Translations under genes and position numbers: made by a program | The notes under the pieces: generated by a model | Told to the model about the DNA's origin: nothing | What the model saw: only the letters and a program-made list of their open reading frames with translations | Database searches by the model: none | In this document: in pieces, positions 1 through 64,000 of the stretch | Layout of the letters: the number at the start of each line of letters is the position of its first letter | Numbering within the stretch: position 1 is the stretch's first letter | Assembly: GCA_000004985.1 (NCBI GenBank) | Contig: GG738858.1 | Strand: one strand, 5' to 3' | DNA from: Naegleria gruberi | Lineage: Eukaryota | DNA: 64,000 bases

Positions 1-446
1 GTAGTGATTTTGATTTTCTCTTTGTTTTAGATTCCTTCTTATTTGACTTTGTAGAGTTATTGTTATTTATATTATTACTCACAATACTATTGGTACTAGT
101 GCTTGTTTGTTGTTGTTGTTGTTGAAGGCTACTGGAAGAGGAGGTAGTACTCATTGATGACGAGGCTCCTCCATATGAATCAGAGTTATTATTATTCATC
201 ATATTCATATTATTATTATTATTATTATTGAGTACATTATTAGTAGCTACCACTCCTACAACTCCTTGGTGATGCTGATGATGAGCTGACTGATGTTGGT
301 GCTGCACTTGTTGTGAGGAGATTGTTTGTTGCGGAACAAGCAGAGGTGGTTTTTGCATTTTTTGTTCTAATTTGTACAACAAGCTTCATGCTAAAGCTTT
401 GGGAATGAAGACTGAACATATATTGGTGAAAGAGGTCATTGATCAA
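1..446 (-). CDS. C-terminal part of an N/Q/S/T-rich low-complexity protein; partial, the gene continues beyond the window start
   Basis: Minus-strand translation gives long N, Q, S, T and H runs (poly-N from (ATT)n at 181-230, poly-Q from (TTG)n at 100-125). The track ORF 240..446 is part of it. No recognisable domain. Confidence 0.3.
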
Positions 447-686
447 ACAAATACGTTACGTTAAGTCACTACACACGATGTCTATTGACTTTGTATTGGT
501 AGTGAGCTTTTTATTCGGAGAGGTTACTCCTTTTGAGAAGAAAGAGCTTATTGGAGTGATTGTGGCAGGGAAATAACTTGAAGGATTGTAGTATTTTAAC
601 AAGGGTGAAAATTATTTGATATTCCAATATAGTTCTGTAAGGACTATGGAGATAACGGTTTATAAAAATTTTTAGAATCGCAATAC

Positions 687-2598
687 TTACTTTTGGTTGA
701 GAATAAAGGTCCTAAAAGGATGAATTTGAGAATCTGTAGTATTGGAAGAAGGAAAATCCACACTCTGTTGTTCAAACCTATCAGGATTGAATTGATTTGA
801 TTGTTTTCCCCAAACTCTAATATCTGAATTCAATAAATTAAAAAGAATGAGAAGTTTTGAACTCTTTGGAATATTGTAATGACTTCTACTAGTATTTGGA
901 AGAGGTTTTCCACTTCCAACTCTACAACTTTCCAAAGCTTCACCTGCATATGTAAATACTGGTGCTGCCAACCTGAATGTTTCTTGCACAACTCTGTTGC
1001 AATATTTAAATTTGTATTTAAAAGTTCTGAATAGGACAGTCTTGTCCTCTCTTTGAGAGAAATTCTCGTCAACTTCTTGTTGGACTAATTGTTGATACTC
1101 AGGATTTAGAGATAAGTAATGAAGAGCTCGTGTCACATATAATAAAACATGTTCTTGTCCGTCACAAAATGCTCTACTATTAGCTGGCAGTTGTAATTTA
1201 CAAATGGATGGGATTGGAAGAGGTAGATTAATAGTTGATTCTTTCTTGTTTTTAGATGATCTCTTGAACATGGGTAATAGTGTTCTCTTAGGTTGAAGTA
1301 GTGAAATACTCCTACTAAGGCAGGATTTCAATAATTTCATTAAAATATTCTTTTGTTGATTGGATGATTCAAAACTAGTCAAATTCGATGTGGGACTGAT
1401 TTTTGTGGAATTATCTGGGGACTCTGGCTTGCATACTGCCTCTGTAATATTAGAAAGCAATGAAGAGAGGTAATCATCAATATTAACGGACACAAATTTT
1501 TGTGAATGTCTTTGTTCTTCGAGAACAAGACTCTCCATGCTCGATGTTACCTCTTCATTGAATAACTCCATCCAGGATGTAGTAAGTTGAGTTAAATTTT
1601 CATTCAAAATTTTCTCAAAGTTGTTTGGATCCAAAGTATTTAAAATATCTTCTTCATCCAATGATTCTAATCCATTATGAAATTTGGTAGAGATTAGATT
1701 CATATTAGTGACATGCCTATCCCTACAGTCACTAAAATTATGTTTGAGTTTTGGATTATTAACAATCTCAAAATATGTATTGGAATCACTATTGCGCTTG
1801 TTAATAAAATTGTGCTGAAATATTAACATACCTAGTTATTAAATAATTATCAAGAAATAAACTAAGTCTCCACATACTACAACCAAACATTTGAGATTTC
1901 AATATTTGATATTTTGGAAAGAGGAACACATTGTCCAATTTTTGTTGATAGTCCCAAGCAAATTTACAATTCTTGCAGGGATAATATCCCACACAATCAT
2001 TCAGCAATTTTGTCATCCAAATCTTGCACCAATAACAAGAGCAAGATTGATAACTTGGATCTTCCATTGAAAGGAATGTAGCCATATTATTTTGTCTTCT
2101 TTTGTACTTATTTTGCAAGCTGTTAAGAAAAGAAGTAGAACTCATAGCTCGTGTTAAACTTGGCTTATTGGCATCATTATTGTAGATAACAACACCTTCA
2201 TCAGGATTAAATTGATAACTATGTTTTTGATATTTAAAAAGAGGTGAATCATCTTCTTCGTTACTACTTGTACTACTACTATCAGATGATGAGGTCGGAG
2301 ATGATGGATGGTAATTATTTGGTTGAACATTTGCAGGATCATAATTTTGGGAAGGAATATTATTGGGAGTTGGAGGTATTTGATTATTACTAGCATCTTC
2401 GTTATGATACAAATCAATATTGGAAATATTTGAAAAATAGGGCCTGTTGAAAAATCGTAAGGTAAAATAGTGGAAATGTGAATAGCCTGGCAGATGCGTA
2501 GCTTTACTAATAGTTCTCACATGTTTTCCATAAATATAAACAATTATAAGAGCCAATATGTTCAATAGAACAAAACAGGCTGCAACAAAAACCAACAT
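687..2598 (-). CDS. Hypothetical membrane-anchored Cys-rich protein fused to or adjacent to a cytochrome-P450-like C-terminal region; structure unresolved
   Basis: Minus ORFs 1801..2598 and 687..1829 overlap by 29 nt in different frames. The upstream ORF has an N-terminal TM anchor (MLVFVAACFVLLNILALIIVYIYG) and a CSCYWC...C...C..C cluster. The downstream ORF has P450-like K-helix ETFRL, YNIPK and PERF-like FNPDRF, but no FxxGxRxCxG heme loop appears in any frame downstream. A donor AAG|GTAAGT lies at ~687. Confidence 0.3.
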
Positions 2599-3472
2599 TT
2601 CGGTTTTGGTACAATCTATTACTATATAATATTATTGTTTTTGGTCTTGAAAATATTCATTCAAAAACTATCTACTCTAAAATCAGAGAAGTGTGATGAT
2701 GAAATGTACACGAGAGAAGAAAGATGAAAATCCCAAGAGAGAATATTCTTCAAATTTTTTCTTCTTTCCGGAATGTTGAAAGGTGCGCGAAATGTTTTGC
2801 CCAAAAGCTTGCAAGAAAAAGTCCATGATTGAATTCGAGTGCAAGCAGCTCAACACACCGTAATTGCTGTTTATTGTCATCTTTGCAAAATGATAGAGTT
2901 TATGTAACATTGTAGGATTGTTAAAGAAGGTGATGGTCATAGATGTTGGTGTTGGGTAAATGTGTTGAAAAATCCAACCATTGTGAATTTCACAATTCCT
3001 AATGTCAAAAAGTTAACAACGGAAAGTGGTGACCGTTTGCAACCTTAATCATCACTCATGTGTCATACTTGAAGAGTTTTAAATTACTGCTCACAAGGAA
3101 ATTGTAAAGCTAACTTGAAATTAAGGGAAAAAAACTGTAGTTCTTATCTTTGCTCTAATTTCATCACCAAATATTGAATAAACGAATATGGATCTGACTC
3201 CTTTCGTAACATCCCATTTGCATAAAAAAAACCATTAAACCAATAAATCTGCTGATTGATCTATTCGGTCGGAAACTGAATTCATTGCTAATATATCTTC
3301 ATAGAAACCATCAGTTATTACGCCTCATTCAACAGTTGATTATGTAGGTTGAGTATGGTGGGTAAAATAATATGAGTTCATATCGAGGCAAATTGAAGTG
3401 TCTTTTTGCTTGGATTCGGAGAATCACAGAACAAAACCATCACCGAATTGAAACAAAGCTTACAAAAAAAAA

Positions 3473-5389
3473 ATGAGAGCATCATCACACTTGCTTAAAC
3501 AACACTGCTCCTCCAAACGAGCATCAGGTAAAAAACTGTTGAGTAATACTGTTGCTTCTGTACTTGGTACAACAGCAAATGGCAGAGCCTTGTCAAGTAC
3601 CATTGTATCATCATCAATCAAGAATAATTTATTTGCCAACAAGAATAATTTATATAACAAACCAAATCATTCCAAGAGAAGCTTTTCGACAAGTTTATTG
3701 TCCAGAAATGAAGAATCTATGGAAGAAGAACCAATCGAAAGAGAAGTTATGGAATATGACGTTGTAATTGTTGGTGCAGGTCCATCTGGTTTATCTTGTG
3801 CAATTAAATTAAAACAATTGGCACAAGAATCGGGAAGTGATATTAGTGTATGTGTTTTGGAAAAGGGACAAGAAGTTGGATCTCATCTCTTATCAGGTGC
3901 ATGTATGGAAACACATTCACTTGAAGAATTATTCCCAAATTTCAGAGAACTTGATGTACCTTTCTATACACCTGCCACAAAGGATAGAATGTTGTTTTTG
4001 ACAGAGAAGAGAGCATTACCTTTACCAACAATTTCCGAAATGAATAATCATGGTAATTACATTGTTAGTTTGGGTCAAATTGCCAAATGGTTATCTGAAC
4101 AAGCAGAAGCTTTAGGAGTTGATATTTTACCAGGTTTTTCTGCTGATCAAGTCGTTTATGCTGATGAAAATAATGATAGAGTCATTGGTGTCATCACAAA
4201 GGATGTTGGTATCGGAAAGGATGGAAAGAGAAAGGACAATTTTGAACCAGGTATTATGCTTCAAGCAAGACAAACAATTTTCTCTGAAGGATGTAGAGGA
4301 TCACTCACTAAAACTCTTTATGCCAATCAGAAATTTAAATTGAGAGAAAATTGCACACCACAAACTTTTGCTCTCGGAGTTAAAGAATTATGGGAATTTC
4401 CAGAAGATCACCCAACATTTGACAAGGGACTTATTACACACAGTGTTGGTTATCCATTAGATGCTCACACTTATGGTGGTTCATTCATGTATCATTTCAA
4501 TGCTGATGGTGCCAATAGAGTTGCTCTTGGTTTAGTTACTGCATTAGATTATGAAAATCCAACTCTCAGTCCATATAATGAATTCCAAAAACTTAAACAT
4601 CATCCAGAATTTAAGAAAGTTCTCGAAGGTGGTAAATGCATTTCATATGGAGCTAGAACTCTCGTTGAAGGTGGTATTCAAGCTCTTCCAAAACTTTCAT
4701 TCCCAGGTGGTGTTTTAATTGGTGATACTGCTGGTTTCTTGAACGTTCCAAAGATCAAGGGTATTCACACAGCCATGAAATCTGGTATTTTGGGAGCTGA
4801 AAGTGTTTTTGAAGCTCTTACAAAGGATCAAGTTGAAGCAAGTACATTCCAAGAAAGATTCAAGAGTTCTTGGTTATACAACGAACTCTACAAGGAAAGA
4901 AATATTAGATCCTATTTCAAATATGGTCTCTATCCTGGTCTTTTATTGGCTGGTGTTGATTCAATTGTTTTTCGTGGAAAGACACCATGGACTGTCAAGA
5001 TGGAAACTTTAGATAATGAACATACCAAACCAATTTCTGAAGTGAAAAAGATTGAATATCCAAAACCAGATGGTGTTATCAGTTTCGATTTGTTGACTAA
5101 TCTCCAACGTTCTGGAACCAACCATAATCACGATCAACCAGCTCACTTAAAGTTGAAGGATGATTCCATACCTGTAAATGTTAACCTCAAAGTTTATGGT
5201 GGTCCTGAACAATACTTCTGTCCTGCCCGTGTGTATGAATTTATTCCAGATGAACAAGGAAATCAAAAGCTCAAGATTAATGCCCAAAATTGTCTCCACT
5301 GTAAGGCATGTGACATTAAGGATCCAAAGCAAAATATTAACTGGACTGTCCCTGAAGGTACTGGAGGTCCATCCTATCTTATTATGTAA
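3473..5389 (+). CDS. ETFDH: Electron-transfer flavoprotein:ubiquinone oxidoreductase, mitochondrial (ETF-QO)
   Basis: Intronless 638 aa protein with an N-terminal R/S-rich presequence, an FAD motif VVIVGAGPSGLSCAIKL and a C-terminal 4Fe-4S ferredoxin motif CPARVYEF...NCLHCKACDIKDP. Confidence 0.9.
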   Translation: MRASSHLLKQHCSSKRASGKKLLSNTVASVLGTTANGRALSSTIVSSSIKNNLFANKNNLYNKPNHSKRSFSTSLLSRNEESMEEEPIEREVMEYDVVIVGAGPSGLSCAIKLKQLAQESGSDISVCVLEKGQEVGSHLLSGACMETHSLEELFPNFRELDVPFYTPATKDRMLFLTEKRALPLPTISEMNNHGNYIVSLGQIAKWLSEQAEALGVDILPGFSADQVVYADENNDRVIGVITKDVGIGKDGKRKDNFEPGIMLQARQTIFSEGCRGSLTKTLYANQKFKLRENCTPQTFALGVKELWEFPEDHPTFDKGLITHSVGYPLDAHTYGGSFMYHFNADGANRVALGLVTALDYENPTLSPYNEFQKLKHHPEFKKVLEGGKCISYGARTLVEGGIQALPKLSFPGGVLIGDTAGFLNVPKIKGIHTAMKSGILGAESVFEALTKDQVEASTFQERFKSSWLYNELYKERNIRSYFKYGLYPGLLLAGVDSIVFRGKTPWTVKMETLDNEHTKPISEVKKIEYPKPDGVISFDLLTNLQRSGTNHNHDQPAHLKLKDDSIPVNVNLKVYGGPEQYFCPARVYEFIPDEQGNQKLKINAQNCLHCKACDIKDPKQNINWTVPEGTGGPSYLIM

Positions 5390-5408
5390 ATTTTTGTTAA
5401 TTAAATAT

Positions 5409-6032
5409 TTATTTATGGTGTTTTTGTAAAGAAGATGATTTTAATTTTGCAAATGCTTTCAAAACATTTCGTTCCTTTTGATTATTGTTGATACAAGGAG
5501 AGGATGTGTTCAATTGTTCAAGTTGCTTAGAATGAAACACCAATTGTATCTTCTCCATCATTTGAATGCAAGCAGATGACTCGACAATTTGCCCTAATTT
5601 ACAATGACAATTCATCTTTAATTGATAAAGTGAATTCAACTCGATCAAATCAACTTGTGGGATGTTATTAATTGGCTCAGAGTTGCTACAAAATAATTGA
5701 ATTAATTTTTGATATCCTATTAATGCATTCGAATACTCCTCTAATTCTAAACATTTATCTGAATAGTTTCTTACAATTAAAATCAATTCATTCCTATTGT
5801 GTTTATGTTCCTCCTTCTCCATCACATCAATTAATATTCTCATTATCAACAAGGCTTTATGAATCATTCCAACACTATTGTAAAGCCTAACCTGATATTT
5901 GAGCGCTTCCTTCTTATCATAAACATGATTCGATTTTTGAGCAATCCTTTCAATACTATTCTCATCTAAGGCTAATTCCTCAATACTTAAATACTGTCCA
6001 TCGAATAAGCTTTCCATTAATTGTTGTTCCAT
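5409..6032 (-). CDS. Hypothetical protein, 207 aa
   Basis: Clean intronless ORF abutting the ETF-QO stop (20 bp gap). Helical and Leu-rich with no motif I can name; PCI/TPR-like is possible. Confidence 0.4.
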   Translation of the reverse strand: MEQQLMESLFDGQYLSIEELALDENSIERIAQKSNHVYDKKEALKYQVRLYNSVGMIHKALLIMRILIDVMEKEEHKHNRNELILIVRNYSDKCLELEEYSNALIGYQKLIQLFCSNSEPINNIPQVDLIELNSLYQLKMNCHCKLGQIVESSACIQMMEKIQLVFHSKQLEQLNTSSPCINNNQKERNVLKAFAKLKSSSLQKHHK

Positions 6033-6132
6033 TATTTTTTGTTGTATTCAAGGGTAAGCTCTCCATCAAAATATAAGCTTGCGTAATTGTGATCTATTTT
6101 TGTCTTTTAATTGAAAAACAATAGATAAAAAA

Positions 6133-6830
6133 ATGAGTATTCTCGAATATAATGGAGCCGGTATTGTCGCCATGACTGGCAAGAATTGTGTGGCCATCGC
6201 TGCCGATACAAGATATGGTATTCGTCAACAAACTGTAGGAACTGATATGCAAAAGATTTTCAAGATTCACGATAAATTGTTTATTGGATTGAACGGATTG
6301 GCTACTGATGTTCAAACTGTTAATGAAAAACTGAAATTTAGAATGAACATGTACAATCTTAAGGAAGAAAGAGACATCAAACCAAGTAGTTTTGCCAATC
6401 TCATGTCTAATATTCTCTATGAAAAGAGGTATGTAATTTTCCCGATCAAAATATTCTTACAATCTCATCGTCATCATATTGATAACAATAATACTATTAA
6501 TACAATAGATTTGGACCTTGGTTTATTGAACCAGTTATTGCAGGACTTGAAGGACCAGAAAATAAGCCATTTATTTGCGCTCAAGATTTGATCGGAGCTC
6601 CTTGTTTTACTGATAACTTTGTTGTTTCTGGTACTTGTAGTGAAGCTTTATACGGAATGTGTGAATCTTTGTATAAACCAGATATGGAACCAGAAGATCT
6701 CTTTGAAGTTATTTCACAATGTCTTTTGGCTGCTGTTGATAGAGATTGTATTTCTGGTTGGGGTGCTGTTGTTCATGTAATCACTCCAGATAGTATCACA
6801 ACCAAGAGACTGAAGGTCAGACAAGATTAA
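6133..6830 (+). CDS. PSMB3: Proteasome subunit beta type-3
   Basis: Two exons, 6133..6428 and 6509..6830, with an 80-nt intron GTATGT...ACAATAG. The join restores the conserved ...[37 protein letters not shown]... stretch. Exon 1 begins [29 protein letters not shown], typical of an inactive beta3 N-terminus. Confidence 0.85.
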
Positions 6831-6987
6831 TTGCCTTTCATTCATTGTACACTTAACATGTCATTGTAAATTTAATACCTCATAAAACTATTTAACTTTC
6901 TAATAATGTTGTAACTTGATAGTAGTTCCATGTGTTCGTGGTTATTGCATTATCCAGCATAAGACAGTCTAATCCAATTTTTAAAAA

Positions 6988-9037
6988 ATGCTCAAACCAA
7001 CATCCCTATCGTTGGTATTAATGGTTATTTTGGCCATCCTTTCGGTTTTTGTTGGAGCAGACGAAGTTACACATAAAGTATGTTCTCCTGATTATAGTAA
7101 ATTTATACTGAATAACAAAAATAATAATTTAAAACTTTGTAATGATTAACTGTCGTTAGTATGAAGTTGGAGATAATGTTGTTTTGTGGGCAAATCACGT
7201 AGGACCACATTACAATCCTTTGGAAACATATCCTTATTATGAATCACATGTTCCTGTCTGTAAACCAAATGATCCTACACATGGAGATTTTAAATTGGAA
7301 TATAAATCACTTTCTCTCGGAGAAGCTTTACAAGGACAAGATCTTGTTAAAGTTTACGGAATTGAAACAATTTTCAGAAGTATGTTTTAATTAATATTGT
7401 ATTGTGTTCGAACAAGTGTTTAGAGAATACACCAATCACTCGTTTATGTAAATTGCCAATCACTAAGAAGGAAATTGATCAATATATTTATGCAATTGAT
7501 AATCAATATTGGTATCAATATTACTTGGATGGTATGTAATTTTTAATCATCATAATATTAAATAATAATAATTCAAGATCTTCCAATGTGGGCCATGATT
7601 GGAGGTTACGCCTTGTCAAAGAAGGGAGATACTGTAGAAAAAGTACCTTTTGTTTATACACATCAAATCTTTAATTTGGAATGGAATGAGGATCGTATTG
7701 TTAGTGTAAATTTAACTTCTAGTAGAAGAAAGCCTCTTTTGGATAACACACAAGAAATTACTTTCACTTACGAAGTTAATTGGAATAATAATCCTAATAT
7801 TAATTTTGAGAAACGTTTTGATCTCTACCTTGAACTCAACTTTTTCCAACACAAGATTCACTGGTTCTCAATCATTAATAGTTTCATGATGGTTTTATTC
7901 TTGAGTGCTGTAGTTTTTATGATTTTAATCAGAACTCTCTACAAAGATCTAGCTGCTCTTGAAAAACATGCCAAATCTAAAACTGGTGGAGATATGGAAA
8001 TTGGAACAGAAAATGATAGTGAGTTTGATATTATTGGAAGTGGAGACTCTTCTGATAGTGGTCCTTGGAAAATGTTACATGGTGATGTATTCCGTAAGCC
8101 AGCAAACCTTACATTATTCTGTGCAATTCTTGGTACTGGTCTTCAATTATTATTCTTGGCATTTTATTTGATTCTTCTCTCTATTATCAATACTTGGTAT
8201 GATACTCGTGGAGCTTTGTTGAGAGCTTTCATTTTCACATACTGTATTACAAGCTTTGTTGGTGGTTATTTCAGTGGACATTTCTACCTCAAATGGAAGG
8301 GAACTGGAGATAGATGGATTAGAACAGCTCTCTGGACAGCTTGTATTTTCCCATTCACTGTATTTATTACATCCATATTATTGAATTTCTTGGCTATTTC
8401 ATATAATGCTTTGATTGCCATGCCATTCACTACCATGCTTACTGTTTTTGTTATGTGGTTGTTCATTACTCTTCCACTAACATTTATTGGTACAATCTTT
8501 GGCAGAAACTTCCCTTCAAAGAATGTTGGTAAATCAAGTCAATTCCCATGCCAAGTCAATCAATTCCCAAGACCAATTCCAACTAAGCCATGGTATTTCA
8601 GAACATTTAGCATGTTTATTTTTGCTGGTATTTTACCATTCGGAAGTATCTTTATTGAACTCTATTTCGTATTTACTTCATTCTGGAATTACAAGTTTTA
8701 CTATGTTTATGGATTCCTTTTATTGGTATTTGCAATTCTAGTTGTAGTTATTGGTTGTGTTTCAGTTGTTACAACATTCTTCCTTTTGAATAGTGAAGAT
8801 TGGAGATGGGTGTGGCACTCAATGATTGTTGGTTTCAGTACTTCATTCTACATTTTCCTCTACTCAATTTACTTCTTTAATACCAAGACAAGAATGAGAG
8901 GCTTCTTCCAGATAGTTTTCTACTATGGTATTACGTTCATGTTTTGTGTGGGTATGGCATTCCTGTGTGGTGCTATTGCCTTCTCTGCCACCTATGTCTT
9001 TGTTAAACGAATTTACAAGGACATTAAAGTTGATTAA
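6988..9037 (+). CDS. Transmembrane 9 superfamily (nonaspanin) protein, paralog A (TM9SF2/4-like, Phg1-like)
   Basis: Four exons at ~6988..7077, 7160..7379, 7424..7531 and 7578..9037, with introns of 82, 44 and 46 nt (all GTATGT donors). There is a signal peptide MLKPTSLSLVLMVILAILSVFVGA. The splices join the conserved ...LCKLPITKKEIDQYIYAIDNQYWYQYYLDDLPMWAMIGGY... stretch, and a C-terminal nine-TM region follows. Confidence 0.85.
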
Positions 9038-9234
9038 TCAATTTTTTCACACACAAAAGTACTCTAGAGTGACTAAATTAAATATTTAAATAGATTGAAA
9101 CTCTTCAACCCTCACAGCTCTCAGTTATTAAATAATACTTAAACAATAAATTACAAAATAAATTAAAACTTTTTATTGAACAAAAATTGTGTGTGGTGAG
9201 AAAGATATGTTTGGAGGTGTTCGGTTTAGAAAAC

Positions 9235-9348
9235 TTAAACCTTGTTGTTTCTCTTTCTTCTCAAGAAGCCTAAGCCAACAAAAATGGCGAAAATAACCAA
9301 CAACACAAAAACAACAATAGCAATAATATCACCGGCTGCGATACCCAT
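9235..9348 (-). CDS. Candidate small single-pass membrane protein, 37 aa; sub-threshold ORF not in the six-frame track
   Basis: Minus ATG at 9348 and TAA at 9235 give MGIAAGDIIAIVVFVLLVIFAIFVGLGFLRRKRNNKV, one TM helix with a basic tail. A canonical 96-nt intron (GTATGTGTTT...ATCAAATAG, minus strand ~9349..9444) ends exactly at the ATG, as expected for a spliced 5'UTR. Confidence 0.35.
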   Translation of the reverse strand: MGIAAGDIIAIVVFVLLVIFAIFVGLGFLRRKRNNKV

Positions 9349-9876
9349 CTATTTGATGAAAACAATCAATAATGATCAATCCAATAACAACCGATCACCA
9401 TCAAATCATATTAAATTCAAATTGTTTTGCCTCTAAACACATACCTTTTCAAATATTTGATATTTTTTTAAATTAATATTTGTTACTTTGTGATTCTGAG
9501 CAGGCAAAAATCTTCTTGCTGGCAAACTCCGGAGAATGTTTTATTGGAAGAAGGCTAGAGAGTTTCATAAACGAAGGAATTGAAAAGGGTTCTTTCTTGC
9601 ATTGATTCTCCAATTAGATTCCATAATATTTCATCAAGGCTAGTAAATACTAAGTAATTAGAGATTATTGAACGTTGATTTAATATCAAGATTTAATACG
9701 TGGAAATGTAAATTGGTGCCAATATGATAATTTTTAAACCATGCACATACACATTTAAAAACCATGATTAAACAACTGTTAATTAAGTACTGTAGTAGCA
9801 CACTTCAACATCATGTTACTTCATACTAAATTGATTATTAAATTATTTAATAATTATTTGATGAAATTCAAAAAAA

Positions 9877-11205
9877 ATGTTTGCAACTTCAAGTGGTCGT
9901 TTTGGTTTAAATTTTGATGATGATAGTGATGATGAATTAATGCTTGTAGATGATGAAAAGGCTGTGGAAAAAATTCAAGACAATGATGATGAATTAATGC
10001 AAGAATCGGAGGAGGATTATAAAAAGTTTCTTAAGGAGAGTGATACATCACTGACAAGCAATTATTCAAATTTACCAAAATCATTTAAACAATCGATAAT
10101 GCACGATTATATTGGACATACTATTCAAAATATTGGTGTATTGTTTTATAATAATTTGGTTCCACAAGTGAGTACATCATTCTCCAAGACATCAAGTGCA
10201 AGCTTTTCGGAATTAATATTGGCTATTTCCAATAGAAACACTGTTCGATTCTATACCTTGTTGAATGATAGCAAACAAATGAAAATTATTGAATTTTCTT
10301 CAGAAGATAATTCCATCACTTTGGAGGAAAATATCAAATTTATCAAGGTTATTGATGATCTTTTAATTGTTTGTGACGAAAGAGGTACAATTTATGTTTA
10401 TAGACACAATGTTAGTCAGATTCCACAACCAGATCAAACAAAATTATTGCCAACACATGAACTTAAAATTACTTGCTCATATAGACCTTTCGAAATTTGT
10501 CCAAATGATTCCAATAACTTTTTATCTTTTGATGTCGAAGCACTTTTTGAGGGAGATATTTTGAAAATCACTGTTGCTTTAGGTACTAGTAATGGAGCTA
10601 TTTATTATTCAACATTCTCAAACACAACCAGAAAGCCTTCTCAATTTGAAGTTCTCAGACAAATCAAATATCAACACAAATCTATGCTTCCAATTCTTGG
10701 TCTTACATTCCCAATCAGAAAGTTGGTTGCTGTTGATATTCCAATTATGTTATATTATAGAACTATGAATTGTGTATTCTCTGTTGATGTAAACGATAAC
10801 AGCATTACACAAGCTAAGTACGAGCCAACTTTGGTAATGAAAACAAAGGACAGAATAACATGTCTATTTGTTCATCCTCTCCAACCAAATAATATTATTG
10901 TTGGTTTGGCAAAAGGTACACTTATTGGAAGAGACCAAATCAGTGTGTGGGATAGATCAGTTTCAAACAATGCAATTAAGGCTATCACATTTGGAAATCA
11001 ATCTAAGAGTATTCTTGTTGGAGATGAACAAGGATTTATTTACAGTGTCGACATGACAAATATTAACCAAAAATCAAGTCAATCATCTGAAAAGAGCATA
11101 GAGAATCTTGATGGAAATGACGTTCTACATATTGAATATCTTTCATCTGAAGATAAGATTTTAGCTGTTAATTCAAATGGAAGAATTAACTTGGTTTTGA
11201 ATTAA
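9877..11205 (+). CDS. Hypothetical protein, 442 aa, with an acidic N-terminus and a possible beta-propeller-like C-terminal part
   Basis: Clean ORF beginning with an ATG at 9877. Recurrent motifs IYVYRH, AIYYSTF and FIYSVD suggest beta-strand repeats; no firm family. Its stop (11203-11205) overlaps the stop of the convergent MFS gene within a TTAA. Confidence 0.45.
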   Translation: MFATSSGRFGLNFDDDSDDELMLVDDEKAVEKIQDNDDELMQESEEDYKKFLKESDTSLTSNYSNLPKSFKQSIMHDYIGHTIQNIGVLFYNNLVPQVSTSFSKTSSASFSELILAISNRNTVRFYTLLNDSKQMKIIEFSSEDNSITLEENIKFIKVIDDLLIVCDERGTIYVYRHNVSQIPQPDQTKLLPTHELKITCSYRPFEICPNDSNNFLSFDVEALFEGDILKITVALGTSNGAIYYSTFSNTTRKPSQFEVLRQIKYQHKSMLPILGLTFPIRKLVAVDIPIMLYYRTMNCVFSVDVNDNSITQAKYEPTLVMKTKDRITCLFVHPLQPNNIIVGLAKGTLIGRDQISVWDRSVSNNAIKAITFGNQSKSILVGDEQGFIYSVDMTNINQKSSQSSEKSIENLDGNDVLHIEYLSSEDKILAVNSNGRINLVLN

Positions 11206-13320
11206 ACTTGAGGTTGAGTTTCTGTTTCTTGATTATTTTCTTCAAGTGTTCCAATAGGATTTTGAGTTTCTTCTTTAGTTTCAATTTTATCGCTAAGCAC
11301 AGCTTCAATCATCTTTGCTGATGTTGGCTCACTAATATCAACAGTTGTAGGAACAGATTTTTCTGTGTCTTTTGCAGAAACTTCTGCCTTGTCTTTGCTT
11401 TCTTTGAGTCTTTTTTGTTCTGCTTTCTTTGCCAAAATAGTTGGAGAAGTTTCTTTGAGGAGGAAAATGTACATAATGATACCTATTAAGGTAAATCCAG
11501 CAAAAATAAACCAAGGAACTGCTTGACTTGTTACAGATACAACTGGAATAAAGAATAAGGAAAGTACAATAGTTGTAACCCACATTGTCAAAGTACTCAA
11601 ACCAGTTCCATAAAGGATTACTTTCTCATTCTCTCCATTGAATACTTCGTGAGCTAGAATATAACACAAAGAGCCAATACCAATATTGAATCCTAAAAGG
11701 AATATACAAATAAAAATGATTGCTAAAATGATCTTGTAATCTGTTCCATTCTCAGAAAATTGAAAAATGAATCCTCCAGCAATATCTGCCAAGAAACAAA
11801 TAGTCATCTAAAAGGGTTAAAATTGAACTCAAAACACGAAACTTACACCAACAAGAGTAAGAGTTTTTCTTCCTAACCTATCAACAAGGAAAATGTTTGG
11901 AAAGACAGTTAAAACCTGCCACATTGAAATACCAAATGATGTGAGTAGTTGATCAAGAGCATCAGTGAGACCTGCACTTTGCATTAAACTTGGGGTGAAA
12001 CTAGTTGCTGATTGAATACCAGTCCATTCCAAAGCCATCATACCATAACAACCAAGTATTAATGGAATAATGACCTTTGAACAGAATAATCTCTTCATAG
12101 CAGCAATGGCTGACATTTGCTCCTGCTTAACTTCTGCAGAGGTATTTGGATCCTTTTCTTTGTTTTCCTTAATTTCCCCAGCATTTGTTGATTGCCTCTT
12201 TTCCTCTAATTCAATATTGTTGGATGTTGATGGAGTGGTTTCCTTACTATCATTATCTTTTAAGAATTGTGGAGACTCTGGAACGATAAACAATATAAGG
12301 AAGAACAATGGAACGCTCCACAAGTTATGGAATGCATGAACAGCTCTCCACATATCAGCAAAACGAACAAAAATTGCAGCAAATGCATAACCCAATGCAA
12401 TTCCTGCAGCCACACCAAGGTTATACATGGAGCCACACAATCCTTGATACTTTGAGTATGGCAACAATTCTGCCACATACATTGAGCAAACAACAGTAGA
12501 AATTCCAGCACCTGCACCAAGGAAACAACGAAACACAATAAGGGATGCATAAGTATAAGAAGCACTTGCTCCAATAGATCCCAACATTGAAATTAGACAA
12601 CAAATAAGCATGCTTGCCTTCCTTCCCAAAAGAGATCCTGTAAACATTGAAAACAAACAACCTGCAAGACCACCAATGAAAATACTACTGGCAAACAAAC
12701 CTTGCAATAAGGTTGTTCCTAAATCTGAAGAGGTACTACTTGTAGATGAAGTGTTATTTTGTTCATTGGTCATAAATAAGGAAAGGGTGTTGGCTTGTTG
12801 AGTTCTGATTTTGAATTTGGTGCACCCACTATTCTGTTGGTTGTTCTTACTGATGACGAGCGAAGAGTGCAACAGGTTCATCAAACTCTTCATATTAAAA
12901 AGTGTCGCCAACAGTTCTTCATGATTTTGATCATTCCAAATGTTTTGTTTCGATGTGGATGATTGTTGAGAAAGTGAACGTTGGGAATCTTCTTCTGATA
13001 ATGAATGAAGCAAATGGTCATCATAGTTATAATTATTACTGATATCTACAACTATTGGTAAATCTAGAACAAATCGATCTACAAAGGATGATCGAAGGCT
13101 GGAGAAGAAGGAAGAAAAACCATTAATATTTACATTATCATAACTGGTAGAACGGATTAAAGTACCATTGGATGAGGAGGATGAATTGTTGGATGAGAAG
13201 AAGGCAGTGGTGGCACTTGAAAGACCACCTCCGATGGTTCCTAAAGCGTAACCAAATACTAAACCACCAAGAATATTGACCAGTACAAGAATAATTGCAA
13301 GAGGAATAGGTTTGGATTTG
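11202..13320 (-). CDS. MFS sugar-porter family transporter with a long glycosylation-like loop 1
   Basis: At least two exons, ~11847..13320 and 11202..11807, with a 39-nt intron GTAAGT...TTTTAG giving ...TLTLVG|MTICFLADIAGG. Motifs include PESPQFLKD (sugar-porter PESPR), GRKASML and 12 TM-like segments. TM1 (PIPLAIILVLVNILGGLVFGYALGTIGG) lies upstream of the first in-frame ATG, so the true start or a 5' exon is unresolved. Confidence 0.65.
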
Positions 13321-14524
13321 CTAATAATTATTGTTATTTGAAATGATGATGCATATTTGCAATATATGATATTAGAATTTATAATAATTTAATTATTCAT
13401 GAAATTATGTGATGACGGAATATTATGTAGCAAGATAATGATTTGGAGGAACAAAGATGACAAAATTGAAAAAAGTTGAGTTTGCATCAGCCTTTTAATG
13501 AGCAAAAACCTACACAAATGATTCATATCTTTCGATATATTTCAATCGATAGAAAAGTTTAATTGGATTTTTCATGTTTCTCAACGTAGATTTGAATAGC
13601 CTAGTGATGAGAAACAAACACTTTCAAATATATTGGAGTGCAGATACTTTTTGAGAGTCAAAAAACAGCATTTCAACGCGCCTCCTCTCTCCTTTGCATC
13701 ACTAAACATGGTTGCAGCAGAGAGAAAAAACAGACTGTTGTTTTCGGCTTCAAGAACGAATTTGTTGAAATATGTTCCGCGCCATTTTCGCCCATTTTAG
13801 AGTGCGAAATGGCTTTATTGAATACCTAACCGAAAATGCCTCCAAATATTAATATTGACCATTTAATATTTATTGTATGCTTAAATGTGCAAAATGATTG
13901 CGTATTCAATTGTATTATTCAGAAATGAATATTGGAATTTACTTGTTTTGTTGAGTGGATAACAATTGCATTTATTATCTAAATTTTACTGGTTTTGCAA
14001 CGGAAACTTTAAAATGGAGAACATTAAGGTATTTGCGACCACATATTTGATTTGGAATGAAAGGGACCTTATTAGGAGCCCTTAGCTAAAATGCTGAAAC
14101 AATAAACCAATTTTTTAGAACAAGTTTTAAGCAATTCGAAAGAGAAGGTTCATTATTCATAAGGAAGGTTTGAATCCCATAATATAACCTGCTGCCTTCT
14201 TTGCAACATATCAAAAACAAGAGAAAATCACCACGACATTATGTTAATTTGTAAACCTTAATAAGAAACTGTAGTGAAATCGATGACATTTGATATTTTC
14301 ACAAATTTTGGAAAGAACAAAACAGAAAACTACTTCCAAATCGTTCCATTAGGGCAATTTCAAACAATACGTCAAACCACAAAGGAAACAAAAGCGAGAG
14401 ATTGTGAAGGGACAGATTCTGTTCTGCCTCAGTGCTCTTTCATGAAATAAATTCATACTTTAAAGATCCCTAACAAAGCTTTGTACATTTCAATACCCAT
14501 CAAAAAACAACATTAAACCTATCA

Positions 14525-16051
14525 ATGCAACAACAACCATTTCAAAATCATCATCATCAAGGAACTGCTCCATCATATGAATCCACATTACATCCACAAC
14601 AAAATTCACAAGTAATGTTAGGAAATAATTCATCCAATAATTATTCATCCTTTTCATCGTTTAATAATTTTAATAGTGAATATAGTGGTGGAATTAACAG
14701 TTGTCCTACTCCAACACTTTCAATAACACAATTTTCCTCCTCATCCGATAAGTCTCTCCAACAACACAATACAGCTTTTTATCCTTCCAACGTTTCAACA
14801 CCATCACAATATTCCTTCCATAATAATAATAATACTAACAACACGTTTACACCTAGCCCAACCACATCAACCACTAATAATCAACATCATCATCTTCAAT
14901 ATCACAACAATAATTCCATTGGAACACAACTTGTAGATGATCAAGACTCTTTTTTTAGGCGCCATTCTTCTACTGTAAATAATAACAATTTTCAAAGCTT
15001 TGAAAAAAATAGCCAACAACATCAACAAGCTACACCATTGTTCAATAATAGCTCTTTTATTGTACAATCAAGTCTTCCTTCTGTGAATAATTTACTGAGT
15101 ACGAATGGTGGCGGAGTGAATAATTTAATTGATGAGGATATTGATGAATTGCCTCCAACGATTGATATGAGTAGAATTCGTTCTAATTCATCTCATAATC
15201 AACAACATGTTAATATTTCGAATAGATCTGTAATGAATAATGAAGGATTTATGAGTCAGACTAATTTTTCAAACTATTCCAAGAGCAAATCTCTTTCGGT
15301 GCCAACACCACCTTCTGCCTCATATCTCAGTAATCCAATGAAGAGTCAAGTTTCACCATCCTATGCTTCGAATAATCAAACGATGATAAATATGCAATAT
15401 GATATCAAGAAGACACCATCTCCATCAAACAGTACCAACTCGCAAACATTTGTTAATTCTGATATTAATCAACTTCCCTCAATACATAGCCTTACTAATG
15501 ACATGATGGACACAACCTCAAATAATAGCTCTTCATATGTACACAAACGAGGTCATTCAGATCCTACCAATCTCTCTAAAACTGTACCATACAATTTTGC
15601 TCATCGTGGAAATTTACATTTAACACAGCAACAAAACTCTCCTTCCTCTCCTTCTACACAAATGTCTTGTAACACACCTAATTTAATGAGTATAACAACA
15701 CCTGTTTCTACTCCTTCGAGTTATGTTAGTACAGCTAGATCAGTAGTTTCTCCAAATACACCTACTAACATGAGTTTGGGCAATTTGGGAAATGATAGAA
15801 CTTTCTCTCCATCCTCAAGTAATCCTCCAACTATTCAGATTACCTCTCAAAAATCAAAAACTAAGAGCGCCAGTGTGAAAAGCCCATGCTATGACCAGTT
15901 GTGGTTTAACACAAAATATAGATTTATGGGGAGGAATAAGTATACTGAATTCAAGTCAGTACAGGGTGATACTGCTTCAAACTCGGAATCTAAAATTACA
16001 AAATCAAGCAAGATGAAGAAAAATTTAAATGTCAATAGTCCAATACAATAA
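14525..16051 (+). CDS. N/S/T/Q-rich low-complexity protein, 508 aa, with a basic C-terminus
   Basis: Intronless ORF with an ATG start, poly-N, poly-Q, poly-S and poly-T tracts, and a C-terminal K-rich segment (KSKTKSASVKSP...KSSKMKK). No globular domain identified. Confidence 0.5.
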   Translation: MQQQPFQNHHHQGTAPSYESTLHPQQNSQVMLGNNSSNNYSSFSSFNNFNSEYSGGINSCPTPTLSITQFSSSSDKSLQQHNTAFYPSNVSTPSQYSFHNNNNTNNTFTPSPTTSTTNNQHHHLQYHNNNSIGTQLVDDQDSFFRRHSSTVNNNNFQSFEKNSQQHQQATPLFNNSSFIVQSSLPSVNNLLSTNGGGVNNLIDEDIDELPPTIDMSRIRSNSSHNQQHVNISNRSVMNNEGFMSQTNFSNYSKSKSLSVPTPPSASYLSNPMKSQVSPSYASNNQTMINMQYDIKKTPSPSNSTNSQTFVNSDINQLPSIHSLTNDMMDTTSNNSSSYVHKRGHSDPTNLSKTVPYNFAHRGNLHLTQQQNSPSSPSTQMSCNTPNLMSITTPVSTPSSYVSTARSVVSPNTPTNMSLGNLGNDRTFSPSSSNPPTIQITSQKSKTKSASVKSPCYDQLWFNTKYRFMGRNKYTEFKSVQGDTASNSESKITKSSKMKKNLNVNSPIQ

Positions 16052-16052
16052 A

Positions 16053-18203
16053 TCACAAGTTTAATTGTGTAAGATTAATTAAGGAATCAAAAGCATGTTT
16101 GTATCCAATAAGGGAATGATGTGAAAACAAAAATCTTGATAAGATTATTCTTTCGAATTGTTTGACATCCACCCTCTTCAAATAAAATTTCAATTCTGTT
16201 GGCACGGTTGTATGTTTTGGCTGTACATATGATCTCAAATCATGCAGTTCAAATTTAGCCAAATATGGATTTTCTTCTTCTTCCTTAATATTTTCCACAA
16301 CAGTAGTATAGACAGTCTTAACAGTAGAAACAAGAGAGGAGAAGAGGGATTTTTCTTCTTTAGGTTCTGTAGTCTTTGGAGCTTCAGCTGGGTTTTCAGG
16401 TTCTTCATCAACAAATATCTTTTCATTGAATACTGAAAATAATGCTTCGGATAGGTCTTTCTTCTTTCTATCTTTTGAATTCATCTGCTCCAAATCTGGT
16501 ATTATTAAAAAGATAGTACCTGGAGGATACAACGTAGTAATATTCGTATTCATTTCATTCATCTCATTGAGAAGTGTTGTAACTGCTTTTTTGCTTTCAG
16601 AGTTATCCATCTCGATTGTTCCATCCTCTAGACTGAGATTTACTTTCGAAGAAGATGTAATCAAGGTCTTTTTAGTTTGGAATATTGGGACATATCCCTT
16701 GTCAAGCAAAAATCCATCCAATTTAGTTGCCACATTAGCAATCTTTGAATGCTCCTCAAAGAATTTAGCTAGCTTTTCCTCCCAATTCGTTTGATTGATT
16801 TCCAATCTGAGTCTCTCCATTTGTCCAATACCAATTCTTGGTATAACATCAGCTCCAATAATGAATGTAGTTACAAATGATCGACACCAATTCGATAAAT
16901 TTTCTGAGAATACAGAACTTGATGCATAACTTATAGCTTCAATATCTGGGAGAGGAGGCTCTGGTGTAACTAGGGTTGTACCCAGTTCTCTTGTTGTAAT
17001 GTGATGAGATTTGAATCGTTTAAGGAATAATTCTCTAAGTAAAATGGCAACTACACTGGCCAATCCACCGCCATATGAGTGCCCTGTACAAATAATTCTA
17101 TAATTGGAGTAAGGATTTGTTCCATTGAATATGAAATTAAGTAAACAATCTTCAATTTTACCAATTACCCATCTTGCTGTATTGATATATCCAGCATGGA
17201 CCTTTCCTTCAATCATAGCTTCAGTAGAGTCAGTTTCACAATAATTTTCAGATGGATTTTCTGTCTGAGAACATGATTGAGCATCATCACGAACTGTCAC
17301 AGCACTGGTAAGATTTGCTGTCTTAATCAAATGTTGTCTCTTTTCCTCAGTTCTCTTATAATCTCCATAATATCTGTGAACTTTTAATGTTGAATTTTCA
17401 AGAGTTAAATTGGTAAATATATCATCGACAGATGAAGTTCCTCTCAGGGCAATAATTACAGATTTGGTCTCATGATCTAACTTTACAAAAAAGGCTTGTT
17501 GGTGTGTTGCATTCTTATTTACATAATATTGAACATTCTTTTCAAATCTAAGAGATTCCAAATAACGTAAAACTTCCTTAGTATATTTTGGTTTTCCTGA
17601 AAACCAATTGTTCCTCCTTTCATATTCCTCAAATATAGTTTTTTCAATTAAATTTCTCTCACTTTCATCAGCAACATTTGCATAAGCTAAATTAGCATAA
17701 TAAACCATTCTCTTTGCAAATAATAATTTCTCTTGTAATTCTTCATCTCTTCTTTCCTTTTCTTCCTTTTCATTGAGAATTGGAATTGAATAATTAATTC
17801 CACAATGTTCATTCCACCACTTGTATTCTTCATCGGTGGGCTCCTCCTCAGCCTTACTCCTTTCATATTCATAGGGAAAGGCTAAATCCTGAGTGATAAG
17901 ATCTTGTCTAGCATGTTCTTTAGCTAAACATCCCAAACCAAATACAATATCTCCAATAGTAAGATGTCTATAGGATGGATAGGATTCCTGCAAACATTTA
18001 GCAGTAGCAGTGATCATATCTGTTAATGATGGTGTATAATCAGTGGTTGTAGTTGAAGTACTTGAGGCGTTTGAAGAATCATTGATCCCTCCGAAATGTT
18101 TTAATACATCAATGTTTAATTCACCACTCGGAAGGTGATGTTCATGATTCTTTCTACTATATTTAAAGGTAATTGTAGTTTGAATCATTTTCAGAACAAT
18201 CAA
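16053..18203 (-). CDS. Class 3 (fungal/DAG-lipase-type) lipase domain protein
   Basis: 716 aa intronless protein. Nucleophile elbow CTGHSYGGGLASVVAILL is preceded by VHAGYINTARWV (lipase_3 pattern), with an acidic coiled region and a C-terminal extension. Its stop codon (16053-16055) lies 1 bp from the neighbour's stop. Confidence 0.65.
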   Translation of the reverse strand: MIVLKMIQTTITFKYSRKNHEHHLPSGELNIDVLKHFGGINDSSNASSTSTTTTDYTPSLTDMITATAKCLQESYPSYRHLTIGDIVFGLGCLAKEHARQDLITQDLAFPYEYERSKAEEEPTDEEYKWWNEHCGINYSIPILNEKEEKERRDEELQEKLLFAKRMVYYANLAYANVADESERNLIEKTIFEEYERRNNWFSGKPKYTKEVLRYLESLRFEKNVQYYVNKNATHQQAFFVKLDHETKSVIIALRGTSSVDDIFTNLTLENSTLKVHRYYGDYKRTEEKRQHLIKTANLTSAVTVRDDAQSCSQTENPSENYCETDSTEAMIEGKVHAGYINTARWVIGKIEDCLLNFIFNGTNPYSNYRIICTGHSYGGGLASVVAILLRELFLKRFKSHHITTRELGTTLVTPEPPLPDIEAISYASSSVFSENLSNWCRSFVTTFIIGADVIPRIGIGQMERLRLEINQTNWEEKLAKFFEEHSKIANVATKLDGFLLDKGYVPIFQTKKTLITSSSKVNLSLEDGTIEMDNSESKKAVTTLLNEMNEMNTNITTLYPPGTIFLIIPDLEQMNSKDRKKKDLSEALFSVFNEKIFVDEEPENPAEAPKTTEPKEEKSLFSSLVSTVKTVYTTVVENIKEEEENPYLAKFELHDLRSYVQPKHTTVPTELKFYLKRVDVKQFERIILSRFLFSHHSLIGYKHAFDSLINLTQLNL

Positions 18204-18555
18204 TAATTAATTATATGTAATAACAATTGATTATCGGAATGAAGATGATCGGTTATTTACAAAGGTAATTTACTTCCAAATTCTTTTTATCACAATGAAT
18301 CTATTATTTGATTTAAAAGTGATGTTTGGATTAACTTTGGAAGAATTGGACTGCTTAAGAACAAGTTGTTGTGTATTTTTATTTAAATATTAACAAGTAT
18401 TAATAACTTTCAAAACGTGTTCTTAGGCAGTTGGTAAGATAATGATCATTTAATTTGAATGTTTTTAGAAAGGGAATTTCGAAAATACGTGTCGTCCTAG
18501 TAGTGAAAGATTAGGAAGATTTCTCAAGTAAGGATTTGAATGCATTGTAAAATTC

Positions 18556-19551
18556 TCAATTTTGGGAAGTGGTTGAAGATGGAGATTTGTTGACCAAGTA
18601 TTGACCATTGTAATAGCAGAGGGATGGGAGTTTGAGGTGAACAAGAGTCATTTCATCAACTCTTTGTTGGACACGTTCTGGATTTGCGAAACGACTGTGA
18701 CAGCCAATTACATTTTCATCTGCAATGACAGAGTCAACTGGAGTGATTGGATTGGATTGAAGCCATAATTCTGAAAGTGACTGTTGGCAAAATTGGGAAA
18801 TAAAGTCTAAGAGTGTTTCCAAAGGTGTTGTTATCAGATTTCCATAAAATCCTAAATGTTTGATATTTCCACATTTTCTAATTTCTTCTTCTGGAATTTC
18901 GCTAATTTGATTTGAACTCAGAGAAAGATATTCCAATTTGTTGGATGTAGCATTATCTTCAGGGAGTGGTAAGTATTGAATCTTGTTAATTCTATTAATC
19001 TTTAAATCCAATCTTCTTAAATTTTTACAATATTGCAAATCAGGATTATTCATTTCCGTAATCTTATTATTAGATAACATTAATTCACGTAAATTAACCA
19101 ATTCCTTCAATGGTGGAAATTCTGTAATATCATTACAACTCAAATTCAGCTTTACAAGTGAACTAGTTAAAACTTTCCTTCCCATCAAGGTAATTTCATT
19201 GGTTGGAAATTTAGAAAGAAAATTTCTCGAACCATAAAATTCAATAATTGGACTTGTGTCATCATGACCATCCTTTTCTTCAAGTTTAAATGTAACTCCT
19301 TCCCCATCAAATCCACGAAGATAAGTAGCAGTCAAATCCCACATAATTCCAACATCGGAACCATTCGTACATTTTCTTTGTTTAATAGTAAATATCGAAC
19401 GTGAGAGATTTTCCTCTCTTCTTGTTAGTTTGTTCTTCCCGCCATCTTCCGAATTTTCGAGTGGATGTTTTTTTGTATTTTCCTCAAGTTGGTTCTCTGC
19501 GGTTGTTGAGGTTTGTTCCTTTGGTTGTTCGCTCATTTTTTTAAAGTGCAA
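18556..19551 (-). CDS. Leucine-rich repeat protein
   Basis: 331 aa. Tandem LxxLxLxxNxI repeats (LNLSCNDITEFP, LRELMLSNNKITEM, LRRLDLKINRINKI, LEYLSLSSNQISEIP) follow an acidic, charged N-terminus. Confidence 0.55.
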   Translation of the reverse strand: MHFKKMSEQPKEQTSTTAENQLEENTKKHPLENSEDGGKNKLTRREENLSRSIFTIKQRKCTNGSDVGIMWDLTATYLRGFDGEGVTFKLEEKDGHDDTSPIIEFYGSRNFLSKFPTNEITLMGRKVLTSSLVKLNLSCNDITEFPPLKELVNLRELMLSNNKITEMNNPDLQYCKNLRRLDLKINRINKIQYLPLPEDNATSNKLEYLSLSSNQISEIPEEEIRKCGNIKHLGFYGNLITTPLETLLDFISQFCQQSLSELWLQSNPITPVDSVIADENVIGCHSRFANPERVQQRVDEMTLVHLKLPSLCYYNGQYLVNKSPSSTTSQN

Positions 19552-19620
19552 ATTTAATATTGCAAATAATTAATATTTAATTAATAAATTACAACAATTG
19601 TAAATTATTAATTCAAAAAA

Positions 19621-20247
19621 ATGTTACGATTCATTACCAAGCCAAAATCACTCCTCAAAACAAGTTCCATCCTCTCCTTCGGATTTCAAAAATTCGCAAA
19701 CCTTCCTTCCAACAACAATGCAATGCTGACAACTTTCCATCACCAAGGTGAAAGAATTCGTTTCTATTGCCAGGCTTGTGAGGAATCAATTGCACCAGGA
19801 ACCCCCTATGAAGATCATCACTTGGATATTTACTTATCCAATGCGTTGGATGTTATGTTGACCGATGATAAACATGCTTTGGAAATTTTGGACTTTGTTT
19901 TATCTGCTCGACCTTCACAAGCCAACGTACTATCAAAGAAGGCTGCAATTTTATTTGGAAGAATGGATTTTAAGGAGGCTGTTGTATGTTTGGATAAATG
20001 TCTTGATTCTGTACCTCCCCATGCAAGACCTTATATTTTGGAAGATGTTATTTGTACATATAAGGGAAATTATTTTGAGGAACGATATGTGATGCACTTA
20101 ATTCAAGGAGTTTTTAGAAGACATCTTGGAGAATTGGATATTGCTATTTCTGAATTTGGAATAGCATTGTTGGATAGAGCCAATGATCCATTTGCAATTA
20201 GTTTGAGAGATGAGCTCATTGAAAAGAAGAAACAACAAACCAACTGA
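19621..20247 (+). CDS. Hypothetical protein, 208 aa, with a possible mitochondrial presequence
   Basis: Clean ORF. The N-terminus MLRFITKPKSLLKTSSILSFGF is basic and hydroxylated; no known domain. Confidence 0.4.
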   Translation: MLRFITKPKSLLKTSSILSFGFQKFANLPSNNNAMLTTFHHQGERIRFYCQACEESIAPGTPYEDHHLDIYLSNALDVMLTDDKHALEILDFVLSARPSQANVLSKKAAILFGRMDFKEAVVCLDKCLDSVPPHARPYILEDVICTYKGNYFEERYVMHLIQGVFRRHLGELDIAISEFGIALLDRANDPFAISLRDELIEKKKQQTN

Positions 20248-20279
20248 GTGGAGTATAATAAATCCTATATGGTTTATTA

Positions 20280-22077
20280 TTATTTTGAGGATATTTGGAT
20301 TGTGATCTCCTGTCCAGTATTGACATTATTAGTTAATAGTAATTCTACATAATTCTGATGGGATTGTTGGAGAATATTCATTGAATTGCTTGGATATAAT
20401 TTAATGGAAAATCCATTCGGATAATAATATTCTCTATTCAGATAGATAACTGTTGTTTCACTTCGACAATTTTCACTAACTTTGAATGAAAATTTGAAAT
20501 CACTCGAGAGAGGATCGAATTTCATATAGGTTGGATCTCCACAAACAATTGGTACATAAGTTCTACTCAGAGCTTTGACTTTTCTTGTTTGTAATTGTCC
20601 ATTCGCTCCATAAAAACTTTCAATAGTTGGAGGTGAAGCAGCAGTTGTCATATCATTATAATACTTGAATTGCCAATAGGTCCATGATCTCAAATATTGA
20701 TCTGCTAAACTTGTCATCCAATCCAATTCGTACTCACTTTGAGTGAAATTGCTTAAAGCTCCAAATTCAGTCATGAATGCTCCAGTCTATTGTTAAGATT
20801 GTTTCAATGTACTATATATCAAAAGTGTTCTTACCTTTAATCGTTTTACATCTGATTCCTTTGCCACAACAGTGACATCATCATCAATCCTGCATGTAAA
20901 TCTACTCTTTGGGTCTCCAGTTGAGTTGACATCTCCACAATAGATATGATAAGAGTAAACTTGTTTCTCTAAATCTTGAGTGCCAAGAGGAGATTCTTCA
21001 AATCCAGATGAAAGTAGATCAGTAACAGTAGGTTCTATACCAGTTCCAAAACTTAAAGTTACTTATAACACTTACCAAAGAAAACTAAATGATTCGAATT
21101 CACTGAACGAATAGCAGAATATACTTGTTGATAAAGTGGAATTAAATTCTGACGGTCTGCCTTCCCTCTCTGATCCAAAAGTAGTGACAAATCCTCATAA
21201 ATATCACCTGGCCATGGCTCATTAATAATTCTATTCAGCCATTTAATTTCACACATCATCAATTTACAACAATAGATACTCGTTAATGAATTATTGAACA
21301 ACATATGAAACTCACTCAAGTCCTAAAACATTTTCCTCATCCTTAAAATAATTTGCAGCAACTTTCCAAAAATTTACAAATGAATCCCTTAAACCATTTA
21401 CATTATTATAAAAGTTTTGGAATGCATTTGAGGCACCCTGAGTCAAATAATAGATAAAGAATGGTTCTTTCAAACAATCTTGAATAATTGGAGCACCAGT
21501 TGTTTGATTAATTCTCAAATGAATACTTTCGAATGGAAATGGAAAAGGTTGAGGTGATTTATATTGAACAGCCCATCTAGGAAACCCCTCTCCACAAAAC
21601 AGATCACTCATCACATCTTGATGAACATCCAGAATAATCATGATATCATACTGTTGTGCATTTCTAATAATTTCCTTTAGTTTCGAAAGATATTTGTAAT
21701 CATATTGATTTCTAATAGGTTCTGTTCCTTGCCATGAAAGCATCAATCTAATCACATTAAATCCCCAATCCTTTAAATTCTGAAAATCAACATTAGTCAA
21801 TGAAGTATTCGAATTGTAATTATACAAATCAGGATAAAAAGGATAAACCTTGTAAACTGCATTCACACTATTTTCCATATGATCAATTTTTCTGATAAAT
21901 CCATTGATTAACATACCCATGGAATATTCTTGTCCTATTCAATCCATCAATAAATTGTTGATTGACCTTGTTAACTTGAACGAAACCATTCGCATTCACA
22001 ACCATGCAATCAATCATCATGACAAGTGTCATCATGAACAGAAGAACCGTTTGATTCTTCAATATTAGTTGCGACAT
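20280..22077 (-). CDS. Secreted glycoside hydrolase family 5 enzyme, endoglycoceramidase-like
   Basis: Five exons (minus strand) at ~22077..21917, 21867..21316, 21230..21076, 21034..20835 and 20786..20280, with introns of 49, 85, 41 and 48 nt. There is a signal peptide MSQLILKNQTVLLFMMTLVMMIDCMVVNA. The splices restore FHG|VNAVYKVYPFYPD, GFNVIRLMLSW...DVHQD, the acid/base motif VLGLE|IINEPWPGDIY, VFF|EP and the nucleophile MTEFG. Confidence 0.75.
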
Positions 22078-22192
22078 TTTTTGAATGAAATCCCACAACT
22101 CTTTGCCATTCATCTGTCTTTGATTTTACCATCATCAACAAGCTATCTCTTCTGTTGTAAACTTTTTGATTTTTTAATTATTTAATAAAAAA

Positions 22193-23368
22193 ATGAGCAA
22201 ACCATTGTTGGTGGTGGAATTATCAAATGAAAGAAATCAAACGGAAGAGCATAATATTGGTGCTAGTAGTTCGGAAGGAATAAATTTGATATATGATAAA
22301 GTATCGGATGAATATTTTGTATTTCAAGATAATCAGGAACCAGAAGATTTAAAATACGAGTTGAGTCTTTTTGATAAATTTAGGAGTATTAAGGATTATT
22401 CAAATGCAATAACTTCAATATCCAAATGTATAGCCAAGTATCCGAATTATTTTTATTTGTATTATAAACAGGGATTTTTATTTAAATCCATATCTAGTAG
22501 ATCGATAGAAACAATTAGAAGTTGTAAGATGGCACTATTTCTTGCCTCTAGACAACGGAATATAGTTTGGAGTCTATTATTATCTGGTTTTATATTTGAA
22601 TTGGATAATCAGTTTAAAACAGCGAGTGAATATTATGAGAATGCACTTAAACTATCAAATGAAAAAACATTGCATTTACAGGATTTGTATTTTAGGATTG
22701 GTATGATAAAGGGCGATTTAGAGGATTATGTTTCTAGTATGGATTATTTCTACAAATCTTTGGAAATACAACAATCAACAGATCCAACAAAAATATTTTA
22801 CATGGGAATGTGTTACAATAATATTGGTTGGTGTTATAAGCAAATGGAAAATGATCAGAAATCTGTTGAATTTTATGAAAAGGCAATTCAGGTTTGCAAT
22901 GGAACTGCATCCTTGTTTTACTCGAACAAAATTAAAGCTCTGAAAAAATTGGAAAGAATTGATGAAGCTATTGAACATTGTGATGCTGCTGTGAAGGTAA
23001 CAATAGATCGCAGCTCTCTTAGTAGCTTGTATGCTGAGAAGGCCTTCCTCTATCATTTAAAGGATCAAAGAGATTTGGCAAGCGAATATTTCGACTTGGC
23101 AATGAAATACGACGAAAAGTTTTATTTTCCTTACCTTTATGCGAGTGTATCAAAGTTGACCAGATTGGGAACCTCAAATCAAAATAATAGACAACCAAAT
23201 GAATCACTCACAATTTTGGAGAAGGGAATTAATATTTGTGATGAAAAAATAGAGCTGGTGCAAATGTTGGTTTCTATTTATGAATTCTTGGGGGACACTG
23301 AGAGAGGAGAGTTTTACTCTAACAAACTCGTCCAGTTAAAAGCAGGCCTATTACAGAGAATTAGTTAA
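22193..23368 (+). CDS. TPR-repeat protein
   Basis: 391 aa intronless protein with multiple 34-residue TPR-like units (W/Y-G-A-F-A-P spacing, e.g. ASEYYENALKLSN, SVEFYEKAIQVCNG, AIEHCDAAVKV). Confidence 0.55.
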   Translation: MSKPLLVVELSNERNQTEEHNIGASSSEGINLIYDKVSDEYFVFQDNQEPEDLKYELSLFDKFRSIKDYSNAITSISKCIAKYPNYFYLYYKQGFLFKSISSRSIETIRSCKMALFLASRQRNIVWSLLLSGFIFELDNQFKTASEYYENALKLSNEKTLHLQDLYFRIGMIKGDLEDYVSSMDYFYKSLEIQQSTDPTKIFYMGMCYNNIGWCYKQMENDQKSVEFYEKAIQVCNGTASLFYSNKIKALKKLERIDEAIEHCDAAVKVTIDRSSLSSLYAEKAFLYHLKDQRDLASEYFDLAMKYDEKFYFPYLYASVSKLTRLGTSNQNNRQPNESLTILEKGINICDEKIELVQMLVSIYEFLGDTERGEFYSNKLVQLKAGLLQRIS

Positions 23369-23550
23369 GAAGTAAATTAATTTATTCGAAATCTCAATTA
23401 CGATTTGTCCACATTAGATCTGCAATATGGATATCTCGTTTATCATACAATCAAGCGACCAATAATCAATTGGTATTTCAATCTTGTTGCATGCGTGTTA
23501 ATTATCGAAATATTGTCAAGAATGAATCACAATGCAAATTAAGTTTGTGT

Positions 23551-24727
23551 TCACCTATATCTATCATCCACAGATCCTGACTTGACATAAATCACATTGT
23601 CCTCTCTTCTTGGAGATTGAGTTGGCAATGTTGGTTTGCTGCTACCTGATCCACAACACCCAGTGTTACCTTGTTTTTCAACCTTGGTTGTCTTGATTGT
23701 GTACGAGCTGGATGTTGTTGAGATAATGTCACCATTTAAAAAACTATCGGTATCATCACTGAATCTTGACTTTCCAGTTGGTGAAAGATAACCAAACTCT
23801 TGTCTTCTTCTCCTTCTATTACAGTCAATAAGTTTTTTCCCAACTACATAGAAAAGATCATCAATCCCTTCATTTTCTTTGGATGATGTTTCAACGTAGA
23901 CAGCATTAATACTTTTAGCATATTGAATCATGTCAAAGAATGGATGTCTTGGATCAGAATAGAGGCCAGTAAGTCCAAAAGATGCTTCTGATTGAGAATC
24001 ACATTCACTCAATGGTGATAATTGTGAACTTGCTTCTGAAATGCTTGTAATATTGCTTGAAGGAGCATTTGATCCTGTTAATGTTGACGAAAATGATGAA
24101 AGAGATCCAGTTCTATCAGCAGAGCTTACAACATTTTCCAAAGTGCTCCTATTCCTAGATGTATCTCTAATATAGTTTTTAATAAAAGTCCTCCATTCTG
24201 GTGTTTCTCTGAGTAAGTCAGTTTTTGTGCAATTAATTACAACTAGAATTTCCTCATCTGCATGATGTTGAAGATCCTTCACCCAGTTTTTCACATTCTC
24301 TGCAGTTTGTTTTCTCATACTATCAAAGCAAACTACTGCACATGCTGCTCCTCTATAATACATTGGTAACATGGATTTAAAGCGTTCCTGACCAGCAGTA
24401 TCCTATGATCCAATGAAAAATATTGTTTGTAAATTGAATTTGAATTAATTTCAATCATCACGAAATTATTTAATATCCAATAATCCATCAAGTTACTTAC
24501 CCACAATTGCAGAGAAATATAATCATTCTCACCATCTACTTTAAGTCTTCTCGTGGAAAATGTTGCTCCTATTGTTGGCGATTGCGATTTAAATTTACCA
24601 TGGTTGTATCTACACAAAATACACGTTTTTCCCTATAATTTGTTATTATTAGATTCATCACAAAACATACCACTCCAGAATCTCCTAAAAGAACAACCTT
24701 GTGAGTTTGTTCATTCCTCCTGCTCAT
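23551..24727 (-). CDS. Rab-family small GTPase with a long Ser-rich insert and an atypical C-terminus
   Basis: Three exons (minus strand) at ~24727..24671, 24632..24501 and 24402..23551, with introns of 38 nt (GTATGT...TTATAG) and 98 nt (GTAAGT...ATCATAG). The joined protein reads MSRRNEQTHKVVLLGDSGV|GKTCILCRYNHGKFKSQSPTIGATFSTRRLKVDGENDYISLQLW|DTAGQERF...NCTKTD...ETSSK. A ~100 aa S-rich insert sits between G4 and G5. The protein ends ...GCCGSGSSKPTLPTQSPRREDNVIYVKSGSVDDRYR, so the CC is not C-terminal. Confidence 0.75.
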
Positions 24728-25045
24728 TTTCTACAGTTTGTGATTCAATAAATATTAACTTTACTATTTGTTTTAATCTACTTGATCCATGGACGATAAA
24801 GTGGCGGTTGATGAATGTTGTTGGTCTCCTGAAGGAGTTATTGTAACCGCCAATTTTTTTTTTGAAAATCTTCCGTGTAACGTTCAAAGTAAGGTGGAAG
24901 TTTTTAAGCCAACATGAAAGCTGCAATAACCACAACAAGTGCAAGTTTAATGTTATGGAAAATAACTTAAATGAGTTGTGCAGCGCTACATTAATAATTC
25001 TTCTTTATTGATAAATTTATTTACAATTGTTGTTTGTAGTTAATC

Positions 25046-26192
25046 TTATTCATCACCAATACTGGAATAGAATAAAATGTAGCATGTTTCTGAAATACCA
25101 GAAAATGAGGATGCCTCATCGTGAGGGAAGCCAAATGTGGATTTTACATAATCTTCATCCACATTGGACACTTTATCATCATCAAAAAGGAACCACCTCT
25201 CTTCAGATCTAATTATACACTTGTAATGGCCACAATTTGGTCCTGAGCCAATGTGAACAACTGCTGCAAATAATTTGTAAGTTTTCACTTTCTCATCTTG
25301 CGACAGGTTTGGCAATTTAAAATCGAATGGGAAGGTTACTCGATATGATAACTTTTTAAAGTTATTATTCATATATTTGAATCTCTTCAATTGGATTGCA
25401 AGTACTTGGGGTTGTCTTTTGATTTTCATACTTGTTTGGGCTTCCTGGTGTGAACAGCAACGATCACAGTAAAATTTGTTATTGGATTTTAAAATTTGCA
25501 TTCCACTAAAGTTTTTTAAACATTGAGTAATTGAGGAATATTGTTGAACATCTACACTGAGATCTAGAAACGATTCTTCCCTACTAGTTACATTCTCACA
25601 CATGATACATCTCGTTTCATTTATCAAAGTTCCTTCAAATATGTCATGAATAAATGTTTTCAGTTTTTTTAGATCCTCATTATCATTTGTTTGTGATTCT
25701 TGATTTTTCAGTTCATGTTGTAAAATTTCCACAAAGTGATTTAGTAAATAATTGAGAAATTCTTGTGCATCTTGTTGCATTAGAGATTTAAACATTTCAT
25801 TATCCAGTCTCAATCTTTGTATGAATGCTTTTGGTCCCAAATATCCAGTCTTTTTCTTTTGATTATTTAACTGATAAAACAGATCAGCCAATGATACTAG
25901 TAAATTAGGTTCCGAATTTTGTGGTATTGTTTTATAGTAATTCAAGATGTGATTTCTAAATGGTTTGCAAAAATACAATGCCTGCAGAACACTATTAGCA
26001 TAACATGTATTTCCGAACTGAATTATGATCAAAATTATTATCAATCTATTTTGATGATCAACCTACATTCTCCAATCCAAAATACTTTTCATTTCCTTCA
26101 TCAATTTTTGTGTCTATTCTACGAGAATTCGTCAATGGTGTAGATCCATTCGGACCGTTTTGTGTCGATTCTGCAGTATTGGTATTTCCCAT
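25046..26192 (-). CDS. Ubiquitin carboxyl-terminal hydrolase, USP12/USP46-type
   Basis: Two exons (minus strand) at ~26192..26067 and 26017..25046, with a 49-nt intron GTAGGT...AATTCAG. The join gives ...EKYFGLEN|FGNTCYANSVLQALYFCKPFR (Cys box). A His box YKLFAAVVHIGSGPNCGHYKCIIRSEERWFLFDDDKV is present. Confidence 0.8.
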
Positions 26193-26301
26193 TTTTTATT
26201 TTTAAATTTATTTTAATAACTTCCTTGAGGAAATAAAGGCATTGATTTTTGCTAGAATATTACTCAACAAATTTAAATATTTAATTTTATAAATAAGAAA
26301 T

Positions 26302-28293
26302 TTAGTCAACCTTAATACTACCATAAATTGTTTTGACAAACCATAAAGAACAGAAGAATCCAACAGCACCAGTCAAAACAAAGAAGAAGTAACATAAAAT
26401 TGAACAATATCCGAAATAGAGAACTGTCATCATGAAAGTATCAATTTCAAGAGAAGTAAAGTAGTAGAAAGCAGAATAAAGGAAGAGGTACAATGCAGAG
26501 CTACCACTACTCAAGAAACTTCTCCACCACCAACGGTAGTCTTCATTACATAATTGGAAGTAAGCAAATACAACACTAATTTCAGCAGAAGTTACAACCA
26601 AAATAAGGAAGACAACAAATAAAAATCCAAACAAGTAATAATATTGGTGCAACCAAATGGAGCTCAAAATAAAGTAGGATTGAATGAAAACACTTCCAAA
26701 TGGCAATACACCTCCCATTAAAACAGAGATAACTGGATGCATGTAAATAGGTTGAACTGGGATTTGTCTAGGGATTTGCAAAGTCTTGACTGGAACTTCA
26801 ATTTCACTTGAACGGTTTCCAAAGAAAGCACCTACAACAACAAGTGGAACAGAGATTGCAAGCCACAAACCAAAGATTTCAAGAAGTGAAAGGAAAGGAA
26901 GGGCTGATGTAGAATGGACAGAAACCCAAACCAAAAAGTTAACAAAAGTGAAGAGGAACAATGGAATTGCTGGGAAAGCCAAAGCTGCCAAAAGTGAAAC
27001 TGTCTTCCATGATTTACCTTGGAACATCTTGTAGAGTCTCAAAGTGGTATATCCATTAATAATACCCATAAATGCAAACAAAACCAATATAACAGTTGGA
27101 AGTGAGCCTCTTGATTCCGGAGAAATGAAACCAACAAGGGCTAATAATAATGAAACAACCAAACAGCCCAATACTTGCATACCAGCTCCTGCGCTTAATG
27201 CCAACAATGTAGAATTCTTTGGAGTACGGAATACATCACCATGTACAAGCTTCCAACCAGTTTCATCACCTGGATCTTCTTCATCCTTTTCGTTATATAA
27301 ATTGATATCCTTTCTCAAAATTCTCAACATGATCATACCAACCATACCAGTCAAGAAGAAGACAATGAGCAATGAGTTGATAATTGAGAACCAGTGAATA
27401 CGATAGTCATCTGGATTTTCCTCAGTATTGACGTATGCGTCAAATCTAGATCCCCAAGCAATTGAGCTTTCTTTCCAAATAATAGAATAAGAGTATTGAA
27501 CATTCTTCAAGTTGTCATCAATAACTAATCTATCAAAATCATCTGGAAGTGGCTTATCACCAGTACAAGAAGATTCTGTGTGTTCAATACTGGTTGGATA
27601 AACTTCAGCACCAACAATAACTTGTTTACCATTCTTTCTAACATGGTAATACAACACAAAAGTAAAATGGTTGTTCAAATAATAATTAAATCCGACAGTT
27701 CCATCAGCAGATTGAATCTTTTCCTTACATCCCACAGGATAACCATCAGGTCTATAATACTTTGTAGATTTTTCTTGATTCAAAATTTCTTCCTTTGATG
27801 GTGGAGGATTTCCGCAGGAAGTATAACCTTGAAGATTAGCAAAAGGAAGTTGATCAACAACTAATTGTGCCAAATAATCTTCATCAATTTTTTCCTTCAA
27901 ATTTTTAATATCATCAGAGGTGATTTGGGAAGGACATTCTGTCTCCACACAAGAATCAGCTTTTCCATCACAAGAGGAAATTGAAGTCAATCTCTTGCAA
28001 ATAACATCTTTCTTAAATTCAACAGAATACACTGAGTTGTGGATACGATCACCGAGCAAATATTCTCCCAAGTTTTCTACATTATTTTTAATTTCCTTTG
28101 GTTTGCAATATGGCATAGAATAAAAATCAAAAGCCAAATTGTGAGTACTAGATAATTTCCTGGTTTTAATTTTTACAGTATTTCCTTCTTCATAATAATT
28201 ATCAGGTATTCCTGGTAGGAAAGCGTTAATGAAAGAAACAAAAACGAGTAATAACACTAGTTGGGTAATGAGAACGTTGATTGGTGCTCTCAT
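26302..28293 (-). CDS. Transmembrane 9 superfamily (nonaspanin) protein, paralog B
   Basis: Intronless 663 aa protein. A signal peptide MRAPINVLITQLVLLLVFVSFINA is followed by a long lumenal domain and then 9 TM segments with the TM9SF-typical motifs (VHGDVFR, FKTVSLLAA, YMHPVIS). It is a distinct paralog of the TM9SF gene at 6988..9037. Confidence 0.85.
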   Translation of the reverse strand: MRAPINVLITQLVLLLVFVSFINAFLPGIPDNYYEEGNTVKIKTRKLSSTHNLAFDFYSMPYCKPKEIKNNVENLGEYLLGDRIHNSVYSVEFKKDVICKRLTSISSCDGKADSCVETECPSQITSDDIKNLKEKIDEDYLAQLVVDQLPFANLQGYTSCGNPPPSKEEILNQEKSTKYYRPDGYPVGCKEKIQSADGTVGFNYYLNNHFTFVLYYHVRKNGKQVIVGAEVYPTSIEHTESSCTGDKPLPDDFDRLVIDDNLKNVQYSYSIIWKESSIAWGSRFDAYVNTEENPDDYRIHWFSIINSLLIVFFLTGMVGMIMLRILRKDINLYNEKDEEDPGDETGWKLVHGDVFRTPKNSTLLALSAGAGMQVLGCLVVSLLLALVGFISPESRGSLPTVILVLFAFMGIINGYTTLRLYKMFQGKSWKTVSLLAALAFPAIPLFLFTFVNFLVWVSVHSTSALPFLSLLEIFGLWLAISVPLVVVGAFFGNRSSEIEVPVKTLQIPRQIPVQPIYMHPVISVLMGGVLPFGSVFIQSYFILSSIWLHQYYYLFGFLFVVFLILVVTSAEISVVFAYFQLCNEDYRWWWRSFLSSGSSALYLFLYSAFYYFTSLEIDTFMMTVLYFGYCSILCYFFFVLTGAVGFFCSLWFVKTIYGSIKVD

Positions 28294-28334
28294 TTTTTTT
28301 TAATTATTCTTCTTACAAACGATGTATTACGTAA

Positions 28335-29471
28335 TCAATTTCCCACAACAGCCAACAAACCATCATCAAGAAGAGACTCATTGAGGAAGGGATGGGATAC
28401 ACTAATAAAAAACAAACTGGGCTCATTTGCAAGACCCACTATCTCCTTATCTGAGTTTGTGAGATAAAAAAGTTTCCCTGACTTTGATGTTAAAGCCATG
28501 ACCTTCCTGCTATTACAAACTCTGACAACCTCTTCATTGATTTTGTTGTTGAAACAGATTGTTACATCTTTAACCTTACCATCAACCCACTTAAAAAAGT
28601 AGTCTTTTTCGAGAAAGAGATTAAACTCACAACTTGATCTGACCAAAAACCAATCATCACAACAAATAAGAGAACAGGTAAGTAAAGGCAATGAATTTTC
28701 CATTGAAAATCCAAATTCCTTATTCAAGTCAAACTCTAGAAACACAGGAGTGTTTCCTCCATTCAAAACTCCAGACACAAAAATCTTTAGTTTCTTTGAG
28801 AAAGCAATTGAGTAGTATTGACCACATCCTATTTCTTGCAATTCTTTAACAGACATTTCCTTATTGATAATCAAGGCTTTTTGATTTTTTGTTTTTGTGT
28901 CTAGAAATAATTGGCCTTGGTTTTGCAACCCCGATACCATAAGCTGATCGTCGTCAGACAACATTAGAACGTGGTACATTCCTATGGCGATTTTTTGAAT
29001 AGATTTTCCACCAGGTATTTTAACTTCAGTAATGTTGTAAACATTAGAATTAGGGATAATTCCTAAACAACCTTCCTCATTGAACCCACAACCATAAACT
29101 TTACCCTGTTCCGTCAAGAAAAATGTTTGGTTGTAGCCACAAATAACAGATCTTAAGGGTTCTGATCTCTTATTAAAAAAATCGATTATTTCGAAATCGC
29201 ATTGTTTCTTCACTTCACACATACCAAGCTGCCCAAAGAAATTATTTCCACAACAATACAGAAGAGAACCTTGTCTAATAAAAGTATGAGATGAACCAGT
29301 TGAAATGCCGTCTATTGTTGAAATAGGCAGCTGCAAGATTTTTGGGCTTGATAACTTGGTCTTATTGTCTGATAACAGCTGCCCATCAGTGTTGTCTCCA
29401 TAAACAAGCAAGCTCTTTGAAGCACTACTTAACAATTCATCAACAAATGAATCTTCGAAATCAAAAACCAT
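28335..29471 (-). CDS. RCC1-repeat (beta-propeller) protein
   Basis: 378 aa. Repeated RCC1 signatures YGDNTDGQLL, CGNNFFGQLG, GCGFNEEGCLG and VSGLQNQGQLF. Confidence 0.6.
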   Translation of the reverse strand: MVFDFEDSFVDELLSSASKSLLVYGDNTDGQLLSDNKTKLSSPKILQLPISTIDGISTGSSHTFIRQGSLLYCCGNNFFGQLGMCEVKKQCDFEIIDFFNKRSEPLRSVICGYNQTFFLTEQGKVYGCGFNEEGCLGIIPNSNVYNITEVKIPGGKSIQKIAIGMYHVLMLSDDDQLMVSGLQNQGQLFLDTKTKNQKALIINKEMSVKELQEIGCGQYYSIAFSKKLKIFVSGVLNGGNTPVFLEFDLNKEFGFSMENSLPLLTCSLICCDDWFLVRSSCEFNLFLEKDYFFKWVDGKVKDVTICFNNKINEEVVRVCNSRKVMALTSKSGKLFYLTNSDKEIVGLANEPSLFFISVSHPFLNESLLDDGLLAVVGN

Positions 29472-29571
29472 TTTTTTTGATTAAATTAAGAAGCTTCTTT
29501 TTTAGATGAAAACCGTAGTTAATTGTAAAATCATCAGATTATTGGTATTACTGTTACCAAAGAAATAAAAA

Positions 29572-30057
29572 ATGAGCAATCTTGATTTGAACACGGCACT
29601 TATTTCCCCAATTTCAAATTCTTCTCCTGTTTTACGAAGGAATGATACAATACCAAGGGTTTCCATCATGGAGTCCTCTTTTTTGGAAGATATTTCAGAA
29701 ATTCATGAGGTTCCGATCAATAGAAACATAAATGATGAACTGAACAGTCTTCAACACGATCTTTCCAGAATTTCTCAAGGAAGAATATTTGACACAGGAC
29801 CAATTGATGAAATTATGCAAGATACAATATTTACAACCGAAGAAAGAAATGAAATTTATTTAAATGATAAGATAATTAACGATTTTTCATCACGAGTAAT
29901 GCTTGAAAATTATATTCTATCTAAATGTGAATCGGAACTTGACAATACAAAGAATAACAAAATTTGGAATGAAGATGTAAGAGAAAAATTTATTGGTACT
30001 GATGATTGGGATTACCTACATCATGATGAGCTCAAATCTGCCTTCAAAAAATTTTAA
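29572..30057 (+). CDS. Hypothetical protein, 161 aa
   Basis: Clean ORF with an ATG start and no recognisable domain. Confidence 0.35.
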   Translation: MSNLDLNTALISPISNSSPVLRRNDTIPRVSIMESSFLEDISEIHEVPINRNINDELNSLQHDLSRISQGRIFDTGPIDEIMQDTIFTTEERNEIYLNDKIINDFSSRVMLENYILSKCESELDNTKNNKIWNEDVREKFIGTDDWDYLHHDELKSAFKKF

Positions 30058-30076
30058 TTTTACTTATTTACAATTA

Positions 30077-31573
30077 TTATCGAATACTTCTCATGTTTCT
30101 TGGAGCAGTTGATAAAACAGATTGATGTTCTGAAGGTATGGATTTTTCTGAAAGAGTGTTTGGGCTGAATACTTTCCAAAATCTCAAAGTTTCATCACCT
30201 GCAGCACTTACTACAGTTGTCCCATCAGGACTTTGAGCCATGTGTAATACTCTACTTTTATGACCAGTCAATTCGGCAACTTTTACGAGAGAAGGATACT
30301 TCCAAACACACAACTGGTTTTGTGAAAATCCATGAGATGAGATAATTTCTCTATCATTCTTTGACCAAATAATTGAGCACACTTGAGAATTGGTATCAAT
30401 AGTATTAAGTAATGTACCTGATTGGGTATTCCAAAACATCATCTTTCTGTCACTTGTTCCTCCTCCAGAAGCCAATAAATTATTTTGCCAAGGACACCAT
30501 GCCAAGGCTTTAACTGCAGCCACATGCTCTCTCAATGAAAACTTTGGAAGAACCTCATTTTGAGTTAAAATCAAGCTCTTATCCCAAATATTCAATATAT
30601 TATCATTTGCTCCACTAGCCAATTGATTTCCATCAGGAGACCATTTCAAACCACAAACCTCAAAGTCTTGATGGGCACTTTGTGTTGTCAATAAATGTTT
30701 GGCTTGTCTTACATCATGGGATAATATTTTACCATCTTTGCCTCCACTTGACAAAATGTAAGAATTCCAAGATAGAGAGCAAACTCTTTGGGTATGACCT
30801 TTCATTGTTCTGATTTGCTTACTTCTGGATACATCCCATATTTGAACATCGTTGTAATTTGTTCCAACAGCCAAAAAACTACCATCTTCTGACCAGGACA
30901 CACTCGTAACATAATTATCTTGTTGAGAGCAGGACATCAACTTATTGATTTCACACGTTTCACCATTCCATAAATATACACTGTCACATAATGAAACAGC
31001 TAGTATGTTATTTTGATTCCAATCCAATAGATTGAGATAGTAATCATCAATCATACCTGGAGCATCCAAAACCTTATCTGGAGTTTGAGGAATATGTCTG
31101 GAAGAAACTTGTTTTCGTTGACTTGTAGAAGTGGTAGTTGTTCCAGGGAATATTTTGTTTTGAGAATAAAGTACACGTAGATTATTGTTCCAATCAGCAG
31201 GTGCCTTTGGAGCTTTTTCAGTAAGGGCCAGGATTTTTGCATCCTTTACTTTCTTACCATCAAACAATCGTTGCTCTAATATCTTGTTATGTAGATTTTC
31301 CTTGTCACCTTCGGAAACACTCATATCTTCATCATCCTCCATTTGATTGTTAATTAAATTATACTTGCAAATGTCCATGTCTTGTGAAGTCCTTCTAGAG
31401 GGAATAAATCTCTGATCAATATTGCTAGTACTACTACTACCATCGATATCAAGTGTTGTGGAAGAGAGTGTCTTTTGTTTTTGCTTTCTCTTCCATCTTG
31501 GTTCGTATACTGAAGAAAGATCTGAAGTTAAATCGTCATTAATATCGGCCGAGTCTTCAAAGTGGTAGGACAT
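30077..31573 (-). CDS. CDC20: APC/C activator CDC20 (Fizzy)
   Basis: 498 aa intronless protein. It has a C-box DQRFIPSRR, the CDC20-type NNLRVLYSQN motif, seven WD40 repeats and a C-terminal IR tail (...NMRSIR). Confidence 0.8.
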   Translation of the reverse strand: MSYHFEDSADINDDLTSDLSSVYEPRWKRKQKQKTLSSTTLDIDGSSSTSNIDQRFIPSRRTSQDMDICKYNLINNQMEDDEDMSVSEGDKENLHNKILEQRLFDGKKVKDAKILALTEKAPKAPADWNNNLRVLYSQNKIFPGTTTTSTSQRKQVSSRHIPQTPDKVLDAPGMIDDYYLNLLDWNQNNILAVSLCDSVYLWNGETCEINKLMSCSQQDNYVTSVSWSEDGSFLAVGTNYNDVQIWDVSRSKQIRTMKGHTQRVCSLSWNSYILSSGGKDGKILSHDVRQAKHLLTTQSAHQDFEVCGLKWSPDGNQLASGANDNILNIWDKSLILTQNEVLPKFSLREHVAAVKALAWCPWQNNLLASGGGTSDRKMMFWNTQSGTLLNTIDTNSQVCSIIWSKNDREIISSHGFSQNQLCVWKYPSLVKVAELTGHKSRVLHMAQSPDGTTVVSAAGDETLRFWKVFSPNTLSEKSIPSEHQSVLSTAPRNMRSIR

Positions 31574-31807
31574 TTTTTTTTCAGTTAACTTTTTAAATTT
31601 TTTTGGAGGGAAATTTAAAAGTTAAAAAAAAGCGTAACGGTTGTTTTTCAATATTACAAATGGGAATTAAATACTACAAGAAGAAACCTCAATATTCTTG
31701 CAAGCATTGTAATCTGCAAATATTTAAATAGAATTATTCTGTTAAAATCGTAGTTGTATGAACTTGTGCACCACTGCACATCAAACTACAATTAATAATC
31801 TAAAAAA

Positions 31808-32155
31808 ATGTCTAGGAAGGAGGTAGAGGAAATTCTACGAACAGAAAATGAAATTAATGAGGCTACCAAGGAGCTAAAAAAACTAACAGAGAATAACAAC
31901 AAACAAAAAGAAATAATACCAGTAAAAGAGGAGCAAAAAGTTATTGAAAAAGAAAAACCACTCTCAAGAAGCATTAAGGAGAGGAAAGAACTGAGTGAGT
32001 TACCTCCTCTTTACCCAATCACTGATGAAACTGTACTTCAAAACAAAAAACAAAAACAGCACCAAAAATTAACAAGTTTTAATGATTTTGTGGAAATGAT
32101 TAATTACATTTCTGATAAAAGCAAATTAAATACAAGCAAAAATGATGAAAAATAA
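31808..32155 (+). CDS. Small charged coiled-coil protein, 115 aa, hypothetical
   Basis: K/E-rich ORF with an ATG start. Confidence 0.3.
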   Translation: MSRKEVEEILRTENEINEATKELKKLTENNNKQKEIIPVKEEQKVIEKEKPLSRSIKERKELSELPPLYPITDETVLQNKKQKQHQKLTSFNDFVEMINYISDKSKLNTSKNDEK

Positions 32156-32211
32156 TTGATTTTTGAATAAGCTTGGTTGATCAGATAGACTTACTATGTT
32201 TTGTTATCATC

Positions 32212-33276
32212 TCAATTTAAATTGTGAGAGCATTGATTTAAATTAATTTGTTGAATGGAGGAAAAGTTCAATAAATTAATTAATTTGACAACTGCCTCCA
32301 TAGATAAAAGGTTGCTCCTCAAATCAATCGATTCTATATTTGGATTGTATTTGTGTATCATTAAGATATTTCTCAGAATTGACTCACAAAGTAAAGGATG
32401 CCAAATTGTCAAGTTACTTCCTCTATAATTAATTGATGGTAACTTGAGAATCACATTATTTCTAAATTTATAGAATGCTCCATCTTCACCCTTCCCAATT
32501 TTAAAGAGTTTCGAACATGCTGATAATATTTTAGAAGCAGATTTCAAATCCAGGCGAATATTTTCAAGTTCCAACTTTCTGAAATTATTGTAAGGCTCCA
32601 ATTTGTTTGCCAATAATTCAATGGACTTGTTTGTTATATTGGTATTTGATAGATCAAGTTCTAATAAATTTTGGGGTTTTTTTAAATATTTTAAAAATCC
32701 ACTCATTCCACAATCAGTTATTGGCGTGGATTTAATGTATAGCTTTTCTAAATTTGGGATACTCTGTGATAGACCCACCAGAAATGAATCATTTACATCC
32801 ATTATGTTGCTAAGATCCACATCCTTCAAATTGGCCAATTTATGAATTAAAGAAGAGCAAAGTTTTGTGTTGAGAGTATGTCTGCAATTATTTGAATTTG
32901 ATAGAGATAGATCTATAGATGTAAAAGGTGTTATATCTATCAATCCTGAGTCTATTGCTCCATTCAGAAGTGATAATAACCTGTTTAATTCCGATTTGGT
33001 GAGATGAATCTTATTGTTTTCGTTTTGTTTGATTTTGAAGAATAATCCATCTTCGGAATCATCACAACCAATATTTTTCAAAATTAAATTAATATTGTCC
33101 ATAGGAAGCTGATTTTCCATTGTAGAATCTTGGTTATTTGTTCGAGCTTGTGGATGGTAATAATTATTGAATTGTGACTGGTTAAACTTACGAAATAGGT
33201 GTTGGATGATTATTTGTGCTCTTTTTGCGGTTGAAGAAGCAAAAAGGTCAAGCAAGGCTTCATGAGTTACTTCCAT
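32212..33276 (-). CDS. Leucine-rich repeat protein (F-box/LRR-like)
   Basis: 354 aa with C-terminal LRRs (LLELDLSNTNITNKSIELLANKL, LRKLELENIRLDLKS, IESIDLRSNLLSMEAV). Confidence 0.5.
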   Translation of the reverse strand: MEVTHEALLDLFASSTAKRAQIIIQHLFRKFNQSQFNNYYHPQARTNNQDSTMENQLPMDNINLILKNIGCDDSEDGLFFKIKQNENNKIHLTKSELNRLLSLLNGAIDSGLIDITPFTSIDLSLSNSNNCRHTLNTKLCSSLIHKLANLKDVDLSNIMDVNDSFLVGLSQSIPNLEKLYIKSTPITDCGMSGFLKYLKKPQNLLELDLSNTNITNKSIELLANKLEPYNNFRKLELENIRLDLKSASKILSACSKLFKIGKGEDGAFYKFRNNVILKLPSINYRGSNLTIWHPLLCESILRNILMIHKYNPNIESIDLRSNLLSMEAVVKLINLLNFSSIQQINLNQCSHNLN

Positions 33277-33329
33277 TTTTTGTATTTTAAAATTCTAGTT
33301 GCTCTTATCAGAGTGTATTTACATAATCA

Positions 33330-33593
33330 CTGCTCTGTTCACACTCTTTTTCGGATAAGTCTTTAGTATCAGTCTACCAAGCAGAACAACATGCAGAATC
33401 TAAGGTTCACACAAGGATTCCCAAAGCCCCACCGTCGTTAAGCAACGTAAACTTCAACCATTAACTAATCGTACTGAGTGTGAGAGAGAATAACCATCAT
33501 ACGGCTCTTCCTACACTAAGGTAGTATACACAAAGGTTGTTCATCATTAATAACAGCAATCAACCTCTTGAGGTTGAGTGATGGTATTTTTTT
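33330..33593 (+). ncRNA. Candidate structured RNA in an ORF-free island with elevated GC that ends in a T7 run
   Basis: About 260 nt between two minus-strand genes is noticeably GC-richer than the flanks and has no ORF. It contains a perfect hairpin CAACCTC-TT-GAGGTTG (33561-33576) followed by GGTATTTTTTT, resembling a Pol III terminator. I could not match snRNA, SRP, RNase P or MRP consensus by eye. Confidence 0.2.
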
Positions 33594-33693
33594 CTTGTGC
33601 AAATAAAAAGATTTATTCTTATGGTTTTTAAATAAATAAAAGAATAATTTATTGGGATATGCTTTCAACTACCCTATTGGCATATCAAAATGA

Positions 33694-35049
33694 TTATTTA
33701 GTTTCAAAATTGACCTTCAAGCCCAAATCGTTGGCGTTAACAACAATGGAAGCAATCTTAACAGCTTTTTGAGCAGCATCTTCCAGATTGTCAGCAGGAA
33801 TAACACGAATTCCACTCTTGGCCAAAATATCCTTAGCTTGTTGGACATTAGTACCTTGCAAACGAACAACAACAGGAGCTCTTAATTCAGTTTCCTTCAT
33901 AGCATTAATTAAACCTTGAGCAATAAGGTCACATCTCATAATACCACCAAAAATGTTAACAAGAATAGCTTGCACATGATGGTCATCGTTCAAAATTTTA
34001 AGAGCTTCAACAATTTGATCTTGGGAAGCACCACCACCGACATCCAAAAAGTTGGCTGGATCACCACCATATAATTTGATAATATCCATGGTTGCCATGG
34101 CTAAACCAGCACCATTGACAATACAACCAATATTACCATCAAGACCAATATAATTCAAATCATATTTAGCAGCACGAACATCACGAGGATCTTCTTGAGT
34201 GATATCTTTAAGTGCAAAAAGTTCTTTTTGACGGAAGAAAGCATTGTCATCAATGTTAACTTTAGCATCTGCACAAATAACTTTTCCGTCAGCAGTTTCA
34301 ATGAGAGGATTAATTTCCAAAAGTACAGAGTCTGTCTTCATAAACAAATTGTACAATTTTGTAATTTGGTCAACAGCTTGGTCAAGCAATTCATCACGGA
34401 AACCCAATTTACGAGCTAAACCTTCAGCTTGTGATTTGTGCAATCCTTCCTTTACACTAATAGGAATTGTATGAATTTCTTCAGGACTTTCTCTAGCAAC
34501 ATCTTCAATGGCCATACCACCTTGGGTACTACCAATTAATACAGGTCCACCAGATTGACGATCCAAAAGAATAGCCAAGTATAATTCTCTACGAGCATAT
34601 AATCTTTCTTGAACATAAACCTTGTTACATGGTTTACCTTCAGCACCAGTTTGTTTTGTAACTAGTACTTGTCCTAACATCTTTGATACGTAATCTTCAG
34701 CTTCTCCAATTGAAAGAGCCTTTTGAACACCTCCTTTAAGTCCACTCTTAAATTTACCTCTACCTCTACCACCAGCTAACACTTGAGCCTTGACAATATA
34801 ATCGACATGATTTCCCAATTCAGTGCAGGCCTTCTTGGTTTCTGTTGCACTTGTTAGCACTTTGCCTCTTGGAACGGAAATATCATAACTTCTGAACAAA
34901 TCTTGTGCTTGGTATTCGTGGAGATTGAGAAGACGTTTTTGTGTTGTGTTGGTTGAGATTTGAGAGAGGTTCTTTTTGCCCAATACTCTAAAGATACGAT
35001 TGGATGATGATGAGAACATTTTTTGTTGTTGTTTTTTGTTGTTATTCAA
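33694..35049 (-). CDS. Succinate-CoA ligase beta subunit, mitochondrial
   Basis: 451 aa intronless protein. The ATP-grasp N-terminal domain (LNLHEYQAQDLFRSYDISVPRGKV) and CoA-ligase domain are present, plus a presequence. Confidence 0.9.
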   Translation of the reverse strand: MNNNKKQQQKMFSSSSNRIFRVLGKKNLSQISTNTTQKRLLNLHEYQAQDLFRSYDISVPRGKVLTSATETKKACTELGNHVDYIVKAQVLAGGRGRGKFKSGLKGGVQKALSIGEAEDYVSKMLGQVLVTKQTGAEGKPCNKVYVQERLYARRELYLAILLDRQSGGPVLIGSTQGGMAIEDVARESPEEIHTIPISVKEGLHKSQAEGLARKLGFRDELLDQAVDQITKLYNLFMKTDSVLLEINPLIETADGKVICADAKVNIDDNAFFRQKELFALKDITQEDPRDVRAAKYDLNYIGLDGNIGCIVNGAGLAMATMDIIKLYGGDPANFLDVGGGASQDQIVEALKILNDDHHVQAILVNIFGGIMRCDLIAQGLINAMKETELRAPVVVRLQGTNVQQAKDILAKSGIRVIPADNLEDAAQKAVKIASIVVNANDLGLKVNFETK

Positions 35050-35327
35050 GAATCCCGTTAGCGTATGATAAAGAGGAGCTTTCTTCGCCTTTTCTTACAA
35101 AGTTTTTAGGGCATTGTCGTCATCATTGAGAAACTTCATTTTTGCTTGTTTCACGAAAGTATGCACCTATCAAAGCACATTAGGTGATAGGATATTGTTT
35201 TTTTATCAGTCTTAGAATTAAGAGTTAATTTTGCCTTTTATCTTGTTTTTCAAAACTTAAAACATGGTTATTGTCGTGCAACTTTTAAAATCAATGATAT
35301 AAACTTCGTCAAATCAATTATAAAAAA

Positions 35328-36470
35328 ATGAAAATCTCCATTGCTGTGGTTGGTAGTGGCTTGAGTGCCTTGTCTCTTGTTAAGAAATTAATTTCTAATC
35401 CAAAATCTTCCTCACTTGTTGATGGAATCACACTCTTTGAAAAATCTAGAGGAGTTGGAGGACGAATGGCAACGAGAAGAGCAACATTGGATGGAAAAAC
35501 GGCTTATTTCGATCATGGAGCACAATATTTCACAGTCAGAAGTGAACAATTCAAGGAGCAAGTAAATCAATGGATCGATCAGAAACAAGTAATTTTATGG
35601 GATGATCCTATTGTATCATTAGAGAATGACATGACAATTAGGACAAAATCCGCCCAACTTGGCAGTTTGAGTGATAATAACTCTAACGACTTGATTTCAA
35701 GATATATTTCAACAAGTAATGGTATGAATGCTCTTTGTAAATCAATGAAATCAGAGATTTTAGACACAGCCAAAATTTCAAATGTTTATGTCAATTTTGA
35801 AATGGAAAAACTTGTGAAAACAATCTCAAAAGACATCAGTGGAAAGTGGAAAGTTGGGCTAGTTGACTCGATTTATGAACAGTTATTCGATTTAATAATA
35901 CTTAGTTGCCCTCCAGAACAAACAGCACAATTACTTCAAACAACAGAGCATCCAACCAATTTGTTAACTAAAGTTGAGAAAATGGAAATGTATCCATGTT
36001 GGTCAATGATGATTTCTTTCCCAACAAAACTTAATCAATCAACCATTAAGGGAGGAGCATTTGTTAATATGGATAATTGTTCTATATCTTGGATATGCAA
36101 TCAATCAAGCAGAAACAATGAGCAACAAGATAGAGAGATGTGGGTTGTTCATGCTTCCAAATACTGGTCTTCTACCAATTTAGAAAAATCCAGTACTGAA
36201 GTTCAACATATTCTATTCAATGATTTTATGAAACTATTAGAACGTTTTGAAAACAAGAATGGGTCTGAAATTATTACACAAGCTGCTGATCATGTCAATG
36301 TTCATAGATGGAGATATTCTATTCCATTTTCAACAAATTCAACCTACTCTGTAAGTGAATGGTATAATGATGGAATTGCCTGTATTGGTGATTGGACACA
36401 ACAGGGAAGAGTCGAAGGGGCTTACTTAAGTGGAGTTGAAATGGCTGATTTCTTAATTTCAAAATTGTAG
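35328..36470 (+). CDS. Renalase-like FAD-dependent amine oxidase
   Basis: 380 aa. It has a Rossmann MKISIAVVGSGLSALS, the GGRMATRR...DHGAQYFT motif typical of the renalase/COG3380 family, and a C-terminal HRWRYS. Confidence 0.6.
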   Translation: MKISIAVVGSGLSALSLVKKLISNPKSSSLVDGITLFEKSRGVGGRMATRRATLDGKTAYFDHGAQYFTVRSEQFKEQVNQWIDQKQVILWDDPIVSLENDMTIRTKSAQLGSLSDNNSNDLISRYISTSNGMNALCKSMKSEILDTAKISNVYVNFEMEKLVKTISKDISGKWKVGLVDSIYEQLFDLIILSCPPEQTAQLLQTTEHPTNLLTKVEKMEMYPCWSMMISFPTKLNQSTIKGGAFVNMDNCSISWICNQSSRNNEQQDREMWVVHASKYWSSTNLEKSSTEVQHILFNDFMKLLERFENKNGSEIITQAADHVNVHRWRYSIPFSTNSTYSVSEWYNDGIACIGDWTQQGRVEGAYLSGVEMADFLISKL

Positions 36471-36496
36471 TTTATTTCAGTTTGTTTTTTAATAAT

Positions 36497-37873
36497 TTAA
36501 TTCTTCTTCAATAAAGCTTCAACACTTTCACGGAAAACTCTAGTATGGACATCAACATCTTCTTCAGTATGGTTAACACAAATTAAAGCCATGTTGTGGA
36601 ATGGTGTCATCAAAATACCACGATTAAGGGCATACAAGTGCATATATTGGTCCAATTCAAAGTCACAAACAGCAGCAGCTTCTCCACCATTGACTGGTTC
36701 GGTTGGTCTAAACCAATATTCAGTACGACAACCAAGACGTTTAACAATCCAAGGTAAATTGAAATCAGCAATAACCTGCTCAACACCTTCACAGAATTTC
36801 TTTGCCAGAGCAATGGTATATTCATAATTTTCTGGTGTAAGAATATTTTCCAATGTTGCACGCATTGCAGAAACTGAAAGAGCATTACCAGCCAAAGTAC
36901 CACCAATACCACCAACATCAATACCTTCAAGTTGAACAGTTTCAGATAAACGTCTGGCAACTTCGTGACTCAAACCATAAACAGCAGTTGGAACACCACT
37001 ACCAATAGCCTTACCAATAGTGAACAAATCTGGCTTTAATCCTAATTCCTTAGTCAAACCTCCTGGACCAGCAGAGATGGTATGAGTTTCGTCGATAATC
37101 AAAAGAGTACCATATTTAGTAGTGAGTTCACGGAGCTTATCTAAAAATCCTGGTTGTGGGAGAACAATACCAATGTTTGTCATGGCTGGTTCACACAAAA
37201 CAGCAGCAACATCACCAGGAGCCAAAGCTCTTTCCAAAGCTTCAACATCATTAAATTCAACAACCTTTGTGGTATTTGTTGGATTGGTTTGTGGACCAAT
37301 ATTTGTAGCACGACATTCAGCAGTAACACCATCATCAGCAAGGGTGACAAAAGCTTCATCAACAGTTCCGTGATAGCAATAGTTGAAAACAAGGATCTTT
37401 GGACGTTTGGTAATATGTCTAGCAATACGTAAAGTGAATCTGTTGGCATCAGTTGCAGAAACAGCAACTTGCCAGTATGGAAGACCAAAACGCTTCTTTA
37501 AATCATCACCAACCCAAATTGCATTTTCGTTTGGTAACATATAAGTAATACCATTATTTAATTGTTTTGAAACAAAATCAACGACAACATCAGGAGAGTG
37601 GCCAGTCATGGAACCAGTATCACCAAGGCAAAAATCGATAAATTTAACATCATCCAAGTCGGTAAAGTGACCTCCTTTAGCTTGTTTAACAAACAATGGA
37701 TGACCACCAGTCCACTTCTTCATCCAGTGCATTGGTACACCATCAAGAAGAGAGTTCTTAGCTCTTTCAAAGGCGTCACGACACTTTGGGTGATTCTTCA
37801 AGAACAAAGCTTCTTCTTCAGCATAGAGCTTCTTGAGATGTTCTCTATCGATTTGAACAAGTTGTTGAGACAT
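36497..37873 (-). CDS. Class III PLP-dependent aminotransferase, glutamate-1-semialdehyde aminomutase-like
   Basis: 458 aa intronless protein. It carries GSA-AT-like motifs ATDANRFTLRIARHITKRPKILVFNYCYHG, DETHT and the PLP-lysine TIGKAIGSG. Codons are strongly biased (C-ending), like the other highly expressed genes here. Confidence 0.7.
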   Translation of the reverse strand: MSQQLVQIDREHLKKLYAEEEALFLKNHPKCRDAFERAKNSLLDGVPMHWMKKWTGGHPLFVKQAKGGHFTDLDDVKFIDFCLGDTGSMTGHSPDVVVDFVSKQLNNGITYMLPNENAIWVGDDLKKRFGLPYWQVAVSATDANRFTLRIARHITKRPKILVFNYCYHGTVDEAFVTLADDGVTAECRATNIGPQTNPTNTTKVVEFNDVEALERALAPGDVAAVLCEPAMTNIGIVLPQPGFLDKLRELTTKYGTLLIIDETHTISAGPGGLTKELGLKPDLFTIGKAIGSGVPTAVYGLSHEVARRLSETVQLEGIDVGGIGGTLAGNALSVSAMRATLENILTPENYEYTIALAKKFCEGVEQVIADFNLPWIVKRLGCRTEYWFRPTEPVNGGEAAAVCDFELDQYMHLYALNRGILMTPFHNMALICVNHTEEDVDVHTRVFRESVEALLKKN

Positions 37874-37961
37874 TCGCGGCGAGAGTGTTTGGAGATTTTT
37901 TTTGGTCGATTCGGTGGAACAATTGTTTACAATTTTTCAAAACCGATTCTTCCAATATAAA

Positions 37962-39555
37962 ATGCCTACACATCAGCCAAGCGCAAGTTTCTCCAACCAC
38001 GAATCTCTGGAGATCTCTAACCCGCAAGTCTTGCCATCCACTCCAATTGCTGTTGATTGCGAAGAAAGCAATTTTTTCCAAGACCACAAGAAAAATCCAT
38101 CTAAACATTATGTAATTGTTATGGTAGGATTGCCAGCTAGAGGAAAATCCTACATTGCCAGACAGCTAACCAAATATTTGAACTGGTTGAATATTGATTG
38201 TTCAATTTTTAATGCTGGAGAGAAAAGAAGAGAAATGCTAGGAGCTGGGCAATCTTCTTTCTTCTGGGATAAGAACAATTCAGAAGGGCAAGAACAAAGA
38301 AAGAGGATTGGTCTTGTTACTCTTCAAGAGTTGATTGATTGGTTAATGTTGGATGAAACTGAAAACGAGGAATCCTCAAAGAAAATGAAATATGGTGGTG
38401 GGAATTGTGCTGAGGAATATACAAAAAGAGAGATCAAATGTGCAATTTTTGACGCAACAAACACAACCAGAGAACGAAGACAAATGATTATTGATCATTT
38501 GACAGACAAAAATCTACCAAGACCTTTGGAGCCAAATCATATTATTTTTGTGGAATCTATCTGTAACAATCCACAAATTATTGAAGCCAATGTAAGGGAT
38601 ATTAAAATCAAGTCTTCAGATTACAAAGGTGTTTCTGCAGAACAAGCAATTAACGATTTTATGCAAAGAATCAAAGCCTATGAACAAGTATATGAAACTA
38701 TTTCAGACGATGAGGAAAAGAGATTAAGTTATATTCAAATGATAGATATTGGTAAAAAATTCATCCTTAATAGAATTGGTGGATATGTACCTGGAAAAAT
38801 TAATCAGTGTTTAATGAACATTCATTTAGCTCCAAGAGTAATATGGCTTTCAAGACATGGAGAAAGTATGGATAATACAATGGGATTGTTAGGAGGAGAT
38901 TCAAACTTGACTGAAAAAGGTCAATGCTATGCTAAAGTATTATATAGATTTGTTAAGAGGATGCAAGAAGAGAGAAGGAATCAAGAAATATCAATCGAAA
39001 AACCACAATTGGACAATATGATGGTTTGGACTAGTCTTTTAAAAAGAACACAACAGACATCCTTCCATTTTAAACATGATGAAAACTTCAAAGTTGTTCG
39101 TTGGAGATGCTTAAATGAGCTAGATGCTGGCGTTTGTGAAGGAATGACATATGAAAGAGTGAAAGAAGAGCTTCCTCATGAATATGAGGCCAGAGAGGCT
39201 GACAAATTCAGATACAGACCACAAAACGGAGAAAGTTATTTAGATATGATTTATAGAATTGAACCAGCCATTGCTGAACTAGAAAGACAGAGATGCCCTC
39301 TTTTAATAATTGGTAGGTTTATTTTAGGTTTAATTTTCAATTAATCAATACTCTCAAAAAGGTCATCAAGCTGTAAATCGTATATTGTATTCATATCTCA
39401 CTGGACTACGTCCAGAAACTTGCACAAGACTTCCAATTCCATTAAACACAGTTATTGAAATAATCCCTAACGCATATGGGGTGGAGGAAAAGAGATACGA
39501 TTTAAATCAAGAGGTACAAAAAGAATACGAATTAATTATGTCTCAAAAGAAATAA
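37962..39555 (+). CDS. 6-phosphofructo-2-kinase / fructose-2,6-bisphosphatase
   Basis: Two exons at ~37962..39312 and 39362..39555 with a 49-nt intron GTAGGT...CAAAAAG. It has a kinase P-loop VIVMVGLPARGKSYIARQLTKYLNW and a phosphatase RHGES (IWLSRHGESMDNTMG). The splice restores LLIIG|HQAVNRILYSYLTG. Confidence 0.85.
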
Positions 39556-39556
39556 T

Positions 39557-40552
39557 TTAATTTTTGGTCTCTTTTGAAATTTGTAAGGGAATTGGAAGAT
39601 TTCTTCTCATCATCATTTTGCTTTTTTTACATTCAGTTATTACACAAAGAGTGTGGAACCAATTATTAAATATTCCCTTATTATAGTTTCTCTTATTCTT
39701 GTTAACGTATTCATAAGTTGTTTGACCAGAAGAAATTAGAAACGAATGGAACACACTTAATGATCCAACAAAAAATTGTGAAAGGAAAATGTAAATCATA
39801 ATAATAATTCCTCCAATTGAATATCTTATTGAATTCGAAACCTTATCCAAAACCACATCATTCAAATTAAAATAATATATCCAAACTAGAACTGTGTGAG
39901 CCACACAAACCAAAATCACAAACCATGAAGTGATAGTGGTACTAAAAATAAATAATATGAATGATCTGTAGTTTCGTCTGCCAATACAAGTGCCAGTCCA
40001 AGGACAGTGATGATCAAACTTTTCTACACAATTATCACATCTCCTGCAATGAGAGGCCCTTGGGGGACGATATATTTCACACGTAGCACAGTATTTAAGC
40101 TCAACAACGTCCTTGCTGTTTAAATAAACTTTTTGGAAGGGTGGAGGTTCCATTTTTCTTGAATTGTTTTCGATTGCACCTGCAATGTTTTTGTCAAAGT
40201 ATTTTCTTCTTGGAATAATGCCTGGATCCGTAAAGCTTGTATAGAATAGGCCAACCATCATCAATATAAATCCAATCAAAGGTAAAACTAACAACACAAC
40301 CCCAACAGCAGGATGAATGAACAAAATAAAGTGTGGCATTATTACAGGGCCATAGGCTATTGCAGGGAGAAAAATTAAAACAAGTGTAATAATGAACAAT
40401 TTTCTATCGGGCCCGAGAATCAATCTTCCTTGACAACAAAGTGTATTATTTCCTATCCATCCTTCATATAACTTTAATGTTGTGTTGGCTATGATGTTTG
40501 TGGCTTCGGAATGTTCTGCATCTTGCTTTTGTTCTAACGCGACTGTGCTCAT
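39557..40552 (-). CDS. DHHC-type protein S-palmitoyltransferase
   Basis: The DHHC-CRD reads CATCEIYRPPRASHCRRCDNCVEKFDHHCPWTGTCIGRRNY, flanked by 4 TMs. I propose the true ATG at 40552 (MSTVALEQ...); the track start at 40567 is a TTG. Confidence 0.8.
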   Translation of the reverse strand: MSTVALEQKQDAEHSEATNIIANTTLKLYEGWIGNNTLCCQGRLILGPDRKLFIITLVLIFLPAIAYGPVIMPHFILFIHPAVGVVLLVLPLIGFILMMVGLFYTSFTDPGIIPRRKYFDKNIAGAIENNSRKMEPPPFQKVYLNSKDVVELKYCATCEIYRPPRASHCRRCDNCVEKFDHHCPWTGTCIGRRNYRSFILFIFSTTITSWFVILVCVAHTVLVWIYYFNLNDVVLDKVSNSIRYSIGGIIIMIYIFLSQFFVGSLSVFHSFLISSGQTTYEYVNKNKRNYNKGIFNNWFHTLCVITECKKSKMMMRRNLPIPLQISKETKN

Positions 40553-40571
40553 TTTTACTCTGCACAAAAAA

Positions 40572-41411
40572 ATGGGGAAACACGCACAACTAGTGATTGG
40601 ACCTGCTGGCTCCGGAAAATCGACTTATTGCCAAACAATTCAAGAACATGGTAACAATACAAAGAGAGTTATTCATGTTGTAAATTTAGATCCTGCGGCT
40701 GAGGAGTTTAAATATCAATGTGCATTTGATATTCGTGACTTGGTAACATTGGAGGATGTCATGGAGGAGTTTCAACTTGGTCCGAACGGAGGTCTAGTTT
40801 ACTGTATGGAATATTTAATGCAAAATTTAGAAGATTGGTTCTCGGAAGAATTGAGTGATTATGAGAATGACTATTTAATCTTTGATTGTCCAGGTCAAAT
40901 TGAACTTTACAGTCATGTACCAATCATGCAGTTATTTGTAAAGGAGTTGGAACGAAGAGGATATAGGGTTTGTTGTGTCTATTGTATGGACGTACAATTT
41001 ATAGAAGATGTTACAAAATATATCAGTGGTATTACCCAGGCCCTTTCTGCAATGATTCAATTCGAGACTCCTCATGTCAATATTTTCACAAAATGTGATA
41101 CTCTAAAAGGAAATAAGGAAAGATCAAACATTTTAGAAAAGCTAAAAGTTCCTGACAAAACTGAGCTTCTCTACGCTTTAGAGAAAGAAACCAATCCCCA
41201 TAAGAGAAATTCATCTTTCTCCAAACTCAATCATGCAATTGTTTCATTAATTGACAACTTCAACATGGTTGGATTTCTTGAATTGGATATTACTGATGAA
41301 GAATCGATAGAATACATCCTCTCCTATGTTGATATGACTATTCAGTATGGTGAAGATGAAGAGGCAAAGGAACCAAAAGAAGAAACAGAAGAAAGCACTC
41401 AAGATGAATAA
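40572..41411 (+). CDS. GPN3: GPN-loop GTPase 3
   Basis: MGKHAQLVIGPAGSGKSTYC...VVNLDPAAE...GPNGGLVYCMEY, colinear with GPN3 and with an acidic C-terminus. Its start lies 19 bp from the divergent DHHC gene start. Confidence 0.85.
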   Translation: MGKHAQLVIGPAGSGKSTYCQTIQEHGNNTKRVIHVVNLDPAAEEFKYQCAFDIRDLVTLEDVMEEFQLGPNGGLVYCMEYLMQNLEDWFSEELSDYENDYLIFDCPGQIELYSHVPIMQLFVKELERRGYRVCCVYCMDVQFIEDVTKYISGITQALSAMIQFETPHVNIFTKCDTLKGNKERSNILEKLKVPDKTELLYALEKETNPHKRNSSFSKLNHAIVSLIDNFNMVGFLELDITDEESIEYILSYVDMTIQYGEDEEAKEPKEETEESTQDE

Positions 41412-41425
41412 ATTAATTCATCAGG

Positions 41426-42901
41426 TTAACTTTTTACTACGCTCTTTTTACTACATTGATTCCACCTGATGTGACTGTTCCAGTGAACCAATTTGCATGG
41501 TGATTGTATTTTGATATCTGACTGTTCCTGTTTGTGTAAGTTAGATCCTGATATTGGATCTTTACAAATATCACAAAGAACCTTAACGCCACCAGCAAAT
41601 TGTTGAAGCTCAGTTGCTAGTTCAGGTGTTATATCCGAAATATTTGAATAATTTCTGTGAATATGTAAGAGTTCTTTCTTTAGAGTCTCATTCATTGGTA
41701 ATTTTGGTAATGGTAGAGTATAAAGGAGAAGAGACATGATAATATCTAGCTTTGGAGTTTTGTAAAAAGGATATTTGGTTGAACTCGCATCTAAATGGTC
41801 TTTGATCATCTTGTACATTTCTAATTCTTTCATATTGTTGATAAGATCAAAGAAAATATACTTGTGTTGTACGCATGTGGACAATTCATTCAATAAGGTA
41901 TCACAGAATGAAAATAATAAATCTCTAACAACTCTGGATTTTGACTCCAAACCAGTAGGATTGTACATTATTGATGGAACACTGTACATACACGACTGTA
42001 TTTCAGGATCTGTTTCTCTTTCATAATCTTCTAACCTTATAATCTGATCCATGTATTCATTAAGAGTTGTTGCCTTTAGCAATTGTTCTCTTCTTGTTGG
42101 TAGATAATCATTCAATAAAAATAGACAAAATCGTCTCCAACTCATAGATGCATTTGATTTGAAGAGACGATAAAACATTGAACTTGCATTTTCAGAAGGT
42201 CTCATTGTAAAGTATCCACGCTTATTATTTGTTTGCTTGTCTATCAAAATCATGGCCTCATACAATTTCTCAACTGAAACCCAATAGGATGGATACTTGA
42301 ATCTTGCAACATCCAATAATAAAACCATATCTTCATCAGGATTATATCCTCCAATAGGACTGAAGTGGCCATCACCTGTTTGATCTAGTGCTTTTCTTGA
42401 AAAGTTTACAACAATATGAAACTTTTGATGTTTACATGAATCAATAATATGCTGTCTAAATTGTTCAATAGTACTATTTCTGAATAACTGAACATCAAGT
42501 CCAGAACAAACAGAAAGGCACCAAAATTGTTCCATCTGCAAACCTTTGGTTAATACTTGGTCTCCAGAAACACAACAATTCATTAACAGATTTTCATCAT
42601 AATATCTCCAAACACCTTTCCAAACTTGATTTGGATCACATTGTAAAGCATTTAAAATCATACTTAAACTTCCTAACCCGCAAAAAGCAGGTTCTTGTTG
42701 GGTGTGGAACTGTTCAGCTAATGAAAAATAATTTTCCATATATTGTTGTTTTAAACTTGATCTAAATAATTCTCTTCCTTTTTCCGAACTGAATGGTATT
42801 AATTTGTCAGATAATTTTCTCTTGTAAAACGAAACAGCACAAGTTGGTGCTGATTTAAAAGACCTCAAAACTTGAGTCGATTTAAATAAATTATTTGTCA
42901 T
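41426..42901 (-). CDS. Phytochelatin synthase (glutathione gamma-glutamylcysteinyltransferase)
   Basis: 491 aa intronless protein. The N-terminal papain-like domain has FYKRKL, IPFSS, the catalytic EPAFCGLGSLSMILNAL, GHFSPIGGY and DVARFKYPSYWV; a Cys-containing C-terminal domain follows. Confidence 0.8.
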   Translation of the reverse strand: MTNNLFKSTQVLRSFKSAPTCAVSFYKRKLSDKLIPFSSEKGRELFRSSLKQQYMENYFSLAEQFHTQQEPAFCGLGSLSMILNALQCDPNQVWKGVWRYYDENLLMNCCVSGDQVLTKGLQMEQFWCLSVCSGLDVQLFRNSTIEQFRQHIIDSCKHQKFHIVVNFSRKALDQTGDGHFSPIGGYNPDEDMVLLLDVARFKYPSYWVSVEKLYEAMILIDKQTNNKRGYFTMRPSENASSMFYRLFKSNASMSWRRFCLFLLNDYLPTRREQLLKATTLNEYMDQIIRLEDYERETDPEIQSCMYSVPSIMYNPTGLESKSRVVRDLLFSFCDTLLNELSTCVQHKYIFFDLINNMKELEMYKMIKDHLDASSTKYPFYKTPKLDIIMSLLLYTLPLPKLPMNETLKKELLHIHRNYSNISDITPELATELQQFAGGVKVLCDICKDPISGSNLHKQEQSDIKIQSPCKLVHWNSHIRWNQCSKKSVVKS

Positions 42902-43018
42902 TCCGAGTTATTGAACAATTTTTCAATACAGCATATGCGACTGGATGAATGCTATTTTTTTAAAATTTGAAAATGCAAAATGGACTCCATCACGCTTTCA
43001 ATCAATCGAAAAAAAAAA

Positions 43019-44664
43019 ATGATTCAAAATTTTAAAGTTCATTCCGAAGAAGACTTTTTCGATAATGGAGAGGAAGAGGTTCTAAATTTCTACAAGATGA
43101 GGTTTGTTGATCATTATTTTGATGACAATTATAACCTTTAAAGCCGAAAATTAAAACAAGATACTCACAACATTTATGCTAGACTGCAATCAATTAAAGA
43201 AGATTCTAATTTTGTTTCCTACGTTTTTAAGTAAGCATTCAATTAATCTTTTTGTTCATAATTTCAAAGAATTTATTCACTAGTACCAAAATTTGCAAAT
43301 TTGAGATGTGGATTGTGGTATCATCATAGTTTTGATTCAACTTGTTATTTTAAATCTACTGATGGACACAGTTATCATTGGCAATTTTCATTGAATAGAT
43401 TGAATCTACATGTTTTAAAAACTGCCCTTAAGAAGGAATGTTTAATGATTGTTGACTCAACAAGAAAGGGAAAATTATTTCCTGATAGTTTTTCAAAAAC
43501 AATTCCAATATGGTGCTGTGTTATGAATAAGGTATTGAGTTATTTAAAATTTGGAGAAAAAAAATCAAATCTTAAACTTCCAACATGGGTTCATGATACA
43601 GAGAAAATTCAAATTGAAGAAAGGTTAGAGAGCTGGGTTGATTTTGTTTTAAATAGTGGTCTAGATTTGAAAGAATTTATTGAAATGTATACTAAACCTC
43701 TCCAATGTGTTTGGATAAGCAGAAGAACAGAATTGGAAAATACCTCCAAGTTTTCTCTCGAAGGGTTAGATTTTATTCCTATTATTTTAGTGAGTGCAAG
43801 TGATCCAGATCATCCAATCAAAACAACTAGTTGGGTTTATATTCAAGGTGAGTTTTATAATATTTAATTATTGATTTTCCCAATTAGGTGCCGGAGATGA
43901 TCATGGTATGTTTTACACTCTTAACTGTTTTAGTATAACTATTTTACAGAGTCTTGGGCTATGGGGCTAACACCACAATTATTTTGGAATAACCACTCTG
44001 TAATACTCTCTCAAAATGTGCACAATGGAGATGAATGTAAACAAGTTATCAACAAAATACTAGAAAATGAAAGGAAAACATCATCAATATCTGATTCTCA
44101 ACATTTACATGATTCCTGCGCCATATCAAGTCTTCATATCGACACAACAGAAAATTCAAATAATCTACTAGCTGTTAAAATTGGAAATTCTAATCTTTTA
44201 ATTGGAAATTATTCTAATTGTGAGTACTTACCATTATTTTAATTTAACAATGGCTGCATCTATTAGTTTCCTCATTCCAAAGTCTTAATAGGCATTTTGA
44301 AACGAATTTAAACCAATCTGTATTTATTTGCTGTTGTGATACAGATATTGAACTCTCACGTGGAAAATGTGTTTTCCTTATTGATAGTAAGAAGCACAAG
44401 AGGGGTTTGGAAGAAGTTTTAGGTGAAATTCTATATTTTATAGAACAAGAATTGGAAAAGGAAATGAATGTGTATGTACTTGGAAGGACTGGAAAGAATG
44501 AAGAAATTGTTGTTGGATTGGCAGCGATGTGCTCTCTTTTCGATTCAGACAGTAAGTATTCCATTTTCAAATATTTGATTAGTTTTATTTCTGAAAAGAT
44601 AATTTCGAAAAAAACAAACAAAATAGAGATTACACAAGGCAACATTTATGTGATAAACAAATGA
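43019..44664 (+). CDS. Initiator-tRNA 2'-O-ribosyl-phosphate transferase (Rit1 family), multi-exon; 3' end uncertain
   Basis: Exons sit at ~43019..43101, 43144..43230, 43270..43847, 43888..43905 and 43950..~44219, with possibly more at ~44345..44571. Introns are 42, 39, 40 and 44 nt. The splices restore ...NIYARLQSIKEDSNFVSYVFK|IYSLVPKFANLRCGLWYHH..., WVYIQG|AGDDHE|SWAMGLTPQLFW and SRGKCVFLIDSKK (Rit1 signatures RCGSWY, GLTPELFW). The track and my indexing differ by 1 nt in the 43921 line. Confidence 0.55.
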
Positions 44665-44778
44665 TAAGAAAGAAATTAATGTACATACAATCATTTATTA
44701 ATGATGCATCTCCTTCCAGGAGCATGATGAAATCCCTCAACAGACATTTACTCTCTTAATAAAAACCATTCAAAAAAA

Positions 44779-45349
44779 ATGAGTGAAAACAAACTTGTGC
44801 TGCCATCCATTTCTGGTATGCAAATAGAGTCACGTACTGAAAAATCTTTCCCAACGGATTTTTCATCCAAAGTTAATGTTTGTATTTTCGGATTTTCAAA
44901 AGAGCAAAAGGAACCTTCCAAGACATGGCAAAAAATATTTGCTGATTTAAAACGTGATGGGGATTGGAAAGAGAAGGATATTGACTTTAATGTATTTCCT
45001 TTGTTAGTACGTTTTGAAATTTTTAGTAATTAATTATTCTTCTTTTAGCCTGAAATGTATTGGTTATTGGCAAGGTAAATTTACATTTTTATTATTTATT
45101 TGACTTTAGAATAGAGGAATTTTTGAAGCTGTAAGATATGGGACTGTGGATCAAATTATTAGAGAAAGAACCTATTTGATTCACACAGACCAAGTTAAAT
45201 TTAGACAAAGTTTACAAGTAGATTCAGATGAAAAAATCCTCATAGCTGCATTCCAAAAAGATGGAACTTTACTTTACAAATCAACTGAAGGTTCTTATGA
45301 AGCAAGCAGAGGAGAGGAAGTGATTGGAAAATTTAATGAATTATTATAA
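44779..45349 (+). CDS. Hypothetical protein; two ORF segments probably joined by one or two small introns
   Basis: ORFs 44779..45033 (ATG start) and 45146..45349 (same-strand continuation) lie on the same strand with GTAA donors between them. No family recognised and the join is unresolved. Confidence 0.25.
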
Positions 45350-45376
45350 ATTATATTTTAATATTATTATTACTAT

Positions 45377-46186
45377 CTACACATAAAGCTCTGTACAGGC
45401 TTCCAAGAATTGATCAAAAGTAAAAGTAGCTTGTCCGTTTCTGTAAAAGTCTTTTGGTTGGAAAATATTTCTGACAATACCAACATAAACACAAAGTTCA
45501 ATGTATCCATCAAAATTTAAAGATCCCTTTTTTTGTGTATCAACAGTTTGGAATATCTTTTGCAACACAATTGGTGAAATTCTGTAGCCTGACTGAGCAA
45601 GTGCTCGTGAGATTTCATCAAAAGATAAACTTCCAGACTTGTCAGTATCTACAAACTCAAATCCTTGCTTCATTTGAAGTAAATATTGATGTAATTGCAT
45701 AAATTCCTCAAAATCAATTTCAGCATTATTATTCCTGTCAAACATTTTAATTAATCTTTTTGCACCTGTCAAAATTCTTGTACCTCATTCAATTAATAAA
45801 GACTTACATCTTTCACTGAAGACTTTTCCTGTAAATTCAGATCCTGGTTGAGTGAGTGCTTTTTGAAGCTCTATCCAAGTAATTTTTCCAGATCTATCCA
45901 AATCAACAGCATCAAAAAACGGTCTAAGTGGGTGAGATTGCATTTGTGGTTGATAAATACCATATTGTGATTGTTGATGGTTTCCGTATTGTTGTGGTTG
46001 CTGTTGATAACCTCCTACTTGTGGTTGCTGTGGTGGTTGATTGTAACCTCCTACTTGTGGTTGTTGATAACCACCATATTGTGGTGGAGGTTGTTGGTAA
46101 CCGCCATATTGTGGAGGTTGTTGATAGCCTCCTGTCTGTTGATAACCTTGAGGTGTGCCTTGTGGAGCTCTAAAGCTTTGATTCAT
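45377..46186 (-). CDS. Penta-EF-hand Ca-binding protein (ALG-2/peflin-like)
   Basis: Two exons (minus strand) at ~46186..45808 and 45765..45377, with a 42-nt intron GTAAGT...TTTGACAG. The N-terminus has G/Y/Q/P-rich repeats (GGYQQPPQYGGYQQP...). EF-hands include DLDRSGKITWIEL, FDRNNNAEIDFEEF and DTDKSGSLSFDEI. Confidence 0.75.
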
Positions 46187-46283
46187 TTTTTTTTATTTTA
46201 AATTAGAAGAAATTAGAAGGTTTATTCCTTACGTATTAAAATGCATTTTAATAAATTTACTTGATAGGAATGTTATTAATAAA

Positions 46284-46887
46284 TTATTTACTCCACCATT
46301 CACTTGCACTTCCTTTATAACAATAAACATTTTCAATGCCTAATTCAGAAAGGGTTTGAGCAGCCATTTGTGCCCTTCCTCCTAATTTGCAATAGACAAT
46401 AATCTTCTTAGAGATTGTTTCATCATCTCCAAAGATAGATTTTTTAGCTTTGGATGAAATAAAAGCATGTGAAACACCACCATAACCACTAGATGCAAGA
46501 GTAGAATCAGAGTGAACATTAGGTTTTTCAAATCCTTTACATTTTCAGTTGCTAATCAATTATTCACAACTTACCATATGTTTGTTTAAATTGCTTATTA
46601 TCCAAGGTCAAAAAAGCAGGTCCTAAATCACCTACAGGTATGTTGTAAGCTGATGAATGAATTGGAGGAAGTTCAGATGAATTAAATTCTGATGGTTCTC
46701 TCACATCAATTAAAATAAAATCTTCTACCGGAGTCTTTTCCTTGATTAGTTGTTCAACTTGTTGCTTTGTAATAAAACTGAATTGCATATTAATAGAGGA
46801 TGTATTAAATCTCCTAATGGTTCCAGTATTTATGATCAACGATTTGGAATTTATTTTAAGAATTGGTGTGGTTAAGTGTTTGAACAT
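46284..46887 (-). CDS. Single-domain rhodanese (thiosulfate sulfurtransferase-like) protein
   Basis: Two exons (minus strand) at ~46887..46575 and 46535..46284, with a 39-nt intron GTAAGT...GTAAAG. It carries IDVREPSEF and the active-site loop YCKLGGRAQ; the N-terminus is presequence-like. Confidence 0.65.
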
Positions 46888-46957
46888 TTTTTTGTATTAA
46901 AAGGTACTTTAACAATAGAGAATCATCAAGCACTTATTTGTGAACGATTCTTTGTCT

Positions 46958-47677
46958 TCAACAACTCTTGAAAAACTTTACAATAAATAAATATTCACCT
47001 TGAACCCATTTCTTTAAAACAATCTTACTTGCGAAACCTCCATTCTCTTCAAGACTAAGCAATTTCATAACCTCTTGAGGTCTATTATCTTCAATAAGAA
47101 CGAAATAAAAAACACCATCTCTTGACAAAATGTCCTTAATCATTGGAATGAATTTATCAATAACTTCTCTGCCATCAATACCACCTGCATAGGCTGCTCT
47201 GACGTCATTATGTCCCATTTCGTATTGTTCGGATGGAACATATGGTGGATTAAATATAAGTAAATCTATTTTGTTCTTCATTCTTTGTTTAAATGCTGAA
47301 TGAAAATCGGTAAGGACAACATCACAACAAATTGGGACTTGTTGTGGTGTTATCTTATTATTTTCCAATGTTTTTCTTGTCATCAAAGCAGCATTTGGAT
47401 TAATATCGGAGCAAAGTAATAAAAATGAATAAGATGCATTCATTAATTGATGATTATTGTTTAATAATTTATAAAGAAATGTTGTAACATATCCACTTCC
47501 GCTTCCTATTTCAAGACAACATTTTAATCCACATTTCGAATTGAGTAAATGATTTACAATATAATCTTTTTCCAAAGCATCCACTAACAAATAAGTATCA
47601 TCATTAAATTCATAAACAAGTTTGAAATCGGAAGTTTTCATGTGGCCCATATTGGGGTCGTTGATACTTTTTGGCAT
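46958..47677 (-). CDS. HemK2/N6AMT1-type protein methyltransferase (eRF1 Gln methyltransferase, Mtq2-like)
   Basis: VYEFNDDTYLLVDALE, an SAM-binding LEIGSGSGYV and the NPPY motif. I propose the true ATG at 47677 (MPKSIND...). Confidence 0.7.
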   Translation of the reverse strand: MPKSINDPNMGHMKTSDFKLVYEFNDDTYLLVDALEKDYIVNHLLNSKCGLKCCLEIGSGSGYVTTFLYKLLNNNHQLMNASYSFLLLCSDINPNAALMTRKTLENNKITPQQVPICCDVVLTDFHSAFKQRMKNKIDLLIFNPPYVPSEQYEMGHNDVRAAYAGGIDGREVIDKFIPMIKDILSRDGVFYFVLIEDNRPQEVMKLLSLEENGGFASKIVLKKWVQGEYLFIVKFFKSC

Positions 47678-47708
47678 TTTTATTAATAATAATTGCAAAT
47701 ATTGTAAA

Positions 47709-48681
47709 TTATCCACAACACCCTTTCTTCCCACTTGTAGGAGAGGTGTTATTTGAAGGATTTTGAAGTTGAGATATTGGTACTAGTCCAACATTACTTG
47801 GTTTAATTTCAGAGTTTTTAGCCTTTCTTTTTTCAAATTCTTCTACAATAGTGTCAAAAATAACATCAATATTCACTCCATCCTTTGAACTTGTTACAAA
47901 ATGTTTGAATACAACTCTATGTGATGACGTGAATTCCTCTACTTGTCTTTCAGATATTACAGATTTTCCAAGATCAGATTTAGTACCAACTAGTATAATG
48001 AAACAATCCTCTGCTGGAGCACTCGTTTCCAATTTATGCACCCATTTAGAAACATTTTGAAAGGTTCCTTCCTCAATCACACTATAACAAACAAGTGCTA
48101 CATTTGTGTGACGGCAGTAGAAAGAGCTATTCCATTTGAATGAATATTTAATGAACGAATACTAACCTCAAAGAATCATATCTTTCCTATTGATGAGTTA
48201 AATGATCAAGAATTTTCAATTAGCGTCAAATCTTACCTGACCAGCTTTGATGATTGATTTAGATGAATTTTAAAGCAATTACTAACCAGTATCCCAAAGT
48301 CCTAATTCTAAATGTTTTCCGTTTTTTGTTGGAATGGCTTTCTTCAAACATGTTAATAAATTCTTTCTCTCAAATACCTACTTTAAAGAATGAAGCGCCA
48401 ATAGTGGATCTTGTATTTCCGAATGTATTATTTAAAAATCTAACCAACTTTTGATCATTGTAGATTTTTACTCGTTGATGACTTACCAAACTGATTTTTC
48501 TTAGAATATTTAAATTATTTAAAAATCATACCTGGTCTACTACAGTGTTATTGTATTTACTATTAATCCCTACCTTTCCTACACCACTGTCACCTGTTTT
48601 ATTGGTTACTCAATCAGGATTTGTTTTAAACGTACCAAGCATGACAACTTTGATGTCCACTCCTTCATTCTTTTTGCTCAT
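47709..48681 (-). CDS. Rab5-like small GTPase with at least 8 exons, including an 8-nt micro-exon
   Basis: The minus ATG at 48681 begins MSKKNEGVDIKVVMLG|DSGVGK (donor GTACGT). Downstream exons encode LVRFLNNTFGNTRSTIGASFFK|AIPTKNGKHLELGLWDT|AGQ|ERYDSL|SSFYCRHTNVALVCYSV...LVGTKSDL...GKKGCCG*. An 8-nt exon CTGGTCAG (AGQ) is flanked by 42- and 50-nt introns. The exon(s) supplying GK[S/T]xL between the P-loop and LVRF cannot be resolved with canonical in-frame sites. Confidence 0.65.
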
Positions 48682-48691
48682 TTTTTAAAAA

Positions 48692-49513
48692 ATGTCTAAC
48701 GTTGTCTTTCATTGTTCGATAGTAAAATTGCCAGATGAAACTGTGGTTGAAAACTCCTTTGATATTGATAAACCAATACACGCCCAACTCGGAAATGGGC
48801 AATTAAAGTTTTTAGATATGGAAGAAAAACTTAGTGTGATGAATCCAGGAGAAACATGTGAGATTTTAACATTAGGAGAGGATCTTGTTAAATATAAAAT
48901 TTCCATCAAACTATTACGAAAATATTCGAGTGATGGCAATGCTACGGAATGGGATTATTCAGATGAAGAGAGCTACAATATAGCTCTAAACAAAAAAGAA
49001 GATGGCAACTTATTCTTCTCTCAAAATAAGAATATTTCAGCTTCCAGATGTTATCGAAGCGGAATTAAACATGTGAGAAGGATCTCCAAATTGAAATGGG
49101 ATTTAAATAATAGAAAGGCTAGGGATTTGTTGATCACTCTGTTCAATAATCTACTCACATGTGAGTTAAAACTTAAAAGATACTCGAATGTTGTAAAGTT
49201 TAGTACTGAATGTCTTGATAATATCGGAGAAAATGTTAAAAGTTATTACAAAAGAGGTGAGGCAAATATGAATGATGGAAATTATTCTTTGGCTAATGAA
49301 GATTTCAGAAAAGCTAAAGAGCTGCTACTCACAGTTGATTCAAATGCTGAAATTTCTGTAATCAGTAAGGTTATTACAGGCTCTCCTAAGACTATTGCAG
49401 CAGATATGTACGACAAGATGATCAAACTATTAGATTCGTCAATTCAAAAGTGCACTAAACTGGATCAAGATTACAATCAAAACATGAAAAACATGTTTAA
49501 AAAGATGTTTTAA
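48692..49513 (+). CDS. FKBP-like / TPR-containing protein (FKBPL/AIP-like)
   Basis: 273 aa. An N-terminal beta-rich FKBP-like region (no obvious catalytic residues) is followed by a C-terminal 3-TPR module (GNLFFSQNKNISASRCYRSGIKH..., SYYKRGEANMNDGNYSLANEDFRKAKEL). Its ATG lies 10 bp from the divergent Rab5-like ATG. Confidence 0.5.
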   Translation: MSNVVFHCSIVKLPDETVVENSFDIDKPIHAQLGNGQLKFLDMEEKLSVMNPGETCEILTLGEDLVKYKISIKLLRKYSSDGNATEWDYSDEESYNIALNKKEDGNLFFSQNKNISASRCYRSGIKHVRRISKLKWDLNNRKARDLLITLFNNLLTCELKLKRYSNVVKFSTECLDNIGENVKSYYKRGEANMNDGNYSLANEDFRKAKELLLTVDSNAEISVISKVITGSPKTIAADMYDKMIKLLDSSIQKCTKLDQDYNQNMKNMFKKMF

Positions 49514-49514
49514 T

Positions 49515-50909
49515 TTAAGGACATTTTTTTGCTAAACATTGAGCAGCACCCATTTCATCAAACTCTGATTTAGAAATCCACATAGATTGAAAAGATCCTA
49601 AACTAGCAAGTATTGATCCACCAATGAATGAAGCATACTTTCTTTCTTGTAGTTGAGCCACTGCTGTTTGCATTGTTGATTGGGTTGAGGAGTTACCCAT
49701 AGATGTGGAAAGTGTGTGAATATTTGCAGATATTTTTGTGTTGAGTGGATGTTTAACTTTAACATTATTTGGCGCCATTCTTATTAATTCGTGTTCATAC
49801 CTTGTTGGTACACCAGGAATTAATGTATTTCCACCAACTAACAAAATATTTGAATATAATTCCTTCCTAAGATCCACGTCACATTTGTTGATAGAATCAC
49901 ATGTCAATTTTGCAAGTCCATATTCATGGTTGAATAAACGTTCACAAATTGAGAATCTTTCAAGACCAATTTCAATATCGTTTCCATCATTTAACTCAAA
50001 GCTCACAAGTGGTGTGTTTCCTGTTTGAACAGCTCCATCCTCTGATGCTCTTAGTAGATTGATCTTCATGTCTCCAACAATTCTGTTGATTGAATAATCA
50101 TTAAAAGATTGTGTTAATCCGTCAATATGGTGTTCTACAATTTTAGTGGATTTGGAGCTTGGTTGTTGAGAGCTTCTTTGCTTAGTAAATTGATGAGGAG
50201 CAAGGATGTCCTTACCTCCCCTCTTTGTTTTAACTAGATTTCTTAGATCTTCGTCCAATACTTTTCCACAAACTTTAGTAGTTTTGATTGTGCTTTGACG
50301 AAGAGCCAAACCGTCATGCACAGATGTGACAGTTGTAGCATTATGACCACTGTCAACAACTAGGGCTGTGTATTTTCCATTTGCAAAACAGCTTAAAACT
50401 GGTTGTTTGGACAAGAAAAAACTTGGAATATTACATTTCTCAAAAACTAGAGATGCTAACTTTTCTCTTCCTGATGAAGAACAAAGAGGATCTTCTGACA
50501 TTAAAAGTGGGTGTTCGTTCGGTTTCACACCTAGTCTTTCGTCATAAATATAATTTAAAGCCTTCTCAAAATAATCAATGTTTTGAACTAAACTTCAATA
50601 AGTCAAATAATAATAAATTATCAACATACTCTCTCCAGTATCTGAATTAAAGATGTTTTGTACTTCCATGCCAGGCCTTGCGAAGGAAATTTCCTTGTTA
50701 CCCACATAATAGCTAGAAATTTTTGATTTATCATCACTGTCAAATACAGTACCAATCACCTAGTAATGTTGGTTAGAAATAGAATCTCGGAAAACTTACT
50801 GATGGGATGATCGCCTTTGGATTTTCTTCTCCTGCAAATCCAGCTTTAATTGTGTGAGTACCGACATCAATAACAACGGCTCCAACCTCGTCTCCACCAA
50901 AAGTGTTCA
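49515..50909 (-). CDS. Actin-related protein 4 (Arp4/BAF53)
   Basis: Three exons (minus strand) at ~50909..50801, 50760..50630 and 50592..49515, with introns of 40 and 37 nt. The N-terminus MNTFGGDEVGAVVIDVGTHTIKAGFAGEENPKAIIPS is Arp4-type. Actin-fold motifs and the Arp4-specific insert follow. Confidence 0.75.
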
Positions 50910-51036
50910 TGATTGTTGTTTGATGATTTAATAATTTACACTATAGTTGATTGTTGCAGAAAATTGAGACGACCCACTAGTGTGTAGTTCTTGGGTGTAT
51001 TTTTTATTTATTTTTATCTTAAAAAATTTAAATCAA

Positions 51037-51837
51037 ATGAGTATGCAGGATGTTGGTGCAATTTTGTACGTTGTTGTCTCTCGGGGAAGTAAGGGTGAGT
51101 AAACAATTAATAAATATTATTAATAATTTTAAATTATAGTTCTTGCAGAGTTTACAAATCCTACTGTAAAATATGGTAACTTTCAAAGAATAACATTAAA
51201 GATTTTGGAAAAGATACCTTTGCAAAACTCAAAGATGACCTATACATATGATAGTTATAATTTTAATTATGAGGTTTCAGATGAAATTGTATTTTTATGT
51301 ATGACTGATGGTACTTTCAGTAAGGCTCAGTCATTTAGATTTATTCAACAAATTAAAGAAGAGTAAGTAAATGAATCAATTTCAAATTAAACCTGTGAAA
51401 ACAGATGGTTCAAGGAGTATGGAGATTCTGGAAAAACTGTAGCCAATAATTATGCCATGAACAAGTCTTTCAAGTCCACTTTAAAATCAAAAATGAATTA
51501 TTTCAACAATGATCCTGAGGCTAACAAGATTCGTAAGATCAAAAATCAAATTCAAGAAATTCAAAATATTATGGTGATGAACATCGATAAAGTGATACAA
51601 AGAGGAGAGAGAATTGATATATTGGTTGGCAAAACGGATGAGCTTGTAGTTCATGCAGCTGAATTCAAAAAGAAAACTCACCAATTGAAAAATGCAATGA
51701 TTTCCAATACTGTGAAAATGGCCATTATTTGTTGCATATTTATTGTAATTCTAATATTAATAATCTTCTTTTATTTCTGTAGTGGAATATCGTGTGTTAC
51801 TGGTGGAGAGAAGGAAAGTAAAAGTGACTCAGAATAA
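51037..51837 (+). CDS. Longin-domain R-SNARE, VAMP7-like
   Basis: Three exons at ~51037..51094, 51149..51362 and 51405..51837 (GTGAGT and GTAAGT donors). The longin domain MSMQDVGAILYVVVSRGSK|EFTNPTVKYGNFQRITLKILEKIP...IVFLCMTDGTFSKAQSFRFIQQIKEE| joins the SNARE motif RGERIDILVGKTDELVVHAAEFKKKTHQLKNAM and a C-terminal TM. Confidence 0.85.
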
Positions 51838-52065
51838 ATTATACTAAACAGCTTTATTTGAATTATTATTTTGTCCCTTGTAGAAATCGTCTTGTTACCA
51901 AATAGTCACCCCTTTTTGCTCAGTTGGTTATCAAGCTAGAATATTTGAACGGCCGTTTCTTAAATTTTTTTGTAACGTAATTGTCAGTTACATTATTGGT
52001 CGAAAATTATTTTTTTAATAAAATCTTACGAGTTTTGGCTAACGACTTTAATAAATTTAAAAAAA

Positions 52066-55000
52066 ATGCAAACACTCTCCATGCCTTCTACGCCCACAAA
52101 ACCGTTACATTCTGTTGCTCAACAACAAATTGCTGGCATGCCATCTTTCTGTGGTTCAGAACAGAATAATGGGGCCGGAACCCATCCCCACCATAATTTA
52201 TTCATGATGAACGATTATCGTCAAGAAAACAACCCTCATGGTCCGAATACTCATGGCCCACCAAGACTTCCTGCCAATAGCAACCACATTTGGGATCAAT
52301 GTTACAGTTTGCCAACTAACCCACAAATGAGTTCCTTCATTCCCAGCAATATCATGGATGATCTTTGTTTGTCTCCAACTAAGGTATCAGCTAGCTCTGG
52401 TTATTCCCCATTTGGAGGAGCTTCCAAGTCTATTTTTAATGGAAAAACAGAATCATTTCATCATACAGCAAGAAAGTTAGATTTTGACAATGTTCCATCA
52501 ACTCATTCATCCTTGTTTTCCTCTCCAACTTCCCAAGTTGCTGCTTCTTCAATTCAACAACAGGTAAGACAGAACGCAAACAGTTATGAACTTTTTACTG
52601 ATAATGGAAAGGGATCTTTTGTGAAACCAAGTATAGAGTATAATCAAACCCAATTGTTCAACAAGAGTGTTCCCAACTCCTATCATACCAATTATCATCC
52701 GCAATCACAACCAACCTGGAATAATTTCCAAATGGCAGCTAGTGCACAGCCAATTCAAATGTACAGTAATACTGGAGTTCAGTACAGACCATACCCAATC
52801 CAACCACCATTTTTGGAAAATGGTGGACAAAATCCTCATTTCCCTTCAAAGATTCCATATGCTCAACCAATGCCAATTTGTGGTTATCAAGCAATAGGCA
52901 CTGATGTTATGTCACTAACCAACTCTTTTCACCAATGTACCTTGTCTGACAACGAATTGATGCCACCACCACCTCCTGTATTTTCAAAGCCTGGAAATCA
53001 AAGCAAACTGAGAAGATCTTCTTGCAATAGTAATTCCTCTTGTGGCTTGCTCTTAACTGAAGATGAAAACCTAAACAATCCAACCATCCATCATGCCCGT
53101 GCTTCTTCTTCTGGTAGCGTAGAACTAGATGGTTCTAATTGGCATGAGCCATTCGAGAAAGCTATGCAAACCAATAACTTACATCCTAATGGTTACAGCA
53201 GTGTTCCTAACTCGCCATCTCGTCATAAAAGAAATGGTTCAAGTGGCAGTAACAATGCAAGCAACGTTGCAACATTATCAATCAACACTAATTTGGTTAC
53301 AAACAGCTCAAATGATAGCTCCACTCCAACATCCCCATCTAAGAAAGAATCAGTGGATGACAAACAAGCATTTAAAGATGTTCAGTTACTACTAAAATCT
53401 AACGAAAAGATTGGTTATGAATCATGTAGAAAAATCTTAATCAATCACCTCTACGATCCTAAATGTAAACTAGGTTCTCATATGCACTGGAGAGTTCATA
53501 TGGATCTAGCAGACCTTGCTAAAAGAGAAAATCTTTTAAACGATGCAAGAAAAGAGTTCAGTATGGTGAACAGAATGCAACCAACAGCAAGCCAAGGATG
53601 GTTGGAACACGCCAAACTCGAAGAAGAGAGTGGAAATTATGAAAAATGTGGCAAATTGTTAATTGAAGGACTTGACAAGTGTAGGAACAATGAGTCACTT
53701 CTAGTGAAGGCAATCAAGCATTTCGAACAAGTTGATGATTTAAACACTGCACGTAGTATTCTTGGCAAACTTAAAGGTCAAAAACCTGAAACTTGTTGGA
53801 AAATTCTTCTAGAAGGGGCTCTATTAGAATCTCGTGCTAATAACGTTGATGTAGCTAGAAAGGTTTTCAAATATTTAATGAAAAATGTTCCTCGTCATGG
53901 CCCAATTTACTATGAAGCATTCAAATTGGAGGAAAAGTGTGAGCAATTTGAACAAGCTCTAAATATTGTAGAGCAAGGTCTAATAGCCAATCCCCGTTAT
54001 GGTCCTTTGTGGTTTGCAGCTTTAAGACTTTATGAAAGGAAATATGACAAAGCGTATGATATCGAGACAAAAGAGTCTTGTTTAAATGACGTAAGACAAT
54101 GTATTGCAAGAGCAGCCAAAAACATTAGTAAGGAATTGAAATGGAAAGTCTATTTTGAATTGGCACAATTCGAAGAGAGAGCTACTAATTTACAACTTGC
54201 TCGCAAAGCATACAGTAAGAGTGCTGTTAAGGCGTTGGAAAATCTAAGATGGAAAGTATGGTTAGCAGGATCAAGAACAGAGCTCAATGCAGGAAACATT
54301 GAAATATCTAGAATGTTATTGAACAGAGCATTGCAAGAGGTTCCTGCTAAAACTAAAGCTGTTGTTTTGATTGAATGTGCCCGTCTCGAAGAATTTTGTA
54401 ATAATTTAGAAAAGGCAAGAGAATTTTTGAATAGAGCCAAATACGAAGCAAAACATGAATGGAAGGTGTTTTTGGAAAGCATCCTTCTTGAAATGAGAGC
54501 AGGAGATACTGACAAAGCAACTAATGAAGCTAAGGAAGCTTTGGAAATTCATAGAGGGACAGGAAGACTTTGGGCTGTTCTTATCCAACTTAAACATATG
54601 AAGGGTGATATTGCTGAGTGTTATCAAGTTTTCAAAGAAGCTCTCGAGGAAGTTCCTAAGAGTGGTGAAGTTTGGTGTGAAGGTGCCAGAATTGCTCTTA
54701 ATCCTTTATCTCCAAAATTCTCTTTGGAAAAGGCCAAAAGATATCTCAATTTTGCTATCAAGTTTACTCCTCAATACGGAGACAGTTTCATTGAGTATCT
54801 CAGATTGGAATTACTTACCAGAGGGCCATCTGTTCCAAGTAGTGCTGCTGCACCAACCAGCTCTTCAGTAACTAATAGTACTGTAGCGATTCAGGAATAT
54901 ATTGAGAACATGTGTGTCAACGCTGATCCTAACTATGGGCCTCTATGGTTCCATTGCAAGACTCATCCTTTGGATTCTACTAAACAAGTTCTCAGAAGAG

Positions 55001-55230
55001 CTAAGGACATGTTAATGGCTGAATTAGTTCAACAAAAAGAAATTTATCAAAGAGCTATTATGAATAGGCACTGTAAGAAATCCAAGAAGCCTTCCTATAA
55101 CACTTGCAGATCGTCAGATATCAAAAAGTTCATCACTGGTTTGTGTGCTCTCAATCTTATGTATAATAATCATAACTTGAGCTTTGAAATGAGGAAGAAG
55201 TATATCTACCTGAATGAAATATCTGTCTAG
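52066..55230 (+). CDS. Large protein with an N-terminal S/P/N/Q-rich low-complexity half and a C-terminal HAT/TPR-like helical repeat array
   Basis: 1054 aa intronless protein. The C-terminal ~650 aa carry many W..L/A..E helical-repeat units (LWFAALRLYERKYDKAYD, WKVYFELAQFEERATN, YGPLWFHC), suggesting an RNA-processing-type HAT scaffold. No ortholog is assignable. Confidence 0.5.
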   Translation: MQTLSMPSTPTKPLHSVAQQQIAGMPSFCGSEQNNGAGTHPHHNLFMMNDYRQENNPHGPNTHGPPRLPANSNHIWDQCYSLPTNPQMSSFIPSNIMDDLCLSPTKVSASSGYSPFGGASKSIFNGKTESFHHTARKLDFDNVPSTHSSLFSSPTSQVAASSIQQQVRQNANSYELFTDNGKGSFVKPSIEYNQTQLFNKSVPNSYHTNYHPQSQPTWNNFQMAASAQPIQMYSNTGVQYRPYPIQPPFLENGGQNPHFPSKIPYAQPMPICGYQAIGTDVMSLTNSFHQCTLSDNELMPPPPPVFSKPGNQSKLRRSSCNSNSSCGLLLTEDENLNNPTIHHARASSSGSVELDGSNWHEPFEKAMQTNNLHPNGYSSVPNSPSRHKRNGSSGSNNASNVATLSINTNLVTNSSNDSSTPTSPSKKESVDDKQAFKDVQLLLKSNEKIGYESCRKILINHLYDPKCKLGSHMHWRVHMDLADLAKRENLLNDARKEFSMVNRMQPTASQGWLEHAKLEEESGNYEKCGKLLIEGLDKCRNNESLLVKAIKHFEQVDDLNTARSILGKLKGQKPETCWKILLEGALLESRANNVDVARKVFKYLMKNVPRHGPIYYEAFKLEEKCEQFEQALNIVEQGLIANPRYGPLWFAALRLYERKYDKAYDIETKESCLNDVRQCIARAAKNISKELKWKVYFELAQFEERATNLQLARKAYSKSAVKALENLRWKVWLAGSRTELNAGNIEISRMLLNRALQEVPAKTKAVVLIECARLEEFCNNLEKAREFLNRAKYEAKHEWKVFLESILLEMRAGDTDKATNEAKEALEIHRGTGRLWAVLIQLKHMKGDIAECYQVFKEALEEVPKSGEVWCEGARIALNPLSPKFSLEKAKRYLNFAIKFTPQYGDSFIEYLRLELLTRGPSVPSSAAAPTSSSVTNSTVAIQEYIENMCVNADPNYGPLWFHCKTHPLDSTKQVLRRAKDMLMAELVQQKEIYQRAIMNRHCKKSKKPSYNTCRSSDIKKFITGLCALNLMYNNHNLSFEMRKKYIYLNEISV

Positions 55231-55697
55231 TTATTAATAAAGAAGCTTCCTTTTTAATGTCCTCTCTAAAAAATGTCATCCTTTTTTCGGCCTAGTCTCC
55301 TCTCTAGAAGATCTGTTCCAAGTATTGATTATATTATTAAGCATCATTCAGAAAACAAAGCGGATAACCTTATCAAAGAAAATGAAAAATTAATTAATGA
55401 GGAAAAACTAGCAACCCATTCTGAAAATTGTTTCAGTTGTAATAATTTAGAATTGGATGATGAAAATACTACAGAAAATCCTGATCTTATAAGCGGAATT
55501 GAAAAAGAATAATATCAATCCTCAACAGTATATCTGTAAAAAGACATAGCTATTCTACCAATTGGTCAAAATACTCCAAACAATCCATCTGGTTTAATAA
55601 ACAAAAATTCTTTTGGTGTATCAGATTTCAAATCTATTCCAATTTTTTGTTCAATTTTTTAAGACGACTAAATTTTTCTCTCTTCATTACTTTATTT

Positions 55698-57004
55698 TTA
55701 CAAAATAAGTTTAACGGTTCTTAAAATCAAATAAGCTGACATTAATAAAAAACCAAACTGTAAAATCTTGATACTTCTTTTAGATGGAAGCCTATTGGTA
55801 TGTTCTGAAATACTTGTCAGAAAAGCTTCTCTAGTTGACATTGGACTATATCCTAATTCTGTCATAGCCTTTTCAGATGAAAATGAATGATTTTGCTCCA
55901 TACAATCTACACAGTTAATAAATAATCACAAAGTTTACCTACCGATGGTCTCCGGAGCAAACAAAAATGATGCTCTTCCAAATCCAAAAATTGTAGATCT
56001 TGTCCAATTAATAATTGGTGAAACATATTCAATAAAAACCCTAAACCATGGCAGTGGTATAGAAAATAAAGGTCTTGGCCATCCAGTAGCCTCACATGTA
56101 CAATCAATAGCCTCCTTCATTGTCATTGATTGACTTGGTCCAATTATAAACAAGTTGTTTGATGAAATATTACTCTCTAAAGCCTTATTGATGCATAGAT
56201 CAATGCCTTTGCAAACATCGTTGACATGTACAAAACTTACTTCACCTTTTGCGCAGTCTCCAGGGTAAACTATTGAATTAAGGCTGATTTTTTCAGAATG
56301 ATAATAACAGATCACTTACCCGAAAGCACTTGCTTGTATCAATTCAAATGCTGCATAAGTGTCGTTTCTTCCTGTTACTCCTGTTAATCTCAAAATATAT
56401 AAGTGCTTTGGAGATCCAGATTTCAACATATAATTGTCCATCATTTCTTGTAGTTTTTTCTCTGTTTCCAGTTTTGTCTTTCCGTATTCGAAACTAGGTT
56501 CACATACAGAAGTTTCATCCATTGGTTTTCCTCTCAATTTAGAATATCCCATAGCAGCTTCATTGTTAGAAGAAAATTTAACCCAATCTTCTTACCTTGT
56601 GTAGATGTATAAATAAACACTTTCTTTTCTTTACTATCAAGAAACTCCTCAAACATTTTGACTGATGAGTCAATGTTAATTCGTCTCATCCTTTCAACTT
56701 GCTCTTTATTAAATGGATGAAAGTCCATTATAGCAGCAAGATGAATAACAGTTTGGCTGTTCTCATTATTCTTGTCAAACAGGTTTTTGATAGATAAATG
56801 ATCATCTAGAGAAAAATTAAAATTCGAAATATTTGAGCATATTTGTGAAGAGTTAGTTCTCCTGTTTGCACTGATCACTAGATAATCCTTCTTTGCTAAA
56901 TATTCGACTAAATGTCTGCCAATAAATCCAGTAGATCCTTTGATCAAACGTTAGTGGATCACCCAAACAAAAAACCTACCTGTTACAATCACTCCTTGTC
57001 TCAT
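55698..57004 (-). CDS. 3-beta-hydroxysteroid dehydrogenase/decarboxylase family SDR (NSDHL/ERG26-like)
   Basis: Five exons (minus strand) at ~57004..56980, 56937..56596, 56557..56320, 56269..55943 and 55906..55698, with introns of 42, 38, 50 and 36 nt. The joined protein reads MRQGVIVTG|STGFIGRHLVEYL...VFIYTSTQ|AAMGYSKL...YGKTKLETEK (YxxxK)...QASAF|VYPGDCAKGEVSFVHVNDV...APETIG|DCMEQ... and ends in a hydrophobic C-terminal TM. Confidence 0.8.
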
Positions 57005-57053
57005 CAATAATTTTTTTTAGTTTATTTTTAGGACCATCATTTAAAAAAAAACA

Positions 57054-57677
57054 ATGCGCACAAGATATAAATCTTTCAAAAGCGAAAAAATTAAGGAAAA
57101 GAATATTGAGGTTGGTGATGAAGATGAGGATGAGGTGATGCACCCTGGTGTAAATACGAAAGAAATCAATATTGTCTCTTTGGAAGGACAAAAACAACAA
57201 CACAACAGAAATAATCTTAATACTCCTCAATTTATCAATAACCAACCACTAACAACAAACACAACTCAAAAACTTGATTCTTTTGCAGCTCTGGCCATGA
57301 GGAAAAAACAATCTCCATCAAATCTGTATACTAATAATAATTGTCCTAACAAAACATCAACCATCACACAAACCACTACAGCAGCACATGAGGAAACAAG
57401 AATACGTTCCACTAGTTCTCTACCAGCTGTTGAGCACCAACCCATGGCAGAATCAAACCCTGTGGATATTGCAACTTCCAACAAAGATGATAAGACAAAA
57501 GAAGAATCCACCACCAGAAGAAGAGCCTTTTCCCTTCAATTTTTTAAAAAGAAAAATGTGGAAGAAATTGAGCAAAAGAAGCTTGAAAAGAATGAAAAGA
57601 AGTTTGATCTGAAGAAAAAAGAAAACTTTTCCTTTGAAGATTTTTATGTAAGGGAAAAAAGCAATAAACTTCATTAA
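57054..57677 (+). CDS. Hypothetical low-complexity basic/acidic protein, 207 aa
   Basis: ATG-start ORF, K/E/T/N-rich, 50 bp from the divergent NSDHL-like start. Confidence 0.35.
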   Translation: MRTRYKSFKSEKIKEKNIEVGDEDEDEVMHPGVNTKEINIVSLEGQKQQHNRNNLNTPQFINNQPLTTNTTQKLDSFAALAMRKKQSPSNLYTNNNCPNKTSTITQTTTAAHEETRIRSTSSLPAVEHQPMAESNPVDIATSNKDDKTKEESTTRRRAFSLQFFKKKNVEEIEQKKLEKNEKKFDLKKKENFSFEDFYVREKSNKLH

Positions 57678-57720
57678 AGATTACAAACACAGGTGAAGAA
57701 TTTTTTGTTTATTTAGTCAT

Positions 57721-58875
57721 TTAGAGTTGGAGAGTCTTTGGTTGTTCCCATGGGAATTCGCTTCTACCAAAGTGACCATAAGCAGCAGTTGGTGAGTAGA
57801 TTGGGTTCATCAAGTTCAAATCCTTAATGATGTGATATGGTCTCAAATCAAAGTTCTTATTGACAATAGCCAAAATATCAGCATCAGTCTTACCGTTCAA
57901 AGCAGTACCATAGGTATCAACGTGAACAGACAATGGGTGAGCAATACCAATAGCATAGGCAACTTGAACCAAACATCTCTTAGCCAAACCAGCAGCAACG
58001 ACGGACTTAGCAACCCATCTTGCAGCATAAGAAGCAGATCTATCGACCTTAGATGGATCCTTACCAGAGAAAGCACCACCACCGTGAGCACCCCAACCAC
58101 CATAAGTATCAACAATAATCTTTCTACCAGTAAGACCAGCATCACCTTGTGGACCTCCGATAACGAATCTTCCAGATGGGTTAAGATGGTAAATAGTAGC
58201 ATCATCCAACAAATTGGCTGGAATAACTGGAACAATGACGTGTTCCTTCAATGACTTTTGGATTTCTTCGTTGGAAACAACTTCGTCGTGTTGAGTAGAA
58301 ATCAAGAGGGTAGAAACTCTCTTTGGAGTGAGGTTACCACCTTCCTTAACATATTCAACGGTGACTTGAGTCTTACCGTCAGGTCTCAACCATGGGAGAG
58401 TACCATTCTTTCTGACTTCAGTAAGTCTAGCAGCCAACTTGGAGGCCAACAAGTGAGACAATGGCATCAATTCTGGAGTTTCATCAGAAGCATAACCGAA
58501 CATGAGACCTTGATCACCAGCACCTAATTCTTCTTCAGTACGACCAACGTGGACACCACCAGCAATATCAGGTGATTGTTGTTCAATAGCAACCAAAACG
58601 TTACAAGTCTTATAATCGAAACCCTTGCTTGAGTCATCGAAACCAATCTTCTTGACAGCTTCTCTGACAATCTTTTGGAAGTCCAAAATAGCCTTGGTGG
58701 TAATTTCACCGAAAACCAAGATCATACCAGTCTTACAACAGGTTTCACAAGCAACCTTGGAGTATGGATCAAGAGCCAAACAAGCATCGAGGACAGCATC
58801 AGAGATTTGGTCGCAAATCTTATCTGGGTGACCTTCAGTAACAGATTCTGAGGAGAAGTGGAAAGTTTCAGGCAT
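57721..58875 (-). CDS. S-adenosylmethionine synthetase
   Basis: 384 aa intronless protein. Near full-length colinearity with MAT: [31 protein letters not shown], the P-loop-like [16 protein letters not shown] and [12 protein letters not shown]. Codon usage marks it as highly expressed. Confidence 0.95.
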
Positions 58876-59475
58876 TTTATATGTGGTGTTTTTTTTTCAA
58901 CGAACAAAAACAAATTTTCGGGTTTGCTGCGAGTTTTTCAACTCAACAACATTACTGAACAAGTGACCGCTTTGAAGAACAACGCAGCATCGTTCTAAAG
59001 AGCATCACTGCGAAAATTTCACTCATGTCATCTTGTTATCTTTGAAAATTGTAATAATATATTGAAAGAAGAATGAATATGTGGAAATTCACAAGGGTGT
59101 GTGAAAAATTCAACTTTATCATTGAAGGCACAAATGTACTATGGAAATATCAATGTACAGGTGGTGACCGCAACAAGATCTCTCAAAAAAAAGCTCCCGG
59201 CCACGTCAGAAATGCAAGTTTACTATTGTAAAAACGGTGGTTGGCCGTTAAAAACTTTTTGATTGGATCTTCTCGGACTTGTAAAATTTCCATGGAAATT
59301 TTTCGTGGTTGGGAAATTTGACAATTTTACAGTAATTTAGAAGCCTCAATAGGAATAATTGAAGCTGGTGGAAATACTTCTTAATACTCATCATGCTCAA
59401 TTATGATTAATTCACAGTGAACTAATTTAATACAATAATATAATATTTATTAATAGAATCAATTTTGAAAAAAAA

Positions 59476-60093
59476 ATGGGATTTGAATTTAGAAGATTTA
59501 AACCACTCACTTCCGAAGAGTTTCATCACAACTTTACTGAATATCAAAAAATGGAAGAGAAAAATGATGTGTATTTAATTGTTGTGGATAAGGAGGGAAA
59601 TAGTGTTATTCCCGAAACTATTGGAATTAAACTTGCTTACATGTCACAATTTGAAATTAAAATTCGTAAAAAGAGAAAGAAATCTGGCATTGAAAAATGG
59701 AAGAAAATTCACTGTTTTTCAGAGAAGGTTGATTTATCTGATCAGGATAATCTACTCAAGAGTATAGAGAACCAATTAAAGATGAATCAAGTTTCGGATC
59801 TGGCACTCAGTTCAAATCATCACAGGGTTGTCTCAGCTAAAACTTGTAAAATTAGAAGAAATTATAGAAATTATGAGATTGCTTTCTTTTCATTGAAATT
59901 TGAGGATATGAACGAAACTCTTTATTTTAAATCAGTAAATATTGAGGGAGAGAAAAAGTTTAAAAAAATTGATAAGCAACTAGTTGAAAAGGATCTACCA
60001 CTCTCATCTCAGGATGCTCAGGTTTTAACTTGTGGTTATCCAGAATTGCTTTTAAGGAAATATTTGAGTGTAAAATCAAATATTCTAAATTAA
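59476..60093 (+). CDS. Hypothetical protein, 205 aa
   Basis: ATG-start ORF. Its stop overlaps the NMD3 stop in a TTAA palindrome. Confidence 0.4.
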   Translation: MGFEFRRFKPLTSEEFHHNFTEYQKMEEKNDVYLIVVDKEGNSVIPETIGIKLAYMSQFEIKIRKKRKKSGIEKWKKIHCFSEKVDLSDQDNLLKSIENQLKMNQVSDLALSSNHHRVVSAKTCKIRRNYRNYEIAFFSLKFEDMNETLYFKSVNIEGEKKFKKIDKQLVEKDLPLSSQDAQVLTCGYPELLLRKYLSVKSNILN

Positions 60094-61540
60094 ATAGTCC
60101 AAGCTTCCAATAATTCCTCAAGTCTAACTCTAGGATTCTTTCCATCACTATCAAATTTAATCTTACTTGCAATAGAACCAGAATTTTCATGTTTGAACAA
60201 CATGACTTTGGATCTCATATCTTGATCTTCTTCAAGATCATTCAAGAATGCATCATAATCATTTCCTTCAGGGTCCATACAGAAATGGTGTAACTTCCAA
60301 ATTCTTTGAGTTTCCCATTCATACTTCTTTTTAACAATAATAACATCTGGTAAAACAAGTTTCTTGTAACTTGCAAGGTCATCACTATTGAGATTAGCAT
60401 TCTTCAAATCATATCCATAAACAGTATCTCCAACTTCTAGCAATTGAGTAATGTGACAGAATGTTTGAACATCTGGAGCAACACCTAATTCTGATGTCTT
60501 GACAAGAGACACTTCACTGAGTTGGAATCTGCCAGCTTGAGCAGAAATTGGCCTTCCTTTTTGATTCTTTTTCACCTCAATATCATTGATAGTATATTCA
60601 GCAAGTTGGGTAACTGACAATAGAGCTCTAAATGGTGATTGGAAATAGTTTTGAGCAGTAATTTCAAAATCTATAATTTTTCGTATTAATTGATATTTGA
60701 ATAATTTAAAACATACTCTTGAGTGTGTATGGATCAATGAAGAATAAGCTATTTGTCACCTTATAACAAATAACAAGAGGACTATTTTCAAATTTCAGAA
60801 ATCAATTAAAATTGATTAAATACATACCCAATTTGTCCACTACTGTTAAATAATCTTTGTGGTAAACAAACCAAATCTCCTACACAAATTGGAGCTATTT
60901 CAATGAAATATTGCTCATTGTGTTCAGTTGTAGGTCCTTCCAATGATGATGCCCCTCCAACAGCACCAATTCCTCCTCCTAATTTACCTTTTTGGAATGC
61001 ACCTGTCATTACTGACTTATTTTCCAAATCTCTTATTGGCATTAAATTATTGATTAATTTGATAAACTTGATGACATTTGAACCTTCTTCTTGTGATTGA
61101 TTTTCTCCACCTCCTTCTTTTTGCATTTCCTCGTTCAATTCAGAATAGGCATTTGGTTTATAATAAATATCAAAACCATGAGCAACTTTTTCAAAATGTA
61201 AATGTGGGAATTTTCTTGTAATTTGATGTTTTAACATTAATTGTTCAAAGAAGAATAAATTTCTTTCGTGAGATATCTTTTGACGAATTTGTACTACCGG
61301 CTTATCGGAAGAGTCAACAGTAACCTTCTTCTTTTTCTGATTAACACGATTGGCCTTCTTTCTCTTTTTTGAAGTGAAAGCTTGTTCTTGATAATTATTA
61401 CCTTCATGTACTTCAGTATCTTCAAATTCTGAAATATTCATCATGTCCACATTCTTTCTCTTTTGAGTGTTTGCCTTTTCCGATGGCTGTTTCTTGGTTG
61501 GTGGTTTTTTGTGGCCTTTACCAGTTGCTTTTTGTCTCAT
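60090..61540 (-). CDS. NMD3-family 60S export adaptor homolog lacking the N-terminal Cys4 zinc-finger domain
   Basis: Three exons (minus strand) at ~61540..60828, 60748..60717 and 60670..60090, with introns of 79 and 46 nt (GTATGT donors). It aligns colinearly with the NMD3 middle and C-terminal domains: ...VVQIRQKISHERNLFFFEQLMLKHQ...HGFDIYY...IEIAPICVGDLVCL...GQIG|LFFIDPYTLK|NFEITAQNYFQSPF...LGVAPDVQTFCHITQLLEVGDTVYGYDL...PDVIIVKKKYE. The N-terminus is a K-rich 95-aa segment with no CxxC pairs. Confidence 0.65.
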
Positions 61541-61888
61541 GTTTTTTTTTGAAGTTGGTTTTTTGAATTTTTATTATTTTCTATCGATTTTAAAGAGAAT
61601 TGATTCACAAACCACAATAAAAGAGTGTTGCATGGGAGAATAAGATTTTGGAGAGTTTGATATTTTAGAGAATACTTGATTTTCTAATGATGATAGACAA
61701 AGTTAAATTCATGCGTGTCAACAGATGTACCTTGATAGATAATACTCATTCCATTCCTGATATTTTTCACTTTTTGCGATAACTATTCCATGGAAGAAAT
61801 GCAATAGTATTCAAGTTGTGCCAAGAATAAATTCAAGAGAATGAAAGAATATATTAAATAATTATATTATTGTTACAATGGGGTTTGA

Positions 61889-63050
61889 TTATTGTGAACT
61901 AGATCCATTTTGACCATTCTCTTCTGTTGGACGATTTCGAAATTCGTTCAAATATACAATAAACTTAAATATTTGTTTCAAATAACGTTCTACAGACATT
62001 ATTTCCAATATGTTGTTGTGACCGGCATAGTCAATAAATAGAGGTGTATATTTGTATTTCACTTTTTGTTGAAGTGATTCTCCATGATCGAAAGGAACTA
62101 CTTCATCTACCTTTCCGTGGATTATAAATACTGGACATTTAACCTTGTCTATCCTATCTATATTTCGGAACATATCAAAGAAAATCTTCTTGCTTGTGTT
62201 CACTTTTATACGCACTACTGATGTGAATGGACTTTGCAGAATAACTCCTCTAAAGTTTGAATTTTCTTTTGAGGCAATATACGTGCTTGGTCCCGTTCCA
62301 AGAGATGTTCCAAACCTATTGTTTTTTCATATTGTTGTTATCATCATTATCATCAAGAAAATGTTATTGTTGTTGTTATTATTATTATTATAATGAAAAG
62401 ATATTGGATCATCACAAGAAAGAGGATATGTCAACACTCATAGATTAAATACTTACACTATGATTCTATCCTCTGAGAAACCTCTTTCTTTCTTTAAATA
62501 TTTAACAGCTGCTTCTATACTTGCGTAAACTCTAGGCTCAGAGCAAGTCACTTTTGGTTCTGAAATACCATAACCTTGGTATTCATATCCACAAACGTTG
62601 ATCTTAAGTGAACTTCTAAGTAATTCCAGATAGGGCATTGTTTGACCCAAATCTGTGGCATTACCATGACTATACAATAAACAAAGATCAGATCTGTTTA
62701 TCATCCAAAATTCATGATGGAATGACCATCCGAAAGTAATGACGTTGTATTTTAATTATCATCACATAATAATTAAAATATTTTAAACCAGGTCATTCAA
62801 TTAGCCATCATATTACAAATAATAATAATATCATTATTAAAATATTGTTGTTGTTGTTCGTACGAGAGGTAATCAAAAATTTGATCTTACCCTTTACATT
62901 CCAAAAAAACAAGTGGTACCTTGACATTAACTTTCTGTCCTCTTTCATCTACTACTTTCTTATCTTCACATTCCAGAAAGATGTACTTGTCGCTCTTCGT
63001 ATAACTTGCAGGTTCTGGAGGTTGAAATAATAGACGAGAAATGAGACCGC
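61889..63050 (-). CDS. Alpha/beta-hydrolase ABHD17-like (FAM108-like) protein; 5' exon junction unresolved
   Basis: A 3' exon at 61889..62315 (VFGTSLGTGP with GxSxG; CPVFIIHGKVDEVVPFDHG; AGHNNI) and a middle exon at ~62457..62705 (LCLLYSHGNATDLGQ...YEYQGYGIS...DRII|) are joined by a 141-nt intron rich in (ATT)n/(AAC)n. The 5' exon at ~62890..63050 (MGGLISRLLFQPPEPASY...ERGQKVNVKVPLVFLECKG) has a GTAAGA donor in phase 1. No in-frame AG acceptor precedes the HGNA exon. Confidence 0.6.
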
Positions 63051-63715
63051 CCATTTTTTTAATTATTTTAAATTAAAAAATCAATTTTCCAACAGACAAA
63101 CAACTTCTTTCGAACATCGAAAGTCATTGACCTTCTCTCTCAAGACCAAACACAGGAAAATCAATCTAAACAAGTGCATGTACTAAAGTATTTCCCCTCA
63201 TTGCTATGATCAGTTAAGATCTCAAGTATTAGTTGAATTTTTTGAATCAAACTTAAGGCACAAAGTATTATATCCTTGAACGATCGGACGAACATTTTAT
63301 TGATCGAATTGGAGAGTTTTGTCTCCGTTACTCAATCTTCTCCAAAGTTCCTTGTCAACATGGTCTTTACAATTATTGATGGGCAAAATTATGCCAAGCA
63401 GGTTTGAAGACATCTCGATGAATTGTTTTCTGAAAATGCATTCTTAATAGATTTGCTCATGTATTGTCCAAAGAAAGGCAAGTTTATCTTTTAATCGAAC
63501 CGAATTGGCAACCTTTCCTAGTTAAAACGATTCATCTACAATTTTCTCATTCTTTTCAATTCTTCCAATAATCTTTGAATAACAAAAAATTCATTGAATT
63601 TTAGTAACTAAAGATTGCATTCGATCTTCTTGAATAAGAGAAACAAAAACTCTTCACAATTTTTCATCATGATTTCTAAACAAATCAAAATCACTTCAAC
63701 AAAATTGAATAAAAA

Positions 63716-64000
63716 ATGACTCATCACCCTACAGGAAATTCTCAACATGACAACTCTAATAATTCGGAACAAGGAGGAGCACCTCTTTCATCGGATGTTA
63801 ATAGTAGTAGTAATGGACAAGCAGTTGTTAAAAATCAAGAACCTTTTTATAAAAGTGTAGATTTTAAAAGATTTTTGAGATTTGGAATTATTGATACTTC
63901 TATTTTGATGCTTTCTCTTGTTGCTGGTGTGTCAATTGAAGGATATATTGCCAAGAGAATTGGAGTGAGTGGATTTGGTACTATTGTTGGAGGTTAGTGT
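63716..64000 (+). CDS. N-terminal part of a membrane protein (partial; continues beyond the window end)
   Basis: An N/S-rich N-terminus is followed by hydrophobic segments GIIDTSILMLSLVAGVSIEGYIAKRIGVSGFGTIVGG. The ORF is open at the window edge. Confidence 0.3.

What the first reader, a model, noticed from the sequence alone, without database searches (positions are those of the whole stretch)
9235..9444. Unannotated 37-codon single-TM ORF directly behind a canonical 5'UTR intron
The 840-bp apparently empty interval between the TM9SF gene and the next gene contains, on the minus strand, ATG...TAA encoding MGIAAGDIIAIVVFVLLVIFAIFVGLGFLRRKRNNKV. That is one hydrophobic helix plus an RRKRNNK tail, the architecture of micro-membrane-proteins such as OST4, sarcolipin-like regulators or proteolipids. 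A 96-nt GTATGT...AAATAG intron ends exactly at the ATG, which argues that this is a processed transcript rather than a chance ORF. It is below the 60-aa cutoff of the supplied track.
Basis: seen in the sequence. Interest (0 to 1): 0.55.

Follow-up and report, generated by a model that had tools for sequence, protein, structure and literature searches.

The report
Conserved unannotated Naegleria membrane microprotein gene
The 37-codon ORF is very probably a real, overlooked gene for a tiny single-helix membrane protein that has been kept under selection across heterolobosean amoebae (Naegleria, including the pathogen N. fowleri, Willaertia and Acrasis), but its function is unknown.

Summary
There is an ATG..TAA ORF at 9235-9348 (-), and a 96-nt GTATGT...AG interval at 9349-9444 that ends at the ATG.

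The window is from a Naegleria species. The ORF alone means little, because 62% of shuffles of this spacer give an ORF of at least 37 aa. Comparison with relatives settles it.

- **Orthologues:** an orthologous ORF of 32-45 aa is present in another Naegleria sp., N. lovaniensis, N. fowleri, Willaertia magna and Acrasis kona. It is called as a gene in none of them.
- **Position:** in Naegleria and Willaertia it lies tail-to-tail 124-197 nt behind the TM9SF gene.
- **Coding signal:** only this frame stays open in all species. dN/dS is 0.11-0.40, and substitutions fall 112:70:233 on codon positions 1:2:3. The flanks cannot be aligned.
- **Intron:** AAG|GTAnGT...AG is kept at the same place (0-2 nt before the ATG) in all five Naegleria/Willaertia loci, although the intron sequence is not conserved.
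- **Protein:** one very hydrophobic helix, an invariant AGD cap and an RR[KR]R tail. The likely topology is N-out/C-in.
- **Known families:** none matches (Pfam, NCBIfam, PDB, two billion-scale protein sets).

Splicing, translation and function remain untested. An accessory subunit of a larger membrane protein is my best guess.

The parts
9235..9348 (-). Coding sequence of the microprotein: 37 codons plus TAA at 9237-9235. The product is MGIAAGDIIAIVVFVLLVIFAIFVGLGFLRRKRNNKV.
   Evidence: Searches give the ORF. Searches give orthologues in 5 other taxa. One search gives dN/dS of 0.11-0.40. One search shows it is the only frame open in all species, with substitutions 112:70:233 by codon position and a KD19 of 3.5. 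(AF2) predicts a single helix, residues 5-34, pLDDT 83.
9349..9444 (-). Predicted 5'UTR spliceosomal intron, 96 nt: GTATGT donor at 9444-9439, AG acceptor at 9350-9349, ending at the base before the ATG.
   Evidence: One search gives the sequence. One search shows the verified TM9SF introns of the same window all begin with GTATGT. Searches show an equivalent AAG|GTAnGT...AG interval of 79-198 nt in L004, L005, L001, L002 and L003, ending 0 nt (2 nt in L005) before the ATG. One search shows a 2-nt indel and one substitution inside it between two strains, as expected of non-coding sequence. Spliced reads were not available.
9445..9470 (-). 3' part of the non-coding first exon. The 5' end (transcription start) is unknown, so 9470 is only a minimum extent. 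It contains the conserved A-run motif AAAAAATAT (9468-9460) and ends in AAG.
   Evidence: Searches show AAAAAATA[CT] lying 8-25 nt upstream of the donor in all five Naegleria/Willaertia loci. One search finds only 4 copies of the motif in the 64-kb window (10.6 expected). One search finds no in-frame ATG between the last upstream stop and the start codon in 4 of 5 spliced models.
9172..9177 (-). Candidate poly(A) signal AATAAA, 57 nt downstream of the stop codon.
   Evidence: AATAAA or ATTAAA is found 57-131 nt after the stop in every Naegleria/Willaertia orthologous locus. This is a consensus match only, with no 3'-end data.

Best explanation
This is a genuine two-exon protein-coding gene that annotation pipelines missed because of its size.

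**Gene structure.** A short non-coding first exon carries a conserved AAAAAATAY element and ends in AAG. It is spliced across a 96-nt GTATGT...AG intron directly onto the start codon, which gives an AAG|ATGG initiation context.

**Product.** The 37-aa protein is a single very hydrophobic transmembrane helix (about residues 8-29). It is capped by an invariant A-G-D and followed by an invariant G-[FY]-x-R-R-[KR]-R juxtamembrane stretch.

**Topology (inferred).** By the positive-inside rule (N flank -1, C tail +4 to +5), the 7-residue N-terminus faces the lumen or outside and the polybasic tail faces the cytosol. The tail probably sits on the anionic leaflet. The protein is too short for co-translational targeting, so it must insert post-translationally.

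**Function (inferred, about 35% likely).** It probably acts as a small integral accessory or regulatory subunit packed against a larger membrane protein or complex, or as a homo-oligomer. This would resemble Pmp1/2, FXYD proteins or OST4.

**Shown here:** the ORF, its conservation and purifying selection from Naegleria to Acrasis, and conserved splice signals.

**Inferred only:** splicing, translation, topology and function.
For: **Identity of the window.** It is Naegleria. The TM9SF ORF is 83% identical to N. lovaniensis, 78% to N. fowleri and 72% to Willaertia magna.

**Orthologous ORFs:**
- L004, same species: identical CDS.
- L005, other Naegleria sp.: 43 aa, 76% identity, E 5e-16.
- L001 N. 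lovaniensis and L002 N. fowleri: 36 aa, identical to each other.
- L003 W. magna: 45 aa, 78% identity, E 3e-15.
- L028 Acrasis kona: 32 aa, E 7e-8.

**Position.** In the five Naegleria/Willaertia loci (L001-L005) the ORF lies on the strand opposite to TM9SF and close behind it. The stop-to-stop distance is 197 nt in the window and 124-195 nt in L005, L001, L002 and L003.

**Coding signature.**
- dN/dS is 0.11-0.40 in the nine estimable pairs. The N. lovaniensis versus N. fowleri pair has 4 synonymous and 0 non-synonymous differences.
- Substitutions by codon position are 112:70:233, and only the sense frame is free of stops in all six species.
- In a 500-bp multiple alignment only the CDS block is conserved.

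**Intron.**
- The AAG|GT[A][TCG]GT donor and the AG acceptor are kept at 0-2 nt from the ATG in 5 of 5 Naegleria/Willaertia loci, although the interior is not conserved and the length varies from 79 to 198 nt.
- GTATGT is the donor of all three verified introns of the neighbouring gene.
- The upstream exon does not keep a reading frame. The acceptor is offset by 2 nt in L005, and the length difference between N. lovaniensis and N. fowleri is not a multiple of three.

**Protein.** KD19 is 3.0-3.5 in all species, the N flank carries -1 and the tail +4 to +5. AF2 predicts one helix, residues 5-34, pLDDT 83.
Against: - There is no transcript, ribosome-profiling or peptide evidence. The exact protein is not on record in 153 billion gene positions, and no RNA-derived contig could be reached.
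- Splicing does not change the ORF, because a TAG lies in frame just before the ATG. The intron is therefore supported only by comparison between species.
- Acrasis shows no obvious intron.
- Conservation shows no helical-face periodicity (shuffle p = 0.46). There is thus no direct support for a single partner-binding face.
- Nothing identifies a partner or a compartment.
- No homologue was found outside Heterolobosea. Proteins this small are rarely predicted, so this absence is weak evidence.
Confidence: 0.8

Rival explanations
1. It is a chance ORF in an AT-rich, T-skewed spacer. Such sequence readily encodes F/L/I/V-rich peptides, and there is no gene here.
For: ORFs of at least 37 aa occur in 62% of shuffles of the spacer. 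Many ORFs of 25-60 aa are listed all around it. No protein database contains it.
Against: The same ORF, with start, stop, TM segment and RRxR tail, is present in five other taxa up to Acrasis. It has dN/dS of 0.11-0.40 and third-position-biased substitutions, while everything around it is unalignable. A TM-plus-basic-tail ORF arose in 0 of 3000 shuffles.
Confidence: 0.02
2. The conserved block is a non-coding element and the ORF is incidental. Candidates are part of the TM9SF 3'UTR, an antisense regulator of TM9SF, or a small RNA.
For: The block lies 124-197 nt behind the TM9SF stop, on the opposite strand, in every Naegleria/Willaertia locus. A sub-threshold C/D snoRNA-like Rfam hit lies nearby at 9427-9507 (+), 26.5 bits against a gathering score of 46.
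Against: Conservation has codon periodicity (112:70:233). Synonymous sites are near saturation while the peptide is kept. Only one of six frames is open in all species. In Acrasis the ORF is 9.3 kb away from TM9SF and still intact. The Rfam hit is below threshold, lies outside the conserved block, and falls in sequence that is not conserved.
Confidence: 0.03
3. The ORF is the last exon (TM segment plus cytoplasmic stub) of a larger type-I membrane protein whose upstream coding exons were not recognised. On this reading the ATG is an internal methionine.
For: An intron ends exactly at the ATG, which would be a phase-0 junction. In the window the frame upstream of the donor is open for 96 nt. 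TM plus RRKR looks like the TM and stop-transfer segment of receptors, for example the IGF1R TM region as the best PDB match at E 4.9.
Against: - The upstream exon frame contains no ATG before the preceding stop in 4 of 5 species.
- The acceptor is shifted by 2 nt in L005.
- The upstream exons differ in length by non-multiples of 3 and are not alignable.
- Only about 430 bp separate the donor from the divergent neighbour's ATG, and nothing in that stretch is conserved apart from the short AAAAAATAY motif of the first exon.
- In Acrasis the ATG is 89 nt from the neighbouring gene and has no intron.
- The Met is invariant in all six species.
Confidence: 0.04
4. It is the heterolobosean orthologue of a universal micro-subunit that has diverged beyond recognition. 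The most plausible candidate is OST4 of the oligosaccharyltransferase, which has the same length class and the same N-lumen/C-cytosol topology.
For: The size is 32-45 aa. There is one TM helix, an acidic residue in the short N-flank and a polar or basic C-tail. From my own knowledge, human and yeast OST4 are 36-37 aa with this topology.
Against: There is no match to Pfam Ost4 or to any other small-subunit family at E up to 10. A profile of the five orthologues finds no OST4 chain, and no other small subunit of any solved complex, at E up to 10. As I recall it, OST4 lacks a polybasic RRxR stretch directly after the helix.
Confidence: 0.07

Closest known systems
Yeast plasma-membrane proteolipids Pmp1/Pmp2 (Pfam PMP1_2), regulators of the H+-ATPase Pma1
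   Same: The size is about 40 aa. The N-terminus is very short and exoplasmic and contains glycine. There is one TM helix and a strongly basic cytosolic tail directly after it. This comparison of architecture rests on my knowledge of Pmp1 and for this protein.
   Different: No sequence similarity was detected. No ATPase partner is known here. The AGD cap and the G-[FY]-x-RRxR motif are specific to the heterolobosean family.
OST4, the 36-37-aa subunit of oligosaccharyltransferase
   Same: Same length class, single TM helix, N-lumen/C-cytosol topology, acidic residue before the helix.
   Different: No match to the Ost4 model or to OST4 chains in solved OST structures. The polybasic tail is not an OST4 feature.
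FXYD proteins (phospholemman, Na,K-ATPase gamma subunit)
   Same: Single-pass N-out/C-in accessory subunits, with small residues in the helix and an R-rich stretch right after it.
   Different: There is no F-x-Y-D motif and essentially no ectodomain (direct reading of the sequence). There is no Pfam hit.
Sarcolipin, phospholamban and other 'regulin' micropeptides (SERCA regulators)
   Same: Single-helix membrane peptides encoded by small ORFs and long overlooked by annotation.
   Different: Those are tail-anchored, with a cytosolic N-terminus. Here the charge distribution predicts the opposite orientation. No sequence match was found.
Bacterial C-terminal sorting signals (LPXTG anchor, PEP-CTERM, Heimdall-CTERM)
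   Same: A hydrophobic helix followed by an R/K cluster. These give the most frequent weak HMM hits (4 of 5 members, best E 0.01).
   Different: All hits are below the cut-offs and reflect composition only. Those signals are C-terminal parts of large secreted proteins, not stand-alone eukaryotic genes with an intron.

Membership tests
Protein-coding small ORF (functional microprotein gene) | The ORF, with its start and stop, is preserved in related species. | tested here: met
   Six loci from five further taxa carry it. Only the sense frame is stop-free in all of them.
Protein-coding small ORF (functional microprotein gene) | Purifying selection at the protein level: dN/dS well below 1 and codon periodicity of substitutions. 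| tested here: met
   dN/dS is 0.11-0.40. N. lovaniensis versus N. fowleri shows 4 synonymous and 0 non-synonymous differences. Substitutions by codon position are 112:70:233.
Protein-coding small ORF (functional microprotein gene) | Evidence of transcription and translation (RNA-seq, Ribo-seq, peptide). | not testable with these tools
   The exact protein is not on record and no RNA-derived contigs were reachable.
Spliceosomal 5'UTR intron | GT...AG boundaries that match the organism's own consensus. | tested here: met
   AAG|GTATGT...ATAG. The three verified TM9SF introns of the window all start with GTATGT and end in AG.
Spliceosomal 5'UTR intron | Intron position conserved in relatives, with an interior that is not conserved and varies in length. 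| tested here: met
   Intervals of 79-198 nt end 0-2 nt before the ATG in 5 of 5 Naegleria/Willaertia loci, and the interior is unalignable. No intron is evident in Acrasis.
Spliceosomal 5'UTR intron | Spliced junction observed in RNA. | not testable with these tools
   No transcript data were available.
OST4 (Pfam Ost4) | About 36 aa, single TM helix, N-lumen/C-cytosol. | tested here: met
   The proteins are 32-45 aa with one helix. The charge bias predicts N-out/C-in. The topology itself is inferred.
OST4 (Pfam Ost4) | Sequence match to the family model or to OST4 chains of solved OST complexes. | tested here: not met
   No Ost4 hit at E up to 10 in Pfam. The profile search of PDB chains returned only two unrelated hits.
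OST4 (Pfam Ost4) | Physical association with STT3 and the OST complex. | not testable with these tools
   This needs co-purification or multimer modelling.
Pmp1/Pmp2 proteolipids (Pfam PMP1_2) | About 40 aa, short exoplasmic N-terminus, one TM helix, basic cytosolic tail. | tested here: met
   This is architecture only.
Pmp1/Pmp2 proteolipids (Pfam PMP1_2) | Sequence match to the family model. | tested here: not met
   No hit at E up to 10.
FXYD family | Extracellular F-x-Y-D motif before the TM helix. | tested here: not met
   The motif is absent from all five sequences. There is no Pfam hit.
Sarcolipin/phospholamban-type regulins | Tail-anchored orientation (cytosolic N-terminus, short luminal C-terminus) and a family sequence match. 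| tested here: not met
   A +4 to +5 C-tail against a -1 N-flank predicts the opposite orientation. There is no Pfam or PDB match. The orientation is predicted, not measured.

The most novel reading that the evidence does not exclude
The microprotein is an ancient, Heterolobosea-wide and possibly essential partner or client of the adjacent TM9SF/Phg1 protein. TM9 proteins bind glycine-bearing transmembrane helices and escort them to the cell surface (PMC4510845).

This micro-gene has stayed tail-to-tail within 124-197 nt of TM9SF across the sampled Naegleria species and Willaertia, and within 10 kb in Acrasis. Its helix keeps G6 and G27 invariant, and G25 in all but Acrasis.

If true, it would be the first dedicated micro-subunit or adaptor of a TM9 cargo receptor.
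Probability: 0.06. Interest if true: 0.7.

Novelty: new member of a known kind. Interest (0 to 1): 0.45.

Why it matters
- **Missing from gene sets.** It adds a conserved gene that is absent from every heterolobosean gene set examined, including that of the brain-eating amoeba N. fowleri. It shows concretely that annotation length cut-offs hide selected membrane microproteins in protists.
- **No detectable relatives.** The family has no detectable relative in Pfam, NCBIfam, PDB or two billion-scale protein collections. It is therefore a lineage-restricted membrane component that could matter for Naegleria membrane biology.
- **A test case for start-adjacent introns.** The conserved intron that abuts the start codon, together with the AAAAAATAY first-exon motif, offers a clean case for asking why very short ORFs keep 5'UTR introns. 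Export or translation enhancement is a plausible reason, but that is inference.
- **Limits.** Membrane microproteins are a well-known class and no function is established, so the significance is moderate.

Tried and rejected
- **Exact-sequence look-ups.** Neither the 37-mer nor the neighbouring 442-aa ORF is on record.
- **The search for homologous proteins with the 37-mer.** A 3-sequence alignment gave 3 word-sharing candidates, none scoring.
- **phmmer of the 37-mer against 1.84 billion representatives.** 0 hits at E up to 0.001.
- **JGI metagenome scans.** The back-translated pattern search gave 600 pattern matches, none confirmed. A degenerate DNA pattern for G-x-G-[FY]-x-RR[KR]R gave 22 loci, all matching only the pattern itself, and most look like unrelated TM/RRKR segments.
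- **Family and structure libraries.** Pfam, NCBIfam and PDB profile searches gave only sub-threshold compositional hits: Syndecan, DUF4730, LPXTG, PEP-CTERM and the IGF1R TM region.
- **Rfam on 9000-9900.** Two sub-threshold snoRNA-like hits in sequence that is not conserved, dismissed.
- **Helical-face conservation.** No significant moment (p = 0.46). Conservation is concentrated in the N-terminal half of the helix and at the cytosolic junction, so a single binding face cannot be claimed.
- **N-myristoylation of Gly2.** Rejected, because N. lovaniensis, N. fowleri and Acrasis start with M-V.
- **C-terminal KKXX ER-retrieval motif.** Rejected, because the tail ends do not fit it and are not conserved.
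- **The 64-aa antisense ORF 9242-9436 (+).** Rejected, because that frame carries stops in N. lovaniensis, N. fowleri and Acrasis.
- **Strain polymorphism (L004 versus window).** 0 of about 9 spacer variants fall in the CDS, but only about 1.2 were expected, so this is uninformative.
- **Literature.** No paper links Naegleria with small ORFs or microproteins, or describes a Naegleria 5'UTR intron of this kind.
- **Species identity.** No protein named as N. gruberi appears among the hits, so the window cannot be assigned beyond the genus Naegleria.

Full report
**1. The observation**

On the minus strand the window reads ...GAAAAG|GTATGTGTTT...(96 nt)...CATCAAATAG|ATGGGTATC....
- The ORF is 9235..9348 (-), 37 aa, MGIAAGDIIAIVVFVLLVIFAIFVGLGFLRRKRNNKV.
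- The proposed intron is 9349-9444, with GTATGT at 9444-9439 and AG at 9350-9349.
- The spacer between the TM9SF stop (9037) and the next gene's ATG (9877) is 839 bp.

An ORF of this length is not remarkable in itself. An ATG ORF of at least 37 aa occurs in 62% of 3000 shuffles of the spacer. A TM-grade hydrophobic ORF (19-residue Kyte-Doolittle mean of at least 3.0) occurs in only 0.07% of shuffles. One that also has at least 4 K/R in its last 8 residues occurs in none. It is the only such ORF among the 202 ORFs of at least 37 aa in the window.

**2. The organism**

The large TM9SF ORF (7586-9037) is 83% identical to N. lovaniensis, 78% to N. fowleri, 72% to Willaertia magna and 53% to Acrasis kona. 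It is 100% identical to a protein on an ENA metagenome contig. The window is therefore from a Naegleria species.

No hit carries the name N. gruberi, so I cannot name the species. A 4-kb ENA contig (L004) is 99% identical to the window.

I rebuilt the TM9SF gene from four exons. The 625-aa product aligns end to end with the N. lovaniensis protein (83.6% over 611 aa). This verifies three introns of 82, 44 and 46 nt, and all three begin with GTATGT. The putative 5'UTR intron uses exactly the local donor consensus.

**3. Comparative test**

I fetched the TM9SF loci of the relatives and ran tblastn with the 37-mer. Every locus contains an orthologous small ORF.

| Locus | Taxon | Position (strand) | Length | Product or identity |
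|---|---|---|---|---|
| L004 | same species | 3484..3371 (-) | 37 aa | identical CDS |
| L005 | another Naegleria sp. | 3087..2956 (-) | 43 aa | MGLVAGDIIAIIVFVLLIVFAGIVGLGFLRRKRNNRMGGGSSE |
| L001 | N. lovaniensis | 8428..8318 (-) | 36 aa | MVGAGDVIAIIVLVLLILFGVLIGMGYIRRRRNNKQ |
| L002 | N. fowleri | 8442..8332 (-) | 36 aa | same protein as L001 |
| L003 | W. magna | 8293..8156 (-) | 45 aa | MGIAAGDIIAIIVAVFLVIFLVFIGLGFLRRKRMGKSLTASGGTE |
| L028 | Acrasis kona | 684..586 (-) | 32 aa | MVAGDIISIIFFVLLGILATLAVLGYVRRRRG (E 7e-8) |

In Naegleria and Willaertia the ORF sits tail-to-tail 124-197 nt behind TM9SF. In Acrasis it lies 9.3 kb from TM9SF, between two other genes. None of these loci has a gene call at that position.

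**4. Is it coding?**

- **Selection:** Nei-Gojobori dN/dS is 0.11-0.40 in the nine pairs for which it could be estimated. Synonymous sites are near saturation between genera. N. lovaniensis and N. fowleri differ by 4 synonymous and 0 non-synonymous changes.
- **Codon periodicity:** summed over all pairs, substitutions fall 112:70:233 on codon positions 1, 2 and 3.
- **Open frame:** the sense frame is the only one of six without stops in all six species. The 64-aa antisense ORF of the window is broken in N. lovaniensis, N. fowleri and Acrasis.
- **Flanks:** in a multiple alignment of 500 bp around the ORF, only the CDS block is conserved. The intron, the first exon and the 3' flank are essentially unalignable.

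This rules out both a chance ORF and a non-coding conserved element.

**5. The intron**

All five Naegleria/Willaertia sequences have a donor in the context AAG|GTAnGT (GTATGT, GTATGT, GTACGT, GTAGGT, GTACGT) and an AG acceptor.
- The acceptor lies directly before the ATG in four. In L005 it lies 2 nt before it (TTAG|AA ATG).
- Interval lengths are 96, 98, 79, 165, 198 and 110 nt.
- The two strains of the window's species differ by a 2-nt indel and one substitution inside the interval, and by nothing in the CDS.

The upstream exon is non-coding.
- No ATG lies between the last in-frame stop and the start codon in 4 of 5 spliced models.
- The acceptor offset differs between species.
- The first exons of N. 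lovaniensis and N. fowleri differ in length by a non-multiple of three.

Splicing would create an AAG|ATGG start context, with A at -3 and G at +4, in four of the five. The unspliced RNA would have T at -3 in three of them (read directly).

A motif AAAAAATA[CT] lies 8-25 nt upstream of the donor in all five loci. It occurs only four times in the whole window, against 10.6 expected. It is probably a core promoter or start-site element, which implies a very short first exon.

AATAAA or ATTAAA follows the stop at 57-131 nt in all five. Acrasis shows no obvious intron.

Splicing itself remains inferred. It does not alter the ORF, because an in-frame TAG precedes the ATG.

**6. The protein**

The alignment of the five distinct orthologues has these invariant positions: M1, A5, G6, D7, I9, I11, V15, L17, G27, R30, R31 and R33. 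Position 28 is always F or Y.
- The maximal 19-residue hydropathy is 3.0-3.5 in all species.
- The N flank carries -1 and the tail +4 to +5.
- AlphaFold2 predicts a single helix, residues 5-34, mean pLDDT 83.

The positive-inside rule gives an N-out/C-in orientation. With 32-45 residues the protein must insert post-translationally. Moving the 7-residue N-terminus across the membrane is far easier than moving an RRKR tail (inference).

Conservation is concentrated in the outer-leaflet half of the helix (positions 5-17) and at the cytosolic junction. It shows no single-face periodicity (p = 0.46), so a defined partner-binding face cannot be claimed.

Myristoylation is excluded as a conserved feature, because Gly2 is absent in three species. 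A KKXX ER-retrieval signal is also excluded.

**7. Comparison with known families**

- **Pfam:** nothing reaches a curated cut-off. The hits are Syndecan, DUF4730, LPXTG and similar, all compositional.
- **NCBIfam:** nothing reaches a cut-off.
- **PDB:** a profile of the five orthologues against all chains gives two unrelated hits at E of 2 or more. No solved small subunit matches, including OST4, sarcolipin, FXYD, or the small subunits of the TOM complex and the respiratory-chain complexes.
- **Large protein collections:** neither finds a relative.
- **JGI metagenome scans:** neither finds a relative.

In architecture the closest analogues are yeast Pmp1/2, OST4 and FXYD proteins, all short N-out single-pass proteins with a polar or basic cytosolic stub. 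This is a likeness in how it may work, not membership of those families.

**8. Mechanism and probabilities**

| Claim | Probability |
|---|---|
| Real, selected protein-coding gene | about 0.9 |
| 5'UTR intron spliced as proposed | about 0.8 |
| N-out/C-in single-pass membrane protein | about 0.7 |
| Accessory or regulatory subunit of a larger membrane protein, or homo-oligomeric proteolipid | about 0.35 |
| Divergent OST4 | about 0.07 |
| Functionally tied to the adjacent TM9SF | about 0.06 |

The TM9SF idea rests on two points. TM9 proteins bind glycine-bearing TM helices (PMC4510845). That work needed 3-5 glycines in the helix, whereas this helix has 2-4. Synteny is the only supporting evidence.

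**9. Verdict**

It is a new family within a well-known class, the membrane microproteins encoded by small ORFs.
- It is conserved across Heterolobosea and unannotated everywhere examined.
- It has an unusually tidy conserved start-adjacent 5'UTR intron.

Interest is moderate (0.45). It is valuable for annotation and for Naegleria membrane biology, but no function is established.

Noticed in passing
window 9460-9468 (-); L001 about 8612-8620, L002 about 8657-8665, L003 about 8423-8431, L005 about 3176-3184 (all minus strand): The motif AAAAAATA[CT] lies 8-25 nt upstream of the 5'UTR-intron donor in all five Naegleria/Willaertia loci. It occurs only 4 times in the 64-kb window, against 10.6 expected. 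It may be a core-promoter or transcription-start element.
   Followed up: partly
window 9427-9507 (+): A sub-threshold C/D-box snoRNA-like Rfam hit (SNORD111, 26.5 bits against a gathering score of 46, E 0.033) lies antisense to the first exon and donor. The region is not conserved in relatives, so it is probably chance.
   Followed up: partly
L001 8724-12643 (-); L002 8774-9343 (-): In N. lovaniensis and N. fowleri a large RCC1/EGF/protein-kinase gene lies between the micro-gene and the orthologue of the window's 442-aa ORF. In the window, L005 and Willaertia the two are direct divergent neighbours. This is a lineage-specific insertion or rearrangement that left the TM9SF/micro-gene pair intact.
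   Followed up: no
window 9877-11205 (+): The 442-aa divergent neighbour has no Pfam domain. Its only detectable relatives are three Naegleria hypothetical proteins at 42-43% identity. It evolves much faster than the microprotein next to it.
   Followed up: no
window 5865-9920 versus L004 1-4065: An ENA metagenome contig (ERR1078381, PRJEB11402) is 99.0% identical to the window over 4 kb, so the same Naegleria species is present in that environmental sample.
   Followed up: partly
window 6133-9037 (+); L001, L002, L003, L004, L005: The gene order proteasome beta subunit, then TM9SF, then the micro-gene is conserved from Naegleria to Willaertia. In Acrasis the micro-gene is still within 10 kb of TM9SF, but the other neighbours differ.
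   Followed up: partly

What the first reader, a model, noticed from the sequence alone, without database searches (positions are those of the whole stretch)
11200..11207. Convergent genes terminate on a shared palindromic TTAA, seen twice, and most convergent pairs have 0-30 bp between stops
At 11202-11205 the plus gene's TAA and the minus MFS gene's TAA are the two strands of one TTAA. The same thing happens at 60090-60093 (hypothetical + gene versus NMD3). Other convergent pairs end 1-32 bp apart: 16051/16053, 49513/49515, 39555/39557, 5389/5409 and 20247/20280. The 3'UTRs must therefore run into, or antisense to, the neighbouring coding sequence. That is an unusual degree of compaction for a genome that still carries many introns, and it implies constraints on polyadenylation signals placed inside neighbouring genes.
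Basis: seen in the sequence. Interest (0 to 1): 0.55.

Follow-up and report, generated by a model that had tools for sequence, protein, structure and literature searches.

The report
Convergent Naegleria genes share stop codons
In this Naegleria gruberi stretch, genes facing each other tail-to-tail have almost no DNA between them and twice share one TTAA as both stop codons; this is real, but it follows from the amoeba's known very short mRNA tails and stop codons that double as poly(A) signals.

Summary
The window is Naegleria gruberi NEG-M (exact matches to six official proteins). At 11202-11205 and 60090-60093 one TTAA supplies the TAA stops of two convergent, genuine genes: WD40-like/MFS transporter and a conserved 205-aa protein/NMD3. 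All other listed pairs check out, and I found more. The 14 resolved convergent pairs have stop-to-stop gaps of -4,-4,1,1,1,14,19,19,26,27,32,43,56,182 (median 19). Rough divergent spacers have a median near 170 bp.

Given that compaction, two TTAA cases are not beyond chance (P about 0.11). YTAR is the only possible stop/stop overlap shorter than 6 nt.

In both cases TTAA is the core of an ATTAAA hexamer covering the + gene's stop, a "dual-use" stop/poly(A) signal. Such signals are published for N. gruberi, are enriched here (9 of 31 TAA stops), and this one is conserved in N. lovaniensis and N. fowleri. The minus partners have no canonical hexamer until +162/+164. AATAAA is purged from sense coding strands (3) but not antisense strands (65).

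With published 3'UTR medians of 39 nt (22 nt for dual-use), 3' ends must overlap the neighbour's coding sequence. Annotated relatives show the same abutting, but neither TTAA arrangement is present in the relatives examined. This looks like spacer erosion, not a new mechanism.

The parts
11202..11205 (.). Shared TTAA. The + stop TAA is 11203-11205 (WD40-like gene). The - stop TAA is the reverse complement of 11202-11204 (MFS transporter).
11201..11206 (+). ATTAAA hexamer whose positions 3-5 are the + gene's stop codon (a 'dual-use' stop/poly(A) signal). Its TTAA core also supplies the - gene's stop.
   Evidence: offset -4. The same ATTAAA-over-stop is conserved in N. lovaniensis (L001) and N. 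fowleri (L002) orthologues.
9877..11205 (+). WD40-like/beta-propeller protein gene, 442 aa.
   Evidence: Orthologues in N. lovaniensis and N. fowleri at 43% identity and 97% coverage, in conserved synteny. Weak beta-propeller Pfam hits.
11202..11807 (-). Last exon of the MFS sugar-transporter gene. A 39-nt GT-AG intron lies at 11808-11846 and the upstream exon runs from 11847 to about 13388.
   Evidence: Pfam Sugar_tr/MFS_1, intron read, orthologues convergent with the same neighbour.
11035..11040 (-). First canonical AATAAA downstream of the MFS stop (+162). It lies antisense inside the WD40-like coding sequence.
60090..60093 (.). Second shared TTAA. The + stop TAA is 60091-60093 (205-aa protein). 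The - stop TAA is the reverse complement of 60090-60092 (NMD3).
   Evidence: The same 4-nt overlap occurs in the metagenome copies L004/L005.
60089..60094 (+). ATTAAA hexamer covering the stop codon of the 205-aa gene.
59476..60093 (+).
   Evidence: 99% identical to N. gruberi XP_002668268.1. Full-length homologues in N. lovaniensis (44%) and Willaertia magna (37%). dN/dS 0.26 with in-frame indels against the divergent copy in L005.
60090..60737 (-). Last exon of NMD3 (OB-fold domain to C terminus).
   Evidence: Pfam NMD3_OB. The C terminus ...LEELLEAWTI is identical in a related species, where the gene ends in TGA with AATAAA at +37.
59921..59926 (-). First canonical AATAAA downstream of the NMD3 stop (+164). 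It lies antisense inside the 205-aa gene.
16049..16055 (.). TAAaTCA: N/Q-rich protein gene (+) and class-3 lipase gene (-), 1 base between stops. The + stop lies inside AATAAA.
39553..39559 (.). TAAtTTA: PFK2/FBPase2 gene (+, last exon after the 49-nt intron 39313-39361) and DHHC palmitoyltransferase gene (-), 1 base between stops. The - stop lies inside ATTAAA.
49511..49517 (.). TAAtTTA: FKBP/TPR-like gene (+) and actin-related protein gene (-), 1 base between stops. The - gene's ATTAAA starts 1 nt after its stop and spans the + gene's stop.
5387..5411 (.). ETF-QO (+) / 207-aa ORF (-), 19 bp between stops. The - stop lies inside AATAAA. The + gene has ATTAAA at +11.
   Evidence: ETF-QO is exactly XP_002679260.1.
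20245..20282 (.). NAEGRDRAFT_65541 (+) / GH5 glycosidase (-), 32 bp between stops. AATAAA lies at +10 and +2.
30055..30079 (.). 161-aa ORF (+) / CDC20 (-), 19 bp between stops.
36468..36499 (.). Amine oxidase (+) / aminotransferase (-), 26 bp between stops. The - stop lies inside ATTAAA. The + gene's first AATAAA (+40) lies antisense inside the aminotransferase coding sequence.
41409..41428 (.). GPN3 (+) / phytochelatin synthase (-), 14 bp between stops. The + stop lies inside AATAAA.
45347..45379 (.). Rit1-like gene, last exon (+) / EF-hand protein gene (-), 27 bp between stops.
57675..57723 (.). NAEGRDRAFT_47768 (+) / SAM synthetase (-), 43 bp between stops. Both match official models exactly. 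The + stop lies inside ATTAAA.

Best explanation
The two TTAA sites are genuine shared stop tetramers between real convergent genes of Naegleria gruberi NEG-M. They are the limit case of a general architecture in which tail-to-tail genes keep essentially no spacer.

This is tolerated for three reasons. (i) No promoter is needed between 3' ends. (ii) N. gruberi mRNAs have ultrashort 3'UTRs directed by A[A/U]UAAA, which often overlaps the stop codon itself. (iii) AAUAAA is purged only from the sense strand of coding sequence, so a transcript entering a neighbour in antisense can be cleaved there.

In both TTAA cases the tetramer is the core of an AUUAAA hexamer that contains the + gene's UAA. 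By palindromy the same four bases give the - gene its UAA. I infer that the + mRNAs are cleaved about 15-22 nt downstream, which is antisense to the last ~7 codons of the partner. The - mRNAs (MFS, NMD3) have no canonical hexamer before +162/+164. They therefore either use a non-canonical signal or carry ~180-nt 3'UTRs fully antisense to the partner's C-terminal coding region.

The arrangement most likely arose neutrally, by spacer erosion and stop-codon shift until the ORF hit the next possible stop. YTAR is the only stop/stop overlap shorter than 6 nt that the genetic code allows.
For: Shown:
- Coordinates and geometry.
- Only YTAR is allowed among gaps -1 to -5.
- Both partners of both pairs are real genes.
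- The window is N. gruberi NEG-M.
- 13 of 14 resolved convergent gaps are <60 bp, median 19, against about 170 for divergent spacers (P=1e-4).
- A[AT]TAAA lies within -7..+40 of the stop at 25 of 42 3' ends against 11.6% expected (P=1e-13).
- The TAA stop lies inside the hexamer at 9 of 31 stops against 9.9% of all TAA trinucleotides (P=0.0025).
- ATTAAA over the WD40-like stop is conserved in N. lovaniensis and N. fowleri.
- AATAAA occurs 3 times on sense and 65 times on antisense strands in 43 kb of coding sequence (P=4e-16).
- The TTAA state is absent from the relatives examined. The MFS stop is 40 and 38 bp away in N. lovaniensis and N. fowleri. In a related species NMD3 has a different neighbour and AATAAA at +37.
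- Abutting stops (gaps 1-4) occur in independently annotated relatives.
- The count of TTAA cases fits a simple decay model (P=0.11).

From the literature: N. gruberi median 3'UTR is 39 nt, or 22 nt with dual-use AAUAAA. The signal lies 15-20 nt upstream of cleavage. About 11-13% of stops overlap AAUAAA (PMC11529991).
Against: - I had no transcript or poly(A)-site data for this locus, so cleavage positions are inferred.
- AUUAAA is the weaker signal in N. gruberi and is common in sense coding sequence (30 copies here; PMC11529991). The hexamers at the two TTAA sites may therefore not be the signals actually used.
- About 40% of the 3' ends here lack a canonical hexamer within 40 nt, so signal use is only partly understood.
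- The sample is one 64-kb window (14-15 pairs), and the divergent-spacer lengths rest on approximate start codons.
Confidence: 0.72

Rival explanations
1. Functional coupling. The shared or abutting stops are selected because obligatory sense-antisense overlap of the two mRNAs' 3' ends regulates the pair. Possible routes are dsRNA/RNAi, transcriptional interference, or mutual termination by colliding polymerases.
For: Overlap is forced at gaps <=1. One abutting pair (IF-2/hypothetical, gap 1) has an identical 25-nt junction in N. lovaniensis and N. fowleri. The MFS and NMD3 transcripts may run about 180 nt antisense into their partners.
Against: Neither TTAA arrangement is present in the relatives examined (gaps 40/38 bp, or a different neighbour). 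The paired genes have unrelated functions. The gap distribution fits neutral decay. N. lovaniensis and N. fowleri are close relatives, so the shared junction may simply be inherited.
Confidence: 0.1
2. Composition only. TTAA sharing reflects AT-richness and stop-codon drift alone. The ATTAAA hexamers at these two stops are not the working poly(A) signals, and real cleavage sites lie further inside the neighbours.
For: ATTAAA occurs 30 times in sense coding sequence and is the weaker signal (PMC11529991). 9.9% of all TAA trinucleotides already sit in A[AT]TAAA.
Against: Stops inside the hexamer are three-fold enriched (P=0.0025). ATTAAA over the WD40-like stop is kept in three species although the last codon differs (AAT/AAT/CAT) and the flanks diverge. 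Hexamers are strongly concentrated just after stops (P=1e-13).
Confidence: 0.13
3. Artefact. One member of each pair is a spurious ORF, or its true stop lies elsewhere because of an unrecognised terminal intron.
For: The exact WD40-like and 205-aa sequences of the window are not in the protein collection. The official models at these loci may therefore differ or be missing.
Against: All four genes have domain and/or orthologue support right up to the C terminus. The WD40-like C terminus ...NGRINLV(L/M)N is conserved. The NMD3 C terminus ...EAWTI is conserved. The 205-aa protein aligns end to end with homologues and shows dN/dS 0.26. The MFS exon carries the end of Sugar_tr. Six other ORFs in the window match official models exactly.
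Confidence: 0.04

Closest known systems
'Dual-use' stop codon / poly(A) signals with ultrashort 3'UTRs (Giardia, Spironucleus, and reported for N. gruberi; Genome Res 2024, PMC11529991)
   Same: An A[A/U]UAAA hexamer contains the UAA stop. This is the same organism, and the enrichment and position fit the published description. The predicted 3'UTR is about 20 nt.
   Different: As far as I could find in its main text, the paper does not analyse convergent neighbours or antisense overlap (the words 'convergent genes' and 'antisense' are absent). Here AUUAAA (5 cases) is as frequent as AAUAAA (4) at stops. The palindromic TTAA core additionally provides the opposite gene's stop.
4-bp convergent gene overlaps CTAA/TTAA/CTAG/TTAG in prokaryotes (Biol Direct 2007, PMC2174442)
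   Same: The tetramer geometry is identical, and so is the proposed origin: loss or shift of a stop codon extends an ORF to the next available stop. The consequence is also the same, in that termination signals must lie inside the partner's coding sequence.
   Different: This is a nuclear eukaryotic genome with spliceosomal introns. 3' ends are made by cleavage and polyadenylation, not by rho or hairpin terminators.
Overlapping transcription in compacted eukaryotic genomes (microsporidia, nucleomorphs; Williams et al. 2005 PNAS, recalled from memory and found cited in the papers)
   Same: Intergenic spacers are shorter than the UTRs, so neighbouring transcripts overlap.
   Different: Those are extremely reduced parasite or endosymbiont genomes in which signals are lost and multi-gene transcripts arise.
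Convergent-gene 3' overlaps / cis-natural antisense pairs in yeasts (own knowledge)
   Same: Convergent genes have overlapping 3'UTRs, with potential for interference or dsRNA.
   Different: In yeasts the coding sequences are normally separated by 100-300 bp. Here the stop codons themselves abut or overlap.

Membership tests
Dual-use stop codon / poly(A) signal | Poly(A) hexamer (A[A/U]UAAA in N. gruberi) physically overlaps the stop codon | tested here: met
   ATTAAA at 11201-11206 and 60089-60094 has TAA as positions 3-5. In the window, 9 of 31 TAA stops are like this.
Dual-use stop codon / poly(A) signal | Occurrence above what sequence composition gives | tested here: met
   29% of TAA stops against 9.9% of all TAA trinucleotides, P=0.0025.
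Dual-use stop codon / poly(A) signal | Signal kept in orthologues | tested here: met
   ATTAAA over the stop of the WD40-like gene is present in N. gruberi, N. lovaniensis and N. fowleri. A fourth species has AATAAA at +8. Not tested for the 205-aa gene.
Dual-use stop codon / poly(A) signal | mRNA cleaved about 15-20 nt after the hexamer, giving a 3'UTR of about 22 nt | not testable with these tools
   No transcript data for this locus were available. The published genome-wide values come from PMC11529991.
4-nt convergent stop/stop overlap (YTAR) | Tetramer CTAA/TTAA/CTAG/TTAG ending two ORFs on opposite strands | tested here: met
   TTAA at both sites. Enumeration shows no other overlap shorter than 6 nt is possible.
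4-nt convergent stop/stop overlap (YTAR) | Both ORFs are genuine genes | tested here: met
   Domains, orthologues and dN/dS.
Overlapping convergent transcripts of compact eukaryotic genomes | Spacer shorter than the sum of the two 3'UTRs | tested here: met
   Median gap is 19 bp, against a published median 3'UTR of 39 nt per gene.
Overlapping convergent transcripts of compact eukaryotic genomes | Overlapping complementary RNAs actually detected | not testable with these tools
   Needs the direct-RNA or 3'-end reads.
Regulatory cis-antisense / RNAi-coupled convergent pairs | Arrangement conserved, with functional linkage of the partners | tested here: not met
   Neither TTAA state is present in the relatives examined, and the partners have unrelated functions. 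Small RNAs were not testable.

The most novel reading that the evidence does not exclude
Across the N. gruberi genome most convergent gene pairs may produce obligatorily complementary mRNA 3' ends of 20 to about 180 nt. The cell might exploit this for pairwise regulation or termination, for example through endogenous siRNAs from the overlaps or through polymerase collision. Palindromic A-TTAA-A hexamers would then serve as compact modules that encode two stop codons and one poly(A) signal in six bases.
Probability: 0.1. Interest if true: 0.6.

Novelty: new member of a known kind. Interest (0 to 1): 0.3.

Why it matters
It shows that a free-living, intron-containing eukaryote can push convergent genes to the same physical limit seen in prokaryotes. 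It also links that limit to a specific property, a poly(A) signal that can sit on the stop codon and is purged only from the sense strand.

There are practical consequences. N. gruberi gene models, strand-unaware RNA-seq quantification and knock-in or tagging designs at C termini must allow for the neighbour's 3'UTR and signal lying inside the coding sequence.

The asymmetry I predict is directly testable with existing nanopore data: an mRNA tail of about 20 nt on one strand and a long antisense tail on the other. Beyond that, this is an expected corollary of published features rather than a new mechanism.

Tried and rejected
- Exact-sequence look-ups of the ETF-QO, WD40-like and 205-aa proteins in the contig index found nothing. 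The N. gruberi assembly is not in that index, so official gene coordinates and flanks could not be fetched. Identity was established through protein cluster look-ups instead.
- Literature searches for Naegleria with convergent, overlapping or intergenic terms found no paper describing stop sharing. The one relevant paper holds no supplementary tables.
- I tested whether the neighbour's C-terminal codons are shaped by the partner's U-rich downstream element. The 45 nt after tight 3' ends are T-rich (44% versus 33%). However, the last 10-15 codons of genes outside tight pairs are similarly A-rich (P=0.08-0.18), so there is no specific constraint.
- I tested whether antisense AATAAA or ATTAAA is placed conveniently near the neighbour's stop. 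The first-hit distances (110-547 nt) look like the background density of about 2.6 per kb.
- I considered that the sharp identity break in L005 might mark the end of the NMD3 transcript. It is more likely a recombination or assembly boundary, because the NMD3 part is identical even at synonymous sites.
- Synteny around GPN3 is not conserved in the relatives, so orthologous gap comparisons were possible only for the WD40/MFS and TPR pairs.
- tRNA and Rfam scans of the window found nothing in the spacers.
- The 55230/55698 interval (467 bp, with weak + strand ORFs) could not be resolved.
Full report
**Identity of the window.** The sequence is about 33% G+C and densely packed with ORFs on alternating strands. 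Six ORFs are identical to official proteins of Naegleria gruberi strain NEG-M on a 782,252-bp scaffold:
- ETF-QO, XP_002679260.1
- NAEGRDRAFT_65541
- glutamate-1-semialdehyde aminotransferase, XP_002679383.1
- NAEGRDRAFT_47768
- SAM synthetase, XP_002679392.1
- GPN3

Conserved proteins are 83-90% identical to N. lovaniensis, in conserved gene order. Published N. gruberi transcript data therefore apply directly.

**The observation.** At 11202-11205 the sequence is TTAA. The + ORF 9877-11205 ends with TAA at 11203-11205. The - ORF 11202-11807 ends with the reverse complement of 11202-11204. The same holds at 60090-60093 for ORFs 59476-60093 (+) and 60090-60737 (-). The other quoted pairs are as stated. 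The 39555 stop needs a 49-nt GT-AG intron at 39313-39361. Splicing it restores the conserved ...LLIIG|HQAVNR motif of the FBPase-2 domain.

I found six further tight pairs. The 14 resolved convergent pairs have -4,-4,1,1,1,14,19,19,26,27,32,43,56 and 182 bases between stop codons. One more interval (55230/55698) is unresolved. EMP70 faces a conserved micro-ORF about 197 bp away.

**Are the genes real?**
- The WD40-like gene has full-length orthologues in N. lovaniensis, N. fowleri and a metagenomic relative, always convergent with an MFS transporter. Its C terminus ...NGRINLV(L/M)N is conserved.
- The MFS last exon carries the end of the Sugar_tr domain and joins the upstream exon across a 39-nt intron.
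- The NMD3 exon has the NMD3 OB domain. Its C terminus ...LEELLEAWTI is identical in a species with 74% identity.
- The 'hypothetical' 205-aa protein is 99% identical to an annotated N. gruberi protein on a small allelic scaffold. It aligns end to end with about 200-aa proteins of N. lovaniensis (44%) and Willaertia magna (37%). Against a divergent copy in a metagenome contig it shows dS 0.77, dN 0.20, dN/dS 0.26 and only in-frame indels.

**Is it more than chance?** Two questions need separating.

First, the compaction. Convergent gaps (median 19 bp) are about ten times shorter than rough divergent start-to-start spacers (median about 170; P=1e-4).

Second, the TTAA itself. Enumeration shows that gaps of -1, -2, -3 and -5 are impossible and that -4 is possible only as CTAA/TTAA/TTAG/CTAG. 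TTAA is therefore the hard wall for non-overlapping coding sequences. An exponential decay from that wall, fitted to the 13 tight pairs, gives P=0.11 for two or more pairs at -4 and P=0.14 for five or more at gap <=1. The shared TTAA needs no special explanation once the compaction is accepted.

**What makes the compaction workable.** Direct-RNA sequencing of N. gruberi (PMC11529991) found the following:
- median 3'UTR of 39 nt
- about 11-13% of stop codons overlapping AAUAAA, termed 'dual-use' stops, with a median 3'UTR of 22 nt
- the hexamer itself as the main determinant of cleavage, with only 1238 AAUAAA in all coding sequences

The window reproduces this:
- A[AT]TAAA lies between the stop and +40 at 25 of 42 putative 3' ends, against 11.6% expected (P=1e-13).
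- The TAA stop forms positions 3-5 of the hexamer at 9 of 31 TAA stops, against 9.9% of all TAA trinucleotides (P=0.0025).
- One of the 42 ends (45785) later proved to be an intron stop, which changes nothing material.

Both TTAA sites are such hexamers: ATTAAA at 11201-11206 and at 60089-60094. Six bases thus hold the + gene's stop, its candidate poly(A) signal and, by palindromy of the TTAA core, the - gene's stop. The ATTAAA over the WD40-like stop is kept in N. lovaniensis and N. fowleri although the last codon and the flanks differ. That argues it is functional.

**The strand asymmetry.** In 43 kb of confident coding sequence AATAAA occurs 3 times on the sense strand and 65 times on the antisense strand (P=4e-16). 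ATTAAA occurs 30 times on sense and 48 on antisense. Coding sequences are therefore protected from premature cleavage of their own mRNA. They are not protected, and need not be, from cleavage of a transcript entering in antisense.

Two further tests agree. The last 10-15 codons of genes in tight pairs do not differ significantly in composition from those of other genes. This is so even though the 45 nt after tight 3' ends are T-rich. First antisense hexamers inside neighbours are spaced as the background density predicts.

**Predicted anatomy of the two TTAA pairs (inferred).** The + mRNAs should end about 15-22 nt after the hexamer. That places their ends antisense to the last seven or so codons of MFS and NMD3. 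The - genes have no canonical hexamer from 40 nt upstream of the stop to +161/+163. The first AATAAA lies at +162 (11040-11035) and +164 (59926-59921). They must either use a non-canonical signal or carry 3'UTRs of about 180 nt that are entirely antisense to the partner's coding region. In a related species NMD3 ends in TGA, has AATAAA at +37, and is followed by a co-oriented Ras gene. The N. gruberi arrangement thus replaced NMD3's ordinary 3' region with the neighbour's coding sequence.

**Evolution.** The WD40-like/MFS pair is convergent in all species examined, but the stops are 40 bp (N. lovaniensis) and 38 bp (N. fowleri) apart. In a fourth species they are 442 bp apart with a 5S rRNA gene in between. 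The N. gruberi MFS tail beyond the last homologous residue is about 23 codons longer. This fits an ORF that extended across the former spacer (inference).

Abutting stops are nevertheless common in independently annotated relatives:
- N. lovaniensis and N. fowleri IF-2/hypothetical pair, gap 1, with an identical junction ccaTAAaTTAaac
- N. fowleri, gap 3
- Willaertia magna, gaps 2 and 4

The architecture is a trait of this lineage. The individual TTAA cases are labile.

**Comparison with what is known.**
- The tetramer geometry and its origin by stop-codon shift are described for prokaryotes (PMC2174442).
- Dual-use stops and ultrashort 3'UTRs are described for Giardia and for N. gruberi itself (PMC11529991).
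- Overlapping transcription in compact eukaryotes is known from microsporidia and nucleomorphs (recalled from memory; cited in the papers).

I found no paper describing stop sharing or convergent spacing in Naegleria, but the search covers open-access text only. I therefore rate this a new example of a known kind, not a new mechanism. The small added points are the A-TTAA-A triple use, the 22-fold sense/antisense asymmetry of AATAAA, and the predicted short-versus-long 3'UTR asymmetry within TTAA pairs.

**Limits.** The sample is one 64-kb window with no transcript evidence for this locus. Start codons used for divergent spacers are approximate. Several small ORFs are unresolved.

Noticed in passing
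window 9235-9348 (-): A 37-codon ORF encodes a single-pass membrane micro-protein (MGIAAGDIIAIVVFVLLVIFAIFVGLGFLRRKRNNKV). It is conserved with third-position variation in N. lovaniensis (L001 about 5202-5303, unannotated there) and in a metagenomic relative (L003 about 2952-3089). It lies convergent to EMP70.
   Followed up: partly
window-wide, coding ORFs: AATAAA is about 22-fold rarer on the sense strand than on the antisense strand of coding sequence (3 versus 65 in 43 kb). ATTAAA is only mildly depleted (30 versus 48).
   Followed up: yes
L005 versus window 59470-61000: A metagenome contig (run ERR1078381) matches the window almost exactly (one difference in the 648-bp NMD3 exon, none synonymous) from about 59975 through NMD3. 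It then abruptly drops to 50-80% identity across the rest of the 205-aa gene (65% aa identity, ORF intact). It could be a divergent allele, a recombinant or an assembly chimera. A second contig from the same run (L004) is 99.7% identical throughout.
   Followed up: partly
L003 4887-5005 (+): In a related species a 5S rRNA gene (Rfam 103.6 bits) sits in the 442-bp spacer between the same WD40-like/MFS convergent pair that shares TTAA in N. gruberi.
   Followed up: yes
window 40552 / 40572: The likely start codons of the divergent DHHC palmitoyltransferase (-) and GPN3 (+) genes are only about 19 bp apart. Their promoters or 5'UTRs must overlap the neighbour too.
   Followed up: no
window 28293 / 28335 (-): This is a tandem pair. 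The stop of the RCC1-like gene is only 41 bp upstream of the start codon of the next gene (an EMP70 paralogue). The 3'UTR, promoter and 5'UTR must share about 40 bp.
   Followed up: no
window 11808-11846, 39313-39361, about 45780-45821: Introns are very short (39, 49 and 42 nt; GTAAGT or GTAGGT ... AG). The 42-nt intron of the EF-hand gene carries an in-frame TGA, which makes the gene look like two adjacent ORFs (45377-45784 and 45785-46192).
   Followed up: partly
window 55230-55698: This 467-bp interval lies between a HAT/TPR-repeat gene (+) and a - strand gene, both with AATAAA right after their stops. It contains + strand ORFs (55270-55512, 55540-55662) with modest coding scores and no Pfam hits. 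It may hold a small unrecognised gene.
   Followed up: partly
window 9077-9082; L001 about 5050: The block TAAATTAAATATTTAA about 40 nt after the EMP70 stop (containing ATTAAA) is identical in N. gruberi and N. lovaniensis amid otherwise diverged spacer. This fits a conserved poly(A) signal.
   Followed up: no

What the first reader, a model, noticed from the sequence alone, without database searches (positions are those of the whole stretch)
47709..48681. Rab5-like GTPase split into at least 8 exons with an 8-nt micro-exon and an unresolved P-loop exon
Conservation-guided splicing recovers TIGASFFK|AIPTKNGKHLELGLWDT|AGQ|ERYDSL|SSFY.... The AGQ piece is encoded by an 8-nt exon (CTGGTCAG) between 42- and 50-nt introns. 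Between exon 2 (DSGVGK) and the LVRFLNNTF exon, the obligatory GK[S/T]xL residues cannot be produced with any canonical GT-AG combination in frame. A GKSST-encoding fragment (TTTGGTAAGTCATCAACGA) sits in the intron off by one nucleotide. So there is a further micro-exon with unusual sites, a recursive or non-canonical splice, or an assembly indel.
Basis: partly seen in the sequence, partly recalled or inferred. Interest (0 to 1): 0.5.

Follow-up and report, generated by a model that had tools for sequence, protein, structure and literature searches.

The report
Naegleria Rab24 gene with tiny exons
This is an ordinary Rab24-type GTPase gene of the amoeba Naegleria gruberi cut into nine exons, three of them only 5, 4 and 8 bases long. 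The "missing" P-loop piece is supplied by the 5- and 4-base exons through normal GT-AG splicing, so no exotic splicing or assembly error is needed.

Summary
The window is Naegleria gruberi. The gene at 48681-47709 (minus strand) is real and intact.

- **What holds:**
- **What does not hold:** the claim that no canonical GT-AG path restores the P-loop. Two more micro-exons, ACCAG (48536-48532) and TTTG (48490-48487), lie between 37-, 41- and 39-nt GT-AG introns. Together they encode Thr-Ser-Leu and give GDSGVGKTSLLVRF.
- **Ortholog support:** this is the sequence found in Willaertia magna, N. fowleri and N. lovaniensis. In those species the same nine bases form a single 9-nt micro-exon that differs only at synonymous third positions.
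- **What is specific to N. gruberi:** an extra 41-nt intron inside that 9-nt exon.
- **The "GKSST" fragment:** it is the 4-nt exon followed by a GTAAGT donor. It is a coincidence.
- **Family:** the protein (213 aa, Pfam Ras 150 bits) is Rab24-type (TKSD motif, closest to Rab24 references), not Rab5.
- **Public models:** the N. gruberi model (185 aa) and all three N. fowleri models are mis-spliced. The N. lovaniensis model is correct.

No transcript evidence could be obtained. This is a gene-model correction and a splicing curiosity, not a new mechanism.

The parts
48636..48681 (-). Exon 1 (46 nt), ATG...VVMLG (phase-1 end)
   Evidence: aligned to orthologs
48594..48635 (-). Intron 1 (42 nt, GTACGT...ACAG; GTAAC branch-like motif 12 nt from the 3' splice site)
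   Evidence: same position in N. fowleri, N. lovaniensis and W. magna
48574..48593 (-). Exon 2 (20 nt), encodes (G)DSGVGK
   Evidence: 17/20 nt identical to N. fowleri
48537..48573 (-). Intron 2 (37 nt, GTAGGG...TAGTAG; tandem TAG|TAG acceptor, distal AG used; ATAAC branch-like motif 11 nt upstream)
   Evidence: the public model P0001 wrongly retains it
48532..48536 (-). Exon 3, 5-nt micro-exon ACCAG (Thr plus the first two bases of Ser)
   Evidence: every non-empty in-frame chain uses it
48491..48531 (-). Intron 3 (41 nt, GTATGA...ATCAG, 15% GC). Found only in N. gruberi, it splits the ancestral 9-nt exon. Flanked by the imperfect direct repeat ACCAG/ATCAG
48487..48490 (-). Exon 4, 4-nt micro-exon TTTG (last base of Ser plus Leu)
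   Evidence: also used in the public model P0001
48448..48486 (-). Intron 4 (39 nt, GTAAGT...AAAAG). Its 5' end, together with TTTG, makes the spurious 'FGKSST' reading
48382..48447 (-). Exon 5 (66 nt), LVRFLNNTFGNTRSTIGASFFK (switch I)
48342..48381 (-). Intron 5 (40 nt, GTAGGT...TGAAG), phase 0 between K and K
   Evidence: the alternative boundary shifted by 4 nt (FFKV) scores lower
48287..48341 (-). Exon 6 (55 nt), KAIPTKNGKHLELGLWDT(A)
48245..48286 (-). Intron 6 (42 nt, GTTAGT...CAAAG)
48237..48244 (-). Exon 7, 8-nt micro-exon CTGGTCAG ((A)GQ of DTAGQ)
   Evidence: 8/8 identical in N. fowleri and N. lovaniensis
48187..48236 (-). Intron 7 (50 nt, GTAAGA...AATAG)
48167..48186 (-). Exon 8 (20 nt), ERYDSL(S)
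48127..48166 (-). Intron 8 (40 nt, GTTAGT...AATAG)
47709..48126 (-). Exon 9 (418 nt including TAA): SFYCRH...LVGTKSDL...TSSK...GCCG*

Best explanation
The locus is the Naegleria gruberi ortholog of a Rab24-type small GTPase. It is an intact gene of 9 exons and 8 short (37-50 nt) canonical GT-AG introns.

Three exons are micro-exons.
- ACCAG (5 nt) and TTTG (4 nt) together encode the Thr-Ser-Leu that completes the P-loop and the start of helix 1 (GDSGVGK-TSL-LVRF).
- CTGGTCAG (8 nt) supplies the AGQ of the catalytic DTAGQ motif.

The 8-nt exon and a 9-nt TSL exon are older than the Naegleria/Willaertia split for the 9-nt exon, and older than the Naegleria radiation for the 8-nt exon. In the N. 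gruberi lineage an extra 41-nt intron was inserted into the 9-nt exon, between the 2nd and 3rd base of the Ser codon. That produced the adjacent 5- and 4-nt exons.

How it is spliced is inferred, not shown.
- Introns here are about 40 nt, so they are probably recognised by intron definition: U1 and U2 pair across the intron, and exon length is irrelevant to recognition.
- Splice sites only 4-5 nt apart cannot be occupied at the same time, so the neighbouring introns must be removed one after another. Each removal fuses the micro-exon to a larger exon before the next spliceosome assembles.

Skipping one micro-exon shifts the reading frame. Skipping both the 5- and 4-nt exons stays in frame but deletes the Mg2+-coordinating Thr.
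For: **Shown**
1. The full 642-nt CDS is in frame and stop-free with only GT-AG borders.
2. Enumeration of the gap leaves TSL as the only non-empty solution when introns are at least 35 nt.
3. The Pfam Ras score is highest for this model, 150.4 bits over profile positions 1-161 of 162. The alternatives score 148.0, 141.4, 140.2, 138.9 and 134.2 bits, and the public model scores 91.0.
4. Orthologs read GDSGVGKTSLL[VI]RFL. The annotated W. magna P0002 and N. lovaniensis P0122 show this, as does my rebuilt N. fowleri CDS.
5. In those species the nine bases are a single micro-exon at the same two intron positions: ACAAGTTTA, ACAAGCTTG and ACGAGCTTG, compared with ACCAG^TTTG here. All differences are synonymous third positions.
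6. The public N. lovaniensis protein equals my 8-exon reconstruction residue for residue.
7. Synteny (actin-related gene, FKBP-TPR gene, Rab) is conserved, so these are true orthologs.
8. Exons are 71-100% identical to N. fowleri, while introns are 33-63% identical in forced global alignment.
9. Twelve other ORF-joining introns in the window with GTA[AT]GT donors are 36-49 nt, which matches this gene's 37-50 nt.
10. Branch-like TRAY motifs lie 11-12 nt from the 3' splice site in introns 1, 2, 5 and 7. For intron 2 this spacing fits the distal AG that the model requires.
11. Rab24 assignment rests on TKSD in G4, as in Rab24. The best BLAST scores are to Rab24 references from Kloepper et al. 2012 (138, 120 and 111 bits), compared with N. 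gruberi Rab5, Rab21 and RabX1 (101, 101 and 95 bits). That paper lists a Rab24 for N. gruberi.

**Inferred**
- The order and mechanism of splicing.
- The direction of the intron change (gain in N. gruberi).
Against: - **No transcript evidence.** The exact 213-aa protein is not in the 15-billion-protein collection. The spliced junction was not found in JGI metagenome or metatranscriptome contigs.
- **Tandem acceptor in intron 2.** The acceptor is TAG|TAG, and use of the proximal AG would place a TAG stop in frame.
- **A second in-frame chain exists.** A 13-nt exon at 48499-48487 (giving GKT-RKI-SL) with a 32-nt intron cannot be excluded on splice signals alone.
- **Weak branch motif in intron 3.** It has no strict yTnAy motif close to its 3' end, only CTAAG.
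- **Thin sampling for gain versus loss.** The inference rests on four species.
Confidence: 0.82

Rival explanations
1. The second P-loop micro-exon is 13 nt (AAAAATCAGTTTG, 48499-48487) rather than 4 nt. Intron 3 is then only 32 nt and the protein reads GVGK-TRKISL-LVRF, either as the main product or as an alternative isoform.
For: The chain is in frame, stop-free and GT-AG. The AG of CTAAG is the first AG downstream of the ATAAT branch-like motif in intron 3.
Against: It puts a 3-residue insertion directly after GKT, which no ortholog has. The Ras score is lower, 141.4 against 150.4 bits. A 32-nt intron is shorter than all 20 other introns seen or inferred in the window, which are 36-50 nt.
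Confidence: 0.07
2. Both P-loop micro-exons are skipped (exon 2 joined directly to exon 5, in frame), or the locus is decaying. N. gruberi would then make a Rab lacking the GK-T Ser/Thr, meaning a dead or regulatory GTPase or a pseudogene.
For: The skip is in frame and still scores 134 bits against Pfam Ras.
Against: The nine bases encode exactly the orthologous TSL, with intact splice signals on all three surrounding introns. The rest of the ORF and all 16 splice sites are intact. Loss of the P-loop Thr abolishes Mg2+/nucleotide binding in Ras-family GTPases (established knowledge).
Confidence: 0.05
3. One reading: a non-canonical or recursive splice, or a 1-nt assembly indel, is needed to read the GKSST-like fragment TTTGGTAAGTCATCAACGA.
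For: The fragment exists at 48490-48472 and reads FGKSST in one frame.
Against: A fully canonical solution exists and matches the orthologs exactly. GGTAAGT is simply the consensus donor, which reads Gly-Lys. Orthologs have GKTSL, not GKSST. No AT-AC or U12-type donor is present.
Confidence: 0.02
4. The public 185-aa N. gruberi model (P0001) is the true product. In it intron 2 is retained as coding sequence (VGINSKYNNTVVDQ) and exons 5 and 6 are skipped.
For: It is the deposited annotation. It is reproduced exactly by a GT-AG chain that also uses the 4-nt and 8-nt exons.
Against: It lacks switch I and strands beta2-beta3, and it matches only positions 55-161 of the Ras profile (91 bits). The skipped exons are conserved in frame in four species. 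The retained segment has no counterpart in any ortholog.
Confidence: 0.02

Closest known systems
Naegleria lovaniensis XP_044545251.1 (P0122) and Willaertia magna ABK040_015484 (P0002), the orthologous Rab24-type genes
   Same: They share the protein (about 68% and 63% identity), the synteny and the positions of introns 1, 2, 4, 5 and 6. They have the same TSL micro-exon, and in Naegleria the same 8-nt AGQ micro-exon and 20-nt exon.
   Different: In those species TSL is one 9-nt exon. N. gruberi alone has a 41-nt intron inside it, giving 5-nt and 4-nt exons. W. magna lacks introns 7 and 8. N. fowleri uses a GC-AG intron 2.
Constitutive micro-exons of 15 nt or less in plants and fungi. Examples are the 1-nt exon of Arabidopsis APC11 (PMC4674806), adjacent 5-nt and 12-nt exons in a rice gene with pervasive misannotation (PMC8831610), and a 1-nt exon in Fusarium CYP621A (PMC12940212)
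   Same: These are tiny coding exons between canonical introns. They are needed to keep the frame and conserved residues, they are conserved across species, and annotation pipelines routinely miss them or mis-splice around them.
   Different: This case is in a heterolobosean protist with very short (about 40 nt) introns, and no paper in the searched library links Naegleria with micro-exons. Two micro-exons totalling 9 nt lie side by side, with a third in the same 213-codon gene. The plant cases have RT-PCR or RNA-seq proof and this one does not.
Rab24 (Rab5/21/22/24/RabX1 supergroup; Kloepper et al. 2012, PMC3425129)
   Same: It has TKxD instead of NKxD in G4, VD[IL]KVV[ML]LG at the N-terminus, LG[IL]WDTAG, and a C-terminal CC motif. 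It is most similar to Emiliania, Capsaspora and human Rab24.
   Different: It keeps the catalytic Gln (DTAGQ), where metazoan Rab24 has Ser (DTAGS). The non-metazoan Rab24 references EmHu and CaOw also keep Gln. No phylogeny was run here.
Neuronal and animal alternative micro-exons (3-27 nt; PRP-40/SRRM4-dependent)
   Same: The steric problem is the same: two splice sites lie only a few bases apart.
   Different: The animal micro-exons are regulated, are recognised by exon definition and sit between long introns. Here the introns are about 40 nt, and inclusion is presumably constitutive and obligatory for function.

Membership tests
Rab/Ras small GTPase (Pfam PF00071) | Full-length match to the Ras-family profile | tested here: met
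   150.4 bits, E = 4e-44, profile positions 1-161 of 162
Rab/Ras small GTPase (Pfam PF00071) | G1 P-loop GxxxxGK[ST] | tested here: met
   GDSGVGKT, where the Thr comes from the 5-nt exon
Rab/Ras small GTPase (Pfam PF00071) | G3 DxxGQ and G5 [ST]SAK-like motifs | tested here: met
   WDTAGQ (exons 6 and 7) and TSSK (exon 9)
Rab/Ras small GTPase (Pfam PF00071) | C-terminal prenylatable double-Cys motif typical of Rabs | tested here: met
   The protein ends in ...KKGCCG, identical in all heterolobosean orthologs
Rab24 subfamily | Thr replaces Asn in G4 (TKxD) | tested here: met
   LVGTKSDL, compared with human Rab24 LCGTKSDL and crustacean CGTK[LV]DL
Rab24 subfamily | Closer to Rab24 references than to other Rab subfamilies | tested here: met
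   BLASTP gives EmHu_Rab24 138 bits, CaOw_Rab24 120 and HoSa_Rab24 111, compared with NaGr_Rab5 101, NaGr_Rab21 101, NaGr_RabX1 95 and Rab22 94. The PDB search alone was not discriminating
Rab24 subfamily | Ser in place of the catalytic Gln (DTAGS), as in metazoan Rab24 | tested here: not met
   The sequence is DTAGQ. The non-metazoan Rab24 references (Emiliania, Capsaspora) also keep Gln, so this feature defines metazoan Rab24 only
Rab24 subfamily | Monophyly with Rab24 in a Rab-wide phylogeny | not tested
   No tree was built. Kloepper et al. mark a Rab24 as present in N. gruberi, but their alignment does not include the sequence
   N. gruberi has its own Rab5, which is 31% identical and scores 101 bits, lower than the Rab24 references
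Constitutive coding micro-exon | Very short exon flanked by complete canonical introns, where inclusion restores the frame and conserved residues | tested here: met
   The 5-, 4- and 8-nt exons lie between GT-AG introns of 37-50 nt and restore TSL and AGQ
Constitutive coding micro-exon | Conservation of the micro-exon in orthologous genes | tested here: met
   The 8-nt exon is identical in 3 Naegleria species. The 9-nt TSL exon is present in N. fowleri, N. lovaniensis and W. magna with only synonymous changes. The 5+4 split is unique to N. gruberi
Constitutive coding micro-exon | Junction-spanning transcript evidence | not testable with these tools
   No cDNA or RNA-seq was accessible. The exact protein is absent from the collection and the junction string is absent from metagenome contigs
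Non-canonical, U12-type or recursive splicing | Non-GT-AG borders or AT-AC/ATATCC donors are needed to obtain an ORF | tested here: not met
   All eight introns are GT-AG with G at position +5, and none has a U12-type donor

The most novel reading that the evidence does not exclude
A spliceosomal intron was recently gained inside an already tiny 9-nt exon. This created adjacent constitutive exons of 5 and 4 nt, apparently the first described in a heterolobosean. If so, exon length has effectively no lower bound under intron definition in Naegleria, and hidden micro-exons may be common in heterolobosean genes. The Acrasis kona ortholog may even need a 1-nt exon.
Probability: 0.55. Interest if true: 0.45.

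Novelty: new member of a known kind. Interest (0 to 1): 0.33.

Why it matters
- **Annotation.** The result corrects a wrong public protein. The N. gruberi Rab24 model lacks switch I, and three N. fowleri models are also broken. That could mislead Rab inventories of a species widely used to reconstruct the last eukaryotic common ancestor.
- **Pipelines.** Annotation pipelines fail systematically at micro-exons outside plants and animals as well.
- **Splicing biology.** Two exons of 5 and 4 nt separated by a 41-nt intron are a natural test case for how intron-defined spliceosomes cope with splice sites a few bases apart.
- **Intron evolution.** It is also a datable example of intron gain: present in N. 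gruberi, absent in N. fowleri, N. lovaniensis and Willaertia.
- **Scope.** It does not reveal a new mechanism.

Tried and rejected
- **Direct transcript evidence.**
  - The exact spliced junction and a degenerate junction pattern were not found in JGI metagenome contigs.
  - The exact 213-aa and 211-aa proteins are not in the protein collection.
  - P0001 has no gene position on record.
- **PDB sequence search for Rab subfamily.** It was not discriminating: Rab11, Rab35 and Rab21 all score about 100-112 bits and there is no Rab24 structure.
- **Literature.**
  - The library has no relevant paper linking Naegleria with micro-exons.
  - N. gruberi intron statistics were not found in the papers opened.
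- **First ORF-joining intron scan.** It was too noisy. A stricter donor filter worked.
- **Introner-like origin of the introns.** There are no further copies of any of the 8 introns in the 64-kb window.
- **Antiquity of the intron positions.**
  - The lobster Rab24 gene has 3 introns at unrelated positions.
  - A Pavlovales homolog is intronless.
  - So there is no evidence that these introns are ancient.
- **Alternative boundary for intron 5 (FFKV).** Rejected, because the orthologs have FFKK with a phase-0 intron and the score is lower.
- **Hidden upstream exon of the neighbouring FKBP-TPR gene inside the Rab gene.** There is no support for it.

Full report
**Source and locus.** The window is about 33% G+C and very gene-dense. 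The best database match to the spliced product is the annotated "rab family small GTPase [Naegleria gruberi]" (P0001). It is identical wherever the two models share exons, so the window is N. gruberi.

**Checking the observation.** The following points hold:
- The 8-nt exon CTGGTCAG is at 48244-48237, with flanking introns of 42 and 50 nt.
- Exon 2 ends in GVGK.
- The next large exon begins LVRFLNNTF.
- The string TTTGGTAAGTCATCAACGA lies at 48490-48472.

One claim fails, namely that no canonical GT-AG combination can supply GK[S/T]xL. Reading the 126-nt gap (48573-48448) shows two tiny exons, each bounded by AG on the left and GT on the right: ACCAG (48536-48532) and TTTG (48490-48487). Joined, they read ACC AGT TTG, which is Thr-Ser-Leu, and the product becomes GDSGVGKTSLLVRFLNNTF.

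I enumerated every GT...AG exon chain in the gap.
- With introns of at least 20 nt there are 39 chains, and 6 of them are in frame and stop-free.
- With introns of at least 35 nt only two remain. One skips the gap. The other is ACCAG + TTTG.
- Every non-empty in-frame chain uses ACCAG.

The complete model has 9 exons (46, 20, 5, 4, 66, 55, 8, 20 and 418 nt) and 8 GT-AG introns (42, 37, 41, 39, 40, 42, 50 and 40 nt). It encodes 213 residues with no stop.

**Is the model right?** Four independent lines support it.

1. *Profile score.* The model scores 150.4 bits over the whole Pfam Ras profile. The alternatives score lower:

| Model | Pfam Ras bits |
|---|---|
| 9-exon model (TSL, FFKK) | 150.4 |
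| FFKV variant of intron 5 | 148.0 |
| 13-nt exon (TRKISL) | 141.4 |
| TSLVSHQR chain | 140.2 |
| TSHQR chain | 138.9 |
| Skip of both micro-exons | 134.2 |
| Public model P0001 | 91.0 |

2. *Orthologs.* The annotated Willaertia magna protein (P0002) and the annotated N. lovaniensis protein (P0122, XP_044545251.1) read GDSGVGKTSLL[IV]RFL...TIGASFFKK...LGLWDTAGQERYDSLSSFYCRH. I fetched their loci and the N. fowleri locus and rebuilt the CDSs.
   - In all three species, TSL is a single 9-nt micro-exon at the same two intron positions.
   - The sequences are ACAAGTTTA in W. magna, ACAAGCTTG in N. lovaniensis and ACGAGCTTG in N. fowleri.
   - Against ACCAG^TTTG here, every difference is a synonymous third-position change, which is the signature of selection on these codons.
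   - My N. lovaniensis reconstruction equals the public protein exactly.
   - The 8-nt exon is identical in the three Naegleria species.
   - Synteny with an actin-related gene and an FKBP-TPR gene confirms orthology.

3. *Intron properties.* Twelve other ORF-joining introns in the window with GTA[AT]GT donors are 36-49 nt, so the gene's 37-50 nt introns are typical.
   - All eight donors have G at position +5.
   - Introns 1, 2, 5 and 7 carry a TRAY branch-like motif 11-12 nt from the acceptor.
   - For intron 2 this spacing fits the distal AG that the model needs.

4. *Exon versus intron conservation.* Against N. fowleri, exons are 71-100% identical and introns 33-63% identical in forced alignment.

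**The "GKSST" fragment.** It is the 4-nt exon TTTG followed by the donor GTAAGT and more of intron 4. G|GTAAGT reads Gly-Lys in that frame by construction, and the rest is chance. Orthologs have GKTSL, not GKSST. No indel, recursive splice or non-canonical site is needed.

**What is specific to N. gruberi.** Its 9-nt exon is interrupted after the second base of the Ser codon by a 41-nt intron (48531-48491, GTATGA...ATCAG). That intron is absent from N. fowleri, N. lovaniensis and W. magna, so parsimony favours a gain on the N. gruberi branch.
- The intron is unusually A+T-rich, at 15% G+C against 24-31% for the other seven.
- It is flanked by an imperfect direct repeat, ACCAG/ATCAG.
- It has no other copy in the window.
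- Its origin therefore remains open. Insertion with a short target duplication is one reading.

Acrasis kona, a more distant heterolobosean, has no intron at the TSL position. A lobster Rab24 gene and a Pavlovales homolog share none of these intron positions. I therefore cannot call the introns ancient.

**Mechanism (inferred).** Because introns are about 40 nt, recognition is presumably across the intron, and exon length does not enter into it.
- A 3' splice site and the next 5' splice site only 4-5 nt apart cannot both carry splicing complexes at once.
- Introns 2, 3 and 4 must therefore be removed one after another.
- Each ligation embeds the micro-exon in a longer exon before the next intron is engaged.

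Precedents exist for this kind of structure:
- a constitutive 1-nt exon in Arabidopsis APC11 (PMC4674806);
- RT-PCR-verified adjacent 5- and 12-nt exons in rice, with pervasive misannotation of micro-exons (PMC8831610);
- a 1-nt exon in Fusarium (PMC12940212).

**Family.** The protein has all the G motifs and a C-terminal GCCG.
- Its G4 motif is TKSD, as in Rab24. Human Rab24 has LCGTKSDL and the crustacean Rab24-like proteins have TKxD.
- Against subfamily-labelled sequences from Kloepper et al. 2012 it scores best with Rab24: Emiliania 138, Capsaspora 120 and human 111 bits.
- It scores lower against N. gruberi's own Rab5, Rab21 and RabX1: 101, 101 and 95 bits.
- That paper records a Rab24 in N. 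gruberi.
- It keeps Gln in DTAGQ, as do the non-metazoan Rab24 references.
- The protein is therefore Rab24-type, not Rab5. No tree was built.

**State of public annotation.**
- The N. gruberi model P0001 is reproduced exactly by the chain 48681-48636 / 48593-48532 / 48490-48487 / 48244-48237 / 48186-48167 / 48126-47709.
- That chain already uses the 4-nt and 8-nt exons and intron 3. It retains intron 2 and skips exons 5 and 6, which removes switch I.
- Three N. fowleri models (P0003, P0008, P0121) are each defective in a different way. A likely reason is that intron 2 there is GC-AG.
- The N. lovaniensis and W. magna models are correct.

**Remaining doubt.**
- I found no transcript evidence.
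- The intron 2 acceptor is a tandem TAG|TAG, and the proximal AG would put a stop in frame.
- A 13-nt alternative exon (TRKISL) with a 32-nt intron is in frame.
- RNA-seq from PRJEB23822 would settle all of this.

**Verdict.** The gene and the 8-nt exon are real. The "unresolved P-loop exon" is resolved by two canonical micro-exons. The finding is a gene-model correction and a good example of extreme micro-exons and probable intron gain. It is a new member of a known kind, of moderate to low interest.

Noticed in passing
window 24726-23700 (minus strand): A second Rab-like GTPase gene with only two introns and a CTKTDL G4 motif. Its sequence equals 'NaGr_RabX1' in the supplementary alignment of Kloepper et al. 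2012. The 64-kb window therefore carries two members of the Rab5/21/22/24/RabX1 supergroup with very different intron loads (2 versus 8).
   Followed up: partly
window 48682-48691, between ATG 48681 (minus) and ATG 48692 (plus): The divergent FKBP-TPR (AIP-like) ORF 48692-49513 starts only 10 nt from the Rab24 start codon. The same gene pair is 139 nt apart in N. fowleri and 60 nt apart in N. lovaniensis. If both starts are right, the 5' UTRs or promoters must overlap the neighbour's coding sequence, or the leaders are shorter than 10 nt. I found no upstream exon.
   Followed up: partly
window 47677-47709: A Mtq2/HemK-like methyltransferase ORF (ATG 47677, minus strand, weak Pfam MTS hit) begins 31 nt after the Rab24 stop codon. 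That leaves almost no room for a 3' UTR plus a promoter.
   Followed up: no
L002:3166-3216 (N. fowleri ortholog): Intron 2 of the N. fowleri gene is a GC-AG intron (AAG|GCAAGT...TGTAG), whereas N. lovaniensis and N. gruberi have GT. All three public N. fowleri protein models for this gene (P0003, P0008, P0121) are mis-spliced. Two of them carry different locus tags from the same assembly, on contigs of 605 kb and 67 kb, which may indicate a duplicated contig.
   Followed up: partly
L003:2255-2337 (Acrasis kona rab24): The annotated model inserts GEDYLI into switch II (DTAGQ-GEDYLI-ERY) through a 19-nt exon and an unusually short 24-nt intron. A 1-nt exon (G at L003:2295) between complete 40- and 42-nt GT-AG introns, each with a good branch motif, would give the canonical DTAGQERYDSL. 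This is untested and needs RNA evidence.
   Followed up: partly
window 50588-50629 and 50760-50799 (minus); 46535-46574 and 45766-45807 (minus); 7532-7577 and 51363-51404 (plus): Other genes in the window have one or two introns each, tightly sized at 36-49 nt with GTAAGT/GTATGT donors. Examples are the actin-related protein gene and a Gln/Pro/Gly-rich EF-hand protein gene. The Rab24 gene, with 8 introns in 973 nt, is an outlier in intron density for this region.
   Followed up: partly
window 48537-48542 (minus strand, 3' end of intron 2): The acceptor is a tandem TAG|TAG (NAGNAG-type). Use of the proximal AG would add TAG in frame and terminate the protein after GVGK. This is a possible source of unproductive isoforms.
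   Followed up: no

What the first reader, a model, noticed from the sequence alone, without database searches (positions are those of the whole stretch)
60090..61880. NMD3 homolog without the canonical N-terminal zinc-finger domain
The protein aligns colinearly with NMD3 from its middle domain (RQK...FFEQLMLKH...GFDIYY) to the C-terminal OB-like domain and nuclear-export-signal (NES) region. The ~150-residue N-terminal domain, which carries the two conserved CxxC...CxxC zinc-binding clusters in NMD3 (a detail I recall from the family rather than see here), is replaced by a 95-residue Lys-rich segment with no cysteines. The 340 bp upstream (61541-61880) has no coding potential in any frame. 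Either a distant 5' exon exists, or this organism has a truncated NMD3 whose 60S binding would have to work differently.
Basis: partly seen in the sequence, partly recalled or inferred. Interest (0 to 1): 0.5.

Follow-up and report, generated by a model that had tools for sequence, protein, structure and literature searches.

The report
Short zinc-finger-less NMD3 in Naegleria
Naegleria gruberi and its relatives carry a genuine, conserved, shortened version of the ribosome-export protein NMD3 that lacks the zinc-finger module found in this protein from archaea to humans; it is probably an extra, specialised copy rather than the cell's only NMD3.

Summary
The gene lies at 60090-61540 on the minus strand and has 3 exons and two 46-nt introns. 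Its product is identical to N. gruberi XP_002679393.1. The 452-aa protein matches yeast Nmd3 only from residue 156 onward (eL22-like, SH3 and OB domains).

In place of the ZnF1/eL31-like/ZnF2 module it has an 80-residue Lys-rich, Cys-free tail that is predicted to be disordered. There is no hidden exon. The upstream 348 bp is non-coding. An N-domain HMM finds nothing in the window or in 96 kb around seven orthologous loci. Polyadenylated mRNAs of two distant relatives have in-frame stops just upstream of the ATG.

The short form defines an old single clade: Naegleria species, Willaertia and at least six environmental lineages. Its tail is under purifying selection. All members end in a class-1a nuclear export signal (NES) and carry clusters resembling nuclear localisation signals (NLS) in the tail. 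They keep the H38 rRNA contacts but have lost the residues that mask the peptidyl-transferase centre.

The "truncated sole NMD3" reading is doubtful. A published survey rates N. gruberi NMD3 as category 1 (at least 80% coverage, at least 60% similarity). The short form reaches only 66% and 47%. A canonical copy therefore probably exists elsewhere in the genome, which I could not verify directly. Verdict: a new variant of a known family, of moderate interest.

The parts
60090..61540 (-). Complete short NMD3-family gene (ATG 61540-61538, stop TAA 60092-60090), encoding a 452-aa product
   Evidence: Spliced translation. Identical to XP_002679393.1 / NAEGRDRAFT_65564.
60828..61540 (-). Exon 1 (codons 1-237 plus 2 nt)
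   Evidence: The GT donor follows 60828.
60782..60827 (-). Intron 1, 46 nt, GTATGT...AATAG
   Evidence: Splicing restores the conserved GQIGPLVICYKVTNS segment shared with orthologs.
60717..60781 (-). Exon 2 (65 nt)
60671..60716 (-). Intron 2, 46 nt, GTATGT...TATAG
60090..60670 (-). Exon 3, including the stop codon
61304..61540 (-). N-terminal tail, residues 1-79: Lys/Arg-rich (21 K/R), Cys-free, predicted disordered. It replaces the ZnF1/eL31-like/ZnF2 module.
   Evidence: No Pfam match. No relation to the canonical N-domain by hhalign, probability 0.09%. pLDDT <50 in the ortholog model. pN 0.197 against pS 0.85 versus N. lovaniensis, which indicates purifying selection.
61382..61405 (-). Conserved tail motif EGNNYQEQ (residues 46-53). 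'GNN' is invariant in 7 of 7 aligned tails.
   Evidence: Alignment A4. The function is unknown.
61325..61369 (-). NLS-like basic clusters KKRKK (58-62) and QKKKK (68-72)
   Evidence: K[KR]x[KR] clusters occur in the tails of all 11 short forms. The canonical C-terminal basic NLS cluster is shortened in short forms.
60890..61303 (-). eL22-like alpha/beta domain (residues 80-217). It has lineage-specific low-complexity inserts at 131-153 and 178-211, the latter in the beta4-5 hairpin.
   Evidence: Aligns to yeast 156-250. The Foldseek match to Nmd3 chains is to the whole model, not this domain alone. R169 and Q176 equivalents are kept; K204, Y240 and F242 equivalents are lost.
60654..60889 (-). 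SH3 domain (residues 218-265). The coordinates span both introns.
   Evidence: Pfam PF21193, E 8.9e-17.
60327..60605 (-). OB-fold domain (residues 282-374)
   Evidence: Pfam PF21192, E 4.8e-18.
60093..60122 (-). C-terminal class-1a NES-like motif LEELLEAWTI, the last ten residues
   Evidence: Aligns to the yeast NES region INIDELLDEL (PMC2174350). The pattern is present at the extreme C-terminus of 11 of 11 short forms, against 1.9% of shuffles.
61541..61888 (-). Non-coding intergenic and promoter region between the upstream hydrolase-like gene and the ATG
   Evidence: Stops in all frames. 47% identity to the N. lovaniensis counterpart, which is chance level. No N-domain HMM hit.

Best explanation
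This is a complete, functional, lineage-specific short member of the NMD3 family. The protein has five parts. First, an 80-residue basic, disordered tail with NLS-like clusters and a conserved EGNNY motif. Then the eL22-like, SH3 and OB domains of NMD3. Last, a leucine-rich NES as its final ten residues. The ZnF1/eL31-like/ZnF2 module (yeast residues 16-154) is absent. The cut lies exactly at the flexible pivot between the eL31-like and eL22-like domains. In yeast that module anchors Nmd3 to the GTPase Lsg1 and to eIF6. The aromatic and basic residues with which the canonical beta4-5 hairpin masks A2971 in the peptidyl-transferase centre are also gone.

The form arose once, in an ancestor of Naegleria, Willaertia and several uncultured relatives, and has been kept under purifying selection. 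It most likely coexists with a canonical NMD3 and is therefore a diverged paralog.

Proposed mechanism (inferred, not shown): the protein is imported through the tail NLS. It binds the E-site / L1-stalk / H38 face of nuclear pre-60S, as the equivalent ~250 residues of Nmd3 do on nuclear and NPC-trapped particles. It recruits Crm1 through the terminal NES. It then leaves without the Lsg1/eIF6-coupled checkpoint at the peptidyl-transferase centre. That makes it an export-only or accessory 60S adaptor, and cytoplasmic proofreading would remain with the canonical protein.
For: Gene model and identity.

Domain content. The AF2 model of the N. fowleri ortholog has pLDDT 79. Its only significant PDB matches are 14 Nmd3/NMD3 chains, with target-normalised TM up to 0.86 against the ~245-255-residue chains deposited for NPC-trapped, early cytoplasmic and human pre-60S states.

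Domain boundaries and the roles of the missing module: PMC6579518.

No hidden exon. The N-domain HMM detects fragments that keep only the last ~20-40 residues of the domain, yet finds nothing in the window or in 96 kb of seven orthologous loci. Willaertia and P0007 have single-exon genes in different genomic contexts, and the P0007 upstream neighbour is only 40 bp away. Polyadenylated mRNA contigs of P0147, and contigs of P0004/5, have in-frame stops upstream of the ATG.

Conservation. Tail pN is 0.197 and the rest of exon 1 is 0.194, with pS about 0.8. Short forms form one clade in 184 of 200 NJ bootstraps.

Shuttling signals: with PMC2174350.

Contact residues.

Paralog status. PMC3032688 Table 2 gives N. 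gruberi category 1. The short form reaches only 66% coverage and 47% positives, whereas a canonical control reaches 92-94% and 62-66%. The short form is also more divergent from yeast (27% identity) than the canonical plant control is from yeast or human (43-47%).
Against: No canonical heterolobosean NMD3 sequence was actually seen. All the searches that could have shown one were either list-limited or word-index-limited, and the window's own genome is hidden from the tools. Ebersberger et al. (PMC3919561 supplement) list no NMD3 co-ortholog count above 1 for N. gruberi. Their pipeline may simply reject divergent paralogs. Nothing here shows ribosome binding, shuttling or expression in N. gruberi itself. 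The alignment around the beta4-5 hairpin is in a variable region.
Confidence: 0.6

Rival explanations
1. This is the sole NMD3 ortholog, with domain loss. Heteroloboseans would have no canonical NMD3, and this short protein would carry out all 60S export and maturation functions without an Lsg1/eIF6 anchor.
For: It is the only NMD3-family protein retrieved from N. fowleri, N. lovaniensis and Willaertia in two word-indexed searches. No heterolobosean canonical protein was recognised among the top 150 exhaustive HMMER hits. UniRef names the N. fowleri protein NMD3. Ebersberger et al. list no more than one N. gruberi co-ortholog. The NES and the H38/E-site elements are retained.
Against: PMC3032688 Table 2 rates N. 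gruberi NMD3 category 1 with both human and yeast queries, which the short form cannot reach. The residues that mask the peptidyl-transferase centre are conserved in 41-51 of 52 canonical proteins but lost here. Identity to yeast is unusually low (27%). The negative searches were insensitive or truncated: thousands of canonical NMD3s exist, yet one search returned only four.
Confidence: 0.25
2. Gene fission. The ZnF/eL31-like module would be encoded by a separate gene elsewhere and act in trans with this protein.
For: The break lies exactly at the domain boundary and flexible pivot. A stand-alone N-domain gene could not be excluded, because only the best 120 of 1026 hits were visible.
Against: There is no N-domain coding sequence within +/-8-10 kb in seven lineages or in the 64-kb window. 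An unlinked anchor domain would lose its tethering role. The tail is a conserved replacement with its own motifs.
Confidence: 0.05
3. Annotation artefact. The true gene would have an undetected 5' exon encoding the Cys4 domain, or the ATG at 61540 would not be the real start.
For: No N. gruberi transcript data were available here.
Against: The upstream 348 bp has stops in all frames and abuts the previous gene. The ATG and the tail are conserved in more than ten orthologs under purifying selection. Intron-less orthologs occur in different genomic contexts. Complete poly(A) mRNAs of relatives carry in-frame upstream stops. The HMM scans are negative.
Confidence: 0.02
4. A decaying, non-functional remnant of a duplicated NMD3.
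For: A universally conserved module and several contact residues have been lost.
Against: The ORF is intact in all lineages and pN/pS is about 0.23 in both tail and core. A perfectly conserved terminal NES is present in 11 of 11 members. The mRNA is expressed and polyadenylated in relatives. The clade's internal divergence of 0.95 substitutions per site shows long-term retention.
Confidence: 0.02

Closest known systems
Canonical eukaryotic NMD3 (yeast Nmd3, human NMD3), the Crm1-dependent 60S export adaptor
   Same: Colinear eL22-like, SH3 and OB domains (phmmer E 3.5e-41; Foldseek probability 1.0). The helix alpha1 H38 contacts (R169, Q176) and Y402 are conserved. The C-terminal leucine-rich NES lies at the equivalent position.
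   Different: It lacks ZnF1, the eL31-like domain and ZnF2 (all four CxxC motifs), and with them the Lsg1 contact (W104) and the eIF6 'click-lock'. The A2971-masking residues K204, Y240 and F242 are lost. The C-terminal basic NLS cluster is halved, and NLS-like clusters sit in a new N-terminal tail instead. The protein ends exactly at the NES.
Archaeal NMD3
   Same: Same family. Both differ from the eukaryotic canonical protein by lacking one block of it.
   Different: The pattern is reversed. Archaeal proteins keep the Zn-binding N-domain but lack the NLS and NES (PMC2174350). The Naegleria short form keeps NES and NLS-type signals but lacks the Zn domain.
eIF5A (E-site factor that the Nmd3 SH3+OB pair mimics)
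   Same: An SH3-like plus OB pair that occupies the E site next to the L1 stalk (titles of PDB 5t62/5t6r; PMC6579518). With the N-module gone, the short form is proportionally closer to an E/P-site ligand.
   Different: There is no hypusine loop. It has an extra eL22-like domain, an NES and a basic tail. Sequence homology is to NMD3, not to eIF5A.
Nmd3 as modelled on nuclear, NPC-trapped and early cytoplasmic pre-60S particles (e.g. 8hfr, 6n8k, 7z34, 6lu8)
   Same: Those deposited chains hold only ~245-255 residues, matching the eL22-like+SH3+OB part by aligned length and TM. The short-form model covers them with TM 0.81-0.86.
   Different: In those organisms the N-module exists but is simply not modelled at that stage. 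Here it is not encoded.

Membership tests
NMD3 family (Pfam PF04981 / PF21193 / PF21192; 60S ribosomal export protein) | N-terminal module with four CxxC motifs (two treble-clef zinc fingers) grafted on an eL31-like domain | tested here: not met
   There are 0 Cys in residues 1-218. No PF04981 hit at E<=0.1. The 40-sequence N-domain HMM gives no hit to any short form. hhalign of the tail against the N-domain gives probability 0.09%.
NMD3 family | eL22-like alpha/beta domain beginning with the VQ(I/V)RQK...EQL(I/M)LKH helix | tested here: met
   Aligned to yeast 156-203 and over 156-498 by BLASTP. pLDDT is above 90 over most of this region in the ortholog model, and Foldseek matches Nmd3 chains.
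NMD3 family | SH3 domain (PF21193) | tested here: met
   E 8.9e-17, 61.5 bits against a cutoff of 27.
NMD3 family | OB-fold domain (PF21192) | tested here: met
   E 4.8e-18, 65.7 bits against a cutoff of 27.
NMD3 family (eukaryotic) | C-terminal leucine-rich NES recognised by Crm1 | tested here: inconclusive
   The sequence pattern LEELLEAWTI fits the class-1a consensus, aligns to the yeast NES and is conserved in 11 of 11 short forms. Crm1 binding is not testable here.
NMD3 family (eukaryotic) | Basic NLS cluster between the OB domain and the acidic tail (yeast aa 399-419) | tested here: not met
   The linker is a median 29.5 aa with 6.5 K/R in short forms, against 46 aa with 12 K/R in 52 canonical proteins. 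Basic clusters lie in the N-tail instead.
NMD3 family | Residues of the beta4-5 hairpin and alpha2 that hold A2971 closed in the peptidyl-transferase centre (K204, Y240, F242) | tested here: not met
   K/R in 43 of 52, Y/F in 41 of 52 and aromatic in 49 of 52 canonical proteins. Short forms have G/S/T/P/A, H/D/E/gap and E/D/V/R/N at these positions. Caveat: this region is variable in the alignment.
NMD3 family | Binding to pre-60S, and Lsg1- and uL16-dependent release | not testable with these tools
   This needs biochemistry or cryo-EM.
Orthology to the single-copy NMD3 of other eukaryotes | It is the only NMD3-family gene in the genome | tested here: inconclusive
   No second gene was seen, but those searches were insensitive or truncated. 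PMC3032688 Table 2 implies a canonical N. gruberi NMD3.

The most novel reading that the evidence does not exclude
Heteroloboseans have no canonical NMD3, and this short protein is their only 60S export adaptor. A free-living eukaryote would then export and mature its large ribosomal subunit without the archaea-to-human zinc-finger/eL31-like module, without the Nmd3-Lsg1-eIF6 anchor, and without Nmd3 masking of the peptidyl-transferase centre. That would imply a differently wired final quality-control step.
Probability: 0.2. Interest if true: 0.7.

Novelty: new variant of a known kind. Interest (0 to 1): 0.42.

Why it matters
The zinc-finger N-domain is found in NMD3 from archaea to eukaryotes. 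In current cryo-EM models it is the handle that ties Nmd3 to Lsg1 and eIF6 until the peptidyl-transferase centre is complete.

This short form is a natural separation-of-function variant. It is conserved across a deep protist clade. It keeps only the part of NMD3 that is modelled on nuclear and pore-trapped pre-60S particles, plus the shuttling signals. That offers a test of which NMD3 functions (loading, export, or cytoplasmic proofreading and release) need the N-module.

If it is a paralog, it is an undescribed accessory 60S ligand or export adaptor. If it is the only copy, late 60S maturation in Heterolobosea must be wired differently. I found no paper describing it; the databases call it "predicted protein" or auto-name it NMD3.

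Tried and rejected
1. Hidden exon. Six-frame tblastn and HMM scans with canonical N-domains found only the RQK junction, over the whole 64-kb window and 96 kb of seven orthologous loci. A weak hit at 20934-21047 lies inside an unrelated hydrolase-like gene.

2. The tail as a decayed Zn domain. MAFFT suggested that EGNNY lines up with 'QKEV..GA.LQQ', but hhalign rejected it with probability 0.09%. The tail has no Pfam match.

3. Other lineages with short forms. All other top-150 hits with an early junction keep ZnF2 or eL31-like pieces, or begin at or after the junction, so they are fragments.

4. Direct search for a heterolobosean canonical NMD3 or a stand-alone N-domain:
- The N-domain profile search listed only the best 120 of 1026 hits, all <=257 aa.
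- The contigs of the best unnamed canonical hits, P0152 and P0153, come from unrelated samples.
- Ten AT-biased canonical hits were rotifer, foraminiferan, arachnid, fungal or unnamed.
- The short-form profile in the word-indexed database gave 16 hits and even missed some of its own query members.
- afdb50 was unavailable.
Its closest loci are streptophyte.

5. Literature. No paper mentions this locus or a Zn-less NMD3. The supplements of PMC3032688 and PMC3919561 are truncated and gave no accession. PMC5709506 was a false hit.

6. The first AF2 run, on 6 sequences, was unusable at pLDDT 44.

Full report
**What is there.** The window is Naegleria gruberi. The neighbouring ORF 57721-58875(-) is exactly S-adenosylmethionine synthase XP_002679392.1 / NAEGRDRAFT_36068. 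The flagged gene lies on the minus strand. Its exons are 61540-60828, 60781-60717 and 60670-60090, separated by two 46-nt GTATGT...AG introns, and they encode 452 aa. The spliced product is identical to XP_002679393.1 / NAEGRDRAFT_65564 / UniProt D2V949, 'predicted protein', so the gene model is independently confirmed. The tools appear to hide the window's own genome, because N. gruberi never appears among homology hits.

**Check of the observation.** Pfam detects NMD_SH3 (residues 218-265, E 8.9e-17) and NMD3_OB (282-374, E 4.8e-18), but not the N-terminal NMD3 model. phmmer against PDB sequences aligns the protein to yeast Nmd3 with E 3.5e-41, starting at yeast residue 156 = query residue 80. 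BLASTP gives yeast 156-498 and human 154-485. Residues 1-79 hold 21 K/R and no Cys, and the first Cys is residue 219. The 348 bp upstream (61541-61888) has stops in every frame and abuts the stop codon of the preceding hydrolase-like gene. The replaced segment is about 80 residues rather than 95.

**What exactly is missing.** Kargas et al. 2019 (PMC6579518) divide yeast Nmd3 into these parts:
- ZnF1: residues 16-42
- eL31-like domain carrying ZnF2: 43-154
- eL22-like domain: 155-250
- SH3: 251-310
- OB: 311-400

The N-terminal finger stays bound to eIF6. W104 of the eL31-like domain stacks on Lsg1 R163. A flexible linker between the eL31-like and eL22-like domains is the pivot about which the C-terminal domains swing during release. 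Homology in the Naegleria protein begins exactly at that boundary, so the whole anchor module is absent and nothing else is.

**No hidden exon.**
- Canonical N-domain queries and two HMMs find nothing significant in the 64-kb window or in 96 kb around seven orthologous genes. The best E-value is 0.12. The second HMM, built from 40 sequences, detects fragments that keep only the last ~20-40 residues of the domain.
- N. fowleri and N. lovaniensis have the same gene order: hydrolase-like gene, short NMD3, SAM synthetase.
- Willaertia magna and three environmental relatives have single-exon genes in unrelated genomic contexts. One has a divergent neighbour only 40 bp upstream.
- The relative P0147 is carried on seven or eight independently assembled ~1.35-kb contigs. 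Four of the six examined end in poly(A) tracts. Their 5' UTRs are 21-29 nt and carry an in-frame TAA six codons before the ATG. The P0004/P0005 contigs also have an in-frame upstream stop.
- Between N. gruberi and N. lovaniensis the tail has pN 0.197 and pS 0.85. The rest of exon 1 has pN 0.194 and pS 0.78. The upstream intergenic DNA aligns at 47% identity.

The tail is therefore real coding sequence under the same constraint as the folded domain.

**Distribution.** Short forms occur in N. fowleri (two near-identical loci), N. lovaniensis, W. magna and several unnamed lineages from metagenomes and sequencing runs: P0004/5/6, P0007, P0146-P0149, P0164 and P0169. All have a Met start, a Lys-rich Cys-free tail of 47-100 residues and no N-domain HMM signal. 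Most share a 'GNN' motif (EGNNYQE in Naegleria). Every other hit with an early junction still contains ZnF2 or eL31-like sequence, or starts at or after the junction, and so is a fragment. In an NJ tree of the shared region (143 sequences, 249 columns) the short forms form one clade in 184 of 200 bootstraps. Internal divergence is 0.95 substitutions per site, against 1.15 among the canonical proteins sampled. This points to one ancient origin. hhalign finds no relation between the tail and the canonical N-domain (probability 0.09%), and the tail has no Pfam match.

**Structure.** With a 62-sequence alignment, AlphaFold2 models the N. fowleri ortholog (69% identical) at pLDDT 79 and pTM 0.75. 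The model is confidently folded from about residue 78. The tail (1-69) and two lineage-specific loops are below pLDDT 50. Foldseek against the PDB returns 14 significant hits, all Nmd3/NMD3 chains in pre-60S particles. Target-normalised TM is 0.81-0.86 against the chains of ~245-255 residues deposited for NPC-trapped (8hfr), early cytoplasmic (6n8k), Drg1-bound (7z34) and human pre-60S (6lu8, 6lsr, 6lqm) particles. In other words, the short form corresponds to the part of Nmd3 that is modelled on particles around the export step.

**Functional signatures.**
- *NES.* All 11 full-length short forms end exactly in a class-1a NES pattern (LEELLEAWTI in N. gruberi). Shuffled C-termini show it in 1.9% of cases. 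It aligns with the yeast NES INIDELLDEL (PMC2174350).
- *NLS.* The yeast NLS basic cluster (aa 399-419) corresponds to a shortened, less basic linker: median 29.5 aa with 6.5 K/R, against 46 aa with 12 K/R in canonical proteins. Every tail carries K[KR]x[KR] clusters and is 27% K/R. This suggests, by inference only, that the import signal moved to the N-terminus.
- *rRNA contacts.* Of the contacts listed by Kargas et al., the H38 contacts R169, Q176 and Y402 are kept. The residues that hold A2971 closed in the peptidyl-transferase centre are replaced or deleted. These are K204 (K/R in 43 of 52 canonical), Y240 (Y/F in 41 of 52) and F242 (aromatic in 49 of 52). K253, an SH3 contact with H38 (K/R in 51 of 52), is also lost in 6 of 11 short forms. 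In Naegleria the beta4-5 hairpin carries a Gly-rich insert. The alignment is less certain in this variable loop.

**Ortholog or paralog?** This is the main open point. Serpeloni et al. 2011 (PMC3032688) BLASTed human and yeast NMD3 against the N. gruberi RefSeq proteome and scored category 1 for both. Category 1 means similar length, >=60% similarity and >=80% of the query covered. I counted 34 columns and 34 values, and Ngr is the 32nd. The short form gives 66% coverage and 47% positives, which is category 3 by their rules. A canonical plant control gives 92-94% and 62-66%. The yeast and human sequences used here were recalled from memory; the yeast one is consistent with the PDB alignment.

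The published score therefore implies a second, canonical NMD3 in N. gruberi. Two other facts fit a neofunctionalised paralog. The short form has unusually low identity to yeast (27%), and it has lost residues that are conserved in canonical proteins.

I could not see the second gene. Searches were list-limited, word-index-limited or unavailable. Targeted look-ups and a metagenome scan found only unrelated taxa. Ebersberger et al. list no NMD3 co-ortholog count above 1 for N. gruberi. That is weak counter-evidence, because divergent paralogs may be rejected by their method. My estimates are about 0.7 for a paralog, 0.25 for a sole ortholog with domain loss, and 0.05 for fission.

**Mechanism.**
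- *Shown:* the domain content, the absence of the anchor module, the conservation, the NES and NLS-type motifs, and the loss of the residues that mask the peptidyl-transferase centre.
- *Inferred:* the protein shuttles. It binds nuclear pre-60S across the E/P sites and the closed L1 stalk through the OB, SH3 and eL22-like domains. It recruits Crm1 through the terminal NES. Lacking the Lsg1/eIF6 anchor and the A2971 clamp, it dissociates without the Lsg1-coupled checkpoint. It would then be an export-only or accessory adaptor, with proofreading left to a canonical NMD3.
- *Unexplained:* the conserved EGNNY motif could be a docking motif.

**Novelty and verdict.** No paper in the searchable library describes a zinc-finger-less NMD3 or this locus. 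It is a new variant of a known family. The finding is real, conserved and mechanistically suggestive, but it is probably not the organism's only NMD3. Interest is 0.42, rising to about 0.7 if a whole-genome search shows that no canonical copy exists.

Noticed in passing
window 57721-58875 (-) and 59476-60093 (+); L003 9578-10732; L009 11679-12833: In N. fowleri and N. lovaniensis the SAM synthetase gene is convergent with the short NMD3 and starts ~92 bp after it. In N. gruberi it is on the same strand, 1.2 kb downstream, which indicates a local inversion. The gap holds a 205-aa ORF on the + strand with no Pfam match. Its stop overlaps the NMD3 stop codon by 4 nt.
   Followed up: partly
N. fowleri proteins P0001 / P0141 (FDP41_004599 on a 66.9-kb contig, FDP41_004543 on a 605-kb contig): N. 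fowleri carries two loci encoding >=90%-identical 449-aa short forms. This is either a recent duplication or an assembly haplotig.
   Followed up: no
L003 8001-9486 versus window 60890-61010: The N. lovaniensis gene model has an extra intron right after 'GRLGGG', so its exon 1 codes only 184 aa. In N. gruberi the same Gly-rich beta4-5 loop is a continuous ORF. Either the intron position is polymorphic or the low-complexity stretch was spliced out by the annotation.
   Followed up: no
PMC3032688 Table 2, Ngr column: Rei1/ZNF622, the factor that releases Arx1 in late 60S maturation, is scored 'NC' (no hit) for N. gruberi with both human and yeast queries. This may point to wider rewiring of cytoplasmic 60S maturation in Naegleria.
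   Followed up: no
window 60671-60716 and 60782-60827: Both introns of the gene are exactly 46 nt and begin GTATGT. The upstream hydrolase-like gene has much longer introns (~130 nt), one of which contains AAT/AAC repeat runs.
   Followed up: no
PDB chains (8hfr_vV, 6n8k_v, 7z34_v, 6lu8_3, 6lsr_3, 6lqm_3, 5h4p_w, 5t6r_V): In many deposited pre-60S structures the Nmd3/NMD3 chain holds only ~245-255 residues, so the Zn/eL31-like module is not modelled. This fits its being flexible until Lsg1/eIF6 engagement.
   Followed up: partly
P0010 cluster (482 aa; contigs of 1.9-2.5 kb in NCBI, JGI, ENA and Logan): This is a canonical NMD3 with all four CxxC motifs that ends at '...INLYRVT', without any acidic tail or NES. 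It sits on gene-sized contigs, possibly ciliate nanochromosomes. It would be an NMD3 without an export signal.
   Followed up: no
window 20934-21047 (-): A weak match (E 0.12-0.28) of the NMD3 N-domain profile falls in an intron-like gap between ORFs of a glycoside-hydrolase-like gene (ORFs 20280-20774 and 21059-21920). I judged it a chance match.
   Followed up: yes
L013 1-23: The Logan contig SRR29605815_7181 begins with an Illumina adapter remnant (TCAGACGTGTGCTCTTCCGATCT), an assembly artefact. It does mark the 5' end of the cDNA fragment.
   Followed up: yes
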